A program made the position numbers and the translations under genes. Positions 1-64,000 of a stretch of DNA of 64,000 nt are shown in pieces. Positions within the stretch are counted from its first letter, which is position 1; the number at the start of each line of letters is the position of its first letter. Source of the stretch: Tubulanus polymorphus (lineage: Eukaryota; Animalia; Nemertea); contig NC_134034.1 of the NCBI RefSeq assembly GCF_964204645.1, positions 6,236,914 through 6,300,913 of the forward strand, in the 5' to 3' direction. Under the pieces are notes generated by a model. That model searched no databases, was not told the origin of the DNA, and saw only the letters and a program-made list of their open reading frames with translations.

Positions 1-194
1 ATTGGTAACGAGGCAAATTTTGTTATCACAATCAATTACAAAATCATAGCTGCTGACATGTTCTATGATTGTGGTGGGTTTCAAGGTGATTGGTTTTTGT
101 ATATGGTCACTAGGGGCGTTATGTATTGAAATTCTAAGATTGTTGAGCATTTGAAACCACTTCCCAAGTGGGCATGGTGTCCCTGGAACCCTAG
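1..194 (+). mobile_element. 3' end of HINE/DINE-1-like (Helentron-type non-autonomous) element, family A
   Basis: Ends ...ttcccaagtgggcatggtgtccctggaaccCTAG|tt, the same 3' terminus as the full copies at 20856-22095 and 32323-33566. Confidence 0.8.
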
Positions 195-769
195 TTTCCC
201 TTGATGCTGTTGACTTCTTCGTAGCCGTCGTTTGGCATCAGTTTCTTCATTTGTTCGGTTGTCGCCTTATGTGTTCTTGCGATGTCCAGGGCATCGTCAA
301 TCGTCAGATTCTCTCTCCCGATAAGCTTTTTCTGTACCAGCGGATGCGCTGTCTCTATTATTAACTGTTCAATCAACCTCTCGTCGGTTTTGGCTTGATC
401 ACAGAACTTGCATTTCGCGGCAACAGTTCGGCATTTCGTGATGAACGCATCTACAGTCTGCACATCACTTTGTCGCAGGCGCTGCAGCTCAAACCCTGAC
501 AGCCGATGGTTTGTTTTAGGCTCAAGATGGGTCTTGAATTTGTCAAAAATCGTTTCCGGATTTACTGAGTCTTCTGTGGATAGATTCCATGTGTTGTACA
601 CTCTTCGGCCTTCATGGCATACCCACATTAGCAGATATGTAGCGTGACATTTAGCTGCCTTTTCACTCAACGGGCCTTTAAAAATCAACTCACAGTAATG
701 TCGAAACTCACTAAAAGCTGTTGAACCCCAGTCCATCACTGGCGGCGTAACTCCACTCAATTCACCCAT
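191..769 (-). pseudogene. Ty3/Gypsy LTR retrotransposon gag, truncated by the HINE
   Basis: 192-aa ORF with Gypsy gag-like motifs (FRHYCELIF..P, YLLMWV..EGRRVYNTW, LRQ..QTVDAFITKCR..AAKCKF, ERLIEQLI); LTR and PBS lie upstream. Confidence 0.8.
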
Positions 770-941
770 TCTGTCCCGTTATAGCAGTCGCTTAGTCACT
801 GTCGCAAGATTCTTCACCCTACTACCTTCGGCCTTAGCCCAAAATTTCACCACACAGGACACCCCCAGTAAAATGTTAAAAATCACACTTACGCCTTAAC
901 ATCCGAAAGTCTTCTGATGTGGCATGGCATATCGTTCTTCA

Positions 942-1165
942 ACTTCTGACACCAGCGATTTCATGCCCAGCAATCGACAATTGGACGATTATCATGGATT
1001 ATATCAGAGCTTTTTATTCAACATGACTGTACACAATGGCTGCAGTACCGGAAGAGGCTGCAGAACTAGAGAACATGTATCAGGCTACAATAGCCATGAG
1101 ATAACGGGGTACGTATCCTAATACATAATACATAATAGTACATGTTTACTCATAATATTACAACA
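942..1165 (-). mobile_element. Gypsy 5' LTR (~956-1165) plus primer-binding site (942-954)
   Basis: Minus strand starts TGTTG at 1165, contains AATAAA (~1012), and is followed by TGGTGTCAGAAGT, complementary to a tRNA-Leu-type 3' end. Confidence 0.65.
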
Positions 1166-2322
1166 TGGTTTCCAGAGTAAAGGCTCTTTGACTGTGCTAC
1201 TGAGCATATATTCATACAAATCATTCATTAGAGCATTATCCATTCCCCTAACCCTATGAAGCTGAATTTTGAAAATGGGCCTTATTAAAATTTATTTGAG
1301 CTTTTTCGCGAATATCTGATCGCAAAAATATCTGTTTTAAAATGCCAATCAGAGAGCAAAGACTCTGTGATTAGCCGCAAAGACCAGCAGGTGTTCACGT
1401 GAACCCATGCTATCGTCTACCGTTTTACATCCATGTTTTATTTTAAGATCTAAAATTGTATTTCATTATCGATTTCTGTGAAATCTTTAGTTGATTTGGT
1501 TTTTGGGAGGAATATTTTTATTTGCACTACAGAAAATATCATTGGCAATTGTGCATAGTCCGGGAAAAATAGCTTTTTCTCAAATTGGATGGATGACCTT
1601 GATATGCTAATAAGCCATGTGCTCAAACTGCAAATTCAATTAAACTTTATTCTGCAAAACATATCAAATCCAATTCAATTTTACTTTATTGAACACAGTA
1701 AATCAGCAAATCTAATTCAATTGTGTTTTATGGAGCAAATTTCCCTAATCAAAATAAAGTGCACTTTAAGTGCACGTTAGAAGTGCACTGAATTGAAACA
1801 AAGTGCACTTTCCCCTAAAGTGCACTTTAAAAGTTCTATTCTTAAGTGCACTCAAAAAGTACACTCATACTGAACTGAATTGGAACAAAGTGCACTTCTT
1901 TTAAAGCACACTTTAAGTTCACTTTTAGTGTAATGAACTCAATAAGTGTACTTTCTGAGTGCACTTCTCTGCACGGAAAAAATCCTGAAAACCTTAAAAA
2001 AAACTTGAATGCCCAGTTTCATTTATGTTGTCTCCATTATTATTCAGCCATATTTACAATTTTAATAGTAATACGACTTTTCACATTGTTAGGCTTCTTC
2101 CGCCGTGAATGATGCTCTTTAAGCATTTTGGAATTGCGCTTTCACATAACCTGAAATAATAAAAGTGACAATGGATATAAGTTATGGTATGAAATGCTGT
2201 CTTAGTCAGTTAATTATTGGGTCTTGAATTTTAATTAAGTCTTGAGAGTGTGTATCAGAGAGCTCCAAACCTTTTATGGGCACAATTTTAAAAGGTATGT
2301 AACTTAAACCTTTTAAACCTTA

Positions 2323-2804
2323 AGCCTGGCGCACACGAGGCAATTTTCAGTCGCCGGTTGCTGCAACCAATTTTTGAGCAACCGTTGAGCAATCGATCGC
2401 TAGGTGTCGCCCGTATGCGACCACTGGCGACGGAGAGGCGATTATCTTTCGCCCCAACCATTTTTATCATGTGACTTGTCAAGATGGCCACGCTACTAAC
2501 CTGGGTGATGCCGTATTTGGAAGTATCACATGATAATTATTCGTTTAGTCATTGGCTAGGTTGATGAGGTGCTCGTTGCTTTGCGTCTCCAGCTACCGCA
2601 CATGGGCAACTCCCGAGCGACAAGCAATTTTCCGTCGCCCAATATCAAACATGTTTGATATTGGGCAACACGGAGCAATTCCTTTCGACAACGAGCAATC
2701 GCTGTCGCCCCTTGCCACAGACGAGCGATTTTTTCGTTCGACGCCGAGCAATTCGGGTGGTTGCTCGAGAATTGCTCGAAACTGTCGCCTGTGTGCGCCA
2801 GGCT
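2323..2804. mobile_element. PIF/Harbinger-type MITE
   Basis: TIR agcctggcgcacac...gtgtgcgccaggct flanked by TTA on both sides (2320-22, 2805-07). Confidence 0.8.
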
Positions 2805-3919
2805 TTAGCCACCTGTATATTCTTGCAATAACTTTGACTTACTGTCTTGACCTTCAGCAGCAAGTTATTATCTAATGCTGTAATATACAGAGTATGTGAA
2901 TAAAGCTCAGTTTAAAAAAGGATCAGGGCCTCTTAACTTAAAGTTTGATTATTTGCAGATCCGCTAATATAATGATTCCCAATCATGGATATCAATCTGT
3001 TTGATTCAGGTTGTCAATGAAAATAAGGCACCTGTAAAACTCAAATAGTATACTCCAAACTACTCACTTCTAATTACTTGCACTTGGTTTGACGAAAGAG
3101 AAGCCTTTATTGAATGTCCAATCCCTTTGAGCACATGGCTTCTTAAATATTCGACACAATATCACAAGTCATCTGTCAATACATCAGTCATCTGGAGGAA
3201 AAAGGTACAATCTAATCAGTAAAACAGACAAAATTAAATGGGGATTTTGTAACAAGTTGCTGGACAACGGTTTTCAATTAACACTTACCATAACACGACA
3301 CAAAACCTCTTTTTCAGTAATTTTTTCTTGCTGAAAGTACATATACTTGTTTCATTTTTCAGGTATATGTAAACATAATTTACTACTTGAGGAAATATAT
3401 ATATGTGATATATGTGAGGACATATGACTTTTATTTACTCACTGTCTAAATCAATGGAAATTAATGGAAAACTTCATTCTATAAGTTATAATATAAATGT
3501 AGAAATAATTGGCATATACTGTGCAATACCTAATCGTTCAGTATACCATAATTATCAGAATCGTGGTGACTACGGTTAGTCTTCTTTCGCTACTAGACAC
3601 CAATGACAACGACGGGCAGCCAGACCGTACTAGCGCAAGTGCGCCGCCACCTTCGACCGATGACTTGGTCGTTTTTTACTACTGGAATCAACGACGACCG
3701 TTGCCAGCCTCCAAGTATCCTTGTGGTGGTAGTTCCATCTGTAGAATTTCAAATGTAAGAAATCATCAGTAATAGAATACAAACCAGCCTCTTTCAGTAA
3801 TGGACAGATTGTGATTAAAAACGCTCATGGTGTAATCTAGGCCTACTTGTTACTTACATTTAACATTACATCCCATTCATCATGAATGAAATTAAAATAA
3901 AGTTTTGCATTTGATTTAA

Positions 3920-4512
3920 CCCTTTAACCGGCAAGTATTTTTCGGTCTATGAGAGATTTTGGACCTTGCAAGGGGAAAACTTAATAACTCAGTAGATATG
4001 AGTGATAACCCCATACTGTATGTTTTCTATGAAAGCTCTTTTCACAAGCTTTCAAATGATACGATCTTTGCGAACTTTGGGGGTTACCTTCAGGGTCTGA
4101 TCCCAAGGTCACAGATCCCAAGGTCATCCAGATTTTTGGGCCACCCATAATAAAAAACTGTCATGAGATTCATCCCAATATGAATTATCATCAGAATCTT
4201 TCATTACTATGTCCAAAATATCAGCCAAACTCACTAGAGAACGTCTTTAGTGCATTGGCCATTACTACTAACGATATTCTCAATTTTGGAAATCTGACCC
4301 ACGTGACACGTGGTTTCCATACCCCCTTCTACATGCCAAATGTATGATATATCACTTTCCAACCTTGTTAGGCATTGTAGGCCGTCTGGTGTCGCCATCT
4401 GCTGATAGGAAAATTAGTTAGAATGCTTCACTGAAATTAATACTTGACTATTCTATTCACTATAGCTGGTCTATTCAAATTGGTCGCTAGCGACCGATTG
4501 CCAGTTAAAGGG
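3920..4512. mobile_element. piggyBac-type MITE, copy 1
   Basis: TTAA|ccctttaacc...gttaaaggg|TTAA; homologous to 10167-11042. Confidence 0.85.
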
Positions 4513-5292
4513 TTAATTGATTAGATTAACAGATTGTACCAATTACAGTTCACTCAATTAACATAACGCCGACAATAAGTCAAATATTTTATACAACACA
4601 ATTAATCATACTTGCCTTGGATCTTGAATTTAAACACCAGACTGTCCCAACTAGGAAATTAACCACAAAAATTGATTAAAGACAGCAATGAATTTGCTCA
4701 AAATAATTGCAAATGGCGCCGTGCTGACTGCATGCTCAATCCCAGTCCTTCGCTAGCTGTCGTGAATGGGTTCGAATCCGGTAAAAACCTGATATTTTTT
4801 CAAAGTCGTTTTTGAACATTTGAATTTTTGTAAGTAAAGCACGGGATGAACGCTAATTCGTAAAATAACTTTTATCTCATTGATTTAGCCGAATGAAAAT
4901 AATATATTTTGCCTTTCCCTATGAAAAAGTGCACTCATTTCACAAAAGTACACTCAATACTTTGTAGGTACTTTACTCATGGAAGTGCACTTAAAGTGCA
5001 CTTTATTTTCATAAGGGTTTACAAAATTTAATTCTATTCCACATTCAAATCAATAAAACCAAGGGAAAAGATTTTTATCTGAGGTATTTGTTCCTGCCAG
5101 CTCCAGTCGCTGATGTGCTGAAAACACAATATAAGCCTGGGATTGACTAAGTCTATGAGCTGGGAGTGTATTTGGACAAATTTAACCCACATCATTTGCC
5201 ATATTGTGAAAAGCTGACAGGCTGGCCAAAGTTCCCCTTGGGGCTCTTGTTCTTTTTAATCAGCGGCATCATTTCGTTCTGAGCATCATGAA

Positions 5293-7440
5293 TTAGAGTC
5301 TTTTCCGCACATATAATTTCTTCTGGGGTGAGGGGGCCAGTTCGAAACAAATCATCATTTTTCGTTCCAAGGTTATTGATATACCGATCGCGAAAATGAA
5401 AATGACTAACTGTGGTCGACCCACTGCATTTTCTGGCATTAAACAGTGATCAAATTTTACTTCAGACAATTGGGATAATTCGAACAAAAACCCATACCAG
5501 TATGTTTGCATTTCCTGATGTAATTCTTCGTCCCAACTAATTTTAGGTCTCCAAATATTTTGCAGTTGTACTTCAGCTTTCGCCATCTTTCCATGGACCA
5601 ACGAATCCAGTGACATCGTAAATCTCTGCAACGAAACTTAGTATTATGCGTTTAGTTAAGATTGCTTGAACGGTCCAGTCTTTCAACGATTTCAGAATTT
5701 TCGGTACTTTCAAAAACAATCTGCAAACAGTCTGGATCCCAAACCAGTCCAAGCATTTTCTCTGCTTCGGTAATTGGTTTTATTCTCGCTTCATTTACAA
5801 TTTTAACTGAGAGATCTGCATTCGACATCCATTGCTTAATCTCAAAGTGATAGCCTGCGTTGATAGTCGTATCGACGGCCGTAGGGAATTCTTTGCTAAA
5901 TTCCTCGGTGTTTAAATTCATAGCGATATTCACTAGTGCTGGCCAGCAGTTATCACCGAAACTTATTACGATTAATTTATTAATCATCTGGTCCGCGATC
6001 CATTTCAAAATTTCTCCAAGAGGTATCCGTCGTAGATTTTTGCATACGTTGGACGTGTACGCACTTGATGATACATTTTCCTTACATCTCCGATAACTAC
6101 GCAGTTTTCTCGAAATCTAAGAATGACTGTCGATTGATCATTCAACAAATCTGGTCCTTTCATCTGAAAGTCATTCAACGAATGTTCCTTGAACTGTTTC
6201 TTCGAATTGAAAACTGGACAAATCGGCATACTTTCACTATCTCAATATATTGGATGATGATTTAAATACCAGATGGGACCATCGTAATTTCTAACTCGTA
6301 GTCTGATACTTTTCCAACTTGCTTCTGACACAAGGGTTGTCTGACCAGTTGCGACTCTGGGTCTCATAAAATCGGCACCATGAAGAAACGGATGGTGGAA
6401 ATATTCGCAATGTTCATGAATACACCTTTTCTTTTGACGACACGGTTGGCCAAATTTATGATGATAGGGACAATAGTCAGCCAGCCAACAAAACCAACAA
6501 CATCTCTTCTCCCGAACAGCGGCTAACCTTTGATCTGGCGTCATAGCTAAAAATCAAGGGCACTCGATTACCACGTGCGAATCTTCAGCCGAACAAATGC
6601 AAAATCTTATCATCGGCTTTGGTGCATCGGATCGCAGATGTGAGGTTACACTTGCTACAGATGGTGATTGAACAATATTTGTTTTCCCGGACTTATTGGA
6701 TTTCGATTTAGAACACCGGGCGCTACTTGATCTACGCTTCACTTCAATTTCTTTACGCATCCACTTGAGCAAATTTTCAATGTTGTTCTCCAAATCGTTA
6801 TCTACTTGATATATCGCCCAACATTCGATATCATTGGAATTCAATTTACTTTCTAACACGGCGATCGTGGTACTATTGTCCAAATCAGAGGAACACTTCA
6901 ATTTTTGCAAAAATGGTTCTTGCTCGGTGCATTAAATGGTTATGTTCTTCAAACTGCTGAGCAGTGGTGACGTTTGGTGCTTTATTGAATTCAGAAAAAA
7001 AATCGTCGCTTACTTTTCGCGCGTTTCCATAGACAGCATTCAAAAGATCCAAGGCTTCTTCAATATCGCGCACTCGTCAATCCATTTTTTTTTGCTGAAT
7101 TCGGTAAACGTAGTCTTATACAATAGAGTTTCTCTTGGTCGGAGTATTCGTCGTAAATGAAATTAAAAATCCTTTCGGAACTGGAAATAATCGATCGTTT
7201 TTCGGCTTTCAGAGAACTGGTTTTTATTTTGCGTTGATCTGGATGGTCTGAATATTGAATTATTAGAGAATCTCAGAACTTGCTGGCCGTGTCATCATAT
7301 CATTCTTGCATTTTATCCATCCATTTTTCCTCAGTTTCGAGCTCATCTTCGTGCACTAGTTTTATAAACGATTCATGTGTGAGTTCTACTTTATCCCTTG
7401 CCTCGGAAAAGTCATTTACTTTTTGCTTGACATCACTAAG
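5293..7440 (-). pseudogene. BEL/Pao LTR retrotransposon gag-pol relic
   Basis: Fragmented ORFs with Pao motifs: WYLNHHPIY, GPDLLND..ILRFRE..IGDVRKMYHQV, KMLGLVWDP, ISWDEEL; Cys-His gag knuckles; many stops and frameshifts. Confidence 0.85.
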
Positions 7441-7446
7441 CGGCGA

Positions 7447-8150
7447 TTTTTCGGGGGCTTGCATGCTTGCAAGTCCATATTGCTATCACACGGGTTGATA
7501 ACTTGCTTGGGGAGTCGATAACTGTCGTTAGAAACTTTCTTGGGCTCTGATATTTACACACATTTAATGCAGTGATAAAATCTAGGTTCCTTTCATATAT
7601 TGGCTATATCGGTTGTCATTTTCATTATTTTATGATTTTGTTTAATCGTTTTTGTTATTTCAGCAACGCATACCAACCTTGGTTGAGCGTGCGTGATCAG
7701 TGTTGAAATTGGTATTCATGCGCGGCATAGTGCTGCCGACAATTGAATTCATTCTTTATTGACAATTAACATTTCACAATAAAACATTTACTTTCACGTT
7801 TTCATGGGCTTGCATGCTTGCAAGCCCATATTGCTATCACACGCATTGATAACTTGCTTGGGGAGTCGATAACTTTCGTTAGAAACTTTCTTGGGCTCTG
7901 ATATTTACACACATTTAATGCAGTAATAAAATCTAGGTTCCTTTATTGGCTATATCGGTTGTCGTTTTTATTGTTTTATGATTTTGTTTAATCGTTTTTG
8001 TTATTTCAGCAGCGCATACCAACCTTGGTTTAGCGTGCATGATCAGTCTTGAAATTGGTATTCATGCGTGGCATAGTGCTGCCGGCAATTCAATTCATTC
8101 TTTATTGACGCAATTAAAATTTCACAATAAAACATTTACTTTCATGTTTA
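7447..8150 (+). repeat. Two tandem ~350-bp 5' parts of a HINE-like family (5' hairpin gggcttgca..tgcaagccc); related pieces at 8150-9230 and 14300-14700
   Basis: Near-identical blocks start at ~7455, ~7806 and ~14304; 8430-8600 is similar to 9050-9210 and 14480-14665. Confidence 0.7.
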
Positions 8151-10166
8151 AAAAAAATTCTTTTAATTTTCTTTTACTTGGGTGCTTGCTTTAGCGGCCA
8201 TTTGAAAAATCTCTGTATGAACATGTTTATTTTTCAGTTTAAATATCTAAAACATCAAAACCGCTTTTCTGTAAAATAAATTCTGAATTGAATCGAAGAC
8301 TGGTTCCCTGTCTCCAAAGAGCCAGGGGGCAGTAGTCTATGGTGGCAATAAACTTTATTGGATGATCGTAGTGGATTGTCATTTGAGGGAAATGCAACTA
8401 ATTCTTGCTCAATGTCTTCATTATTTTAAAAAGAAAAATCGTGGCTCCTATCTATTTTCGTGTTCGCTTCTCTCCATCTGAAGTCACTCGAGTTAGTCAC
8501 GTTTTTTCTTTCAGTTGTAAATGTATCTATGCAAAATCATTTCCACACAATCCGATAAGTAATCTAGCAATTATCAACATGATGATAGATTCCGTTAAGA
8601 CACTACAATATTCAAATAACAACTATCCAAAAGCTTGCACTAACTTGGTCCACGGCTACAATAAAACCATTCCGATTCCCAGTCCCCGTGTGTTTTTCAT
8701 GAAGTGATGTAAGACAACACCGATCTCTTAGCTCTTTAAAAAGTAATCAGTTCAAAGTTTGATTAATTCTGCTACAGAAAAACAAAACCACCAAGCCAGC
8801 TATTTCTTTCTTGTTAGAAAATTCTTTTAATTTTCTTATACTTTCATTGGGTGCTTGCAATTTTTAACTGATTCTATAAACCCCTTGGTGGCTTCGTACC
8901 TTCGGTGCTCGCCTCGCCGTGGTAATACAAATCCGGACAGGTGCCCTCTTGAATGAGTGCTACCCCTTGAATTTGGGCCTAGATGGTCTATGGTGGCAAT
9001 AAACTATCGGATGATCGTAATGGATTGTCATTTGAAGGAAATGCAAAAAGAAAAATCATGGCTCCTATCTATTTTCGTATTCGCTTCTCTTCACCTGAAG
9101 TCACTCGAGTTAGTCAAGTTTTTTCTTTCAGTTGTAAATGTTTCTATGCAAAATCATTTCAACACAATCCGATAAGTAATCTAGCAATTATCAACATGAT
9201 GATAGATTCCGACACAAGACACCACAATATTCAAATACGTGTTACAAAGTTTTCATTTTTAGGCCAGCAATTGATTATTTGGCTATTACCGGAACTAAAT
9301 TGGTACTCTTAAAAAGCTGATTTTTCTAGTGTATATAAAGTTGTATGATACTTAACATATGTCAGATAATGTCAGAGTTCACAGTAAACAAAAGTAATTA
9401 ATTAACACTGACTCGTCCACATTCTCTTATTTTAAATTCATTGTTTTAGAAACTATATTTGACCGGCGCGGTCTAGTGGAAAAACTGGATGTTGACTGCA
9501 ACCTTTAGCCTGCAGTTCTGCATAAATTGAAAACAGACTGGGAAGGTTCAAAATCCAATAAATTTATCAGTTTCTACCGAATCGAAGCCGGTAAGCTTCG
9601 ATGAGATGATGCAATATTTTCTGAGAAAAAACCTAAAAACTTTCTGTTACTTGCGTTGACCTGTCTTTTTGTTTCCGACGTTAAAACGGGAGATTCTCAG
9701 CATTTCCGGGAATTTCGGCGCTTCTGACATAATTGTGGGAAAGCCACAAAATGGCGGGCATTTCATTCGATATTTGTACCATTCTTAGTTCGCTGATAGT
9801 TTGTTCGTTGTGATGAATTTAATTGAGTTGGCTATCTTACTTAGTACCCTTAGATTTGTCTTGTCAGTGTTTTCGGCCAAAGAAACCTTTGTTTACCGGT
9901 AGGGTTGTCAAAAAGGTGCCAAGCAAAAATATTTTATTGACTAACTGGAAGATAAAATAATGAATTCCGACCATCTTAGCTTGTGAGAATATGATAAATA
10001 TATTTCACATATATATCCACCATCAGTATTGTTTCATTTTATGCTCATAATGGGTATTTAATGAAACTAATCAATAGATGGTTACACGCATGCACACACA
10101 TACACACACACACAGGTGCACTATCATATAGTGATACTGTAGTTGGGGTGTAATACACACTATTAA

Positions 10167-11042
10167 CCCTTTAACCAGGAAGTGTTTTTCGGCTTGTGAG
10201 TGTTTTGGGCCATGAAAGAGGAAATCTTAATTACTCAGTAGATATGAGGGATAACCTCATAAAAGTGTGTATTTTATGAACGCTCTTTTCACAAGCTTTC
10301 GAATGATATTTAGTTAGCGAATTTTGGGGGTTACCTTCAGTAGATACAATCAAATACCGCCTAGTCGATACAATCAATACGGAACTTTCGAAACTTGTTA
10401 TTTGGTTTTGCGCTAACAAGTTATCAATTAAAATTAGTAAAACTTTTGTCATATTTATTAAAACTTTTATTAGTAATACTAAGATTTATATGGGTAATCC
10501 AGAAATCAAACGTGTCCGTACTACTAACTTTTGCGGGGTTTTGATAGATGTAAAATTTTCATGGGATGATCACATTAATTCTATATGTAAAAAAGTGTTA
10601 CATTGTAAACTGCATCCATTAGTAATCCTACAAAAATGGTCAGTAAATCCCATTATTTAGAACACATTGATCCTATCCCACGACGAATTATCATCAGAAT
10701 CTTTCATTACTATGTCCAAGATATCAGCCACACCCACTAGAGAACGTCTTTAGTGCATTGGCCATTACTACTGATGATCTTCTCAACTTAAGAAATCTAA
10801 CCTACGTGACGCGTGGTTTCTATACCCCCTACCCCCTACTACATGCCAAATGTGTAATACATCACTTTCCTGCTTTGTTAGACATTGTGGCTGTTTGGAA
10901 TCGGCATCGGTTCAGGGGAGTTAGAATGCTCACGGGAGTCAAATGAGTTAGAATGCTACACTGAAATCAATACTTGACTATTCTATTCATTATAGCTGGT
11001 CTATTCAAATCGGTCACTACAGACCGATTGCCAGTTAAAGGG
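10167..11042. mobile_element. piggyBac-type MITE, copy 2, with an internal LINE-like fragment
   Basis: TTAA|ccctttaacc...gttaaaggg|TTAA; extra ~10340-10670 segment reads FCGVLIDVKFSWDDHINSICKKV, like the C-terminal part of a CR1/L2 RT. Confidence 0.75.
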
Positions 11043-11239
11043 TTAATGCTGCTCTCTTGCACTTGTATAAATGCATTGTCACAAGTGACGTTCAAATGAG
11101 AGTTCTTTCAATAAAGTCATTGAAATAAAACATCGTTGATTAACATTTTGTGTAACCTGAAAATACTAAGCAGCTGACTATTTTTGCTCAGTTTATAATT
11201 AAGGTCAATATTTTAGTGGTAAAATCGGGGTTAAAAACT

Positions 11240-11325
11240 ATGTATGTATGTATGTATGTACGTACGTACGTACGTATGTACGTATTTTATGCTGCATACA
11301 TACATATATATATATATATATCCAT
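11240..11325. repeat. Compound microsatellite (TATG)n(TACG)n...(TA)n
   Basis: Read directly from the sequence. Confidence 0.9.
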
Positions 11326-11661
11326 ATATACTCCGGTTTCTTATGGTACTTGTAATTTAGCTTCCACGTTCCTACATTGGAAGAGTTTGCCAAGACTTTA
11401 AATGTTCAGTCACCTTCTGGTTGGTAATATCAAAAACACGATGAGTGCCCTTACTGACTGAGCTGGCTATATCATAGGAAGAAAAGCTACCCTAATGGAT
11501 ATGTATATCGTGCTATACTTGGGGTTTTTAACATATAAGGGACCTGATTACAAATTGTAACTGATATGTAATGAATAAGCAACCTGAATGTTAGGAATAA
11601 ACCTAATTTTTTGTGGGTTGCCTCTATCTAAACTTAAAGGTTAGATTCATTCTTTTTTTAG

Positions 11662-11750
11662 GGAGGTCCATGTGGTGTACTTGCTGCAGTCCAGGCATGC
11701 TTCTTACAGCAGCTTCTTTTTCAAAATCCTGAAATTGCAACTCATAAAAG
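11662..11750 (+). CDS. MINDY4: MINDY4 deubiquitinase exon containing the catalytic Cys (first exon found in the window; earlier exons probably lie upstream)
   Basis: ttttttag|GGPCGVLAAVQACFLQQLLFQNPEIATHK(R)|gtaggc; GPCG is the MINDY catalytic Cys motif. Confidence 0.9.
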
Positions 11751-14720
11751 GTAGGCTTCGAACATTTTAATGGTAATGACTCATTTCACATTCTGTGTCT
11801 CAAAGCTTTTCTCTGTTGAATGTATTACATTTGATATCATTGCTGTGTAAAGTAAAATATGGCAAATTACTAAGCCAAAGTTGTTCACTAATTGACTAGC
11901 CCCTTCAGACATTGTGATGAAAAGTATTTAGACATCAAGTACATACATGAATCCGAAATGTCAAATTATTCTTGGGAAGGAAAACAAGTCAATTTAGAAA
12001 CCATGGTTTGAATACTGATTTGAATTGGTCAAGTATAGTGAATAGAATAGTGAAGCATTGTTTTCAGTGAAGCATTTCATTTTTCTGTGGCAGATGGCGA
12101 CACCAGACAGCCTTTGATATCTAGCTAAGATGAAAGTGATTCCTCATACATATGACATGTATAAAACCACGTTTCGTGGGAGCCAGATTTCTGAAGTAGA
12201 GAGAAGATTGTCATTATTAATGGTGCAATAAACTAGATAATAGGCTGATGTTTAGGACATAGTGATGAAGAATTCTGATGATATTATCTCTTGAGAGGAA
12301 TGAAGACAATTATGCCTTGATAGTGATGATGATTGCTGGCCAAACATTATAGACGACCAAGCGGATCTCTAACTAGGGGGTCAGAATTTGAAGGTGACCT
12401 CCATCTTCAATTATGTCACGCCAGTAGGTCCATGTTTTAGACCTTCCCTGATTACTCTAAGATTCTTATTCTTTCAAAATTGCCACAATCCTGTAAATCT
12501 TAACTTTTTACATATGTAGGTTAGCGTAAATTTCTAATTGCATGAGTGCTATCCTGTTGTATTTTCATAGCGGTCAGAATTTACTTCAGCAACTCATAGA
12601 AGATATTGAACCAAATTTTGAAATACTTAAATGCTGAAAGAAGAGAAAAAAGCATGTATTGTAATATTACAGTGCCCTCATTTAATTCATTCATTCGCAC
12701 AACTAATACATGTACATTGGAACCTTGTTAATACAAGATGACATTACCAAACTTGCAGTATAATGATGATTTTAGTATGTCCCAGCCAAATGTAGGACAA
12801 ATTACGCCCTTGATACGGTAGGGAGTGAAGGAACAAGTTTCAAACTACAACAGTACTTCGTACCATATAGCAGTAGCGCCGGCTCCAGCAAAATCAATGA
12901 TGCCGGTATACTAGGCTATATTGCAATTTACATGGATTTTCGGAATTTTCACACTTTTGACAATCAGTATTGAATGAAGACCGGTAGGCGTTCTGCTTTG
13001 CTTAAGCCGAAGTCTACTAAATTGTCAAAATCAACCGAACATATTAGGCTATCAATAACCACCTGATGCTTTTTGTCATTTCAAAATTGTCTGTACATGT
13101 ATGACCATGTCCCAGTGATCTTGATTTACAAATTTGACCAATTCAATGGTTACCGATTGACACTGGAAAATCAAGGGACTAATAATCAGCAGAATAACAA
13201 GAGGGTTTTCTGCAACTAGGCAGAAAACCCCAAAAATTCAAATTCTACTTCAGAGCGTAGTAATACAAGATAAACTCAATAGACATAGCCCCTAACAATT
13301 CCTCTATTTTTGAAAATCATTTATACAATATGATTAATATCAGTCAATTTAACAAACTTTAGTCCTTAGATTGTTGGTTTCCACGGACAAGTGACTGTCT
13401 GATAGTAATGAAGCAAAAATGATAACATAATGAAAAATTAGATGGAAATTTGATGTTTTGGCCTAACGATTTTCCAGGAAAAGCCCTTTGACTGTGCAAC
13501 TGAGCAACTCATGCAAATCATGCAGCATTACCCGTACTCCAATTCCTAGGAAGCCAAATTTATGAAAAGGGGCCTTGTTGGATTTAAAGGTTTTTCGGAA
13601 AATCTGAACACAAAGATATCAGATTTAAAAAGCCAATCAGAAACCAAGTCTCTTTTATGATTGTTTATCTGCAAAAATCAGCAATTGTGCAAGGTTCAGG
13701 AAAAATGGCTCTTTCTCAAATCGGATGGATGACCTTGATATGCAAGTTAGCCATGTGCTGGAATTGCAAACTAAATCAAATTTTATTCTGCAAAAAATAT
13801 AAAATCCAAGTCAATTTTACCTCATTGAACAAAATTGAATCAAATCCAATATCATTCTGCATTCAAATTTATAAGACAAATGGAAAAGATATTAATTCCT
13901 GCCATCTCTCTGTCTTTGTTAGTACAGTTACATATAAAACACATTTGTACTGTTTAGATCATATTGAGAGGGGACAGTTCTTTGACAAATATAACCCATA
14001 TAGGCCCTTACTGATAACATCATTTATGAAAAGCAAATTTGACAGGCTGGCTATAGTGCCTCTTGGAGCTCTTGTTATAAATCAATGCAATCAATGTAAT
14101 AAAAAGGATTCTCAGCACAACTAGGATCTATAATGGCAGTCTAATTTTGTCATTAGTCTTAACTGGAAAATAGGCCTCGGATGCACCAAAAATGCATTGA
14201 AATTTCAAAATTATCTTCCAAACTCTCACCAGGTGCTGGCAACCGATGAAAAACCTCATAACCACGTAGCCATTTTTGACAAAAAGTGCTTCCTCTTCAT
14301 CATGGGCTTGCAGGCTTTCAAGCCCATATTGCTATCACACGGATTGATAACTTGTTTGGGGAGTCGATAACTTTAGTTAGAAACTTTCATGGGCTCTGAT
14401 ATTTACACACATTTCATGCAGTAATAAAATCTAGGTTCCTTTCGTATATTTGCTCAATCAGTTGTCGTTTTCTTTGTTTCGTGGCTCTAATCTATTTTTC
14501 GTGTTCGCATCTCTTCACCTGAAGACATGAAGTCACTCGAGTTAGTCACACTTTTTCTCTCAGCAGTAAATTTTTTTTTTTCTATACAGCAAAATTATTT
14601 TAACACAATCCGAGTAATAAGTAATTTAGCAATTATCAACATATGATAGATTCTGTTAAGACATCACAGTATGCAAATAACAACCATCCAAAAGCTTGTC
14701 TTAAATTTATTTCTTTGTAG

Positions 14721-14819
14721 ATTGTCTCCAAAAAGACAGCAAAAAAGTGAAACATTAGCCACTACATTGTCATCCATATTTTGGCGAGCAGGAAATGGAC
14801 GACAAGCAATAGTTTCTCT
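14721..14819 (+). CDS. MINDY4: MINDY4 exon
   Basis: tttgtag|..LSPKRQQKSETLATTLSSIFWRAGNGRQAIVS(L)|gtaggt; phase matches the flanking exons. Confidence 0.85.
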
Positions 14820-14910
14820 GTAGGTAGTAATAATTTTGTCAACATTGAGGTTAGGAGAACTGCATCTATCAAACACAGCACAGTAAAATCAATGTTTCTT
14901 TTTTCTCTAG

Positions 14911-14974
14911 GTCATCAGGTAGCTCCCACTTCTCTGGTGGTGGAAAATATAAGGCTGACAATTTCACTGAAACG
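14911..14974 (+). CDS. MINDY4: MINDY4 exon
   Basis: ctctag|SSGSSHFSGGGKYKADNFTET|gtcagt; matches the GKYKAD..ET segment of MINDY4. Confidence 0.85.
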
Positions 14975-15759
14975 GTCAGTTACACTAATATCAGTAGATA
15001 GTTTAACCCGTACAGTACGGGCATATATGTGTCAGATGCAGGGAAAGGGTTTAAAAAAATTGCTTCCAAAAGATGCAACCCTATTTCATGTAGGGAGTAT
15101 GTATAATTTTTATCAAGCAGAATTATTTTACTATAAAAAGTTAGGTATTTGTATAGCACTACCTATAGTTTGAGGGAGTCAAAGGTCAAACTTTTGACCA
15201 TTGAGTGACCAAATCTATACAGCAATAGAAAGCCTGTATAATTATCTTCAAAATAACCAATAATTGTAGTGCATCATTTTCAGTAGTTTTCACACTGCAT
15301 CTCTACTAATCTTCATATGCAAATTCAATTGGCTAATTAAGCGTTTGTTATTCTGGAACATATATATGAAGTCGCGGCGTCTAATGGGTTAATGGAGAAC
15401 ACATAGGCTATGATAGCATTTAATTGCATATGGTGCAAAATGTGCCACAATATGCATTTTGCAAATCATTATTGGGTAGGCCTAGAGCATCAAACATTCA
15501 CCTACAAAGGAATTACTTGCAAAATCTTCTAGCTTGTGGCGATCTTGAAGAAATTAAGCCCATTAAACTTGAAATTTACGATAATCACAAGTAGGGGCAT
15601 CACTTGGAGAAGAACTCTGTGTAACCCATTAGCACTCAGGAATTCACTATGTAGTGTTAATTACTCCTCAGAAAATTCAAGGCAAAATCCAAGTTTGATA
15701 GAAAAATAAAATCTTTATGAAAACTTATAATTTAATTTTCCATGCCATTCATATTTCAG

Positions 15760-15896
15760 TTAGTGCTCTATTATTTCGACTCGTATGATGGACTCATTGA
15801 TTTCATGAAGAGAAATATTTACCATTTTGAAACTGATGGAAGTGGTGGTGTTATAATGGTTTTGTTCTCATCCATTCTCAGCTCCACAGTTGAAAT
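15760..15896 (+). CDS. MINDY4: MINDY4 exon
   Basis: tttcag|LVLYYFDSYDGLIDFMKRNIYHFETDGSGGVIMVLFSSILSSTVE(M)|gtaagt. Confidence 0.85.
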
Positions 15897-16870
15897 GTAA
15901 GTCTAATTAACTACAGTAGACTCTGCTCGTCTTGGATTATCCATTTTCCCCAAGAGCATATTTGAAAATTTCAAATATTTGATGTTATAATGAAGATGTG
16001 TTGCAGATATATAGTTGGTGGAATGATAAGCCCCTGCACAAAATTACCACGTTACGTTATATCCCATGCACCAACCAGGGGGAGTTGAATACTTGAAAAA
16101 GTGATGATTTCAGATCACCTTGTTAATGAAACATACTTCATTATGTCTCTCTGAGGGGATTGGGCTGGTGTGATGTCCACCCCTATCGGAAATTGAGGTC
16201 ATTGGCCATCAAATATGGCCACTAGGGCAGCCATCTTGAATTTCCAGTAAGCGCGATACAGCCTGTAATTCTTGATGGATTTTCATAAGATTTATTGAGT
16301 GAGTTTTGGCAGGTGAAATTTGTCCTTATCATAGATGAAGGTCATCGGTCATCAAATATGGCCACCAGGGCAGCCATCTTGAATTTCCAGTTAGCGCGAT
16401 ACAGCCTGAAATTCTTGATGGATTTTCATAAGATTTATTGAAAGAGTTTTTGGCAGGTGAAATGTGTCCATATCCCAGATAAAGGTCATAGGTCATCAAA
16501 TATGGCCACTGGGGCAGCCATCTTGAATTTCTTGTTCGCATGATATGACTCAATTCTTAAAAGATTTTCATGAAACTCAATTTGAGGATTGGGCAGGTGA
16601 GATGCCCACTCCTATTGAAGAATAGAGGGCGTTAGCCTACAAATATGGGCAGGGCAGCAGACTTGAATTTTCTAGTTTGCGTGATACAGCCTACAATTCT
16701 TGATGGATTTCATGATACTCAGCGCGAGGATTGGGGCAGGTGAGCTGTCCACCACTTTAGAAAATCGAGGTTATTGGCCATGAAATATGTGTGCTAGAGC
16801 AGCCATTTTTGTAAGTGCGATACAGCCTACAATTCTTAAAGGATTTTCATAAAACTTAGTGTGAGGATTG

Positions 16871-18005
16871 CAAGCCTGTAAATGATTTTTTTGCCAGTGC
16901 CTGCCACATGTCCGGCACCAACTATAATGCTGCCTGACATTAATGAGTTGGTGCCTGCCATTTACATGGCAGGCACCAACTGTATGGTGCCTGACATAAA
17001 TGATTTTGGTGCCTGCCATTTAGCAAAGTACTACTGTTTTAAAGAGAATTACCTAATTACTAAAATAATAAAAGTATATTTTACTTCCGCGTTTGCGTGC
17101 GCAAGCTTGACAACACGCGGCGCGGTGGAGCTAGCAGATGGCTACACTGACTGAACAGAACTACCGTATTTTCCGGCCAATAAGCCGATTTTCTAGCCTC
17201 AGATTTTTACCCAAAATATCGTGATTGGCTTATTGGGCGGATACGATCTGACATAAAAAATCACTTCCTGATCTATGCCACTCTAATGCTCTCAATGATC
17301 ATCAAAATCAAGAAAAGTGGTCGATATTTATTTGAGGTCATTATTTACTACCAATTATAATCTATTTTGAACTATTTTATTTTTACTTTGATTGCTTCAT
17401 CACCGCACAGCGGCAATGGTATACATTTATATAACGCGCGAGTTCATCGTACTACCAAGTGTCAGTTCATACATTAGTATATATGCAAATCAGCAGTGAG
17501 CTGCGTACTGCGTGTATGGCTGTGTGTATAGTAATCTGCTGAGTGAGTCTATATATAGCACAGTCACTCGGCGATGATAGTATACACAGCACTCTCACAC
17601 ATCGGCGGGTGCTATTGTCAGCCTCTTAAATCGTCAATTAAGACGAACTAATTGACAAATCAGTGAATTAAAATCTCTGAAGAAGGGCCTCGGTTTATTT
17701 ATTTTAGGCTAAAAAACTGCCCTCGGCTTATTGGCCGGAAAATACGGTAGCGCGATTTCACCGCAATAAGCAACGGAATTGATCAGAAGACAACTGGCGC
17801 GATTTATCGCAATAAACAAAGGAATTAATTGATCAGTGATAGGAAACGGCGCTATTTATTTTCATATCGGTTCAAAAGCTGAAACTATTAGAACCATGAA
17901 ATATTTCACGCCGGTCAGCGTGACAGGCAGGAGCGATTTTGCAACGGACATCGTAGCGTTTTGAGCCGGCCAATGTCCGTGACCGGCCGCTTATTTACAG
18001 CCTTG
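16871..18005. mobile_element. DNA-transposon MITE with a 6-bp target duplication (hAT-like)
   Basis: GGATTG|caagcctgtaaat...atttacagccttg|GGATTG. Confidence 0.6.
17164..17747. mobile_element. Tc1/mariner-pogo-type MITE nested in the element above
   Basis: TA|ccgtattttccggccaataagccga...tcggcttattggccggaaaatacgg|TA. Confidence 0.85.
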
Positions 18006-18911
18006 GGATTGGGGCCAGTAGGCTTGCAAGCCTAATTGAATGAGGAGGTCATTAGCCATCAAATATGGATGCAAGGCTAGCCATCCCTTGTCAAAGTTTC
18101 AAGGTTACTTTCTGCCCCCTGCAACAAAACTGATGTATGAAGGATAATGGCTTCCTGGGGGAGAGTGTTTTGGGGATGGTATGATAGGCTGCAAGGCGTA
18201 AGTCTAGCTTGAAACGGAATATCCACTGCACCTAATGATATGTATTAATTTTGGGCATAGTTGCATTCAAAATGGTTGACTGGCGGTTACTGGTAGCCAT
18301 TTTGGATTAAATATAACCCTGTTCCTGTTTGGAGTATTCCACTGACAATGAGTTGCTCAGATCCAACATGTTACATTGGATTGCCTGATTATTTGGTCAT
18401 GGCAATAGAAATCGATTCAAATGGCCTAGGGTGTCAGGCAATGGCGACCTGGAGAGCAATATTTACTGGCCAGTGATGGTTCTCCAATGTTTCCCGTGAT
18501 GACAAAATTGGTAATAGAATGCTGCTAGCATCAGGTTATTACATTATTATGTCTCCCTGGTTGTGGGAGACATTATGTTTGACTCCGTGTCTGCCATGCA
18601 CCATCCACCGTCCCCTGCTACCTCGATAGCGCGATACAGGCTGCAATTCTTGTTGGACTTTTCATAAACTTAGTGTGAGGATTGGGGCACATGAGACAAT
18701 CTGTGCTATTGGAAATGGAGGTTCAGGGCAGCCATCTTTAATTTTTTGTTAGGCCCATACAATCTACAATTCTTGATGGATGAAACTCAGTCATGAAACT
18801 CAGTGTTAGGATTGGGGCAGGTTAGAAGTCCACCCCTGTTCAAAGTAGAGGTCATGGGCCTTCAAATATGGCCCCAACAGTGGCCATCTTGAATTTGTTA
18901 GTGTGTCAATT

Positions 18912-19177
18912 TGTCATTGGGCTTTGCATATGGTCACCAGGGGGCATTGAATAGTAGAATAACTTAGTATTTCCATATCATATTGGTAACTAGGAATATT
19001 TTGTTACCACAATCAATTACAAAAATGTAGCTGCTGACATGTGCTATGATTGTGGTGAGTTTCAAGGTCATTAGATTTTTTCAAGGTCATTGGATGGGGC
19101 ATTGAATATTGAAATTGTTAGATTGTTCAGCATCTGAAACCACTTCCCAAGTGGGCATGGTGTCCCTGGACCCCTAG
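18912..19177 (+). mobile_element. 3' fragment of HINE family A
   Basis: Same 120-bp repeat unit and ...ccctggaccccTAG|tt end as other family A copies. Confidence 0.75.
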
Positions 19178-19341
19178 TTTTACGATATGCAAGGCTCTCA
19201 GGTACCGTATTGATTCGTCCAGTGTGTCAACTTCTACATGTGAATAAGTTTGCTATGGAAATCGACTCAATAGTTGCCTAGTTTTTCCCCGCTTTTGAAA
19301 TATAAACAATTCAAGCCCAAGTCATGTTTACATTTATGTAG

Positions 19342-19570
19342 GGTGAAGTCAGACATGGATGACCGCAGTAACAAACTAATGGGTGCACATGGTTACTGTA
19401 CACAAGAAATGGTGAATTTGATTCTTCTAGGATATGCTGCTTCAAATGTATTCAATGATACCGTTGAGTTAGGTGGTGCTGCTGATGGATCATCATTAAT
19501 TCTGAAAGGCATACGTCAGCGTAGTGATGTAGGACTGCTATCTCTTTTTGAGCATTATAAATCTTGTCAG
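19342..19570 (+). CDS. MINDY4: MINDY4 exon
   Basis: tatgtag|VKSDMDDRSNKLMGAHGYCTQEMVNLILLGYAASNVFND...RSDVGLLSLFEHYKSCQ|gtagga; diagnostic GAHGYCTQE and LSLFEHY motifs. Confidence 0.95.
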
Positions 19571-20541
19571 GTAGGAATCTGTATTTTAAGGGATTTCAGG
19601 ATTTCACAGGAAACCCTATAATGATTCGTCTGATTATTATCATTTTTGCCTTTTCCACTGACTTGTTGAGACTTTGCCACTGACTGAATTAGATAATTTA
19701 ATCATGAAATATGACAAACTGGGAAAGATATAATGGTAGTCAAGGAAAAAATTACGTACTGTATTTTCCCAACTTCAAAGACTGGGTTGAAACTCAATGA
19801 AGCCAACTTATACCTAACAATAAATCAAGAATGGGTTATAAATGAATAACTAGAAAGAAACTTTAAAAGAGGACGTTTGTTTATGAAATGCATGTATACC
19901 TTGACACCTGCCACATTGATTGGAAATTTTGAATACCGGGTATTCAAGTGTCATCATCCAGCGTAATTCAAAAATTCTTCTTTGGGATTAAAAAAAACTA
20001 TGCAGTGTATCAATCCGGGATTTTCGGTACAAAATCCAAAGCCAAATACCTTCCTCTAAAAGGTTATTTGGTGTATATCGGATAAATATTAATTATGATA
20101 TTCACTTCATAAATTTTGAAGTGGATTGCTTCGGATTAATGGCAGCTCACATAGGCCAAACTCACCGCGTGTGTGCGTGTTGAGCGGACCATTGTGATAA
20201 TTATCAATGGTGTGAGCGTCTCTAGATTCTCAGAGGGCCTCTGTGCGTTCAAAAGTAATTAAGTTAAGTCACCATATGTTGACACTCACCTTTAGACTGC
20301 GTACGGTCCTCTTAAGTTAACATCCACCATACAATGATTTTAAGGGTGGCGCTTCTGTCATTCACTATACTCTACGTCATAAGCAACGCATGATGTGTGA
20401 TGTCACGTAAGAGGGCACGGTAAAACCTACCCAACTATTTTCAACCAAATTTAATCCCAACTTGAAGACACCATTTCAGATGCGGAATTTGAGGATATTT
20501 CTACTAAAAAGCATTATTGATTGCACTTGCATGATTTTTAT

Positions 20542-20784
20542 GGTAAAGCTTAGAATTTACTTAACATCGTTAACGTTCATTTTCCGTTTCGTTTACGTTT
20601 AAAAACGAAAATTGATTGGCGTTTAGGAAAGAAATTAAATCCATACCATCCATTGTTGTATCGGCTTTATAACGCGTTCCAATCGCGTGTACAGTAAATT
20701 TCAATTGGAACGATAAACGAGAACGCTAAGCGTTCAACACTCAAATGATGCGCTATTTTCGTTAAGTTAGTTCTAAGCTGTACC
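20542..20784. mobile_element. Small MITE
   Basis: ggtaaagcttagaatttacttaac...gttaagttagttctaagctgtacc imperfect TIR. Confidence 0.5.
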
Positions 20785-20855
20785 TTAGCTTCGTAGACAG
20801 CCTGAGCTGCTTTAGCGATTCCGCCGGCATCGTCATGTGAAAGTAAAGTTACCCA

Positions 20856-22095
20856 TTTTTAGCCCACTTGGGACTTTAGTCCCAGCGGGCTATTGCATTC
20901 ACCTTTCGTCCGTCGTCCGTCCGTCCCTCCATCCGTAGACGGAATCCAGTTATTTTGGGAAGTTTTGAAGACGCTTCAATGTAATGTCTTGATATTTGGG
21001 TTACACATGTATCTGCCCTAGACACATCTTCAGCCCAAAAACTGGCCCTGTCAGAATCAAGATGGCCGACTGGCAGCCATTATTGTTCGCCAAAATCAAC
21101 ACTATTTACACATTTTTGAACTTTTTTAGGGAAATTTTGAAGACGCTTTGATCAATTACCTTGATCTTTCAGGTGAATGTGAATCCCCCCAGGGCCCATC
21201 AGCATAACAAAAATTGGGTTAATCGGACTCAAGATGACCGTCCTATAACTTTTTTAAGTGCCCAAAAATGTCAATTTTGGCCCGAATTCTTAGTCTTGTA
21301 GCTTCCTACTGGTTTGCCATTTCTCATTGCAATTTGTGATTGTTATTCTTTGAAAAGGGATGTTCTAAACCTGAGACAGGTATTTTTGATCAGCCAATTA
21401 TGAGTACTCATTCGCAAGTACTCATTCGTAGGTGGGAAAAAGTTTATCCACATATTGATACCTAAGCACAATCAATTAGAAACTTGTAGCACATAACGTG
21501 TTCTATGATGTGGTGAGTTTCAAGGTCATTGGTTTTTGTATATGGCCACCAGGGGGCGTTGAATAATACAATATCTTAGTATTTCTATATTATATTCGTA
21601 TCAATGCATATTTTGTAACCCTATCAATTGCAAAGTTGTAGCTCATGACATCATCTATGATTGTGGCAAGTTTTAAGGCCATTAATTATTCTATATGGTC
21701 ACCAGGGGGCGTTGAATAGTAGAATAACTTAGTATTTCCTTATTATATTGGTACCTAGGCATATTTTGCTACCACGATCAATTACCAAGTTATAATTCAT
21801 GACATGTTCTATGATTGTGGTGAGTTTCAAAGTCATTGGGTTTTGAAAATGGTCACCAGGGGGCGTTGAATAGTAGAATAACTTAGTATTTCCATATCAG
21901 ATTGGTAACGAGGCATATTTTGTTATCGCAATCAATTACAAAATTGTAGCTGCTGACATTTTCTATGATTGTGGTGAGTTTCAAGGTCATTGGTTTTTGT
22001 ATATGGTCACCAGGGGCCGTTGAATATTGAAATTGTTAGATTGATGAGCATTTGGAACCACTTCCCAAGTGGGCATGGTGTCCCTGGACCCCTAG
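20856..22095 (+). mobile_element. Full-length HINE/DINE-1-like element, family A (~1.24 kb)
   Basis: 5' T-run, subTIR gcccacttggga with partial inverted copy, (GTCC)n microsatellite, central ~120-bp tandem repeats, 3' subTIR tcccaagtgggc, short hairpin, CTAG|TT end, no TSD. Confidence 0.85.
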
Positions 22096-22211
22096 TTTGT
22101 TCTTGCCACCAGGAAGGGGGATTCAGGGTTTTCATTGATAGTGGTATTTAGGATATTAGACATGCCTCTAATATCATGAAGTTTATACTGAGCATATTTT
22201 CATTGTTTTAG

Positions 22212-22392
22212 GTTGGGACATATCTGAAAACACCAAGATATCCAATCTGGGTTGTGTGCAGTGAAAGCCATTTCAGTGTTCTGTTCTCTACAAAAAAAGA
22301 ACTTACGAGTGATTGGAAAGCAGAAAGGAGATTTGATTTATATTACTATGATGGACTTGCTCGACAAGATGAAGAAATCAAATTAACCATAG
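22212..22392 (+). CDS. MINDY4: MINDY4 exon containing the catalytic His
   Basis: ttttag|[26 protein letters not shown]...[22 protein letters not shown](D)|gttggt; [10 protein letters not shown] is MINDY4-type rather than MINDY3-type. Confidence 0.95.
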
Positions 22393-23367
22393 GTTGGTTT
22401 TCATAGAACAATTCTAGGCATCTCATACAGCTTAGAGAGAACCGGTAGATGTCTCTTCAGATAGCTAGAAAATAGCTGTTAGCAATTGTTGGTGTCTGTT
22501 TTGGCTGTTTAGGCTATGTATAGAAGCCGTAGTGTGAAGCCATAGTTGTACTTAGAGCTTTGTTAATTGTCCCAAATAATCATCCATTGAAGCCCTCTGT
22601 CATGCAGCCATGCATTCCAATATTCCATAGCCTATTCTTTTTGAAATGAATTGGTTTGAGATTGGGTCAGGACAAAATATGTAGATTCTTTATTAGCCAA
22701 CACGGAACTTTAGTCTCTGACCTATGTTCCTTTATTTTGCTATTGCTATACTATGAACATTGGGAAAAACTTGCAAAACGTGTGACTGACATCTCAAAAT
22801 GTAAACACATATGCAATTACCTTTAAGCCATTCAGTACATGCATGAATCACAGATACTTATTTGCTTATAGAAAAAAAGCAATTTAATTTTAGTTTCACT
22901 TGGAAATAAAAGAAAATTTTTTCATTTTCGCAGACAACTGATGTCTTTAGCGTAGCGTTTTTCATCAACCCCAAACAACTGCACATGCATCAATCATTGA
23001 TCTCCCCATCATCATACATTTGAGAGTTCCGCGGATTTCCGCGTTTCTCCTCTTCGAAAAATATCAGTTTCGCAATTCGTCCATATCTGATGAGAAAACA
23101 TGCGGGGGTGGTTGGTTGATGGAATATCGATGAACCTATATCCCCTCACAGATAATGAACGCGAACGACGTGCTTCCCCTTTAAATTTGTCGTTCCGCGG
23201 TCCAAGCTGTGTCTATTCGAAACTGTGATTGTGATTGGCCTAAAGCTCATGGTTGTCAGCCAATAATATCGCTCGTCTCATGAATGAGAGCACTTGAAGA
23301 ATAAGCGTGCCAAGCATGCCTTCCGTCTTCAATTGGTAAATTAAAATAACAATACGCTAGTAGTAAA

Positions 23368-25945
23368 ATGCGAGGTGACATTCTCATTCGCCGTGCCGGC
23401 ACGGGTGACAGTCTTGAATCCGAAAAATCACTCGCGAATGGCTGGAGGTGGGCCTGGCTGCAGGCTGACGTAGGTGGAGAGTTTCTCGTTAAATACATAA
23501 GAAAAATTCAAGCTCTGGGGAAAGCGTATTGCACGGCCTGTGATGCTGTTAAAGTACGATACCAGGGGAAAACCTGCACTGACAGACCACGTTGCGTCGA
23601 ATAAACATCGGAAAAACGTCAAAGATATTTCGTCTAATTACGTTCTCCCAGGTTTGTAAATCTTTTTGCTATTATTTTTTCTGTAGTAGAATCTTATAGG
23701 ATGCCTAAAGGTCGGCCTAATAATTGTTTTTTGCTGCACCATGTGAAGGTTGAGTGGATTTTTTTCTTTTTTGCATGCATTTTTAAGTCTAAAATTATTA
23801 AATTTTATCTTTTCAGGGACTTCCTGTGGCCAGTCTGATGAAACTACTTATGGTCTTCATCAGATGTTTGGCAAGCAACAGACTGTCTTTCGAGATCCAC
23901 CAAAACGAAATGTACCAGAAGAAGACAGGGTTAGTAACATGGAATCCATGTTACTCGGGATTATGGCTGAACATTCGCTGCCGTTCACAGCATCACCTGC
24001 TTTAATAGAACTGTCTAAAGCCATGGCAGCTGACAAGACTGCATTATCATCATTGTCAGTTGATCGAACAAGTGCATCTTATAAGATGAAGTATGGTATT
24101 GCGAAAACTTTTGAAAACCAGTTAAAAGATAAGCTAGCTGTAGTGCCGTTTTCCTTAAACATTGATGAAGCCACCAGCTCCAATCATTCTCGTGTACTGG
24201 CTTTACTTGTGGCCTACCTTTCGCTAGAGAGAAAGCAAGTTCTCGTGGAACATCTCGAATCTATTTCAATGTCGACCGTCAATTCCCAGACTGTTTATGA
24301 CTGTATTACGAATGCATTTGTGAAACGTGAACTTCCCTGGTGTAATGTTATTTCCATATTGATGGACAGTTGTAGTGTTATGCGTGGTTCGCAGCAACAT
24401 TGCTCCACATTTAATTGATATTGATGGCGACACTTGTCATCATGCTCATAATGCAAGTCACAAACTGTGTAGACCATTTGAAAGGTATCTGGAAAACTTA
24501 TACAATGACCTGTACAATGATTTCAACTTCTTAACTGATCTCGTAGTCGCACTGGAAGAGATATGTAACTCGCTTGGTATTACATTTCGGATGCCACACA
24601 GATTCGTTGGCCATCGATGGCTTTCTGCCTATGATGCTACACTTTCGTTTTTGCACTTGAAGGATGCTTATACTGTGTTTTATTACTCTTTTTTGTCCAA
24701 GAATGACAAAGTGCTTTATCTATCATCAATTGTTGAGATTTATAAACGTCATGGTACGTCTACTGAGGCTCGAGATCACATCAAAAGTATCTTGCTGAAA
24801 CTGTCATCTAAAGGATTAACAGAGGCTGGTAAAAACCGCAAGCAACAAATCTACGAGAAGATTGTAATTAAGTCTAAGGGAACGGTCTTGTACGCATATT
24901 TCTATGAGTCTGTACTCCCATTTCTCAAGAAATATGTAATGACGCTGGAAATGAATAAGCCAATGATACACGTTTTGTATGACATGATAACTGACTTAGT
25001 CAGGGACTTTCTCTCCAGTTTTGCTAAACCAGATATTCTCTGTAAAGCAGCATCTGGTCAGAAATGGTTCGTCTGCATGACTCCCTAGGTCATGAAGCCA
25101 AATGCGTGACAAAGAGATGTTTATTGGCAGTAAAGCTGAGGGACTGTAGGACTGAAGGACTTAGGAAAGACGACTCCCTCCGTGTTAAGTTTTTGAACAT
25201 GATTTCTACAGCGTATGTTGATTGTGGAAAATATCTCATTATGAAAATGCCTCTTGAGAATATGGCCCTCTTGTATTTTTCTAGTGTAGACCCTGCTTGT
25301 CGTGGCTGTTATAATGCGCTTAAATACATGCTTCAAATCCCGAAGAAAGTATTGACAACTATTCTTCAGCCAGAAGAAATTGAATGTTATGAAAAAGAGG
25401 TGAGAAAATTCCACTCTGATCCGGCTTTTTCTAAGATTCCGTATGATCCAAAATGCGATAGGGTGGATACATGGTGGTGCAATGTGTATGAGACAGGGGC
25501 ATATCCGAATCTTTTTAAAATTGTTGCAGCGGTGCTATCGTGTTTCCATGGACCCAAAGTTGAAGGTTCATTTAATGTAATGTCAGACGTGATTGACAAG
25601 AGATCCGGACAGATGCATATAGAGACTTACAGTGCTGTACAATCTGTTAAGTACAAATTGCGAGCCAGTGGAAAAACTTCTGTTCAGTATTTCAGAAGAA
25701 CAGATGTTCTGAATGACCCAATTGATTCAAAACTCCGCAATAACATGAGATGTGCATTTAAAAAATATCGTAGTGTAGTTGATAAACGTGAAGAGGAAAA
25801 AGAAAGACAGAAAGAAAAACTGAAACTGAAAGAATCCGAGAGATTGACCAAAAAAAGACAGAAAGAACTTTCATTAAAATCCATCAAAAAGGCACGCCTT
25901 GTTTTTCTTGAGAAATCAAGAAAAAGAAAATCCTCTAAGAAATAA
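23368..25945 (+). pseudogene. hAT-superfamily transposase pseudogene inside a MINDY4 intron, with its own intron (~23652-23816)
   Basis: N-terminal Zn finger (KAYCTAC...DHV..NKH), FSLNIDEAT, ILMDSC, DTCHHAHN (CxxH-like), RWLS, VDTWW, hATC-like LSCFHGPKVEGSFNVM; frameshifts near 23560, 24390 and 25070. Confidence 0.8.
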
Positions 25946-26239
25946 TTACTTGTAATACATGTACTTACAATAAAACTTAGTTAGTATGAATGAGAAATGG
26001 AATATGACTTTAAATTCATTTTGATTGTCTCAGATGCCTGGAAATTGAGTCTAAGCAGAACTAAAAACTCTAAAACTTCTAGTAGCCACGGCGGCCACTG
26101 TTTGGGTTTTTTCAGCTTTTTTCCTTATGAGCCTCTCACATGTATGCATCATGAAAATTAGAATCTCCAACATCCAGGACTTCCGAGTCTGAACTATACA
26201 ATTCCTGAGTTTGAAATATCCCGACTTGAACTCCGGATG

Positions 26240-26424
26240 GTCCAGATTTTGAAATTCTAAGAGATCTACTCATGTGAGGACTTTTCCCTAATGGACAGGG
26301 AGTCCAGATTTTGAAATTCTAAGAGATCTACTCATGTGAGGACTTTTCCCTAATGGACAGGGAGTCCAGATTTTGAAATTCTAAGAGATCTACTCATGTG
26401 AGGGCTTTTCCCGAATGGACAGGG
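26240..26424. repeat. 63-bp tandem repeat, about three copies
   Basis: gtccagattttgaaattctaagagatctactcatgtgaggacttttccctaatggacaggga repeated. Confidence 0.9.
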
Positions 26425-26920
26425 AAGCACAGCCTTTCGAATGCAGCAAAACTGCACCCTGATTCTCTGGAGACAGTTTTTGAATAGCCGAATGATATGT
26501 CTGCAGGATTTCTCTACCTGATACAACTTTTCTTCAGACCAAAAACCCCTCACCTAGCACCATAGGGTTGTTTGCCAGCCCTCCCTCCATGATACTGCCC
26601 TTTGGAAAATGTCTTAGGGAAGGAAAGAAACCAGAATAGGAAAGGAAACATCACTTGAAGGAGATGTGTGCAAACTTATAATTGCACATGTTTTTGAAAG
26701 ATGCATATAACATTATATTTGAGGTCCCTAATCTACTACCCCACATTTTTCCTGGTCCTTTAAGATTTATTGAGAAACACAAATGATAGTCTATGTGGTC
26801 TCATATTAGCCCAAATTTTTTTTTTTACTGTGTGATCAGCATAATTTGGTCGTACCATTTGATAACCCATTTGTTAAGTCTTTTCATCTATACTATAGTA
26901 CTCTCAACTTTTTATTATAG

Positions 26921-26999
26921 ACACTACTAACCAATTTTATGAGCCCCCCTCGGAAGAAGATGAATTGATTTCGCCTCTAGAACACTGCATACGAACTAA
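26921..26999 (+). CDS. MINDY4: MINDY4 exon
   Basis: ttatag|(D)TTNQFYEPPSEEDELISPLEHCIRT(K)|gtaagt. Confidence 0.9.
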
Positions 27000-27355
27000 G
27001 TAAGTCAATTAAAGCTGCAATTGATCAGGCGGAGACAATTAGCCCATATCAGGCTGAGTAAATTTTGGATTGTCCTAAGAAGAGCCCGCATTCACACGCA
27101 AACAACTCACTTGATACCAAACTATGCCTTGACAGAGTGAGTCACTTCTGATACCAGCTGCAATTCACACACAATAATTTGACCCTTGCTAAAATTTGCC
27201 ATTACCCAGATTTTTCAAATAACATTCAGCATCTTGAAATCTAAGCCTGTGAGTTTTCTCATTGGAGTACCCAATTAGAAATGTACTGATAAACCCAAAA
27301 TTCCTTGTTTTATCTATCCATGATAGAACCGGTGTGTTTATCTATCTTATTACAG

Positions 27356-27404
27356 GTGGCATGATGCCTGCATTGATTGGAATGGCACCGATCCATTGTT
27401 ATGA
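27356..27404 (+). CDS. MINDY4: MINDY4 terminal coding exon
   Basis: ttacag|(K)WHDACIDWNGTDPLL*; matches the conserved MINDY4 C-terminus KW....WNG.DP.L. Confidence 0.9.
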
Positions 27405-27995
27405 GTTTTCTGAGCCATTGGAGGATGAGATCAGATGTATACAAGTGCGGACCAATGAATTCGATTTTGATAAATTCTTATGTTCTTTAGCGCTGCTTAC
27501 ATACAACCAACCACTGTTGAATCTTGTTTAATACGAAACCCCCTGTTATACAGTGGTTTCCAGATTGAGATATTTATAGTGCAGGCCAATCAAACCACTT
27601 ATCGATAAAGATTTGTACTAATGTTGGCCTAACGATATTTTGAAGTCATTCACTTGAAATCATGCAATCATTGGTGGCACTTTTTATAAAGTTTTTCAAG
27701 GATGCTGCAAGCACTTATATACTTGATCTTTCATATATACTTGTATCCCCGAGTGCCTATCAGTAAGAGAATTTAGATCAATTGAACAAAAAATGGCCAT
27801 CCAGTGACTTAATTCAGAGGCCTGTAGCTTCTTAATGGTTTGCCATTTTTCATTAAAATTCATGTTGGGTTTCTTAGGGAAGTGTCATTGACATATTTGT
27901 TAAGTTGTTTTCTTGTTTCATGTCAACCAATTTAAACTAATAGTCTTGATACTTGTCATAAGATAAATATCCTCACTTTGAAATGGGCTCAGTCA

Positions 27996-29053
27996 GTTTT
28001 TAGCCGACAAGGGGACTTTAGTCACAGTGGGCTATTGCGTTCACTTTTCGTCCGTCGTCCATTCTTTTTAGCGTCCGTCCGTCTGTAGATGGAATGCAGT
28101 TATTTTGGGAAGTTTTGAAGATGCTTCAATGTAATGTCTTGATATTTGGGTTACAGATGTATCTACCCTAGACACATCTTCAGCCCAAAAACTGGCCCTC
28201 TCAGAATCAAGATGGCCGACTGGAAGCCATTGTTGTTCCCCAAAATCAGCACTTTTTACATGTTTTGAACTTTTTGAGGGAAATTTTGAAGACGTCTTGA
28301 CCAATTACCTTGATCTTTCGTATATATTTATCAGCATAACAAAAATTGGTTCAATCGGAGTCAAGATGGTCGTCCTAGGACCTTTTAAGTGCCCAAAAAT
28401 ATCAATTTTGGCCCAATTTCTGAGTCCTGTAGCTTCCTACTGGTTTGCCATTTCTCATTGCAATTGCTGATGGGTATTCTTTGGAAAGGAATGTTTAATG
28501 ACATTATATTGATTCCTAAGCATATTTTGTTACCACAATGAATAAGTTGAAGTTTATAACATGTTTTATGATTGTGGTGAGATATTGGTCAAGGTCATTG
28601 GTTTTTGTATATGGTCACCTGGGGGTGTTGAATGGTACAATATCTTAGTATTTCTATATTATATATGTACCAATACATACTTTGTTACCACAATCAATTG
28701 CAAGGTTGTAGCTCATGACATCGTCTATGATTGTGGTGAGTTTTAAGGAAATTAATTATTCTGGTCACCTTGGGGCGTTGATTAGAATAACCCAGTATGT
28801 CCTTATTATGTTGGTACCTAGGCATATTTTGTTACCATGATCCATTGCAAAGTTGTAGTTCATGACATGTTCTATGATTGTGGTGAGTTTCAAGGTTATT
28901 GGGTTTTGAATATGGTCACCAGGGGCGTTTAATAGTAGAATAACTTAGTATTTCCATATAAAATTGGTAACGAGGCATATTTTGCTATCATAATCCATTA
29001 CAAAATCGTAGCTGCTGACATGTTCTATGATTGTGGTGAGTTTCAAGGTCATT
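27996..29053 (+). mobile_element. HINE family A copy, 3' truncated
   Basis: Collinear with 20856-22095 but lacks the CTAG end. Confidence 0.75.
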
Positions 29054-29289
29054 GAGCCGTCATCCATTCATTCAGTTGTTAATTCGTTCAGGCATCTGTC
29101 AACTATTTCTTCAAATTGCTTCTAGTCCTACAGTTTTAATCAGATCAAATGCAAAAATTGGTCTGAATGTTCTATTGACCAACCCTACTAAGTTGTAGAT
29201 CCATTTTGCAGATTTTTCCTCCGGCGTGTGACCATGGGGTGGAGCTTCTATTTATTCATATTGCTACTTGTCCCACAGCTTTTTCCCAC

Positions 29290-29432
29290 AGCCATTTTTG
29301 GATTTGGCCATCGGTATGGATGTTCAATGGACCAATACCTACAAAGGACAGAGCCATTTTTGGATTTGGCCTTCGGTATGGATGTTCAATGGACCAATTC
29401 CTACAAAGGACAGAGCCATTTTTGGATTTGGC
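29290..29432. repeat. ~61-bp tandem repeat, about 2.3 copies
   Basis: agccatttttggatttggcc..ggtatggatgttcaatggaccaat.cctacaaaggacag repeated. Confidence 0.85.
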
Positions 29433-30094
29433 CATGAGGGGGCACCCTTTGGTATGGAGCTTCTATTTCGACACCAAATCACACAGTGGAGCTATATAAG
29501 CCAATAGGCTGCTTGTTGTACTTCCCGGCAGCAGCAACACAATTTTGAATTATAAACAATTTGTTAATACATATTGGTACTTACGGATACATATCTTGTA
29601 ACTGCTCTCAATTTCAAAGTCCTTGCTGGACATGTTCTATGATTAAATGGCCGATCCAAATGGTGCCCATGGGGATCTGGACAACTCCCCTGAAATTTTT
29701 AGGTGCCTTGAAATTTCCATCCTCTCAAATATTCTAGACTGAATATTTTCTGAAGATCAAAATTATCACTGAATGACTGTGTTGTGGCAATGAGCTGTTT
29801 TACCAATTCTTGGAAGACCTTAAAAACCATTTTGTATGGGAACAACGAAATTGCAGCAAAGCTTAGAAAAAGGCCCTAAATTTCTTATTGGTAAGTCTCT
29901 GTGATTGTGCTAGTTTTGTATATGATTATTTCCAGGGGGCATTGAATAGCAGAATAGCTTTGTATATCAATATCATATTTGTTCTTAGGTATATTTTGCA
30001 ACCAAGATTCATTCAAACAACATTTGATGATATTACTATTGAAGTTATTGCATTGACAGGGCCTGTTCATACTTCTGCTTTAAGTTCATAAGCT

Positions 30095-30648
30095 CACAGG
30101 GGCTTGTCACAATTTGATGAATGGATGATACCAGTAGTATCCCTGTATAAAAAAGAAAAGGGAGCTAACTAAATCGACTATCTGTACATTACCTTCCCAA
30201 TTCAATAGACTGTCATTTCCCGAATTTTCAACCGATTTACACGAAATAAACTCTTATAAAAACTAGAAGACTTACTTTTTTGAGCCTATGACTATCGCTC
30301 TACGATGAATATTTCACATCGAAATCGCTGTTATCCTCCAAAAAATTGGCCAAAAAAACCCAGCACGGCAAATGATTCGACGCGATTTACACGAGTGCGC
30401 GCATTAAATTGAGGACATCTTGTCCGTTTCAGGCATTAAACACCACAAACCATACATCAAACGACGCACAACAGTCTTAGTTTTTAAAAGAGTTTATTTC
30501 GTGTAAATCGGTTGAAAATTCGGGAAATGACTGTCGATTGAATTGGGAAGGTAATGTACAGATAGTCGATTTAGTTAGCTCCCTTTTCTTTTTTATTCAG
30601 GGATACTGGTATCATCCATTCATTATCAAATTGTGACAAGCCCCTGTG
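30095..30648. mobile_element. MITE with ~175-bp TIRs and an 8-bp TSD (P-element/hAT type)
   Basis: CATAAGCT|cacagggg...cccctgtg|CATAAGCT; long near-perfect inverted arms. Confidence 0.9.
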
Positions 30649-31914
30649 CATAAGCTGATAATGCGCCGATCAGTTACAATCATGTAACCTATTAGGTATT
30701 GTCATGTAGTCAGTAATGATCCAAATGTGCTAGCACAACTAGATTATTTTATACTTTATCGGTATCATTACATTATCATTACGAAATAGATTCATTCAAA
30801 GTGATAACAAATTCTTAATCCTACCTTTCGATTTATTGTTGTTGCTATTAATGTTGTGATTAAAATCAAAGAATTTTCTATTATTTATTACTCCTAACAA
30901 ATGCAATGAATATCACATATTTATTACCATCGGTTAACATCTATGAATTTAAGAAGAAACAACATGTTGAGGCACAACAGTGAGGCTTGTTACTTACTGT
31001 AGACTCCAATCCATTCAACTCAAATTGAATGGGACCAAAAAAACAAGTTAAGGGGAATTCGAGTTGGGGTTTTGAAAGTGGCTATAAAATATTAAGAAAT
31101 TAAAAATGAATTACCATTCTGTATCGATCCTACGTGGCTTGTTTGACTATTAGATGCTAAATAAAAATAAATTTTGTTAAAATAAATCTTGTTTTATCTT
31201 TTTATCTCCAGAAATTATACTTGGTGCAAGAAAGTCAAACAATTGTAAACTGTGATTTGAATCGTATTACCATTGTGAGCTTTTTTGGCGCAAAGAAAGT
31301 TGACAAAACTACCTTAACCACACACCAAATTGATGACAGTTTTGGAACAGTTTATGTGACCAAACCATACTGAATTATTGGTCCCTTGTGAGGAACGTTC
31401 CATAATAATGAGAACGGAATTTTCCAAACTAAGGTGTGAAAAAACTGCACCCAAGATGACCTGCGTGGAAAGTGGACATTTGTCACATGGAGAGTGACCA
31501 GGGGACTGAAATCTTTATTCCGAATATAGAGGAAATGACAACTCCGCGACGGCTTGGTTTAAACTGTAACTTTATTGGAAACACAGTACTGACATACAGA
31601 AAACTGATGAAGTATGAAGTTTGGCGGGAAATGAAGAACCAATGAAATGTCCAACATGAAATGCACATGAGGTGATATGAGTATGACTATTTACAATAAA
31701 ACGATTGGCCGGTTACAAGCTCACGATATGTGAGAGTACATTTCAGCTCATTTATGGTACGATTTGAGCATGGTTTCATCCACAGACAGGCATCTCCAAC
31801 ACCATTTTGTGCGACGATGACAGCCAACAACATGCGCAGAAAACTAATCAAGTTCATCTAACCTTTTAGATATGAAATAACAAGTAGTACTTTATACGTT
31901 ATACTTCTTGTTTG

Positions 31915-31965
31915 ACACACAAACTTTCGCTACTACATGTAATGTGTAGTAGCTTCATCAGGTGA
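31915..31965 (-). ncRNA. Minimal hammerhead ribozyme motif (PLE-type), degenerate
   Basis: Minus strand cac-CTGATGA-a-gctactaca(cattaca)tgtagtagc-GAAA-gttt-gtg. Confidence 0.6.
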
Positions 31966-32322
31966 ATTAGTATAGTTGATGGAAAAACAACGGCATTTAC
32001 AGGCAGACTGACACTATTAACTAGAGAGGACTGTGTAGGCAGGGTAATTACAAGTAAATTAATGAGTGACATGATAATTGACTACTAAGTGAGTGAGTAG
32101 AATTAATTACAGAACAACACAATGAAATAAATCAAAGAGAAATAAATCAAAGTAAAAATATATCAAAGTAAAATAGACAAAGAGAGATAAGGGTATACCT
32201 AAGAGCAACAAATAACAATAATGATAGTCTGCGGGATATGTCGAGATATAATAAATGGAATTTTAATCTACATGAATCTTGATTAAGTCCAAGATTAACA
32301 GTATCACCCTGTTCGATTAGTT

Positions 32323-33566
32323 TTTTGCCCACTTGGGACTTTAGTCCCAGCGGGCTATTGCGTTCACTTTTCGTCCGTCGTCCGTCCGTCCGTAGAAGGA
32401 ATCCAGTTATTTTGGGAAGTTTTGAAGACGCTTCAATTTAATGTCTTGATATTTGGGTTACACATGTATCTACCCTAGACACATCTTCAGCCCAAAAACT
32501 GGTCCTGTCAGATTCAAGATGGCCGACTGGCAGCCATTGTTGTTCGCCAAAATCAGCACTTTTTACACATTTTTGAACTTTTTGAGGGAAATTTTGAAGA
32601 AGCTTTGATCAATTACCTTGATCTTTCGGATATATGTGAATGCCTCCAGGGCCCATCAGCATAACAAAAATTGGGTCGATCGGACTCATGGCCGTCCTAT
32701 GACCTTGTCAGTGCCCAAAAATGTTAATTTTGGCCCAAATTCTGAGTCCTGTAGCTTCCTACTGGTTTATCATTTCTCATTGCAATTTGTGATGGGTATT
32801 CTTTGGAAAGGGATGTTTTATACCTGAGACAGGTATTTTTCATCAGCCAATTATGACGCAATTGGTGGCCATCTTTGTGTCAGCAGTACTCATTCGTAAG
32901 TGGGGAAAAGTTTTTCCACATTATATTGATACCTAAGCGTATTTTGCTACCACAATCATTTAGAAAGTTGTAGCTCATAACGTGTTCTATGATTGTGGTG
33001 AGTTTGAAGGTCATTGGTTTTTGTATATGGCCACCGGGGGCGTTGAATTAGTATTTCTATATTATATTTGTATCAGTGCATATTTTGTAACCACAATCAA
33101 TTGCAAAGTTGTAGCTCATGACATCATCTATGATTGTGGCAAGTTTTAAGGCCATTAGTTATTCTATATGGTCACCAGGGGGCTGAATAGTAGAATAACT
33201 TAGTATTTCCTTATTATATTGGTACCTAGGCATATTTTGTTACCATCATCAATTACAAAGTTATAGTTCGTGACATGTTCTATGATTGTGGTGAGTTTCA
33301 AGGTCATTGGGTTTTGAATATGGTCACCAGGGGGCGTTGAATAGTAGAATAACTTAGTATTTCCATATTAAAGTGGTAACGAGGCATATTTTGTTATCAC
33401 AATCAATTACAAAATCATAGCTGCTGACATGTTCTAAGATTGTGGTGAGTTTCAAGGTCATTGCATTCTGTATATGGTAACCAGGGGGCGTTGAATATTG
33501 AAATTATTAGATTGTTGAGCATTTGGAACCACTTCCCAAGTGGGCATGGTGTCCCTGGACCCCTAG
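32323..33566 (+). mobile_element. Full-length HINE family A copy
   Basis: Same termini and structure as 20856-22095; inserted at a TT with no TSD. Confidence 0.85.
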
Positions 33567-33754
33567 TTGTTCCATGATTTCGCGTGAATGTTTATTAGAA
33601 GTGTTCATTTTATGTAATGTGGTCCCTTGGTTTACTGATAGTTTGGTTGGACAATATATAGATTCAGATCTTAGGTAGAGAGTTTAGATAATTCCAAATC
33701 AATAGAAGCAAAAACAGTACAAATCTCATTTTCTAATGAGTTATATATATTTAT

Positions 33755-33800
33755 TATAGCGAACGTTTTCGGGAGTTACATTATCCCCTCTTCAGGCATA
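33755..33800 (-). ncRNA. Minimal hammerhead ribozyme motif in an inverted PLE pLTR
   Basis: Minus strand tatgc-CTGAAGA-g-ggga(taatgtaac)tccc-GAAA-acgt-TC-gctata. Confidence 0.6.
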
Positions 33801-34099
33801 GCGCAAGTGATTAAATTTACATATCATACTGGTATTTATATAGAAAAAGACGAAGCTAATTACAAACAATTTCAAATAACTGAGTGACAAGATAATTATA
33901 ATACAAAGATAATTTATTACAAGGCAAAAGAGTGTCATATGACACACAACAACGGCAAGAAACTTCTCAACTTATGGAAACAGCAACGCCATCCTGCACC
34001 CGATTGTCTCATCAACCATTCAAAATATAAACTCTCTCTCGAAGAAACTGAAGTTTTACGTTACGCCTTAAAACACCGTTCTTTTACTATGAAAATATC

Positions 34100-34262
34100 A
34101 GTAAGGATCTAATGAATGAAAACATGAAATTGAGTAACCTGAGAGTAAATTGAGATCCTTACTGATATTTTCATAGTAAAAGAAAAGCGCAGCCAATATT
34201 AATCCTCCTGCTATAAGATAATGCTTCAAATCACTTTTCCCAGTTGGAATGAATCCATCCAT
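34100..34262 (-). CDS. Small viral-type membrane protein ORF (MDGFIPTGKSDLKHYLIAGGLILAALFFYY...), 3' end rearranged
   Basis: Starts in TAATTTTTTTC-TTAAA-TAAATG like the other viral genes; one hydrophobic segment. Confidence 0.45.
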
Positions 34263-34312
34263 TTATTTAAGAAAAAAATTAAAAGTAATTTGAAATATCT
34301 TATTTTGAATAA

Positions 34313-34888
34313 TTAGAGTTGAATCATTATTTTTGAGTTATGATATTTTGATTTAAGATGGTGTGATTTATTGCTTCGAGTATAATATTTTCCACAATAA
34401 CATAACGCTTTTTCATTTGGTTCATATTTAGGTGTTTCGATTTTATTTTCTAAGTTACATTGAATTCCAACATCTTTGAATGATTTTTCATTTGGAATGT
34501 CAGGGGTAAATCTTTTTTCTTCTACTCTGAAAAACATTATATAGCATTCTCTAAAAGGGCAATAACGTAAATGTAAAAATAAAGATTTATGTGAATTCTC
34601 ATTATTAAAAAGTGATCGTATTTCATCTGTAATTATTAAATGTTGATCTATTTCATCAAATGTTGTGATTTTTGGAATTATTGTATTGAATAAGATTTTA
34701 TCTTTATCTTTCGATAACTCTATCATTAGATAATGATTTTTAAACATTAATTCAGTAATATAGTTCACTTGAAAACGAAAACGTCCAGTTTCAATCAAAT
34801 CTTTAATAGGAATGAAATTTCTAATTGTAAAATATTTTTCTAATTCATTTAAATCAATATCGTTGAACTGTAGTATCTGTTCATTCAT
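34313..34888 (-). CDS. Viral-type hypothetical protein with a C-terminal C2H2-like Zn finger
   Basis: 191-aa AT-rich ORF, TAAATG start, CYCGKYYTRSNKSHHLKSKYH. Confidence 0.6.
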   Translation of the reverse strand: MNEQILQFNDIDLNELEKYFTIRNFIPIKDLIETGRFRFQVNYITELMFKNHYLMIELSKDKDKILFNTIIPKITTFDEIDQHLIITDEIRSLFNNENSHKSLFLHLRYCPFRECYIMFFRVEEKRFTPDIPNEKSFKDVGIQCNLENKIETPKYEPNEKALCYCGKYYTRSNKSHHLKSKYHNSKIMIQL

Positions 34889-35917
34889 TTATTAGTCATC
34901 ATTTATTAAAATTGATATTTTCTTCAACTCATTAATTACTCGTTACTTTTATGTGAAAATCAAGAATTTAACATATAAATATAAATATTCACTGTTTTAA
35001 ACATGAATTATTTCACTCACACTTTTGATGTTAAAAATTTATTTTTAATCATTCGAAATCTATATTCGATCTTATTTTTCTAGATTATTATGCGTACATT
35101 TCACTCTCACTTTTAAAACATGAAATTTATTTTAAAATATATGAAATTCATTAAAATAATGTTTTAGATATATGAATATTTTAAGAGTAATTGGGAATAC
35201 GGGGTCCATGGCAAAGGTTGAAGGGTCGGAAAATAAATTCTAGTGTGCGAGAATTTATTTTTCGACCGTTCGACCTTTGGTATGAACCCCCGTATTCCCA
35301 ATTACTCAAATAATAACCGATGGAAACTCGAGCGCGAACAGTTGCTTTATTGAAAACCTCAGACATGCAACAACCTCGTTTATTAACAGCGCGAAATCGG
35401 TCTGCGGCTCAAGTTCGAATAAACGTTTTCACGACACCATCGAAAAACTCAGAAACAATCCGGATATAAAAATTAGTTCATTCGATAAGGGAACTGGTAT
35501 TGTGAATTAAGAACACTCGAAAAAATCATCTAATTATAATCAACGAGACCAAAATTTGTAATTTTCTCAGAAAACATGTAATTCTGAAATTTTTGAAAGA
35601 ATTTATCCAAGTGGCATTCAACCTGGTTAATTGTATGGCTTATGCAAAGTTCATAAAGATAACTTTCCTTTCAGACCTGTAGCTTCGATCATCGGCACTG
35701 CTAAATACAATCTGGCTAAGTATCTGGATAAAATTATCAAACCACTTATTTCTACCTGGGAGTTTCTGGAAAGGCTTAAGGTTTTCATTTTTCACCCTTC
35801 TGATATACCCATTAGTTTTGATGTCGAATCTCTGTTTACAAACGTACCGCTCAAAGAAACTATAGACCTAATTTCGGATTATACCTACAAATCAGATTCC
35901 AAACCCTCGTACGGTAA

Positions 35918-36137
35918 GGCTAAACAAAAATGATACCTTGTTTCTCCGCAGCGGCCGGGTCATTTTTGTAAAATATGATCAAATTTATAAACAGTTCATT
36001 TCTATAGCGGCCGGGTCTGTTATGGTAAAATTGATCACGATTTTAAAAAAAGTAATGTATAGGGTAGATAGGCGGCCGGCCGGGTCAACATTTAAGCTCA
36101 GCAGAGCGGAGAAACAAAGTATCAATTTTTTTTAGCC
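35918..36137. mobile_element. PIF/Harbinger-type MITE inserted in the PLE RT
   Basis: TAA|ggctaaacaaaaatgataccttgtttctccgc...gcggagaaacaaagtatcaattttttttagcc|TAA; the RT frame resumes after it. Confidence 0.85.
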
Positions 36138-36673
36138 TAAGGCTACGTTTAAACAACTTCTCAGTATCGCAACATCTGGAATGTTTATGCACAACAATCG
36201 TCTATTTAAACAAGTTGATGTAACAATGGGCAGCCCATTAGGCCCTACTTTAGCTAACTTCTATCTGGCACACATTTTCAGAATTTACTATTGACTGATT
36301 GCAAATTCAAACCCACATTGTACCTTAGATATGTTGATGACATTTTCTGTATTTTTCGAATTAACTCCAACTACAATTCATTTTTGATGCACTAAATACT
36401 ATGCATCCTAATCTGAAATTCACTTTTGAACTTGGCCCGAACATTTTACCCTTTTTAGATACTCTCATTCTAGCACAGACTGACACTGGTAGTATTGATT
36501 TCATCTCATGCGTCTATAGAAAAGCTTCTAATACTGGATTACTTTTGAATTTTAATGCAATGTGTCCTTACAAATGGAAATCTGGTCTTATCAACAAGTA
36601 ATTGGAAAATGAGGGTTTCATTCGAGAGGTCGGCACATCACTCATCACCACAAGTAATTTTTTTTCCTAATAA

Positions 36674-39600
36674 ATGGGAGACCATGACCACCAAACAGAA
36701 AATATTAACGTTAATAAAAATCAATATTATTGTCCATATTGTAAAAAATTAATCGATAAATCTAAAAAATCTCGACATGAAAAAACTGCAAATCATAAAA
36801 AAAGTTATAGATTTTGAAACACCAGAAAATTCAAATGAAAGAAAAGAACAATTAGAAAATATGAAAAAAGATGAAATTAAATGTATTGTTTGTAATGAAT
36901 TTATAGTAAAAAGGAATTTTAAAAGACATCTCGAATCACAAAGACACAAACAAAATTAAAATAAAAATATTTTAGGAACAGAATATTTTGATGATAACAA
37001 GTTTTGATTGACAAGTAAAAAACCAGCTTCAAAAACTAAATCTATTTCAAATAAACCTTATATGGAAAATGTTAGAAATTATATCGATCACTACATATAA
37101 TATTATATATACTATTATTATCACTAGAAATAAAAGATACAACATAAATTTTAGAAACATTACGTAGTAAAATTGGACCGGCAGCTATTATATTTAGATT
37201 TTTTAAAGGATCAACAATAGAAGATTATAGCAAATATATTGAAATAATGGAAAAAATAATGGACCTTGTAACAGATGTTGAATATCCAAAAATTAGTATT
37301 TCTGGAAAAGTAAGTTTTATGAAATCAGAACTAAAAATGGAGTATAATATTCAAACACATTCTGAAGAAATAATTTCAAAAACACAAATAAAGGAGAAAT
37401 TAGAAAAAATATTTAATGAATTTAAACGTCATATTGAAGAAAGATATTTTGAGGGTTCTGGTTTAACATTGAATGAAATTATATTTTTAGATTTAAATAT
37501 TTATAATACAAAAAGGAATAAAGCATCAAAAAGTAATACAATGTTTACAAATAATTCAAACTTTACAACAGAAAAGGATATTAAAGCATCATCTTATATT
37601 AAATTACCATTTACAACAAAAGCAGTAATAAATGTTCAGAATGAAGATAATAAATGTTTTCTATGGTCAATTGTTAGTTGTTTACATCCAACAGAAGGTA
37701 TAACGCATAGTTTTAGAATAACAGATTATCGGAAATATGAAACATTATATATAAAATTGATCAATATCCAGTAACTATGAAGATGATTCCTAAAATAGAA
37801 AAAGTTAATAATTTGAAAATAAATGTATTCGAATAAATGCAATTACCAGAGACAAAAGGTGAAAATATTAAAGATTATACATTAGAAGCTTTATATTTAA
37901 CAGAATATTATGATAATGAAAATGTTATACATTTATTATACTATGAAAAAGATGAAAATAACATTATATGTGGTTAAAACAAATTGATTTATTCTTTAGA
38001 ACAGAAAGTGATTTCAACAGTCATAACAAAATATATTTATGTAGAAAATGCTTATCTAAATTTAGAACTGAAAATGCATTACTAAAACATAAAGAATTGT
38101 GTGATAATAAAGATTTTTGCAAATTAATAATGCCAAGAAAGAAAGATTGTAAGTTGAAATTGTAAGTTTAATAATCATAAATTTAAAAATATTGTTCCAT
38201 TTGTTAGTTATGGGGATTTTGAATCGTTGAATAAAGAATTAACTGATCAAGATAGAAAAGAAATATAAAATAAAAAGCAATTTTTAAAATCAATGGATAA
38301 AGGAAATGAATTAAATGAAGACATAATTCAAGACCCACCAATTATAAACACAATTAAAAAAGTTCATCAAAGAGCTGCTGCTTATGGAATTTATATAAAA
38401 TCAAATTATACTGGATTATATGCAAGTCAATATATTTCTTTTAGAGGTGAAAATGTTGTAAATGAATTTTGTAATAAAATTATAGAATTAGAAAGTGATT
38501 TTGTGCAAATTATTAAACAAAAATAAAAGAATAGTTATGACAAAAGAAGATGAAATTGATTTTAATTATGCAACTCATTGTTGTTACTGTGAAAAACATT
38601 TTTATTCATTTGATAAAAAAGTTAGAGATCATGATCATTTAAATTCAAAATATCGTGGAGCTGCTCATGAAGATTGCAATTTACAAGCTAAGAAAGTTAA
38701 TTTCATATCAATATGATTTCATAATTTATCAGGCTATGATACCCATCTATTCATCAAACAATTATCAGGAAAATGGGCGCAAGTAATCAAGAAATAGAAG
38801 AATATAATGCTATGAATGGTGCAAATGTAAGAAAATATGATTTTAAACTATTAGCTAAGACATCTGAAAATTATATTTCATTTCAATTTGGTTGCATTAG
38901 ATTTTTAGATTCTTATAGATTTTTAGCAACTTCATTAGATAATTTAGCAAAAAGTTTAGTTGATAATGATTTTATAATAACTCGACATTATCCAAATGAA
39001 CAAGATTTTAATTTATTGAGATTTAAAGGTGCAATTCCTTATTCACTCTATAAAACACATGATGATTTTTATGTAACAGAATTATTAAAAGAACAATTTT
39101 ATGATCAATTAAAAGAGGAGTATGTGAAAGATGAAGTGTTTAATAGAACATTAAATATTTGGAATCATTTTAAGATAAAAAATCACGGTAAATTAGTAGA
39201 TTTATACTTAAAATCAGATGTTATGATATTGGCTGACATATTTGAAAAATTTAGAGAAGTTAATTTAAATCATTTTAATGTTGATCCTTGTTATTGTTAT
39301 TCAAGTCCTGGTTTAACCTGGCAATATGGTTTAAAATATACAAATGTAGAATTAGATTTATTAAAAGAACCAGACAAAGTTTTATTATTTGAAAAATCAA
39401 TTACAGGTGGAATTAGTGGTGTTATGGGAAATAGGTATTTTAAAGTAAATGATGAATATAAATTATTGTATATTGATGCAAATAATCTATATGGTTGGGC
39501 AATGATGCAACCTCAACCATACAAAAATTTTATATTAACAGAAGTTGAAAATGATGATAAAACTGATTGGGAAAGTGCAATTATGGGTTTAAAAGATGAA

Positions 39601-41786
39601 GCACCAATTGGTTATTTCTTTGTAGTTGATTTAGAATATCCTGATAACATAAAGTTTAAAACAAGACACTAACCATATTGCCCAGAACATTTAGCCGTAG
39701 ATGATAGTTATTTAAGTGAATACCAGAAGAAAATAAAACCGAAAGATCATGTTTTTACAGAAAAATTAATATTTACTCAAAATAATAAATACAATTATAT
39801 TGTTCATTATAGAATGTTAAAATTCTATCTAAAACAAGGAATGAAATTAAAGAAAGTACATAGATATATTGAATTTAATCAATCGATGTGGTTAGAAAAA
39901 TATATAGATTTTAATACTCAACAGAGAACCATATCAAAAACAGATTTTGAAAAAGATTTCTTCAAATTAATGAATAATAGTTTTTATGGAAAACATGTGA
40001 ATATATTAGAAATAGAAATGATATTGAATTAGTAAATAATTCCGAATGATTGAGACATTTACAATCAAGTCCTAGACATTTAGGAAATAAAAGATTTGAA
40101 GATTATTTAACAGCAGTAAAATTAAACAGAACGTCAATGAAATTTAATAAACCTATATTCATTGGTTCAACTGTTTTAGAACTATCAAAATTATTAATGT
40201 ATGATTTTTATTATAATGTTTTACAACCACATTTTGGGGAAAAACATATTGAAATATTATATTTTGATTCTGTAACAGCTGATACCCCAATATTATTGAA
40301 ATACAATAACCAAATATTAATAAGAAGAATTTCAGAAATAATTCCAAAACAAAATGAACTTTATATTTCATATGGTGAAAAAGAATTAATACAAATAAAA
40401 GGATTAACGGATGTGTGGACAAGAAATGGATGGAAAAAATTAAAGAATATTATAAGGCATAAAACAAATAAAAGAATTTATAGAGTTAGAACTAAATTTG
40501 GGTTTGTTGATGTTACCGAGGATCAAAGTTTAATTAGAAATAATGGTGATGAAATAAAACCAACTGATATAAAAATTGGAGATGAATTATTACATAAGAG
40601 ATTTTACCCAAGAATGAATCATATGTCATTTGATGAAATAATTGATAATATTTATAACATAGAACCTGTAACATTAGAAGAATAAGAATATTTTATCAAA
40701 GGATTTTTTATGGGCGATGGTTCAGCAGGTGTGAATAATTATGTTAGTCGCACTCGATATTGTTGGTATTTATGCAATCAAGATTTGAAATTATTAGAAA
40801 GAATAAAGAAATACTGTGAAGAAGTTTATTCACACAAAACATTTTGAATCATGGATGTTATGAAATCATCAGCAGTTCATAAAATACTTGTAAATAATCC
40901 TAAAGATTTTGTTATAAAATATAATGATGAATTCTATATTCATGCAATAGTCAAAGTAATACCTCAACAAAAGAAAAGATAGTTCCAGATTATGTATTAA
41001 ATGCAAAAGATAATTTAAGAAAATAGTTCTTCATTGGATTCTACGCAGCAGATGGTGCTAAAAAATTTACGAGTTCTCCAGTAATAACATTTGCACAAAA
41101 AGGAAAAGTTTGTATATCAGGATTAAATATATTATGCAATTCATTAGGTTTTAATATGAATATTGGATTGATTAAATCTAAACCAAATTGTTTTATTCTA
41201 AGGCACACAGAAAAAGAAATAACTGAAGAAGTTAGAGATTTATTTGAAATATATAACCCAACAGATTATGTTTATGATTTATCAACTGAAGATGGAACAT
41301 TTAACTGTGGATTTCCATTAATAGCGGTCAATACGGACGCCTACATACTAAAAATCAAGACAAATGATATAACAAAAGACTTAAAAACATTAAAACATCA
41401 TTTTGACTTTAGCAATTATCCAAAAGATCATGAACTATCTAGCAATGATAATAAAAAAATTCCTGGTAAATCTAAAGATGAATTAGGGACGATGAAATGA
41501 TTGAATTTGTTGGGATAAGAAGAAAATGTATAGTTATAGAACAAAAGATCATGAAGCTAAAAAGTTAAAAGGAATAACAAAACATGTGGTTGATAAACAC
41601 ATAGAATTTCAAGATTATATAAAGTGTTTATACAACTCAATTGTAATGAAACATAAAATGAATTGTTTAAAATCAGAAGATGACGAGATGTACATTAATG
41701 AAGTTGAAAAAACTAGTTTAAATCCGTTCGATGATAAAAGATATATTTTGGGTGATGGAATAAAAACATTACCTTGTGGCCATTAA
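36674..41786 (+). pseudogene. Protein-primed family B DNA polymerase of Polinton/adintovirus type, with N-terminal Zn fingers and an intein (the 36674-37000 Zn-finger part may be a separate gene)
   Basis: INVQNEDNKCFLWS; ExoI YGDFESL; DHDHL..KYRGAAH..CN; ExoII FHNLSGYD; RFLDSYRF; ExoIII YLKSDV; motif A YIDANNLYG; motif B FFKLMNNSFYGK; motif C YFD|TD; KIPGKSKDE; FDDKRY..TLPCGH; many stops and frameshifts. Confidence 0.92.
40269..41332 (+). mobile_element. Intein with LAGLIDADG homing endonuclease inserted in PolB motif C
   Basis: Block A SVTADTPILL directly after YFD; block B VDVTEDQSL; LAGLIDADG-like FIKGFFMGDGS (40692-40724) and FFIGFYAADG (41027-41056); block F YVYDLSTEDGTF; ends LIAVN|T; removing it restores ILYFDTDAYILKIKT. 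Confidence 0.92.
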
Positions 41787-43095
41787 AAAAGAAAATCAAT
41801 ATCATCATTCTCGAAATCACTACTGGTTTCATCATTTTTACTTAATTGTTTAGGTTCTTCCATTTCATATTTCTCTTTTAAATAAAATTCTATATTATTC
41901 CACATTTCATCTCGCTCTCTTTGTTTCTTTTTGTTCATTAATTCATCAAATGGAATTATAATATCGATGTTTAAAAAATGTACAATCTTATTTAAACAGG
42001 ATTCATAATTAATTGAATCTGTTATTTTATTATCCACATAAAACTTTAATATGTTTGTGAATGTTTCTTTTATATTTTCCATATCTTCTTTTGTTAATTT
42101 AGGTTTTTTATAATAATCGTTAAATAATCAATATAAATAAATTTTCCTTTCTTTTGTGTTAAATGATGATGGAATAATTGTTTTTATTATATCTTTTTTA
42201 ATTATTTCACCATTTTTATTTTCTATCATTTTCATTTTGTCAAGCCATTGCTTGTATTCTGGTGTATGATCTTCCATAGAAAATATCTTAAAAATTGCAT
42301 CTAGATATTTTCATTTTGGTTCTATAAGAATATCTCTGGTTTTTTCATCACCCCATAAATTCCTTTGCCATCCACATTCATTAGAAAATACCACAGAATC
42401 TTCTTGTCTTAAGTACACATAAATACATTGTGGGCATTTTTTTAATCATATCTTGGCAATAGATCTTCATTAAGTTCTTGGTATTTTCTTACGTTTTCTT
42501 TATGTTTCATTGTTTTATTATGTAGATTTGAATTACTTGTTGTAATAATCAATTTACAATATTTGCAATAATATGTTTTTCTTACTAATTCATTTTATTG
42601 TTTTTCCAACTTTTCAAGTCTTTCTTCATTATCTGGTAACGTTTTCTCATATTTTATGTTTTCTAATATATTATTTTTTCTTTCATTGAATTCTGCTTCA
42701 AATTTATCAGAAATGTAAACTATATGTGCTTTACGAAATTGATGATTTTCCCAATCTTCTACATTTTCAGTGCTATATTTTATTCGACAAGGCTCACAGA
42801 AATGATCTTTTATATTATTCTTGTCATAGAATAAGAAAGGTCTTTTTCAAATAATTTCAGGTTCAGTTTCAACCGAATCATTATTACTTTCGTTACTATC
42901 AACATTAACCTTTGAGTCATCAATTTTACACTTCTCTGAATGTTTTTTAACATAATTTCTTGAGAATAATTTATTACAATTTGGGCAGTTTATTTTAGGG
43001 GGTTTATAATTTCTATCATGTTTTTTCATATGTCGAGCCATATTACTTTTTCTTTGAAGTTCACCACAAATTTCACATCCTATCTTCTCATCCAT
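41783..43095 (-). pseudogene. Viral multi-zinc-finger protein, convergent with PolB, broken by stops
   Basis: CEICG..NMARHMKKH, CPNCNK..KHSEKC; reading through stops gives CEPC..HQFRKAH, YYCKYC..HNKTMKH, CPQC; C-terminal ORF 41783-42082. Confidence 0.6.
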
Positions 43096-43162
43096 TATTT
43101 CGGAACAATTTTATTAAGATTAATTTTCGATGGTTCGAGGTAATTTTTTTGTGTTATAAATA

Positions 43163-43898
43163 ATGGTTGAATTAAAAGAATATAGAATATTTGTTGATTC
43201 TAGAAAACTGTTAAATTATCAATCACATAATTTACTAGTACAATTGTGTAGATTTAAAATTAATAAATATTAGTTTATTTAATTCTTTTTATAATATATC
43301 AGATAAAACTATTGATCATAGAGGTTATGCAGTTATTAACAAAAATAAAAATAAATGGTATCCTCTTTTTCTAAAACCAGGGTTATATAATTTAGATACA
43401 TTACCTCAAGAAATTTATAGAAAAGCCTTGCACAAATTAGGTAGTGATTCCAGATTTAATATTATATTTTCAAAAAGTGATAGTTCTAATAAGATAAAGG
43501 TAAGGTTAACTAATGATGAAAAATATCAATTTTTAGTTAAAAAACCTATAGCTAAACTATTGGGAATTACACCAGATAAACTTTATTCAAATGTTGATGC
43601 TACACCAAACTTAATACCTTACACACACTTTTATATTTATTACAATTTAATTGATGCTACAAAAACATTCGAAGAAACTAAAGATATAACATGTAATTCT
43701 AGTTTATTGAATATTTTACCATTAAAAATGTTAAGCAATTTGGAACACAATTAAATCCTAATTTAGCTGAATGATTTTAAGCCCTGTATTTCACAATTCA
43801 ATAATTTTAAGTTAGAAATTAGAAATCATAATGGATACTTAATTGATTTGGATCGTTTTCCTGTAATTTATGAATTAGTTATAAGATGTAGAGAGTAA
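43163..43898 (+). pseudogene. Putative minor capsid (penton, single jelly-roll) protein
   Basis: MVELKEYRIFVDSR..; SLFNSFYNI; LKPGLYNLDTL; AKLLGI; FYIYYNLI; LLNILPL; FKLEIRNHNGYLIDLDRFPVIYELVI; this pattern is typical of Polinton/PLV pentons; frameshifts present. Confidence 0.6.
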
Positions 43899-43914
43899 TT
43901 TTTTCATTATATAA

Positions 43915-44255
43915 ATGAATATAACTGTTGGACCGAGTATATGTTTTGGATTTGATTTTAAACGTGAGAAAGAAATGAAATTTGATATTAATGATGTAAT
44001 AACTCATATAAAAAATATTGCATTTACTAATGAAACAACATTTGAATATGAAACAACAATACATAAAGACACTTTTAATGTAGAAAAGGATACTGATTTA
44101 ATTAGAGAGTCTTTAAGATTTTAAGAATTAGATGAAGATTTTATTATTAATGATATTAAAAAAATAATAACTGAAATATATGAAAATGAAACTAATAATA
44201 TTATAAAGGTTGAAATAATTATAACTAAGATAACTAAATATTTTGAAGACAGTAA
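43915..44255 (+). pseudogene. Small viral hypothetical protein with an internal stop
   Basis: TAAATG start; the frame continues past TAA at 44122-24 to ~44255. Confidence 0.45.
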
Positions 44256-44271
44256 ATTTTTTTCTAAATAA

Positions 44272-44532
44272 ATGGCGGATCAGAAGTGGATAATAACTGG
44301 TTTATATAATGGAGCATTATTATCAGTGGGAACCGTTGGTTATACAATGGTATTAAAAAAAGTATTTAAAATGGGAAGTATTAATGTTGATCAATTTGAT
44401 ATCAATGATATTTTGAAATTAACATTAGCAGTAACTTTATCTAATTTAAAAATTGATTATTTATATATAAATATATTCCTCCTATATAAATACGTAATAT
44501 TTTTACTAAATAAATGGCTCCTGCAATTATAA
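44272..44532 (+). CDS. Small viral hydrophobic protein
   Basis: TAAATG start; GLYNGALLSVGTVGYTMVLKKVF..DINDILKLTLAVTLS..IDYL; resembles small ORFs of invertebrate Polinton-like elements (from recall, not searched). Confidence 0.55.
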   Translation: MADQKWIITGLYNGALLSVGTVGYTMVLKKVFKMGSINVDQFDINDILKLTLAVTLSNLKIDYLYINIFLLYKYVIFLLNKWLLQL

Positions 44533-44942
44533 CTATTATAGGATCGGCAATTGTTAACGCTTTAGCATTTACTGGTGGTGGGTATTTATTTAAGCATATT
44601 GATAAAAATAGTTCATTAGCAGAACAAAGAAGACATAACTTAGCATTAGAGAAATACAATAAAGCTGCAGAAGAATACAGAGAAAAGAGACAAAATTACA
44701 CTACATTGTGTAATTTTCTGATTATATAATTCTTTATTAATGTAATCAATAGAGATTCTCAATCAGTTGATGAAGCTATGAGTTTATATAACGCAGTAAC
44801 AAATAAAGAAAAATTACATCTGTATAAACCTAAATTATCAGATTATTATACACCAAGTAGTGAACAACAAAAATATGAAATAATTTGGATTTTAGGTGGA
44901 ACAGTTATTGTATTATTTGTTGCTTATAAATTTACTAATTAG
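44514..44942 (+). pseudogene. Viral membrane-associated protein, frameshifted
   Basis: MAPAIITIIGSAIVNALAFTGGGYLF..AEQRRHNLALEKY..; continues ..KPKLSDYYTPSSEQQKYEIIWILGGTVIVLFVAYKF; hydrophobic N- and C-termini. Confidence 0.6.
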
Positions 44943-44961
44943 TAATTTCTTTTCTAAATAA

Positions 44962-45396
44962 ATGGATGATAAAGTTGATAATATTGATATTATTCCTCAT
45001 GATAAAAATAAAACTAAATTAAAATTATATTTGGAAAAACAAATATTAGAATCTGAAAATGATTTAAAGATTAAAAAGAAAAAATATTTAAAAAGTAAAA
45101 TTATATATTATTTTATTATTAGTATTTCAGCTACAATTAGTTCTGTAATAACATTTCTAGCATTATTCTCGCCATTAACACCTTTAGCTATCTCAATTGG
45201 AGCTTTAGGTTTAAGTTCAAGTGTATTAACCGGCATAAGTTCAAAATTAAATATAACAAGTTATAAAGAAAAAATAAAATCTTATATGAAAGAAATTAAT
45301 AAATTAAAACATACATTAGATTATACAATGAGTTTAAATGGTAATATAACAGTTAAAGAACAAGATAAATTATTTAAAAAATTAATAAATTATTAA
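44962..45396 (+). CDS. Viral two-transmembrane protein
   Basis: Intact 144-aa ORF, TAAATG start, two adjacent hydrophobic helices flanked by Lys-rich segments. Confidence 0.65.
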   Translation: MDDKVDNIDIIPHDKNKTKLKLYLEKQILESENDLKIKKKKYLKSKIIYYFIISISATISSVITFLALFSPLTPLAISIGALGLSSSVLTGISSKLNITSYKEKIKSYMKEINKLKHTLDYTMSLNGNITVKEQDKLFKKLINY

Positions 45397-45411
45397 TTTT
45401 TTTATTATATA

Positions 45412-46800
45412 AATAGATAGTTTTCCAAAAGCTTTCCAATATAATAAATCAATTAGATATAATATTCCTGCAATAGATTTTAATAAAGATATTTCATATA
45501 GAAATGAAGTTTTAAATTCATTAATTAATTTAGATATTTATGTTACTGAAACTAATAATTTTAATGCAAAGATGGAAAATATATTTCATGTATATCTAAT
45601 TAATTTTAAAAATTGAAAGATGAAAAACAATGGCTATTAAAATCTAGTATGAAGTATTGGCAGAACCAATTAAATTTTGCAGTTTATTGTGCAACAACAG
45701 GTTGTGGAATTAGTTGGAATGATCATTTGAATAATTCTAAATATAAATTAATTCAAAGTTTATTTAGATTCCATACATACTTTCAAATAAGATTAATATT
45801 AAATGAATTAGAGTGTCCTTTACCAGGATCTAGGTATTTTAAAGAATAAGATAATGATATTATATTAATAATATTATTATCAAAGTTTTATAAAATTTGT
45901 AATGAATATAATATAGATTTAAATAATTATGATTTTAGAACAAAAATTGGAACAATAAGATGTTTTCCTTGCCCTAAAAAGATTGCACAATATTGAGCAC
46001 TTCCCATACCATCTAATAGTTTTTATAATATCTATAATAATAAATTAGGCTATGGCAAAATAGAAACTTTGGATTTAAAAACATTAAATTTCAATAAATT
46101 ACCGAAATTTTATGATAATTTAAAACAAGAAAACAATAATGGTTGGGTTTATTTCATTTTAGAAAATAGTGAAGATTTTACAAAATCAGGTATACAAAGA
46201 ATAAATCAATCAATTAGAACTTATTTGATATGTATTGTATTCTAGGTGCACAAGTTGAAACAAGATCCCCGATAATTGGAAATTTAAATACATCATTCGA
46301 TACACAAAAACAATTCAAAGTATTATTTGAAGATTCTATTCATAATGATGAAAATATACCCATTCCAGACAACATTGTAAGATATCTAAATTATTTAGAT
46401 AAATCTCATGCAAGATTAAATTATTGTATAGGCCCTAATTTGTTAATTATTTCAAATGATTTAATATTAAAAATGGGAAATAATAATTGATTTTAATAAT
46501 CTAATTAAAACTGCAACAATACATAATAAGTTTGGATTAAATGATATAAATAAAAAGATTATTACTGCTCCAAAACTAATGGAAGGTGACAAAAATTAAA
46601 AAACATATTCAATCAACAGAAACTAAAACTAAAAATATTAAATTGGATAATGATTCTAAAATAAAAGATTACAATACTACAGAAAATATTAAAACTGATA
46701 ATATTCAACATGAAATAATTAAAACTTATAATGATAATAAATCCCATGAAAATACTAAGTTAGCTATTACTTGTATAGGAATTGTAATAGGAGGAATATT
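45412..46800 (+). pseudogene. Conserved Polinton-associated hypothetical protein, C-terminal TM cut by a HINE
   Basis: YWQNQLNFAVYCATTGCGIS, LFRFHTYFQIRLILNEL.CPLPG, G..RINQSIRTY.YCILGAQVETRS; probable start mutated to TAAATA. Confidence 0.55.
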
Positions 46801-46962
46801 TAGGGTTTTCTGTTATTTCACAGAAAACCCTATTGATATCCGCGTGATTACTATTATTAGGGTTTTCTGTTACATCACAGAAAACCCTATTGAGATTCGC
46901 GTGTTTCTTATTATTATCAGGGTTTCTGCTGCCTTCGCAGAAACCCTATTGTATTCCTGCTG

Positions 46963-47017
<55 letters not shown>

Positions 47018-48378
47018 TCTTTTTCACACTGGTTCTTATTGAAAGGATATAAACAACTGCAATTTACTTTCACTGTCGGTGAAACCATTCTGTATCACAA
47101 GTACTACGCTGCATTGACAAAACTGTATATGATATTAATTAGAATTGCACTGTTTACTCACTGTGAGCCTCTAAACATCGAAATTTAAGCCCGATTCAAA
47201 CAGTATCCATATACGTATATATATTGTATACGTGTCCTATTCCCACAGCGCCTACGTGTGTGTGTCTGTGTCTGTGTCCTTATATTGATAGAGCTGAGTT
47301 GTTCTAGATCTGTAGTAAACACATAGTGATATTTTTATCTCCTCTAGAGTCGATTGTTGAATTAGGACATTGCTCGACTGAACGCAACTGAGGAATTTTT
47401 ATAGCTTGTTTGTGTCGTATACACATTAAGTAAGAGAGCATCATATGTAGCTTCGAATTCGGCAGCACAAGATAGAGAGCATCATATATAGGCTTTAATA
47501 CTTCGAATTCGGCTAGTAACAAGACTATTGCGTGAAGGATTTACTTGAAACTTACGTGAGATGTACGGAACACAGGTACCTTGAGGTGAGTCGAAGGGAT
47601 CTTTGATTGGGGACCACGTTCACCCACCAGGGGGCGTTTTACTTTTGAAAATTCGGACATCGAAAAGTTACTGTGTGAGAAAAAATTTTGTCTTTGAGTT
47701 TTCAGCTTCGGCCGAGCACGAAAGTTGTTCATAACAGCCTGGAGGCTAAAAAAGTCAATGGCACGCCCTATCTGCGATTAACCGTTTGGGCTCTACGGGC
47801 TCGAAAATGGGCCCCCAAATTTTTCAAAGAGATTTTTGCTCCTAGCTCCTTAACCGGTGGAGATAGAATTGTGGTTGCAACGAGTGACCAGTAGCCCTTG
47901 CGAGACGCTTGTATTGATGTATGGTATAACTATATAGCTCATATGGTTCGCAAGTAGCGCCACCTATAAGACGCTGGAATACGCATTTTCATCTATATCG
48001 ACTAAGGGTATCAATGGATTTCTATAAAAATTGATACACATGTACCTGGTTACTACACGAAACGAACCCTTCATATGATTAGTTCCCATTTTAACCACTA
48101 GGGGGCGTAAATTTTGAAAAATCGATTTCAGCATCCATTTTTCGCATCACAAAACTTGGTATAAGTACAAAGACATGTGTGTAATATGCCACCCTGCATG
48201 ATTAGTTCATACAACTGCCACCAGGGGACTGTGAAAACAACGATTTTTGCTCCTAGGTCTTTAACCGTTGGCGATTTCCCCTAACCTTGGTACGCGTAGT
48301 AGCCCATGTGGGTCCACATAGCCATGTTATCAGCTGACCCCTAGATGGCACTCCTTATCAAGCAAGGCAGAAACCCAT
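46800..48378 (+). mobile_element. Stacked HINE 5' ends, (ATT)n microsatellite (46963-47014) and a HINE element ending near 48378
   Basis: Repeated agggttttctg..cagaaaaccctattg hairpins; a matching subTIR gcagaaaccc near 48368-48376. Confidence 0.65.
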
Positions 48379-49262
48379 TTAGGGTTTTCTGTTATTTCAC
48401 AAAAAACCCTATTGATATCCGCGTGATTATTATTATTATTATTTTCTTCCACACTATTTTTACCAAAAGAACATAGGCTTTGTTACCTTACCGCTGTTTC
48501 ATATACAATCCATATAATATCGTTCAGCTCACTGAGATCTACAAATAGCCCGCGTGTTTTTTCACGAATCATCGTTGCAAAAGCGCTGTCGGGCCGTAAA
48601 CATCGAAAATTTAGCCCCATTCAATGGGGCGACATGTTTTTCGAGTCGTCATCCCGAAATCAACCCGCAGGCCGACTGTCACTTCGATTATCAATTCAAG
48701 TATAAATGAACTAATTTATCCGCAGACTTCAAATTCAGTCGCGGTCTTCAAACAGTGATTTTAACAATAGCCCATTTTCCTCATCAAATCATATTACCGA
48801 TACACTGGAAATTTACTACTTTAGATTTTAAAAGCACTGTCGAGCCGTAAACATCGACGAATCGACGTGTGTTACTACATCGTCGTTACGGGGATCAGCT
48901 GCGAGTTTCTCCTCATCATGAATATCAAATCGAGTACAAATTAATTTATTACTACCAGTGATTTGGCTGCGGGTTTCAAGGAGTTAGTATAACAATACCT
49001 ATTTTTCTTTACCGAATTAACCGTGTATTTACTAAGATAAATCTTTAGTGTACCGGGGAATCGTAGGCCTAAACTAAACACGCCGAAGAGATATAGCGGA
49101 GAAAAGCTGTTATGTCGACGAGGTATCAAAATAAAAGAATATATTACTTTATTCGGCCGCGGGCTTCAACCTCTATATCAATACTCTATATTTCCTACAG
49201 TACATACCGATCATTGACAAATGCACAAGGTATTTACTAAATACAAGTATATAACACATAAT

Positions 49263-49635
49263 GAGGAGAGAATCCCACAATGATAATAAAAAGTCCGAAA
49301 ATGAAACTTCGAGATAGTAGTTTATTCAACGTTTCGACTATATCCTAATAGTCATCTTCAGGAATAATGAGATACTACAGAAATTATGAGATATATATAC
49401 AATCCAGGGACAAAGAGACTAATTCAAGTAATCAGAGATGATACAAACTAAAGGAAAATTAACGTAGAAACAGTTACACGCTAAAATAGATTAAAGGGAA
49501 GCAAACTAAGCATTAGGATATAGTCGAAACGTTGAATAAACTACTATCTCGAAGTTTCATTTTCGGACTTTTTATTATCATTGTGGGATTCTCTCCTCAT
49601 CGCGTCAACACGGATATTGTGTTTTACCTATCGTG
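49263..49635 (-). mobile_element. Short Penelope-like insertion with inverted pLTR arms and a 12-bp TSD
   Basis: TSD ATAACACATAAT (49251-62, 49636-47); 89-bp inverted arms 49261-49349 and 49512-49600; absent from the paralogous site at ~53868. Confidence 0.8.
49323..49366 (-). ncRNA. Minimal type I hammerhead ribozyme
   Basis: Minus strand tattc-CTGAAGA-t-gacta(ttaggata)tagtc-GAAA-cgtt-gaata; stems I and II pair perfectly. Confidence 0.75.
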
Positions 49636-50149
49636 ATAACACATAATCCTTTCCGTATGCTGGACTCACACTTGACATTCGGAGTAAGCGTTCGCTGTGG
49701 GGGAAAGGGATCGTTCGATGTGTCGCTTGAAGTGTTTATCGAGTTTAACGCGGCTTTAGGCCTACCGGTACTGAGCTTTACTGTCTCAAACAAACACAGT
49801 ACAATTGTTGCGTTTATTAAAGGACTCATTGGATTGAACTTCAAAACAAAATTTACGATATTTAGGTGGGTTGTTAAATTCAATAGGCCTACGACCAATC
49901 TGTCCGGATATTAGGCCTACGCATATACATAGGCCTACATAGGCTAGTAGCCTCTACTAGGTTAAGCGTTCGCTGTGGGGGAAAGGAGATCGTTCGCTGT
50001 GTCGCTTGAAGTGTTTATCGAGTTTTACGCGACCTTAAGGCTTTATTATGGTGGCTGATAAGGGCCATACGTAAAAAAAACACGTATATGCAAATGAGGG
50101 CGACATTATAACAAAACGACAAAACTAAAATAACGCGACAAAACAATAA

Positions 50150-51257
50150 TTTTGGTTCATTATTTTGGTTTTATCGCCCGCGACAATCATTATTTTGGTT
50201 TTATCGCCCGCGACAATTCATTAATTTGGTTTTGTCACCCGCGACAAATCAATATTTTGGTTTTGTCGCCCATGACAATTCAATATTTTGGTTTTATCGC
50301 CCGCGACAATTCATTATTTTGGTTTTATCGCCCGCGACAATTCATTATTTTGGTTTTATCGCCCGCGACAATTTTTTTTTGTCGCGGTTTTATCTCCCGC
50401 GACAATTCATTATTTTGGTTTTATCGCCCGCAACAATTCATTAGTTTGGTTTTGTCGCCCACGACAATTCAAGATTTTGGTTTTTCTGCCGCAACAATTA
50501 ATTTTTTGGATTTGTCGCCCGCGACAATTCAATATTTTGGTTTTATCGCCAGCGACAATTCATTATTTTGGTTTTATCGCCCGCGACAATTCATTATTTT
50601 GGTTTTATCGCCCGCGACAATTCATTAATTTGGTTTTGTCACCCGCGACAAAACAATATTTTGGTTTTGTCGCCCACGACAATTTAATATTTTGGTTTTA
50701 TCGCCCGCGACAATTCATTATTTTGGTTTTATCGCCCGCGACAATTCATTATTTTGGTTTTGTCGCACGCGACAATGGCGACAATTCAAGATTTTGGTTT
50801 TATCGCCCGCGACAATTCATTATTTTGGTTTTATCGCTTGCGACAATTTTTTTTTCTTTTTGTCGCGGTTTTATCGCCTGCGACACTTCAATATTTTGGT
50901 TTTATCGCCCGCGACAATTCATTATTTTGGTTTTACCGCCCGCGACAATTCATTAGTTTGGTTTTGTCGCCCGCGACAATTGAATATTTTCGTTTTGTCG
51001 CCCGTGACAATTCATGATTTTGGTTTTATCGCCCGCGACAATTCATTTTTTTGGTTTTATCGCCTGCGACAATTCATTATTTTGGTTTTATTGGTTTTTT
51101 GGTTTTATTCATTTTTTTGGTTTTGTCGCCCGCGACAATTCAATATTTTGGTTTTATCGCCAGCGACAATTGATTATTTTGGTTTTATCGCCCGCGACAA
51201 TTGATTATTTTGGTTTTATCGCCCGCGACAATTATTTTTTTTGGTTTTGTCGCCCAC
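50150..51257. repeat. 31-bp satellite array
   Basis: Unit ttttggtttt(a/g)tcgcccgcgacaattcatta. Confidence 0.95.
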
Positions 51258-51345
51258 ATTATTAGCTTTTGAATAATTACGCCAATTAATAACGTAATAA
51301 AGACTTATGCATTCGCCTATTTTGAAGTCGATTAATCTGATATAG

Positions 51346-51768
51346 TATGGAAGCGATAAAGGGCCTCGAGTTGTCGCGTTCAAACTCGACAAGTCGCCAT
51401 ATTTATGTCGATATATCGCGATATATCGTGTCAAGTCCACATGAATATGTCTACGTATCGTGACCTTTTCACGACAAATTTCGCTTATTTGCTCATTTTC
51501 CACGGGACAAGCCGTCATTTGAAGACGTTGAAGATGTCTAAATGTAAGATGAGGACGCCAGTAATATGACGACTGAGTTTCAAGTCGTCATGAATATGTC
51601 GACTTGTCGCGAGGAAAATGGTTGAGAAAACGAAATATGTCGTCAAAACGTCATGATATATCGACATATTCATGTCGACCTGACGCGATATATCGCGGTA
51701 TGTCGACAATAATATGGCGACTTGTCGAGTTGGAACGCGTCATCTCGAGGCCCCTTATCGCTTCCGTA
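51346..51768. mobile_element. MITE with TA ends; partial second copy at ~51865-52020
   Basis: ggaagcgataaagggcctcgag...ctcgaggccccttatcgcttcc inverted termini. Confidence 0.7.
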
Positions 51769-54381
51769 GATATAGTGTCGAATATTAAGGTCATTTTGGC
51801 AGATTCTTTTTCTTTTAAAGTGATATTAAAGCGATCATTCAAGTGATCCTACTTAATGAAAGATGTACGGAAGCGATAAAGGGACTCGAGTTGTTGCGTT
51901 CCAACTCGACAAGTCGCCATATTTATGTCAATATATCGCATCAATTCGACATGAATATGTCGACATATCGTGACATTTTGACGACTTGAAACTCAGTCGT
52001 CATATCACTGGCGTCCTCATCTTTCAGCAACGCCAGTCACATTGAGTCGTACGTGTTCTACTTTCTGCGACGCGACACGACTGTCACAACCAACCGACGC
52101 GCTCTTGCGACTGGCAGAAACTAGTCGCACACAATCGTATTGCAAGCGACTTGCAATGCAACGCGAGGATCGCATCGAGTCACAAGAACAACCTACGTCT
52201 GGCTTTAAGTTACTGCGGAGCACCAGAAATATCTTTTTTTTCGTTCAAAAGACCTTTCGCTTGAAAATTCTTTCGTCGGAACAAAATTTATTTCGTTTGA
52301 ACCAATAATATTCTATACAATTACACCAATTTGAAAGAATCGTTAGAACAAAGTTGAACAAACTTTTTTTTGTCCAAACGAAAGGTTTTTCGTTCGAACA
52401 ATCATTCAATTGAACAGAATCGTTTTAATTTGAAAAGAATTTTCTTGTCAGAACATTAAGTTTTTCGTTCGAACAAGTATATTGAAAAAAGTTTTTTCTC
52501 CGAACCGAAAGTATTAAGTATTTTGTTCAATCGAACAGAATTGTTTTCATTCAAACATTCGTTCGAAAAAAATTGTGTTCGCTCAACCAGATTTTTTTTC
52601 ATTTCAACAATAACATAGCTTTTTATTCGAACACATTTTTTGTCAGAATGAAGAAGATTTTCTTGTTGGAACATTAAGTTTTTTGGTCGAACAGCGTGTT
52701 AAGGTCGATTTGGAAATTTACTGGTATGTATTGGATTACTGTGTATGTCATTTGTCAGGATATTAAACAGAAGACAATTTAGGATACTACCTTGCGTGAC
52801 TCCACTAGTTTGACCGACTTATTCCAAGATGAGGCGTTCCGTTGATTTCAGCTACAAGTTTTCGTTCAGAGGTAACTGCTGAGCCATTTGGGCGACATAT
52901 CATTGATACTGTTTCCTAATAGCCTGTTTACAAATGGCTGATGTTGTGCCTTATCAAATGCTTCGTCAAAATCCACCGTTGAACAGGATTCTAAGACTGT
53001 GCAGAAAACCCGTTATCGCTGCTTTGCAGCTATATTTATTATTATTATTTTTTTCCACACATTTTTTGTCAAAAGTACATAGGCTTTTTTACATTACCGC
53101 TGTTGCCGATACAATCCGTCTGATATCATTCAGCTCAGTTCGATCTACAAATACTCCGTGCGAATTTGAAGAATCAACGTTACAAAAGCACTGTCGGGCC
53201 GTAAACATCGAAAATTGAGCCCCATTCAAAGAGCCGACATGTTTTTCTAAGTCCTCTTTCCGAAATCTACCGCACGTTTCTTGTCACATCGATTATCAAT
53301 TCAAGCAGAAATTAACAAATTTATTACCCAAAGATTGCACATTCTGTCGCGGTTTTTAAAATCTAATTTTAACAATAACCCATTTTCCTCATCAAATTAT
53401 AATACCAATACACAGGAAATTTACTACTTTAGATTTTAAAAGCACTGTCGAGCCGTAAACATCGACGAATGGACGTGTGTCACTACATCGTCGTTCCGGG
53501 GATCAGCTGCGAGTTTCTCCTCATCATGAATATCAAATCGAGTACAAATTAATTTATTACTACCAGTGATTTGGCTGCGGGTTTCAAGGAGTTAGTACAA
53601 CAATACCTATTTTTCTTTACCGAATTAACCGTGTATTTACTAAGATAAATCTTTAGTGTACCGGGGAATCGTAGGCCTAAACTAAACACGCCGAAGAGAT
53701 ATAGCGGAGAAAAGCTGTTATGTCGACGAGGTATCAAAATAAAAGAATATATTACTTTATTCGGCCGCGGGCTTCAACCTCTATATCAATACCATCAATA
53801 CTCTATATTTCCTACAGTACATACCGATCATTGACAAATGCACAAGGTATTTACTAAATACAAGTATATAACACATAATCATTTCCGTATGCTGGACTCA
53901 CACTTGACATTCGGAGTAAGCGTTCGCTGTGGGGGAAAGGGATCGTTCGATGTGTCGCTTGAAGTGTTTATCGAGTTTAACGCGGCTTTAGGCCTACCGG
54001 TACTGAGCTTTACTGTCTCAAACAAACACAGTACAATTGTTGCGTTTATTAAAGGACTCATTGGATTGAACTTCAAAACAAAATTTACGATATTTAGGTG
54101 GGTTGTTAAATTCAATAGGCCTACGACCAATCTGTCCGGATATTAGGCCTACGCATATACATAGGCCTACATAGGCTAGTAGCCTCTACTAGGTTAAGCG
54201 TTCGCTGTGAGGGAAAGGAGATCGTTCGCTGTGTCGCTTGAAGTGTTTATCGAGTTTTACGCGACCTTAAGGCTTTATTATGGTGGCTGATAAGGGCCAT
54301 ACGTAAAAAAAACACGTATATGCAAATGAGGGCGACATTATAACAAAACGACAAAACTAAAATAACGCGACAAAACAATAA

Positions 54382-56230
54382 TTTTGGTTCATTATTTTGG
54401 TTTTATCGCCCGCGACAATCATTATTTTGGTTTTATCGCCCGCGACAATTCATTAATTTGGTTTTGTCACCCGCGACAAATCAATATTTTGGTTTTGTCG
54501 CCCATGACAATTCAATATTTTGGTTTTATCGCCCGCGACAATTCATTATTTTGGTTTTATCGCCCGCGACAATTCATTATTTTGGTTTTATCGCCCGCGA
54601 TAATTCATTATTTTGGTTTTGTCGCCTGAGAAAATTCATTATTTTGGTTTTGTCGCCCGCGACAATTCAATATTTTGGTTTTATCGCCCGCGACAATTCA
54701 ATATTTTGGTTTTATCGCCCGCGATAATTCATTATTTTGGTTTTATCGCCCGCGACAATTCATTATTTTGGTTTTGTCGCCCGAGACAATTGATTATTTT
54801 AGTTTTATCGCCCGCGACAATTCATTATTTTGGTTTTATCGCCCGCGACAATTCACCATTTTGTTTTTGTCGCCTGGACAATTCACCATTTTGGTTTTGT
54901 CGCCCGCGACAATTCATTATTTTGGTTTTGTCGCCCTGACAATTCTTTTTGGGTTTTGTCGCCCGCGACAATTCATTAGTTTGGTTTTGTCGCCCGCAAC
55001 AATTCAATATTTTGGTTTTATCGCCCAGGACAATTCATTACTTTGGTTTTATCTCCAGCGACAATTCATTATTTTGGTTTTGTCGCCCGCGACAATTCTT
55101 GTTTTATGTTTTGACGCCTGCGACAATTCATTATTTTGGTTTTATACTTTGTTTTTGTCGCCCAAGACAATTTTTTTTTGGTTTTGTCGCCCGCGACAAT
55201 TCATTATTTTGGTTTTGTTGCCCGCGACAATTCATTATTTTGGTTTTGTCGCCCGCGACAATTCAATATTTTGGTTTTGTCGCCCGCGACAATTCATTAT
55301 TTTGGTTTTATCGCCCGCGACAATTCAATATTTTGGTTTTATCACCCGCGATAATTCATTATTTTGGTTTTATCGCCCGCGACAATTCATTATTTTGGTT
55401 TTGTCGCCCGAGACAATTGCTATTTTAGTTTTATCGCCCGCGACAATTCATTATTTTGGTTTTATCGCCCGCGACAATTCACCATTTTGTTTTTGTCGCC
55501 TGGACAATTCACCATTTTGGTTTTGTCGCCCGCGACAATTCATTATTTTGGTTTTGTCGCCCTGACAATTCTTTTTGGGTTTTGTCGCCCGCGACAATTC
55601 ATTAGTTTGGTTTTGTCGCCCGCAACAATTCAATATTTTGGTTTTATCGCCCAGGACAATTCATTACTTTGGTTTTATCTCCAGCGACAATTCATTATTT
55701 TGGTTTTGTCGCCCGCGACAATTCTTGTTTTTTGTTTTGACGCCTGCGACAATTCATTATTTTGGTTTTATACTTTGTTTTTGTCGCCCAAGACAATTTT
55801 TTTTTGGTTTTGTCGCCCGCGACAATTCATTATTTTGGTTTTGTTGCCCGGGACAATTCATTATTTTGGTTTTGTCGCCCGCGACAATTCAATATTTTGG
55901 TTTTATCGCCCGCGATAATTCATTATTTTGGTTTTATCGCCCGCGACAATTCAATATTTTGGTTTTATAGCCCGCGACAATTCAATATTTTGGTTTTATA
56001 GCCCGAGACAATTCATTATTTTGGTTTTATCGCCCGCGACACTTCAATATTTTTGTTTTATCACCCGCGACAATTCATTAGTTTGGTTTTATCGCCCGCG
56101 ACAATTCATTAGTTTGGTTTTATCACCCGCGACAATTCATTAGTTTGGTATTATCCCCGCGACGATTCAATATTTTGGTTATATCACCCGGGACAATTCA
56201 TTAGTTTGGTTTTGTCGCCCGTGACAATTC
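54382..56230. repeat. 31-bp satellite array with a 626-bp higher-order duplication; resumes at 57472-57700
   Basis: Same unit; identical variant blocks offset by 626 bp. Confidence 0.95.
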
Positions 56231-57471
56231 TTTTTCAGTCCACTTGGGACTTTAGTCCCAGCGGGCTATTGTGTTCACTTTTCGTCCGTCCGTCCGTCCA
56301 TAGACGGAATCCAGTTATTTTGGGAAGTTTTGAAGACGCTTCAAGGTAATGTCTTGATATTTGGTTTAGACATGTATCTACCCTACACACATCGTCAGCC
56401 CAAAAACTGGCCCTGTCAGATTCAAGATGGCCGAGTGGCAGCCATTGTTGTTTGCCAAAATTAGCACTTTTTAAACATTTTCGAAGTTTTCATGGGGAAA
56501 TTTTGAAGACGCTTTGATCAATTACCTTGATCTTTCGTTTATATTTGAATCTACCAAAGGCCCATCAGCATAAGAAAATTGGGTCGATCTGACTCAAGAT
56601 GGCCGTCCTATGACCTTTTTAGTGCTCAAAAATATCAATTTTGGCCAGAATTCTAGGTCCTGTAGCTTCCTACTGGTTTGCCATTTCTCATTGCAACTGC
56701 TGATGGGTATTCTTTAGAGAGGGATGTTTTATACCTGGGACTGGTATTTTTGATCAGCCAATTTTGGTGTCATCAGTACTCATTCGTAGGTGGGAAAAAG
56801 TTTTTCCACATTAAATTGATACCTAAGCATATTGTGTTACTACATTCAATTGGAAAGTTGTAGCCCATAACGTGTTCTATGATTTTGGTGAGTTTCAAGG
56901 TCATTGGTTTTAGTATGTGGCCATCAGGGGGCGTTGAATAATACAATAACTTAGTATTGCTATATTATATTTGTACCAAGGCATATTTTGTTACCATGAT
57001 CAATTGCAAAGTTGTAGTTCATGACATCGTCTATGATTGTGGTGAGTTTTTAAGGACATTAGTTATTCCATATAGTCACCAGGGGGCGTTGAATAGTAGA
57101 ATGGCTTAGTATTTCCTTATTAGATTGGTACCTAGGCATATTTTGTTACTATGATCAATTGCAAAGTTGTATTTCATGACATGTACTACGATTGTGGTGA
57201 GTTTTAAGGTCATTGGGTTTTGCATATGGTCACCAGGGGCGTTGAATAGTAGAATAACTTAGTATTTCCATATTAAATTGGTAACGAGGCATATTTTGTT
57301 ATCACAATCAATTACAAAATCATAGCTGCTCACATGTTCTATGATTGTGGTGGGTTTCAAGGTCTTTGGTTTTTGTATATGGTCACTAGAGGGCGTTATG
57401 TATTGAAATTGTTAGATTGTTGAGCATTTGAAACCACTTCCCAAGTGAGCATGGTGTCCCTGGACCCCTAG
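56231..57471 (+). mobile_element. Full-length HINE family A copy inserted in the satellite
   Basis: Family A termini; ends cccCTAG|tttggttttgtc. Confidence 0.85.
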
Positions 57472-58089
57472 TTTGGTTTTGTCACCCGCGACAATTCATT
57501 ATTCTGGTTTTGTCGCACGCAACAATTCAATATTTTGTTTTTGTCGTCCGCGACAATTCATTATTTTGGTTTTATCGCCGCGACAATTCAATATTTTGGT
57601 TTTAACGCCCGCGACAATTCATTATTGTGGTTTTATCGCCCGCGACAATTCATTATTTTGGTTTTTTTACCCGCGACAATTCATAATTTTGGTTTTGTCC
57701 CCGTGGTTTTGTCGGAACATTAAGTTTTTTGGTCGAACAGTGTGTTAAGGTCGTTTTGGAAATTTACTCGGTCTGGTATATTTTGGATTACTGTGTATGT
57801 CGTTTGTCAGGACATTAAACAGAAGATGACTTAGGATACTACCTTGCGTGACTCCACTAGTTAGACCGTCTCATTCCAAGATGAGGCGTCCCGTTGATTT
57901 CGGTTACAAGTTTCCGTTCAGAGATAACTGCTGAGCCATTTGGGCGACCTATCATTGATACTGTTTCCTAATAGCCTCTTTAGTAATGGCTGATGTTGAG
58001 CCTTATCAAATGCTTTGTTGAAATCCACCGTTGAACATGATTCTAAGACTGTGCAGAAAGCCCGTTATCGCTGCTTTGCAGCTATATTT

Positions 58090-60008
58090 ATTATTTTCTT
58101 CCACACTATTTTACTAAAAGAACAAAGGCTTTGTTACCTTGCCGCTGTTGTCGATACAATCCGTCTGATATCATTCAGCTCACTTCGATCTACAAATACC
58201 CCGTGCGTATTTTGAAGAATCATCGTTACAAGAGCACTGTCGGGCCGTAAACATCGAAAATTGAGCCCTATTCAAAGAGTCGACATGTTGTTCTAAGTCC
58301 TCTTTCCGAAATCTACCGCACGTTTCTTGTCACATCAATAATCAATTCAAGCATAAATTAACAAATTTATTACCCACAGATTGCACATTCTGTCGCGGTT
58401 TTTAAAAACTAATTTCAACAATAGCCCATTTTCCTCATCAAATCGTATTACCTATATACAGGAAATTTACTACTTTAGATTTTAAAAGCACTGTCGAGCC
58501 GTTAACATCGACGAATCGACGTGTGTCACTACATCGTCGTTCCGGGGATCAGCTGCGAGTTTCTCCTCATCATGAAATTCAAATCGAGTACAAATTAATT
58601 TATTACTACCAGTGATTTGGCTGCGGGCTTCAAGCAGTTAGTTTAGCGATACCTATTTTTCTTTACCAAATTAACCGTGTATTTACTAAGATAAATCATA
58701 CGTGTACCGGGGAGTCGTAGGCCTAAACTAAACACGCCGAAGAGATATAGCGGAGAAAAGCTGTTATGTCGACGAGTTATCAAAATAAAAGAATATATTA
58801 CTTTATTCGGCCGCGGGCTTCAACCTCTATATCAATACCATCAATACTCTATATTTCCTACAGTACATACCGATCATTGTCAAATGCACAAGGTATTTAC
58901 TAAATACAAGTATATAACACACTCCTATCCGTATGCTGGACTCACACTTGACATTCGGAGTAAGCGTTCGCTGTGTCGCTTGAAGTGTTTATCGAGTTGC
59001 GGAGCCCCAGAAATATCTTTTTTTCGTTCAAAAGACCTTTTGCTTGAAAATGCTTTCGTCGGAACAAAATTGATTTCGTTCAAACCAGTAATATTCTGTT
59101 CCATTGGACCAATTTGAAAAAATCGTTAGAACAAAGTTAAACAAACTTTTTTGTCCAAACGAAAGGTTTTTCGTTCGAAACAATCGTTCGATCGAACAGA
59201 ATCGTTTTAATATGAACAGAATTTTCTTGTCAGAACATTAAGTTTTTCGTTCGAACAAGTATATTGTAAAAAGTTTTTTCTCCGAACCAAAAGTATTAAG
59301 TATTTCGTTCAATCGAACAGAATTTTTTTCATTCAAACATTCGTTCGAAAAAATTGTTTTAGCTCAACCAAATTTTTTTGCCAGGACGAAAAGTTTTTCA
59401 TTTCAACAATAACAACGCTTTCAGAATGAAGAAAAGTTTTGGTTCAAACAAAAAGCGTATTGTTCGATCAAACAGAATTGTTTTCATTTGACCAAGATTT
59501 TCTTGTCGGATCATTAAGTTTTTTGGTCGAACAGCGTGTTAAGGTCGTTTTGGAAATTTTCTCGGTCTGGTACATTTTGGATTATTGTGTATGTCATTTC
59601 TCGGGACATTAAACAGAAGACGACTTAGGATACTACCTTGCGTGACTCCACTAGTTAGACCGACTTATTCCAAGATGAGGCGCTCCGTTGATTTCGGCTA
59701 CAAGTTTTCGTTCAGAGATAATGCGGAGCCATTTCGGCAAACTATCATTGATACTGTTTCCTAATAGCCTTGTTTAGTAATGGCTGATGTTGTACCTTAT
59801 CAAATCCTTTGTCGAAATCATAAAGAGAAATTATCGCCTAACAGTCGATTTTCCAGAGTCAAATAGGACCATCTGGTCCAGTTGTCCATGGTTTAAAGTA
59901 GGTCTAATTGACTGTTTGTCGAGCTTCCTCTTATAAAACTGTGTTAACCATTGAACAGGATTCTAAGACTGTGCAGAAAACCCGTTATCGCTGCTTTGCA
60001 GCTATATT
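58090..60008 (+). mobile_element. HINE family B unit 3, internally deleted (no satellite)
   Basis: Jumps at ~58995 from the pre-satellite segment directly to the post-satellite segment; same 3' end at ~59972-60008. Confidence 0.7.
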
Positions 60009-63000
60009 TAGGGTTTTCTGTTATTTCACAGAAAACCCTATTGATATCCGCGTGATTATTATAAGGGTTTTCTGTTATCTCACAGAAAACCCTATTGATA
60101 GCCGCGTGATTATTATTAGGGTTTTCTGTTATTTCACAAAAAACCCTATTGATATCCGCGTGATTATTATTATTATTATTTTCTTCCACACTATTTTTAC
60201 CAAAAGAACATAGGCTTTGTTACCTTACCGCTGTTTCATATACAATCCATATAATATCGTTCAGCTCACTGAGATCTACAAATAGCCCGCGTGTTTTTTC
60301 ACGAATCATCGTTACAAAAGCGCTGTCGGGCCGTAAACATCGAAAATTTAGCCCCATTCAATGGGGCGACATGTTTTTCGAGTCGTCATCCCGAAATCAA
60401 CCCGCAGGCCGACTGTCACTTCGATTATCAATTCAAGTATAAATGAACTAATTTATTGCCGCATACTTCAAATTCAGTCGCGGTCTTCAAACAGTGATTT
60501 TAACAATAGCCCATTTTCCTCATCAAATCATATTACCGATACACTGGAAATTTACTACTTTAGATTTTAAAAGCACTGTCGAGCCGTAAACATCGACGAA
60601 TCGACGTGTGTTACTACATCGTCGTTCCGGGGATCAGCTGCGAGTTTTTCCTCATCATGAGAATCAAATCGAGTACAAATTAATTTATTACTACCAGTGA
60701 TTTGGATTCGGGTTTCAAGGAGTTAGTATAGCAATACCTATTTTTCTTACCGAATTAACCGTGTATTTACTAAGATAAATCTTTAGTGTACCGGGGAATC
60801 GTAGGCCTAAACTAAACACGCCGAAGAGATATAGCGGAGAAAAGCTGTTATGTCGACGAGGTATCAAAATAAAAGAATATATTACTTTATTCGGCCGCGG
60901 ACTTCAACCTCTATATCAATACCATCAATACTCTATATTTCCTACAGTACATACCGATCATTGTCAAATGCACAAGGTATTTACTAAATACAAGTATATA
61001 ACACACTCCTTTCCGTATGCTGGACTCACACTTGACATTCGGAGTAAGCGTTCGCTGTGGAGGAAAGGAGATCGTTCGCTGTGTCGCTTGAAGTGTTTAT
61101 CGAGTTTTACGCGACCTTAAGGCTTTAGTATGGTGGCTGATAAGATAAAAAAACACGAATATGCAAATGAGGGCGACATTACAACAAAACGACAAAACTA
61201 AAATAAAGCGAGAAAACAATGATTTTGATTTTGTCGCCCGCGACAATTCATTATTTTGGTTTTGTCACACGCGACAATTCAATATTTTGTTTTTATCGCC
61301 CGCGACAATTCATTATTTTGGTTTTATCGCTTGCGAAAATTCATTATTTTGGTTTTGTCGCCCGCGAAAATTCAATATTTTGGTTTTATCGCCCGCGATA
61401 ATTCATTATTTTGGTTTTGTCGCCCGAGACAATTCATTATTTTGGTTTTATCGCCGGCGACAATTCATTATTACGGTTTTATCACCTGCGACAATTCATT
61501 TTTTTGGTTTTGTCGCCCGAGACAATTCACCATTTTGGTTTTATCGCCCGCGACAATTCATTAGTTTGGTTTTGTCGCCCGCGACAATTCAATATTTTGG
61601 TTTTGTCGCCCGCGACGATTCAATATTTTGGTTTTATCGCCCACGACAATTCATTACTTTGGTTTTATCTGCAGCGACAATTCATTATTTTGGTTTTGTC
61701 GCCCGCGACAATTCTTCTTTTTGGTTTTGTCGCCCACGACAATTCATTATTTTGGTTTTGTCGCCCACGACAATTCACCATTTTGGTTTCGTCGCCCGCG
61801 ACAATTCACCATTATGGTTTTGTCACCCGTGACAATTCATTATTTTGGTTTTATCGTCCGCGACAATTCATTATTTTGGTTTTGTCGCCCCGACAATTCT
61901 TTTTTTGGTTTTGTCGCCCGCGACAATTCAATATTTTGGTTTTGTGGCCCGCGACAATTCATTATTTTGGTTTAATCGCCCGCGACAATTCAATATTTTG
62001 TTTTTATCGCCCGCGATAATTCATTATTTTGGTTTTATCGCCCGAGACAATTCATAGTTTGGTTTTATCGCCCGCGACAATTCATTAGTTTGGTTTTGTC
62101 GCCCGCGACAATTCAATATTTTGGTTTTATCGCCCGTGACAATTCATAGTTTGGTTTTATCGCCGCCGACAATTCATTAGTTTGGTTTTGTCGCCTGTGA
62201 CAATTCAATATTTTGGTTTTATCACCCGCGACAATTCATTAGTTTGGTTTTATCGCCCGCGACAAATCATTACTTTGGTCTTATCTCCAGCGACAATTCA
62301 TTATTTTGGTTTTATCGCCCCGACAATTCTTTTTTTGGTTTTGTCGCCCGCGAGAATTCATTATTTTGGTTTTATATTTTGTTTTTGTCGCCCGCGACAA
62401 TTTTTTTTTGGTTTTGTCGCCCGCGACAATTCATTATTTTGGTTTTATCGCCCGCGACAATTCAATATTTTGGTTTTATCGCCCGCGATAATTCATTATT
62501 TTGGTTTTTTTGCCCGCGACAATTCATTATTTTGGTTTTGTCGCACGAGACAATCCATTATTTTGGTTTTATCGCCCGAAGAAAATTATGAAGACGCTTT
62601 GATCAATTACCTTGATCTTACGTTTATATTTGAATCTACCAAAGGCGCATCAGCATAAGAAAATTGGGTCGATCTGACTCAAGATGGCCGTCCTATGACC
62701 TTTTTAGTGCCCAAAAATGTCAATTTTGGCCAGAATTCTAGGTCCTGTAGCTTCCTACTGGTTTGCCATTTCTCATTGCAATTGCTGATGGATATTCTTT
62801 AGCGAGGGATATTTTATACCTGGGACAGGTATTTTTGATCAGCCAATTATGACGCAATTGGCGGCCATCTTGGTGTCATCAGTACTCATTCGTAGGTGGG
62901 AAAAAGTTTTTCCACAATTAATTGATACCTAAGCATATTGTGTTACTATATTCAATTGGAAAGTTGTAGCCCATAACGTGTTCTATGATTTTGGTGACTT

Positions 63001-64000
63001 TCAAGGTCATTGGTTTTTGTATGTGGCCATCAGGGGGCGTTGAATAATACAATAACTTAGTATTGCTATATTATATTTGTACCAAGGCAAATTTTGTTAC
63101 CATGATCAATGGCAAAGTTGTAGTTCATGACATCGTCTATGATTGTGGTGAGTTTTTAAGGACATTAGTTATTCTATATAGTCACCAGGGGGCGTTGAAT
63201 AGTAGAAAAGCTTAGTTTTTCCTTATTAGATTGGTACCTAGGCATAGTTTGTTACCATGATCCATTGCAAAGTTGTAGTTCATGACATCGTCTATGATTG
63301 TGGTGAGTTTTTAAGGACATTAGTTATTCCATATAGTCACCAGGGGGCGCTGAATAGTAGAATGGCTTAGTATTTCCTTATTAGATTGGTACCTAGGCAT
63401 ATTTTGTTACCATGAGCAATTGCAAAGTTGTATTTCATGACATGTACTACGATTGAGGTGAGTTTTAAGGTCATTGGGTTTTGCATATGGTCACCAGGGG
63501 GCATTGAATAGTAGAATAACTTAGTATTTCCGTATTAAATTGGTAACGAGGCATATTTTGTTATCACAATCAATTACAAAATCATAGCTGCTCACATGTT
63601 CTATGATTGTGGTGGGTTTCAAAGTCATTGGTTTTTGTATATGGTCACTAGAGGGCGTTATGTATTGAAATTGTTAGATTGTTGAGCATTTGAAACCACT
63701 GCCCAAGTGAGCATGGTGTCCCTGGACCCCTAGTTTGGTTTTGTCGCCCGCGACAATTCATTATTTTGGTTTTATCGCCCGCGACAATTCATTATTTTGG
63801 TTTTACCGCCCGCGACAATTCGTTATTTTGGTTTTGTCGCCCGACAATTCTTTTTTTTGGTTTTGTCGACCGCGACAATTCATTAGTTTGGTTTTGTCGC
63901 CCACGACAATTCAATATTTTGGTTTTGTCGCCCGCGACAATTCAATATTTTGGTTTTATCGCCCACGACAATTCATTACTTTGGTTTTATCTGCAGCGAC
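60009..64000 (+). mobile_element. HINE family B unit 4, runs off the window; satellite at 61222-62580 and 63734-64000
   Basis: Three stacked 5' hairpins (60009-60150), then collinear with unit 1. Confidence 0.75.
62581..63733 (+). mobile_element. 5'-truncated HINE family A copy in the satellite
   Basis: Shares variants and 3' junction with 56231-57471. Confidence 0.8.

Follow-up and report, generated by a model that had tools for sequence, protein, structure and literature searches.

This locus raises the question of how Mavericks without an RNA polymerase transcribe their genes, and of whether the animal ones are autonomous viruses or virophages. We looked at it in a window of 64,000 nucleotides (the whole stretch of DNA analysed) which, judged from its sequence, contains a decayed AT-rich Maverick/Polinton (Table 1). 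Its protein-primed polymerase gene (pPolB) is colinear with that of locus L027, without introns, and matches the L027/P0003 pPolB at 76%. AGTA-type termini were found at 36597, 35186 and 35306, with no matching right end or target duplication, and the right end of the element was not located in the window. In this partial copy, tblastn with the L024 and L010 integrases detected no rve integrase remnant, and L001, L037 and L055 queries detected no remnant of a major capsid protein or packaging ATPase, the window copy being truncated; L024, a member of the clade, has an integrase-like ORF (a label from sequence). The family is integrated and multicopy: four runs of a single study contain thousands of contigs that are 80-99% similar. 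IMG/VR scans with the window pPolB, the VLTF3 alignment, the 45.6-kb gene, the L037 capsid and the 44514 family returned no loci.

Table 1. Features of the decayed element, in window positions
Feature	Position	Strand	Remark
Bipartite start motif (34281-34260) and short 54-aa ORF	34098..34281	-	
191-aa ORF, family not assigned	34313..34905	-	TAAATG at 34891, another at 34905; no T-run
Hairpin, two terminus-like arms (AGTAATTGG...) pointing outward	35186..35306	no strand	
Inserted GC-richer fragment, presumably of a retroelement (RT-like)	35320..36596	+	no Pfam match; limits approximate; family label assumed from its motifs
Probable left terminus, 5'-AGTA...	36597..36654	+	resembles L027 sequence upstream of pPolB, by eye
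Bipartite start motif of pPolB	36655..36676	+	start in frame with L027 pPolB N-terminus
Protein-primed family B DNA polymerase, stops and frameshifts	36674..41786	+	PF03175, E 1.9e-13
Intein with LAGLIDADG endonuclease, broken, at YxD|TDS site	40269..41332	+	61% identical to intact P0012 intein
Zinc-finger and VLTF3 (poxvirus A2-like) gene, broken	41783..43095	-	PF04947, 25.3 bits, C-terminal piece
Bipartite motif (TAAATAATG variant), divergent promoter, then decayed probable minor capsid/penton-like gene	43141..43898	+	lead only
Bipartite motif and short decayed ORF starting 43915	43896..44271	+	
Bipartite motif and small hydrophobic gene, ATG 44272	44253..44532	+	homologs in L034, L036, L037
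Bipartite motif and membrane/coiled-coil gene, ATG 44514	44495..44942	+	homologs in L034, L037, L055
Bipartite motif and 144-aa two-TM gene	44943..45396	+	SLATT-like match weak, below cut-off
Bipartite motif, start codon broken, then decayed gene(s), family not assigned	45394..46800	+	

An earlier note on this DNA had pointed to a TAAATG start resembling poxvirus late promoters. All the exact sites that it listed are present, at 36671, 43912, 44269, 44511 and 44959 on the plus strand and at 34891..34886 and 34265..34260 on the minus strand, as are the near matches TAAATAATG at 43157 (ATG at 43163) and TAAATAG at 45410, which has no ATG in the window copy. Between 34.1 and 46.8 kb, TAAATG was found at 7/9 gene starts, taken in part from the earlier list, against 0.63 predicted by the upstream composition of each gene (AT-matched, p<=1e-5) and against 27 of 467 other ATGs (Fisher 1.7e-7). 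Three of the four homology-anchored starts (36674, 43095, 44272 and 44514) carry the exact motif; where the 43095 gene truly starts is uncertain, the intact relative beginning about 8 codons earlier. The enrichment over an AT-rich expectation is thus one of placement at starts and not of clear overall excess, since 34 copies were counted against 25.0 +/- 4.9 and 15 of 300 shuffles reached 34. Between 34100 and 46900, 21 copies lie on the plus strand and 14 on the minus strand.

The signal extends upstream of the start. Eight window sites have a TAA and T-run followed by ATAAAT, with the TAA exactly 16 nt before TAAAT, while shuffles reach at most 2. At no more than one mismatch this bipartite pattern, which was defined only after its sites had been viewed, has 8 matches against a shuffle mean of 0.22 (maximum 2), and none in 49.5 kb of flanks. 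With the best of 14 spacings 9 matches were seen, one of them off-target at 43272, against a maximum of 5 in Markov shuffles. The T-run reported upstream of the starts was therefore recovered as a common TAA/T-run element, but at this fixed spacing in place of a loose 10-20 nt. That the upstream TAA is the previous gene's stop is true at 43896 and 45394 (directly after the stop at 44943) and not at 36655, 43141 and 34281, which have no tandem stop. The minus-strand gene at 34888 has TAAATG and lacks the T-run. Vaccinia late promoters have, among other T, one at the 10th base ahead of TAAAT (PMC11980589); this T is present at 8/9 window sites, 4/10 close-relative sites and 7/17 other sites, and close relatives have an A-run around that base with the T-run nearer the initiator. 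With TAAAT and G over the ATG, the poxvirus-late-like start signal is real and conserved.

The T-run itself is part of the promoter and not a terminator. Its proposed role as a TTTTTNT early terminator found no support, as it is absent after 8/8 convergent stops, yet precedes divergent genes: in L027, L010 and L055, where convergent stops abut or overlap, at none of the eight convergent gene ends do five T lie within 20 nt of the stop (by eye), and convergent genes have no 3' signals between them. Coding-strand T-runs reach 0.72 of expectation, but A-runs are depleted as well, and the value is therefore not counted in favour of a terminator.

The motif was also found beyond the window. TAAATG stands at 10/11 starts of intact close relatives (1.10 expected), at 11/13 starts of L048, L052, L055, L058 and L102, and at 7/7 starts of L010, an unrelated lineage, despite 38% GC, whereas the remaining 107 pPolB loci have it at 22/599 starts; these motif-bearing lineages were chosen after the survey. 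Mavericks encoding TBP and/or TFIIB (genes for one or both occur in L078, L095, L101 and L117) have TAAATG at 0/49 starts and A/G at -3 in 40/49, the opposite of the motif's T at -3, which in a poxvirus scheme would not be transcribed. The survey points to two or more ways of transcription in pPolB elements, which may be told apart from sequence. TAAATG elements do not form a single pPolB clade (4 changes; AU p 0.011 under a simple model, for a group named after the tree had been seen), a pattern that a signal following a helper, or moving by recombination, would produce. No such motif in Polintons was found in the main texts of the literature searched, whose supplements could contain motif analysis.

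The element also encodes, as its sequence indicates, a VLTF3 (poxvirus A2-like) late transcription factor that had been overlooked in the earlier note. The C-terminal piece in the window passes the PF04947 cut-off of 25 bits by a narrow margin, hhalign gave 62.7% (E 7e-5), and P0123 scored 0.93 in the ESM Atlas with 200 shared features; full-length P0001, P0123, P0124 and P0125 have no Pfam match. The predicted model (pLDDT 77) has a zinc ribbon and a helical domain, and its best BFVD matches are cowpox and entomopoxvirus VLTF3, the model leaning towards giant viruses as 5/8 alignment rows were giant-virus VLTF3. Neither PDB sequence searches nor Foldseek yielded a significant match (top row TFIIB, E 0.28). 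A HMMER search found 3 relatives, and word-index searches none beyond the query set. The gene is convergent with pPolB, their stops overlapping, and has the start context AAATAATG. It is present in the window and in L027. PF04947 was absent from 12/12 records searched and from 134/134 proteins of selected loci, a set with few integrases, ATPases or polymerases, which left no way to correlate the motif with VLTF3. This homolog is the sole transcription machinery in the window element, where no RNA polymerase, VLTF1 or VLTF2 was seen. VLTF3 homologs in Polintons have already been reported, in coral polintoviruses and in MELD/PLV groups (PMC11131425, PMC8502044, 10.64898/2026.06.19.733378).

Taken together, a defined 22-nt promoter and a matching late factor encoded by the element make the transcription question testable. 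The explanation that we favour, with a probability of about one half, is that the motif is a poxvirus-late-type initiator at which the RNA polymerase of a large cytoplasmic DNA virus starts transcription during co-infection. The TAA/T-run and ATAAATG at fixed spacing before nearly all genes would be the promoter, the element's own VLTF3 is predicted to assist the helper polymerase, and integrated copies would be expressed only once a helper had infected the cell, on the pattern of mavirus. TAAATG lies on the pPolB genes of L023, L026, L027, L010, L048, L052, L055, L058 and L102 and on the VLTF3 gene of L027; with polymerase and VLTF3 genes both carrying it, no early class is apparent from which a self-contained cascade could begin, and one promoter class is common to polymerase, VLTF3 and structural genes. 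Against this reading, a helper would have its own VLTF3, so that an element doing without a helper has the clearer reason to carry one; the T at -10 is kept in the window but in only 4/10 close-relative and 7/17 other sites; and 6/7 exact window sites also read AATAAA.

The helper need not be a poxvirus, as the promoter would point to a poxvirus-like RNA polymerase and the intein to contact with giant viruses. No helper virus was found among the sequences scanned; an exact-motif IMG/VR scan gave 26 matches, 0 of them before an ORF of at least 60 aa. The nearest viral kin of the intein are giant-virus PolB inteins (38-42% identity), and giant-virus loci with related inteins have TAAATG at 37/250 starts against 25 expected. 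Polinton inteins form their own clade apart from those of giant viruses, and the same intein allele, proposed as a mark of the helper, was found in no virus among 51 loci. The intein link would hence record an old exchange and not a present poxvirus partner. More tentatively, and doubtful as it stands, this clade of genome-integrated, probably animal Mavericks may be hyperparasites of a pox-like cytoplasmic virus, with all their genes under a pox-late promoter and the helper's polymerase pulled onto their DNA by their own VLTF3. In that case start-codon context, TAAATG or TAAA+ATG versus Kozak plus TBP/TFIIB, would sort Polintons into helper-dependent and nuclear types and would indicate in which hosts to look for new poxvirus relatives. 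If the helper reading holds, integrated copies would record past infection by pox-like viruses in hosts with none known.

In the main alternative, VLTF3, with a zinc ribbon and a putative TFIIB-like cyclin fold, could recruit host RNA polymerase II to the motif in a helper-free nuclear programme, a possibility that we consider unlikely but worth weighing. Integration of the element is nuclear and reaches high copy, a VLTF3 gene occurs in both the window and L027, and the TBP/TFIIB genes of the four loci named above mean that Mavericks do carry their own initiation factors. The VLTF3 model matches cyclin-fold proteins including TFIIB (Z 5.5-6.3, below the tool's trust level and a lead only). 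Mriyaviruses, which lack an RNA polymerase, keep VLTF2/3 and are thought to be nuclear (PMC11253617). However, the VLTF3 and pPolB genes lie under one and the same motif, which would require the factor to be packaged or to leak beforehand; L023, L024, L026 and L010 use the motif with VLTF3 absent from the sequence seen (partial contigs); initiation at TAAAT without slippage would leave a 2-nt leader; and about 6 AATAAA per kb are tolerated in coding strands. For the latter, motif elements have 108 coding-strand AATAAA against 110 expected (6.1/kb, undepleted), four TBP-encoding loci 33 against 43 (z -2.1; AWTAAA 81 against 101, z -2.7), and nine loci in which neither the motif nor TBP was seen 220 against 217, likewise undepleted. 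This depletion test, which compared such loci with one another, is weak and unspecific. The VLTF3 gene and the lack of AATAAA avoidance would fit NCLDV-type transcription.

AATAAA also matters for a less probable reading, in which it ends the upstream mRNA and/or a U-rich leader with UAAAUG aids translation or re-initiation, while the real promoters lie elsewhere. Six of the seven exact window sites do read AATAAA as well (AATAAATG), tandem genes are 3-30 nt apart in several relatives, and one L024 gene overlaps its predecessor. At two TAAATG sites checked among host copies no variant reached 15%, which fits any functional signal; overall 0/12 TAAATG positions were variable against 24/311 positions, too few to test. 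Against an RNA-level signal, the motif precedes genes that are divergent or close to a terminus, where no upstream transcript needs ending (36655, 43141, and 6/7 genes of L010, which are in divergent pairs), and L010, with AATAAA at 1/7 and the forms GTAAATG and TTAAATG, makes TAAATG the invariant. Read directly in the sequence, the T-run has no AG after it and is no splice or trans-splice acceptor; the T at -3 makes for a poor Kozak context; and the TAA of TAAATG is normally not the upstream gene's stop, which disfavours stop-start coupling. A TATA box was rejected too, as it would put the transcription start inside the ORF. That the motif reflects AT-richness, or is an inherited signal that no polymerase now reads, is very improbable: although the window copy is dead and TAAATG is common in the element without overall enrichment, placement and fixed spacing are far above AT-matched controls and intact relatives, one at 38% GC, retain the motif at nearly every gene, and the chance reading is largely refuted.

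Among known systems, poxvirus late (and intermediate) promoters, as in vaccinia, are alike in having TAAAT then G/A over the ATG (PMC11980589, PMC5294985, PMC4542343), a T-rich block about 10 nt upstream and VLTF3 (A2). The window motif differs in belonging to a pPolB element in which no RNA polymerase, VLTF1 or VLTF2 was seen, in serving all gene classes and in adding a fixed TAA at -16; the upstream A-run of close relatives is nearer the intermediate type. Sputnik, mavirus and Gezel-14T, virophages and PLVs that have a promoter in common with a helper, are likewise integrating pPolB/PLV-type elements with NCLDV-type promoters (10.1101/2022.07.28.501842; 10.64898/2026.07.28.741278), but these belong to protists and have Mimiviridae-type motifs (TCTA, AAAATTGA) and helpers that are known or inferred, whereas the window motif is pox-late-like, in a probably animal host with no helper known. 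Entomopoxvirus-associated PLVs, proposed as poxvirus hyperparasites, are likened by description only, the main text (PMC11296320) leaving promoters, VLTF and inteins unmentioned, and the main texts on VLTF3-bearing polintoviruses of corals and MELD/PLV groups (PMC11131425, PMC8502044, 10.64898/2026.06.19.733378) are without promoter analysis. Yeast pGKL1/2 have their own RNA polymerase, capping enzyme and upstream UCS, with neither integration nor virion genes, but are AT-rich linear pPolB elements in which a TAAAN initiator gives 5' poly(A) leaders by slippage (PMC6211774).

The start motif proved to be a real feature of the decayed Maverick/Polinton. All sites listed in the earlier note were present, and TAAATG was found at 7/9 gene starts compared with 27/467 other ATGs, 0.63 being expected from local composition, with a list of starts partly guided by the motif (homology-anchored starts were exact in 3/4). 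Enrichment over the AT-rich expectation holds at starts but is not clear element-wide (34 TAAATG versus 25.0 +/- 4.9 expected). That the motif is a relic or due to chance is highly improbable given the excess at starts. The upstream T-run was also confirmed, though not at the loose distance of ~10-20 nt first proposed: at eight sites a TAA lies exactly 16 nt upstream of TAAAT with the T-run in between, a spacing that shuffles gave at most 2 times, rising to at most 5 when the best among 14 spacings is taken. This bipartite pattern, defined post hoc once the sites were known, was absent from the flanks of the element.

Scans with an alignment of the protein-primed polymerase (pPolB) gave at least 118 loci, the metagenome part being the best 80 of 131. 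L023, L024, L026 and L027 group with the window in a single clade of strong support and are the closest intact relatives among the matches listed. TAAATG was found at 10/11 of their starts (ORFs chosen mechanically; L025 and two L024 ORFs, duplicates or truncated, were left out), and L027 has the same pPolB/VLTF3 layout as the window. Loci selected from the survey itself gave 7/7 (L010, GC 38%) and 11/13 (L048/52/55/58/102), and the remaining loci among the matches listed 22/599. In the comparison with nuclear-type Mavericks that the earlier note had proposed, four metagenomic TBP-encoding loci (L078, L095, L101, L117, the last two also with a TFIIB-like neighbour) had TAAATG at 0/49 starts, with a purine at -3 in 40/49. 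The TAAATG lineages are not a single pPolB clade (AU p 0.011, for a group named after the tree was seen).

Other start styles were seen. The four TBP-encoding loci have no TAAA start signal. In L001, L003, L007, L017, L037 and L103, a group chosen for this, TAAA lies <=8 nt from the ATG in 60/76 starts, preceded by an A-run then a T-run resembling poxvirus intermediate promoters; no TBP was seen among the scanned proteins of L001, L003, L007, L017 and L103. L002, L004, L006, L009, L012 and L016 show an (AT)n-rich style, ATATATAATG, resembling upstream regions of giant-virus loci L124, L138 and L140. L010 also carries a single 503-aa ORF (2740-4251) with a protease-like N-terminus, labelled by sequence motif, fused to an rve integrase with chromodomain.

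The motif stands upstream of divergent genes (window 43141; 6/7 L010 genes) and before the terminus-proximal pPolB, and is therefore independent of any upstream gene. Since no T-run occurs at the 8 convergent gene ends inspected, where stops abut or overlap (41783-41786 in the window), it belongs to the start signal, and its reading as the early terminator TTTTTNT was abandoned. No AG follows the T-run, and the base at -3 is T, poor for Kozak. The likeness to poxvirus late promoters held in part. Vaccinia late promoters have TAAAT then G across the start codon, preceded ten bases earlier by a T (available part of PMC11980589); the window anatomy fits, with this T at 8/9 sites, but it occurs at just 4/10 in close relatives, whose sites look nearer to intermediate promoters. 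In vaccinia and yeast linear elements, TAAA-type initiators yield poly(A) leaders through slippage (sections of PMC4542343, PMC6211774).

With a probability of about one half, the element's genes are read by the RNA polymerase of a helper virus, which would transcribe them all from one promoter class. This reading is favoured because a single promoter is common to all gene classes, pPolB and VLTF3 included, and because AATAAA is undepleted in coding strands (6.1/kb) against ~20% depletion in TBP-encoding elements, although nine other loci likewise lack depletion, which makes the latter test unspecific. Virophages comparably use their helper's promoter (excerpt of 10.1101/2022.07.28.501842). 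Against the helper transcription put forward earlier, an exact-motif scan of IMG/VR found no helper, and giant-virus loci are only mildly TAAATG-rich (37/250 starts versus 25 expected). A rather doubtful alternative is that VLTF3 and host Pol II read the motif, as the polymerase-less mriyaviruses, which keep VLTF3 and are thought nuclear (PMC11253617, in part), might suggest. An RNA-level signal is less likely still: 6/7 exact window sites read as both TAAATG and AATAAA, but AATAAA was rejected as the invariant, being present in 1/7 in L010 where TAAATG is constant.

The C-terminal piece of the window VLTF3 is barely above the Pfam cut-off, and full-length homologs had no Pfam match. The protein P0123 grouped with VLTF3 clusters in ESM Atlas (0.93), and profile comparison with five giant-virus VLTF3 gave 62.7%. 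A model (pLDDT 77), biased towards the family by the giant-virus VLTF3 rows in its alignment, best matched cowpox and entomopoxvirus VLTF3, and cyclin-fold proteins including TFIIB weakly (Z about 6). VLTF3 in Polintons is already published (parts of PMC11131425, PMC8502044, 10.64898/2026.06.19.733378). Protist virophages and PLVs are known to share promoters with their helpers; PLVs were found together with entomopoxviruses in PMC11296320, the available text of which does not mention promoters. No description of a TAAATG promoter for Mavericks emerged from a search of main texts, nor was the motif in Polintons mentioned in the accessible parts of 10.64898/2026.10.13.758929, 10.64898/2026.07.28.741278, 10.1101/2024.03.23.586382 and PMC5294985.

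An intein with homing endonuclease occurs in Maverick pPolB of the window, of proteins P0012 and P0020 and of L045. It is patchy over the relatives' tree (2 proteins of the set contain it, and in 58 the site is empty by the pattern applied) and absent from L027, the closest relative listed. P0020 represents a 136-member cluster, on long contigs. The nearest IMG/VR kin of the window intein are same-site inteins of giant-virus-type PolB (38-42%), and the four Polinton inteins, two being N-terminal pieces, form their own clade (0.98) beside giant-virus PolB inteins. The intein is a record of former co-infection with a large DNA virus, followed by its spread from one Polinton to another; of the co-infection proposed for its transfer, this old contact is retained, and a present-day poxvirus partner is not indicated. 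The available part of PMC11071308 mentions that polinton pPolB has been invaded by inteins.

The element is an AT-rich island (34.1-46.8 kb; GC 20-26% outside an inserted retroelement versus 35-44% in flanks) of a family with high copy number within one organism. No remnant of integrase, ATPase or major capsid was found in it, so this copy is partial.

Features of the element and its flanks
Feature	Window position	Remark
pPolB, broken	36674-41786	PF03175 match
Intein	40269-41332	inside pPolB
Zinc-finger/VLTF3-like gene	41783-43095	convergent to pPolB
Penton-like gene		candidate (lead)
Small membrane genes		homologs in other Polintons
Hairpin, 121 bp	35186-35306	two element termini, facing outward
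Second inverted repeat, 32 bp	34079-34184	perfect
Tandem repeat	32885-33485	four copies of ~150 bp, adjoins element
Decayed transposons	23747-25945, 191-778, 5293-6931	presumably DNA-transposase-like, gag, BEL/Pao-like

Among the flank transposon labels, gag alone had Pfam support, a weak match; these transposons point to an animal as the probable host. The hairpin and the second inverted repeat may represent a non-autonomous element of miniature size or a fold-back at the terminus.

Follow-up and report, generated by a model that had tools for sequence, protein, structure and literature searches.

A putative decayed homing intein at motif C of a Polinton-type DNA polymerase in the Tubulanus polymorphus assembly

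The Polinton-like element and its split polymerase

The window analysed here is a stretch of 64,000 nucleotides from Tubulanus polymorphus (NCBI RefSeq GCF_964204645.1, contig NC_134034.1). It holds a shortened and decayed Polinton-like element whose approximate ends (36,600 and 46,800) were placed from GC content, read depth and a host repeat. The GC content of the element is 23.5%, against ∼38% in the flanks; read depth climbs from 38 to ∼460 at its left edge, and the host repeat, from ∼46,798, cuts its right end. No terminal inverted repeats (TIRs) joining the element ends were found among the 25 longest of 69 inverted pairs.

The element encodes a protein-primed DNA polymerase (pPolB) on the forward strand. 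The N-extein (36,713-40,268) survives in several broken pieces and ends with the YFD of motif C. It is 50-78% identical by tblastn to the intein-free relatives P0230 and P0228, and the upstream extein scores 50.8 bits against the DNA_pol_B_2 profile (PF03175; cut-off 25.8). The same polymerase family is found on loci that carry the canonical Polinton genes for an A32 ATPase, a double-jelly-roll capsid and an rve integrase (L069, L065), which bears out the initial annotation of the host protein as a Polinton-type pPolB. A relationship of the polymerase to that of mavirus (PMC13215967) was also considered as a possibility. The C-extein (41,333-41,786, +) starts at Thr+1 (TDA) and is broken near 41,515. 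A candidate Endonuclease VII/HNH-like domain (38,492-38,713, +; PF02945, E = 0.004, below cut-off) also lies within the pPolB, separate from the intein; this domain is above cut-off in the relative P0118.

Downstream, a broken gene for a VLTF3-like late transcription factor occupies the reverse strand (41,786-42,310); PF04947 scores 25.3 against 25 bits on 41,786-42,127, and the upstream piece was assigned by frame only. A piece of a probable minor capsid (penton-like) gene (43,239-43,751, +) is a lead from ESM Atlas look-alikes (0.96-0.98) that include DUF5901 and Adeno_Penton_B clusters, these labels covering minorities of cluster members and having low recognition value. A gene for a putative SLATT-like two-helix membrane protein (44,962-45,396, +; PF18142, E = 0.003, below cut-off) has homologues in L069 and L070. 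By pattern count, the gene-start motif TAAATAAATGG occurs in three forward-strand copies between 44,265 and 44,965 (at 44,265, 44,507 and 44,955), with a degenerate fourth copy near 36,667; the window contains four matches where 0.26 are expected. The rve integrase, A32 ATPase and double-jelly-roll (DJR) major capsid genes, all present in the relative L069, were not seen among the scanned frames of the shortened, broken window copy, and PHROGs returned nothing useful for 16 window pieces.

Motif C of the polymerase is split by a 1,064-nt insert (40,269-41,332, +), which is an intein running from Ser1 to a terminal Asn. The 5' junction reads ...HIEILYFD/SVTADTP... at 40,269 and the 3' junction ...CGFPLIAVN/TDAYILKIKT at 41,332/41,333 (slashes mark the splice points). 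The insert carries three stops (40,683, 40,845 and 41,024) and a single net frameshift at ∼40,950-40,955, as the initial annotation had it. Reconstructed with X at the four breaks, the intein has 354 residues, equal in length to the intact intein of the public protein P0002, to which it is 60% identical over 356 columns.

Alignment places block A (SVTADTPI) at 40,269-40,292, block B at 40,503-40,532, the two LAGLIDADG motifs at 40,692-40,724 (FIKGFFMGDGS) and 41,030-41,059 (FIGFYAADGA), and blocks F and G (VYDL..., with penultimate Val and terminal Asn) at 41,261-41,332. Blocks A, F and G and both LAGLIDADG motifs are thus as originally annotated, and block B has Gln at the conserved His of its TxxH, where all nine other aligned inteins have His. 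In the profile searches, the N-terminal piece passes NCBIfam intein_Nterm (TIGR01445; 25.7 against 24.5 bits), Pfam LAGLIDADG_3 (PF14528) falls below cut-off on one broken piece (E = 0.007), and the Pfam Hint profile has no match on the broken intein pieces. The residues of a class 1 intein are present in the window: the Ser1 nucleophile, the block F Asp, the terminal Asn and Thr+1. The penultimate His is replaced by Val in the window, Ser in P0002 and Lys in P0008; it is His in four of seven Polinton inteins and Lys in the three giant-virus inteins aligned. Its absence from the window lowers confidence in efficient splicing and leaves the question of kinship unaffected. A Hedgehog Hint or bacterial intein-like domain was considered for the insert and ruled out by the presence of an endonuclease and of exact empty alleles.

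The window copy neither splices nor homes, since the intein and both exteins are broken. The block B Gln and the breaks in both exteins had gone unrecorded in the initial annotation.

Filled, empty and intact copies

Reads from a separate WGS study under the same species label cover the element and its flanks (depths are from 12% of one run). The intein is covered at a depth of 109-252 and the N-extein at 275-517, most reads being 90-99% alike. Fifty-two raw reads pass from one flank to the other and leave out exactly 1,064 nt net, 33 of them from 40,268 to 41,342 and 19 from 40,272 to 41,342, with four distinct linker spellings. The species therefore has a multi-copy Polinton family with both intein-bearing and intein-free copies. 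Most reads disagree with the window at three of its four breaks (242/245, 175/187 and 140/180), and so do 171 of 190 at base 40,526 in block B. The unbroken copies described below are public proteins from elsewhere; no single fully open copy was seen in the window's host.

Twelve unbroken public proteins combine a pPolB with an intein at the same site, and fall into five clusters at 90% identity: P0002; P0008; P0105 with six mates; P0118 with P0225; and P0120. Their inteins span 337-354 aa. In the five relatives scanned with Pfam, Intein_splicing gave E-values of 2e-9 to 1e-5, above cut-off in P0105 only, and LAGLIDADG_3 was above cut-off in all five. A structural model of the P0002 intein (pLDDT 86.9) matches the endonuclease-bearing inteins TliVMA, PhoVMA, PI-PkoII, PI-PfuI and PI-SceI (best E = 2e-15). 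The endonuclease motifs are kept at 40-60% overall identity, and the Asp of both is retained in 7/7 Polinton inteins aligned.

Intein-free relatives (P0228-P0231) read YFD/TDS without a gap; together with the skipping reads, they confirm that removing the insert restores YxDTD, and filled and empty alleles, which the initial annotation had proposed to seek, occur both within the species and among relatives. The intein is present in 13 of 100 close polymerases and empty in the other 87. No intein match was found in 92 distant polymerase loci, 72 of which span motif C on both sides and are insert-free. An N-terminal fragment, P0410, probably carries the intein in a third polymerase type; in a tree of N-terminal halves, P0410 and P0365 group with the Polinton inteins (94/98), a lead whose bootstrap is unsettled.

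Wider searches added little. IMG/VR yielded no Polinton-type intein: the N-terminal intein piece matched one locus at 31% (L001), which the P0002 intein did not match; the C-junction pattern gave no match and the N-junction pattern five chance matches in an unrelated protein; and a search with P0230 gave 21 candidates, none with an intein. The intein pattern had eight matches in JGI metagenomes, of which one is real (L035), and none in GTDB, and the ESM Atlas returned only generic LAGLIDADG/intein clusters for the intein.

Kinship, spread and alternative explanations

In the intein tree, all eight Polinton inteins form one clade (100/100) that is sister (97/86) to a clade of seven PolB motif C inteins including giant-virus MAG loci; the tree is midpoint-rooted, its outgroups came from intein-seeded searches, and it holds no named archaeal, phage or cultured-virus rows. 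Of 122 extracted inteins, 100 are located at YGD/TD[S/C]; we take the YGD/TDS site to be the 'pol-c' intein site. With the fold matches, this placement indicates that the Polinton intein is related to the motif C inteins of large-DNA-virus PolBs, as first supposed. The narrower label 'Mimivirus-type' fits less well: the nearest full-length inteins outside Polintons are those of giant-virus MAGs (35-42% identity), and the Megavirus PolB, at 25% identity, comes fifth among the fold matches. From the midpoint-rooted tree we infer that the direction was from giant virus to Polinton.

We consider it likely that this transfer was ancient and was followed by a homing cycle among Polintons, given the Polinton intein clade, its intact members, the mostly empty relatives, a difference tract flanking the site and the jump involving P0008. 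The tract is seen between P0105 and its empty near-twin P0222 (619 positions), where 13 of 18 differences lie within 51 positions, from -7 to +44, bounds that were picked after the data were seen; in a fixed window of -10 to +12 the count is 8/18 (p = 8e-8). Outside the tract, filled and empty alleles are 98.7% alike. Such a site-centred tract is what homing would leave, and suggests that it occurred. No donor for the tract was found; the distant group that was sampled agrees with the filled alleles at some tract sites only. None of the eight empty near-twins of P0105 has its YMD/TDS site. The intein of P0008 shares 40-46% identity with the others and sits in an extein that aligns at E = 6e-5 or worse. 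A placement of P0008 outside the other seven inteins was not rejected (AU test, p = 0.086), so that its jump may have gone either way. On the extein tree, intein presence is unclustered and needs five changes, a count as low in 54 of 500 shuffles; the tree carries a long-branch warning.

The insert is accordingly best read as a decayed homing intein in motif C of the pPolB, whose intact members are predicted to splice and to have spread, in all likelihood, by cutting intein-free copies (probability about three in four). By standard class 1 chemistry, an N-O shift at Ser1 would be followed by attack of the extein Thr+1 and cyclisation of the terminal Asn, which would leave YxD and TD joined in a working polymerase. 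Homing would begin with a cut by the two-motif LAGLIDADG domain at the empty motif C site of a second Polinton copy; repair templated by the filled copy would then bring in the intein with some flank. Polintons are likely to have acquired the intein a single time in the distant past, from the motif C lineage of large-DNA-virus PolBs and probably in a co-infected cell. Repeated rounds of invasion, loss and renewed invasion may then have maintained it, with one or more jumps from one polymerase type to a distant one.

An unlikely alternative is that the intein is an old passenger that entered Polintons early and has since been inherited vertically with many losses, homing having ceased. Intein and extein identities do track one another across six lineages (60/57, 47/46, 39/42, 68/61 and 76/80% in the main polymerase family), as plain vertical descent would predict, and the intein's rarity (13 of 100 close polymerases, none of 72 distant loci) fits many losses. 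Against vertical descent stand the site-centred tract between otherwise near-identical alleles, the endonuclease motifs kept in divergent inteins, the coexistence of filled and empty copies in one species, and the intein's presence in the barely alignable polymerase of P0008 and probably in the third type represented by the P0410 fragment. The reading advanced in the initial annotation was a single direct homing from a Mimivirus-like PolB into the window element, followed by fossilisation. The shared insertion site, the sister position in the tree and the dead window copy are compatible with it. It is nevertheless highly improbable, being largely refuted by the Polinton clade: the inteins closest to the window's are those of other Polintons (60%, 47% and 45%) and not of giant viruses, they track their exteins, intact members exist, empty alleles occur in the same species, and most reads differ from the window at three of its four breaks.

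Two further explanations concern the DNA itself. The intein and element could be real and the host not an animal but a protist or a fungus, or the contig could be misassigned, in which case the claim to a first for metazoan genomes would fall. Algae and a labyrinthulomycete do have inteins in endogenous viral polymerases (PMC10710043), and members of this polymerase family are also seen on viral contigs and in misbinned MAGs. In the flanks, however, a Pao retrotransposon peptidase scores above cut-off and a GT donor follows a MINDY-3/4 exon; a retrotransposon gag and satellites are present as well. BEL/Pao elements are known from metazoans, and reads of the separate WGS study, labelled as the same species, extend over the element and its flanks alike. 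A non-animal host appears improbable. Of the animal-germline fossil first proposed, the copy is indeed dead, and the host is likely an animal on the evidence of the Pao peptidase and the MINDY-like exon. That a giant-virus fragment and a Polinton were joined by the assembly is scarcely credible. No single contig piece among those listed covers the stretch from end to end, and the 3' junction is not bridged by 31 letters in any of them, but pieces in three runs bridge the 5' junction and raw-read depth is continuous over both. P0346 (77%) and P0002 moreover join the same extein to the same intein, and the GC content of the intein (26%) is close to that of the extein (24%).

Beyond the decayed homing intein itself, a broader proposal is tentative, and we would put it at somewhat under even odds: that animal germlines host an active homing intein spreading among dispersed Polinton copies, that empty copies change motif C to escape it, and that Polintons acquired it through replicating side by side with large DNA viruses, of which VLTF3 and the TAAATG-like gene starts give a hint. 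Homing requires donor and target DNA in the same compartment; a giant-virus-type intein in Polintons would therefore be physical evidence of cells shared with large DNA viruses, a point relevant to the question, still open, of a virophage-like lifestyle for animal Polintons. Provided that the host is an animal, integrating viruses do carry inteins into animal nuclear DNA. With filled and empty alleles of a multi-copy family in one genome, sequence data suffice to test for a homing cycle and for resistance at a catalytic motif. Such inserts would also make annotation pipelines miscall pPolB genes.

Comparison with known systems

The same insertion point is used by the PolB motif C inteins of Nucleocytoviricota (MAG loci L007-L029; phycodnavirus C1IWE3; Megavirus, Pandoravirus, Marseillevirus and HaV01), which share with the Polinton inteins Ser1, Thr+1, the terminal Asn, two LAGLIDADG motifs and the top fold matches. 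Whereas those inteins sit in a PF00136 PolB, the Polinton host protein is a protein-primed polymerase (PF03175 type) and belongs to a small integrating element. Polinton sites have F, M, L or G between the Y and the D, and the Polinton inteins form their own long-stemmed clade.

With Polintons/Mavericks (Polintoviricetes; adintoviruses, PMC8502044) the window element shares the pPolB and multi-copy integration; VLTF3 is also found in some coral polintoviruses (PMC11131425), and SLATT in some MELD viruses and PLVs. Unlike full Polintons, the window copy is shortened, and its integrase, ATPase, major capsid and TIRs were not seen. P0008 contains what we take, by eye, to be a VSR-like stretch. 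No description of a Hint-type intein in Polintons or animal genomes was found in the literature, in keeping with the novelty first claimed; a eukaryotic survey states that metazoan genomes lack inteins and puts their number in Metazoa at zero (PMC5784728), and the papers on adintoviruses (PMC8502044) and coral polintoviruses (PMC11131425) do not mention them.

HNH and VSR nuclease domains have been reported in Polinton pPolB2 (10.1101/2023.08.22.554363, whose main text does not use the word intein) and have been called possible 'intein invasions' (PMC11071308). These are likewise nuclease domains in Polinton polymerases, and the window pPolB has its own EndoVII/HNH-like domain. The window insert differs from them in its splicing blocks, its position at motif C and its exact empty alleles. 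The nearest eukaryotic parallels come from Klebsormidium, Tetrabaena and a labyrinthulomycete, whose endogenous viral DNA polymerases contain inteins (PMC10710043, where the main text and the supplements consulted do not mention Polintons/Mavericks). These too are viral polymerase inteins on eukaryotic nuclear scaffolds, but their hosts are not animals, whereas the target in the window is an element present in many copies, some filled and some empty, within one species.

A broken intein in a Polinton-like polymerase

The insert interrupts motif C, the catalytic YxD|TD site of a protein-primed DNA polymerase (pPolB), where the bar marks the insertion point. By frame reading on the + strand, the N-extein ends at 40,268 (...HIEILYFD), the intein spans 40,269-41,332 (beginning SVTADTP and finishing CGFPLIAVN), and the C-extein starts directly after 41,332 (TDAYILKIKT). 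The boundaries, the 1,064-nt length, the three stops (40,683, 40,845 and 41,024) and the one net frameshift (near 40,950-40,955) of the initial annotation were all confirmed. With X placed at these four breaks, the intein is 354 residues long. The window extein exceeds the Pfam DNA_pol_B_2 cut-off. The proposed profile matches to the intein were recovered in part: its N-terminal piece passed the NCBIfam intein N-terminal model (25.7 vs 24.5 bits), but the broken pieces gave no Hint match in Pfam and one LAGLIDADG_3 match, below cut-off. In block B, Gln occupies the position that is His in 9 of 9 other aligned inteins; the residue before the terminal Asn is Val. Because the N- and C-exteins are broken as well as the intein, the window copy is dead in both roles, polymerase and intein.

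The polymerase gene lies in a low-GC island (~36,600-46,800; 23.5% GC vs ~38% in the flanks), together with a VLTF3-like gene (41,786-42,310, - strand; PF04947, just above cut-off), a SLATT-like gene (match below cut-off) and, as a lead only, a possible piece of a penton gene. The gene-start motif TAAATAAATGG, which we take to resemble a poxvirus late promoter, occurs four times in the window vs 0.26 expected, with three copies inside the island (44,265, 44,507 and 44,955). The VLTF3-like gene and this repeated motif may point to large-DNA-virus-type transcription machinery. No integrase, ATPase, major capsid gene or TIR was found in the window frames scanned. Gene content elsewhere in the polymerase family was taken from 26 ORFs in 3 of 92 loci: L069 encodes an A32 ATPase, a DJR capsid, an rve-chromo integrase and a SLATT homologue, and L065 encodes rve, A32 and two small genes common to the window. 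An apparent tandem duplication of ~4.7 kb in L065 (11,792-21,219) comprises the 3' half of the polymerase gene along with the integrase and adjacent ORFs. At 44,695-44,751 of the window, hundreds of reads of other copies switch strand (e.g. 266 at 44,695>44,751), which suggests that related elements contain a hairpin or an inverted junction absent from the window copy. An intact-looking 191-aa ORF at 34,259-34,888 (- strand), with no Pfam or PHROG match and with TAAATAAATGG just beyond its end on the same strand, is possibly a displaced piece of a Polinton-like element.

The flanks contain a Pao peptidase (above cut-off), a weak gag match, satellites and a host MINDY-3/4 deubiquitinase exon followed by a GT donor (19,274-19,618, + strand), which is the best handle for host placement. 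Pao elements are known from metazoans, and the host is likely an animal. Three overlapping long frames at 23,747-25,945 (+ strand) resemble by eye a broken hAT-type transposase, and broken reverse-transcriptase-like frames, by motifs presumably Penelope-like, adjoin the element's left edge at 35,286-36,598 (+ strand); neither has a Pfam match. Arrays of a 31-bp satellite (50,100-51,300, 54,300-56,000 and 61,100-62,700) give spurious ORFs.

Filled and empty alleles

Raw reads came from run X5, which belongs to a separate study labelled as the same species and of which 12% was read; runs X1-X4, which might contain the source sample, are not independent. Depth in X5 was 109-252 over the intein and 275-517 over the N-extein, at mostly 90-99% likeness, and the element family is therefore multi-copy in the host species. 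The lowest depth bin over 33,500-46,700 was 38. Intein-minus and intein-plus alleles, which the initial annotation had proposed to seek, are both present in X5. Thirty-three reads (~21 starts) link 40,268 to 41,342 through 9 letters and 19 link 40,272 to 41,342 through 5 letters, both a net skip of 1,064 nt, with four linker spellings; three further skip reads, one base off, were excluded from the count. Most reads differ from the window at three of the four breaks (242/245, 175/187 and 140/180), the third stop falling outside the read rows listed. No single unbroken intein copy was seen in the X5 reads of the host species.

Intein-seeded searches yielded 99 matches, the best 120 of 3,095 and the best 150 of 3,449, and cluster look-ups covered 15 of 136 members of the P0105 cluster. 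Among the matches listed, at least 12 unbroken proteins combine pPolB and intein, in five clusters: P0002; P0008; P0105 with P0210, P0211, P0213, P0215, P0217 and P0221; P0118 with P0225; and P0120. Motif C is the insertion site in all 12. Locus L035 carries a motif C intein with two stops, and several fragments include the 5' intein junction. P0002 is 60% identical to the window in the intein and 57% in the extein; its intein model (mean pLDDT 86.9) matches solved endonuclease-bearing inteins and, in a viral library, PolBs of an unknown phycodnavirus (31%), Pandoravirus, Marseillevirus and Megavirus (25%). No intein is present in the full exteins nearest to the window, which read YFD|TDS (P0228, 82%; P0229-P0231, 71%). 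In a set of 100 family polymerases that extend across motif C, obtained in part through the intein-seeded searches, 13 contain the intein and 87 lack it. None of 92 more distant loci has an intein match; in 72 of them the sequence runs across motif C uninterrupted.

Motif C is unusually variable in the intein-free family polymerases (P0216-P0344), with YMD|CDS in 22 of 87 and also YID|TDA, YID|TDG and YTD|CDS; this odd variability of a catalytic motif may reflect homing-endonuclease pressure. Sixty-six GTDB loci (L064-L129) encode the Polinton-type polymerase family, to which the UniRef "Sulfurimonas" entry P0240 also belongs; these are probably eukaryotic or viral contigs assigned to the wrong bins.

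Relationships of the intein and possible signs of homing

From 122 extracted full-length inteins, six near-duplicate Polinton rows were dropped, 108 non-Polinton rows were thinned to 29 at <58% identity and two long branches were omitted. In the resulting careful tree (35 rows), the eight Polinton inteins form one clade (100/100), sister (97/86) to seven PolB motif C inteins, giant-virus MAG loci among them; both groups fall within a broader assemblage of inteins from PolBs and topoisomerases. Because the tree is midpoint-rooted and leaves out named archaeal and cultured-virus rows, we infer the direction of transfer. In the extein tree (29 rows, thinned from 100), for which the tool warned of long branches meeting, intein presence requires five changes and is patchy, without clustering (54 of 500 shuffles as low). 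Intein and extein identities covary within the main polymerase family, which argues for long residence of the intein there, against a single recent transfer. The separate trees that the initial annotation had proposed support its large-virus affinity, with a PolB sister group, but not a single homing event into this element. P0008 departs from the shared trend of intein and extein identity, with an intein 40-46% identical to the others and an extein that matches only at E 6e-5 or worse. The free tree groups it with the window and P0002 (97/93), but an AU test did not reject a position outside (p 0.086).

Related inteins also occur in type II topoisomerases at DQD|TDG (P0017, P0026, P0031 and others), and two or three sites are occupied in some PolBs. 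The short fragments P0410 and P0365 hold N-terminal halves of the Polinton intein clade; upstream sequence of P0410 looks by eye like a third type of protein-primed polymerase.

In the N-extein, the alleles of the P0105 lineage, seven of them filled and eight empty, are 94-99.8% alike. P0105 differs from the empty P0222 at 18 of 619 positions, 13 of them between -7 and +44 of the insertion site, bounds chosen after the fact; in a fixed interval of -10..+12 there are 8 of the 18 (binomial p 8e-8), and each of the eight empty alleles shows 8-10 differences there. Such a tract would be expected of co-conversion as the intein arrived from another allele. A distant group (58 rows) shared the filled state at -2 and +4 but at neither -7 nor -6 and nowhere beyond +20; no donor was therefore found among the rows sampled. 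The YMD|TDS of filled alleles is absent from all eight empty near-twins (YFD|TDA in three, YTD|CDS in three, YGD|TDA in two), an altered site that could be an escape from cutting.

Proposed mechanism and comparison with known inteins

The observed anatomy, empty alleles, single clade, patchy distribution and difference tract can be read through established models. Roles of the intein blocks in splicing chemistry are described in the available part of PMC7765530; by that chemistry, a Ser1 acyl shift, Thr+1 attack and Asn cyclisation would restore the catalytic YxDTD. Under the homing model, given in the available part of PMC10710043 as cutting of empty alleles followed by copying of the intein through repair, the LAGLIDADG domain would cut empty alleles and repair would copy the intein in, with free viral genomes or integrated copies as candidate partners. 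Historically, the intein would have entered once, long ago, from a large-DNA-virus PolB and would then have cycled by homing among Polintons, probably with at least one jump between polymerase types.

In the parts of the literature available, PMC11071308 describes endonuclease domains within Polinton pPolBs as suggestive of invasion by inteins; its source is taken to be 10.1101/2023.08.22.554363, on nematode Polintons, whose accessible text reports HNH and VSR domains without the word intein. "Intein" is likewise absent from the accessible main text of PMC8502044, PMC11131425, 10.64898/2026.06.19.733378, 10.1101/2025.04.19.649669 and PMC13215967. The portions available of PMC12220804, PMC3671162, PMC13768754 and PMC2777158 treat inteins in general or in giant viruses only. 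Subscription papers, InBase, Repbase notes or bioRxiv supplements might hold a prior mention. According to the available part of PMC5784728, inteins are absent from metazoan genomes, and that of PMC10710043 reports endogenous viral polymerase inteins in two algae and a labyrinthulomycete, with Polintons unmentioned. No intein was found described in the pPolB family or the likely host kingdom; the insert itself is a genuine intein of an allelic type already known.
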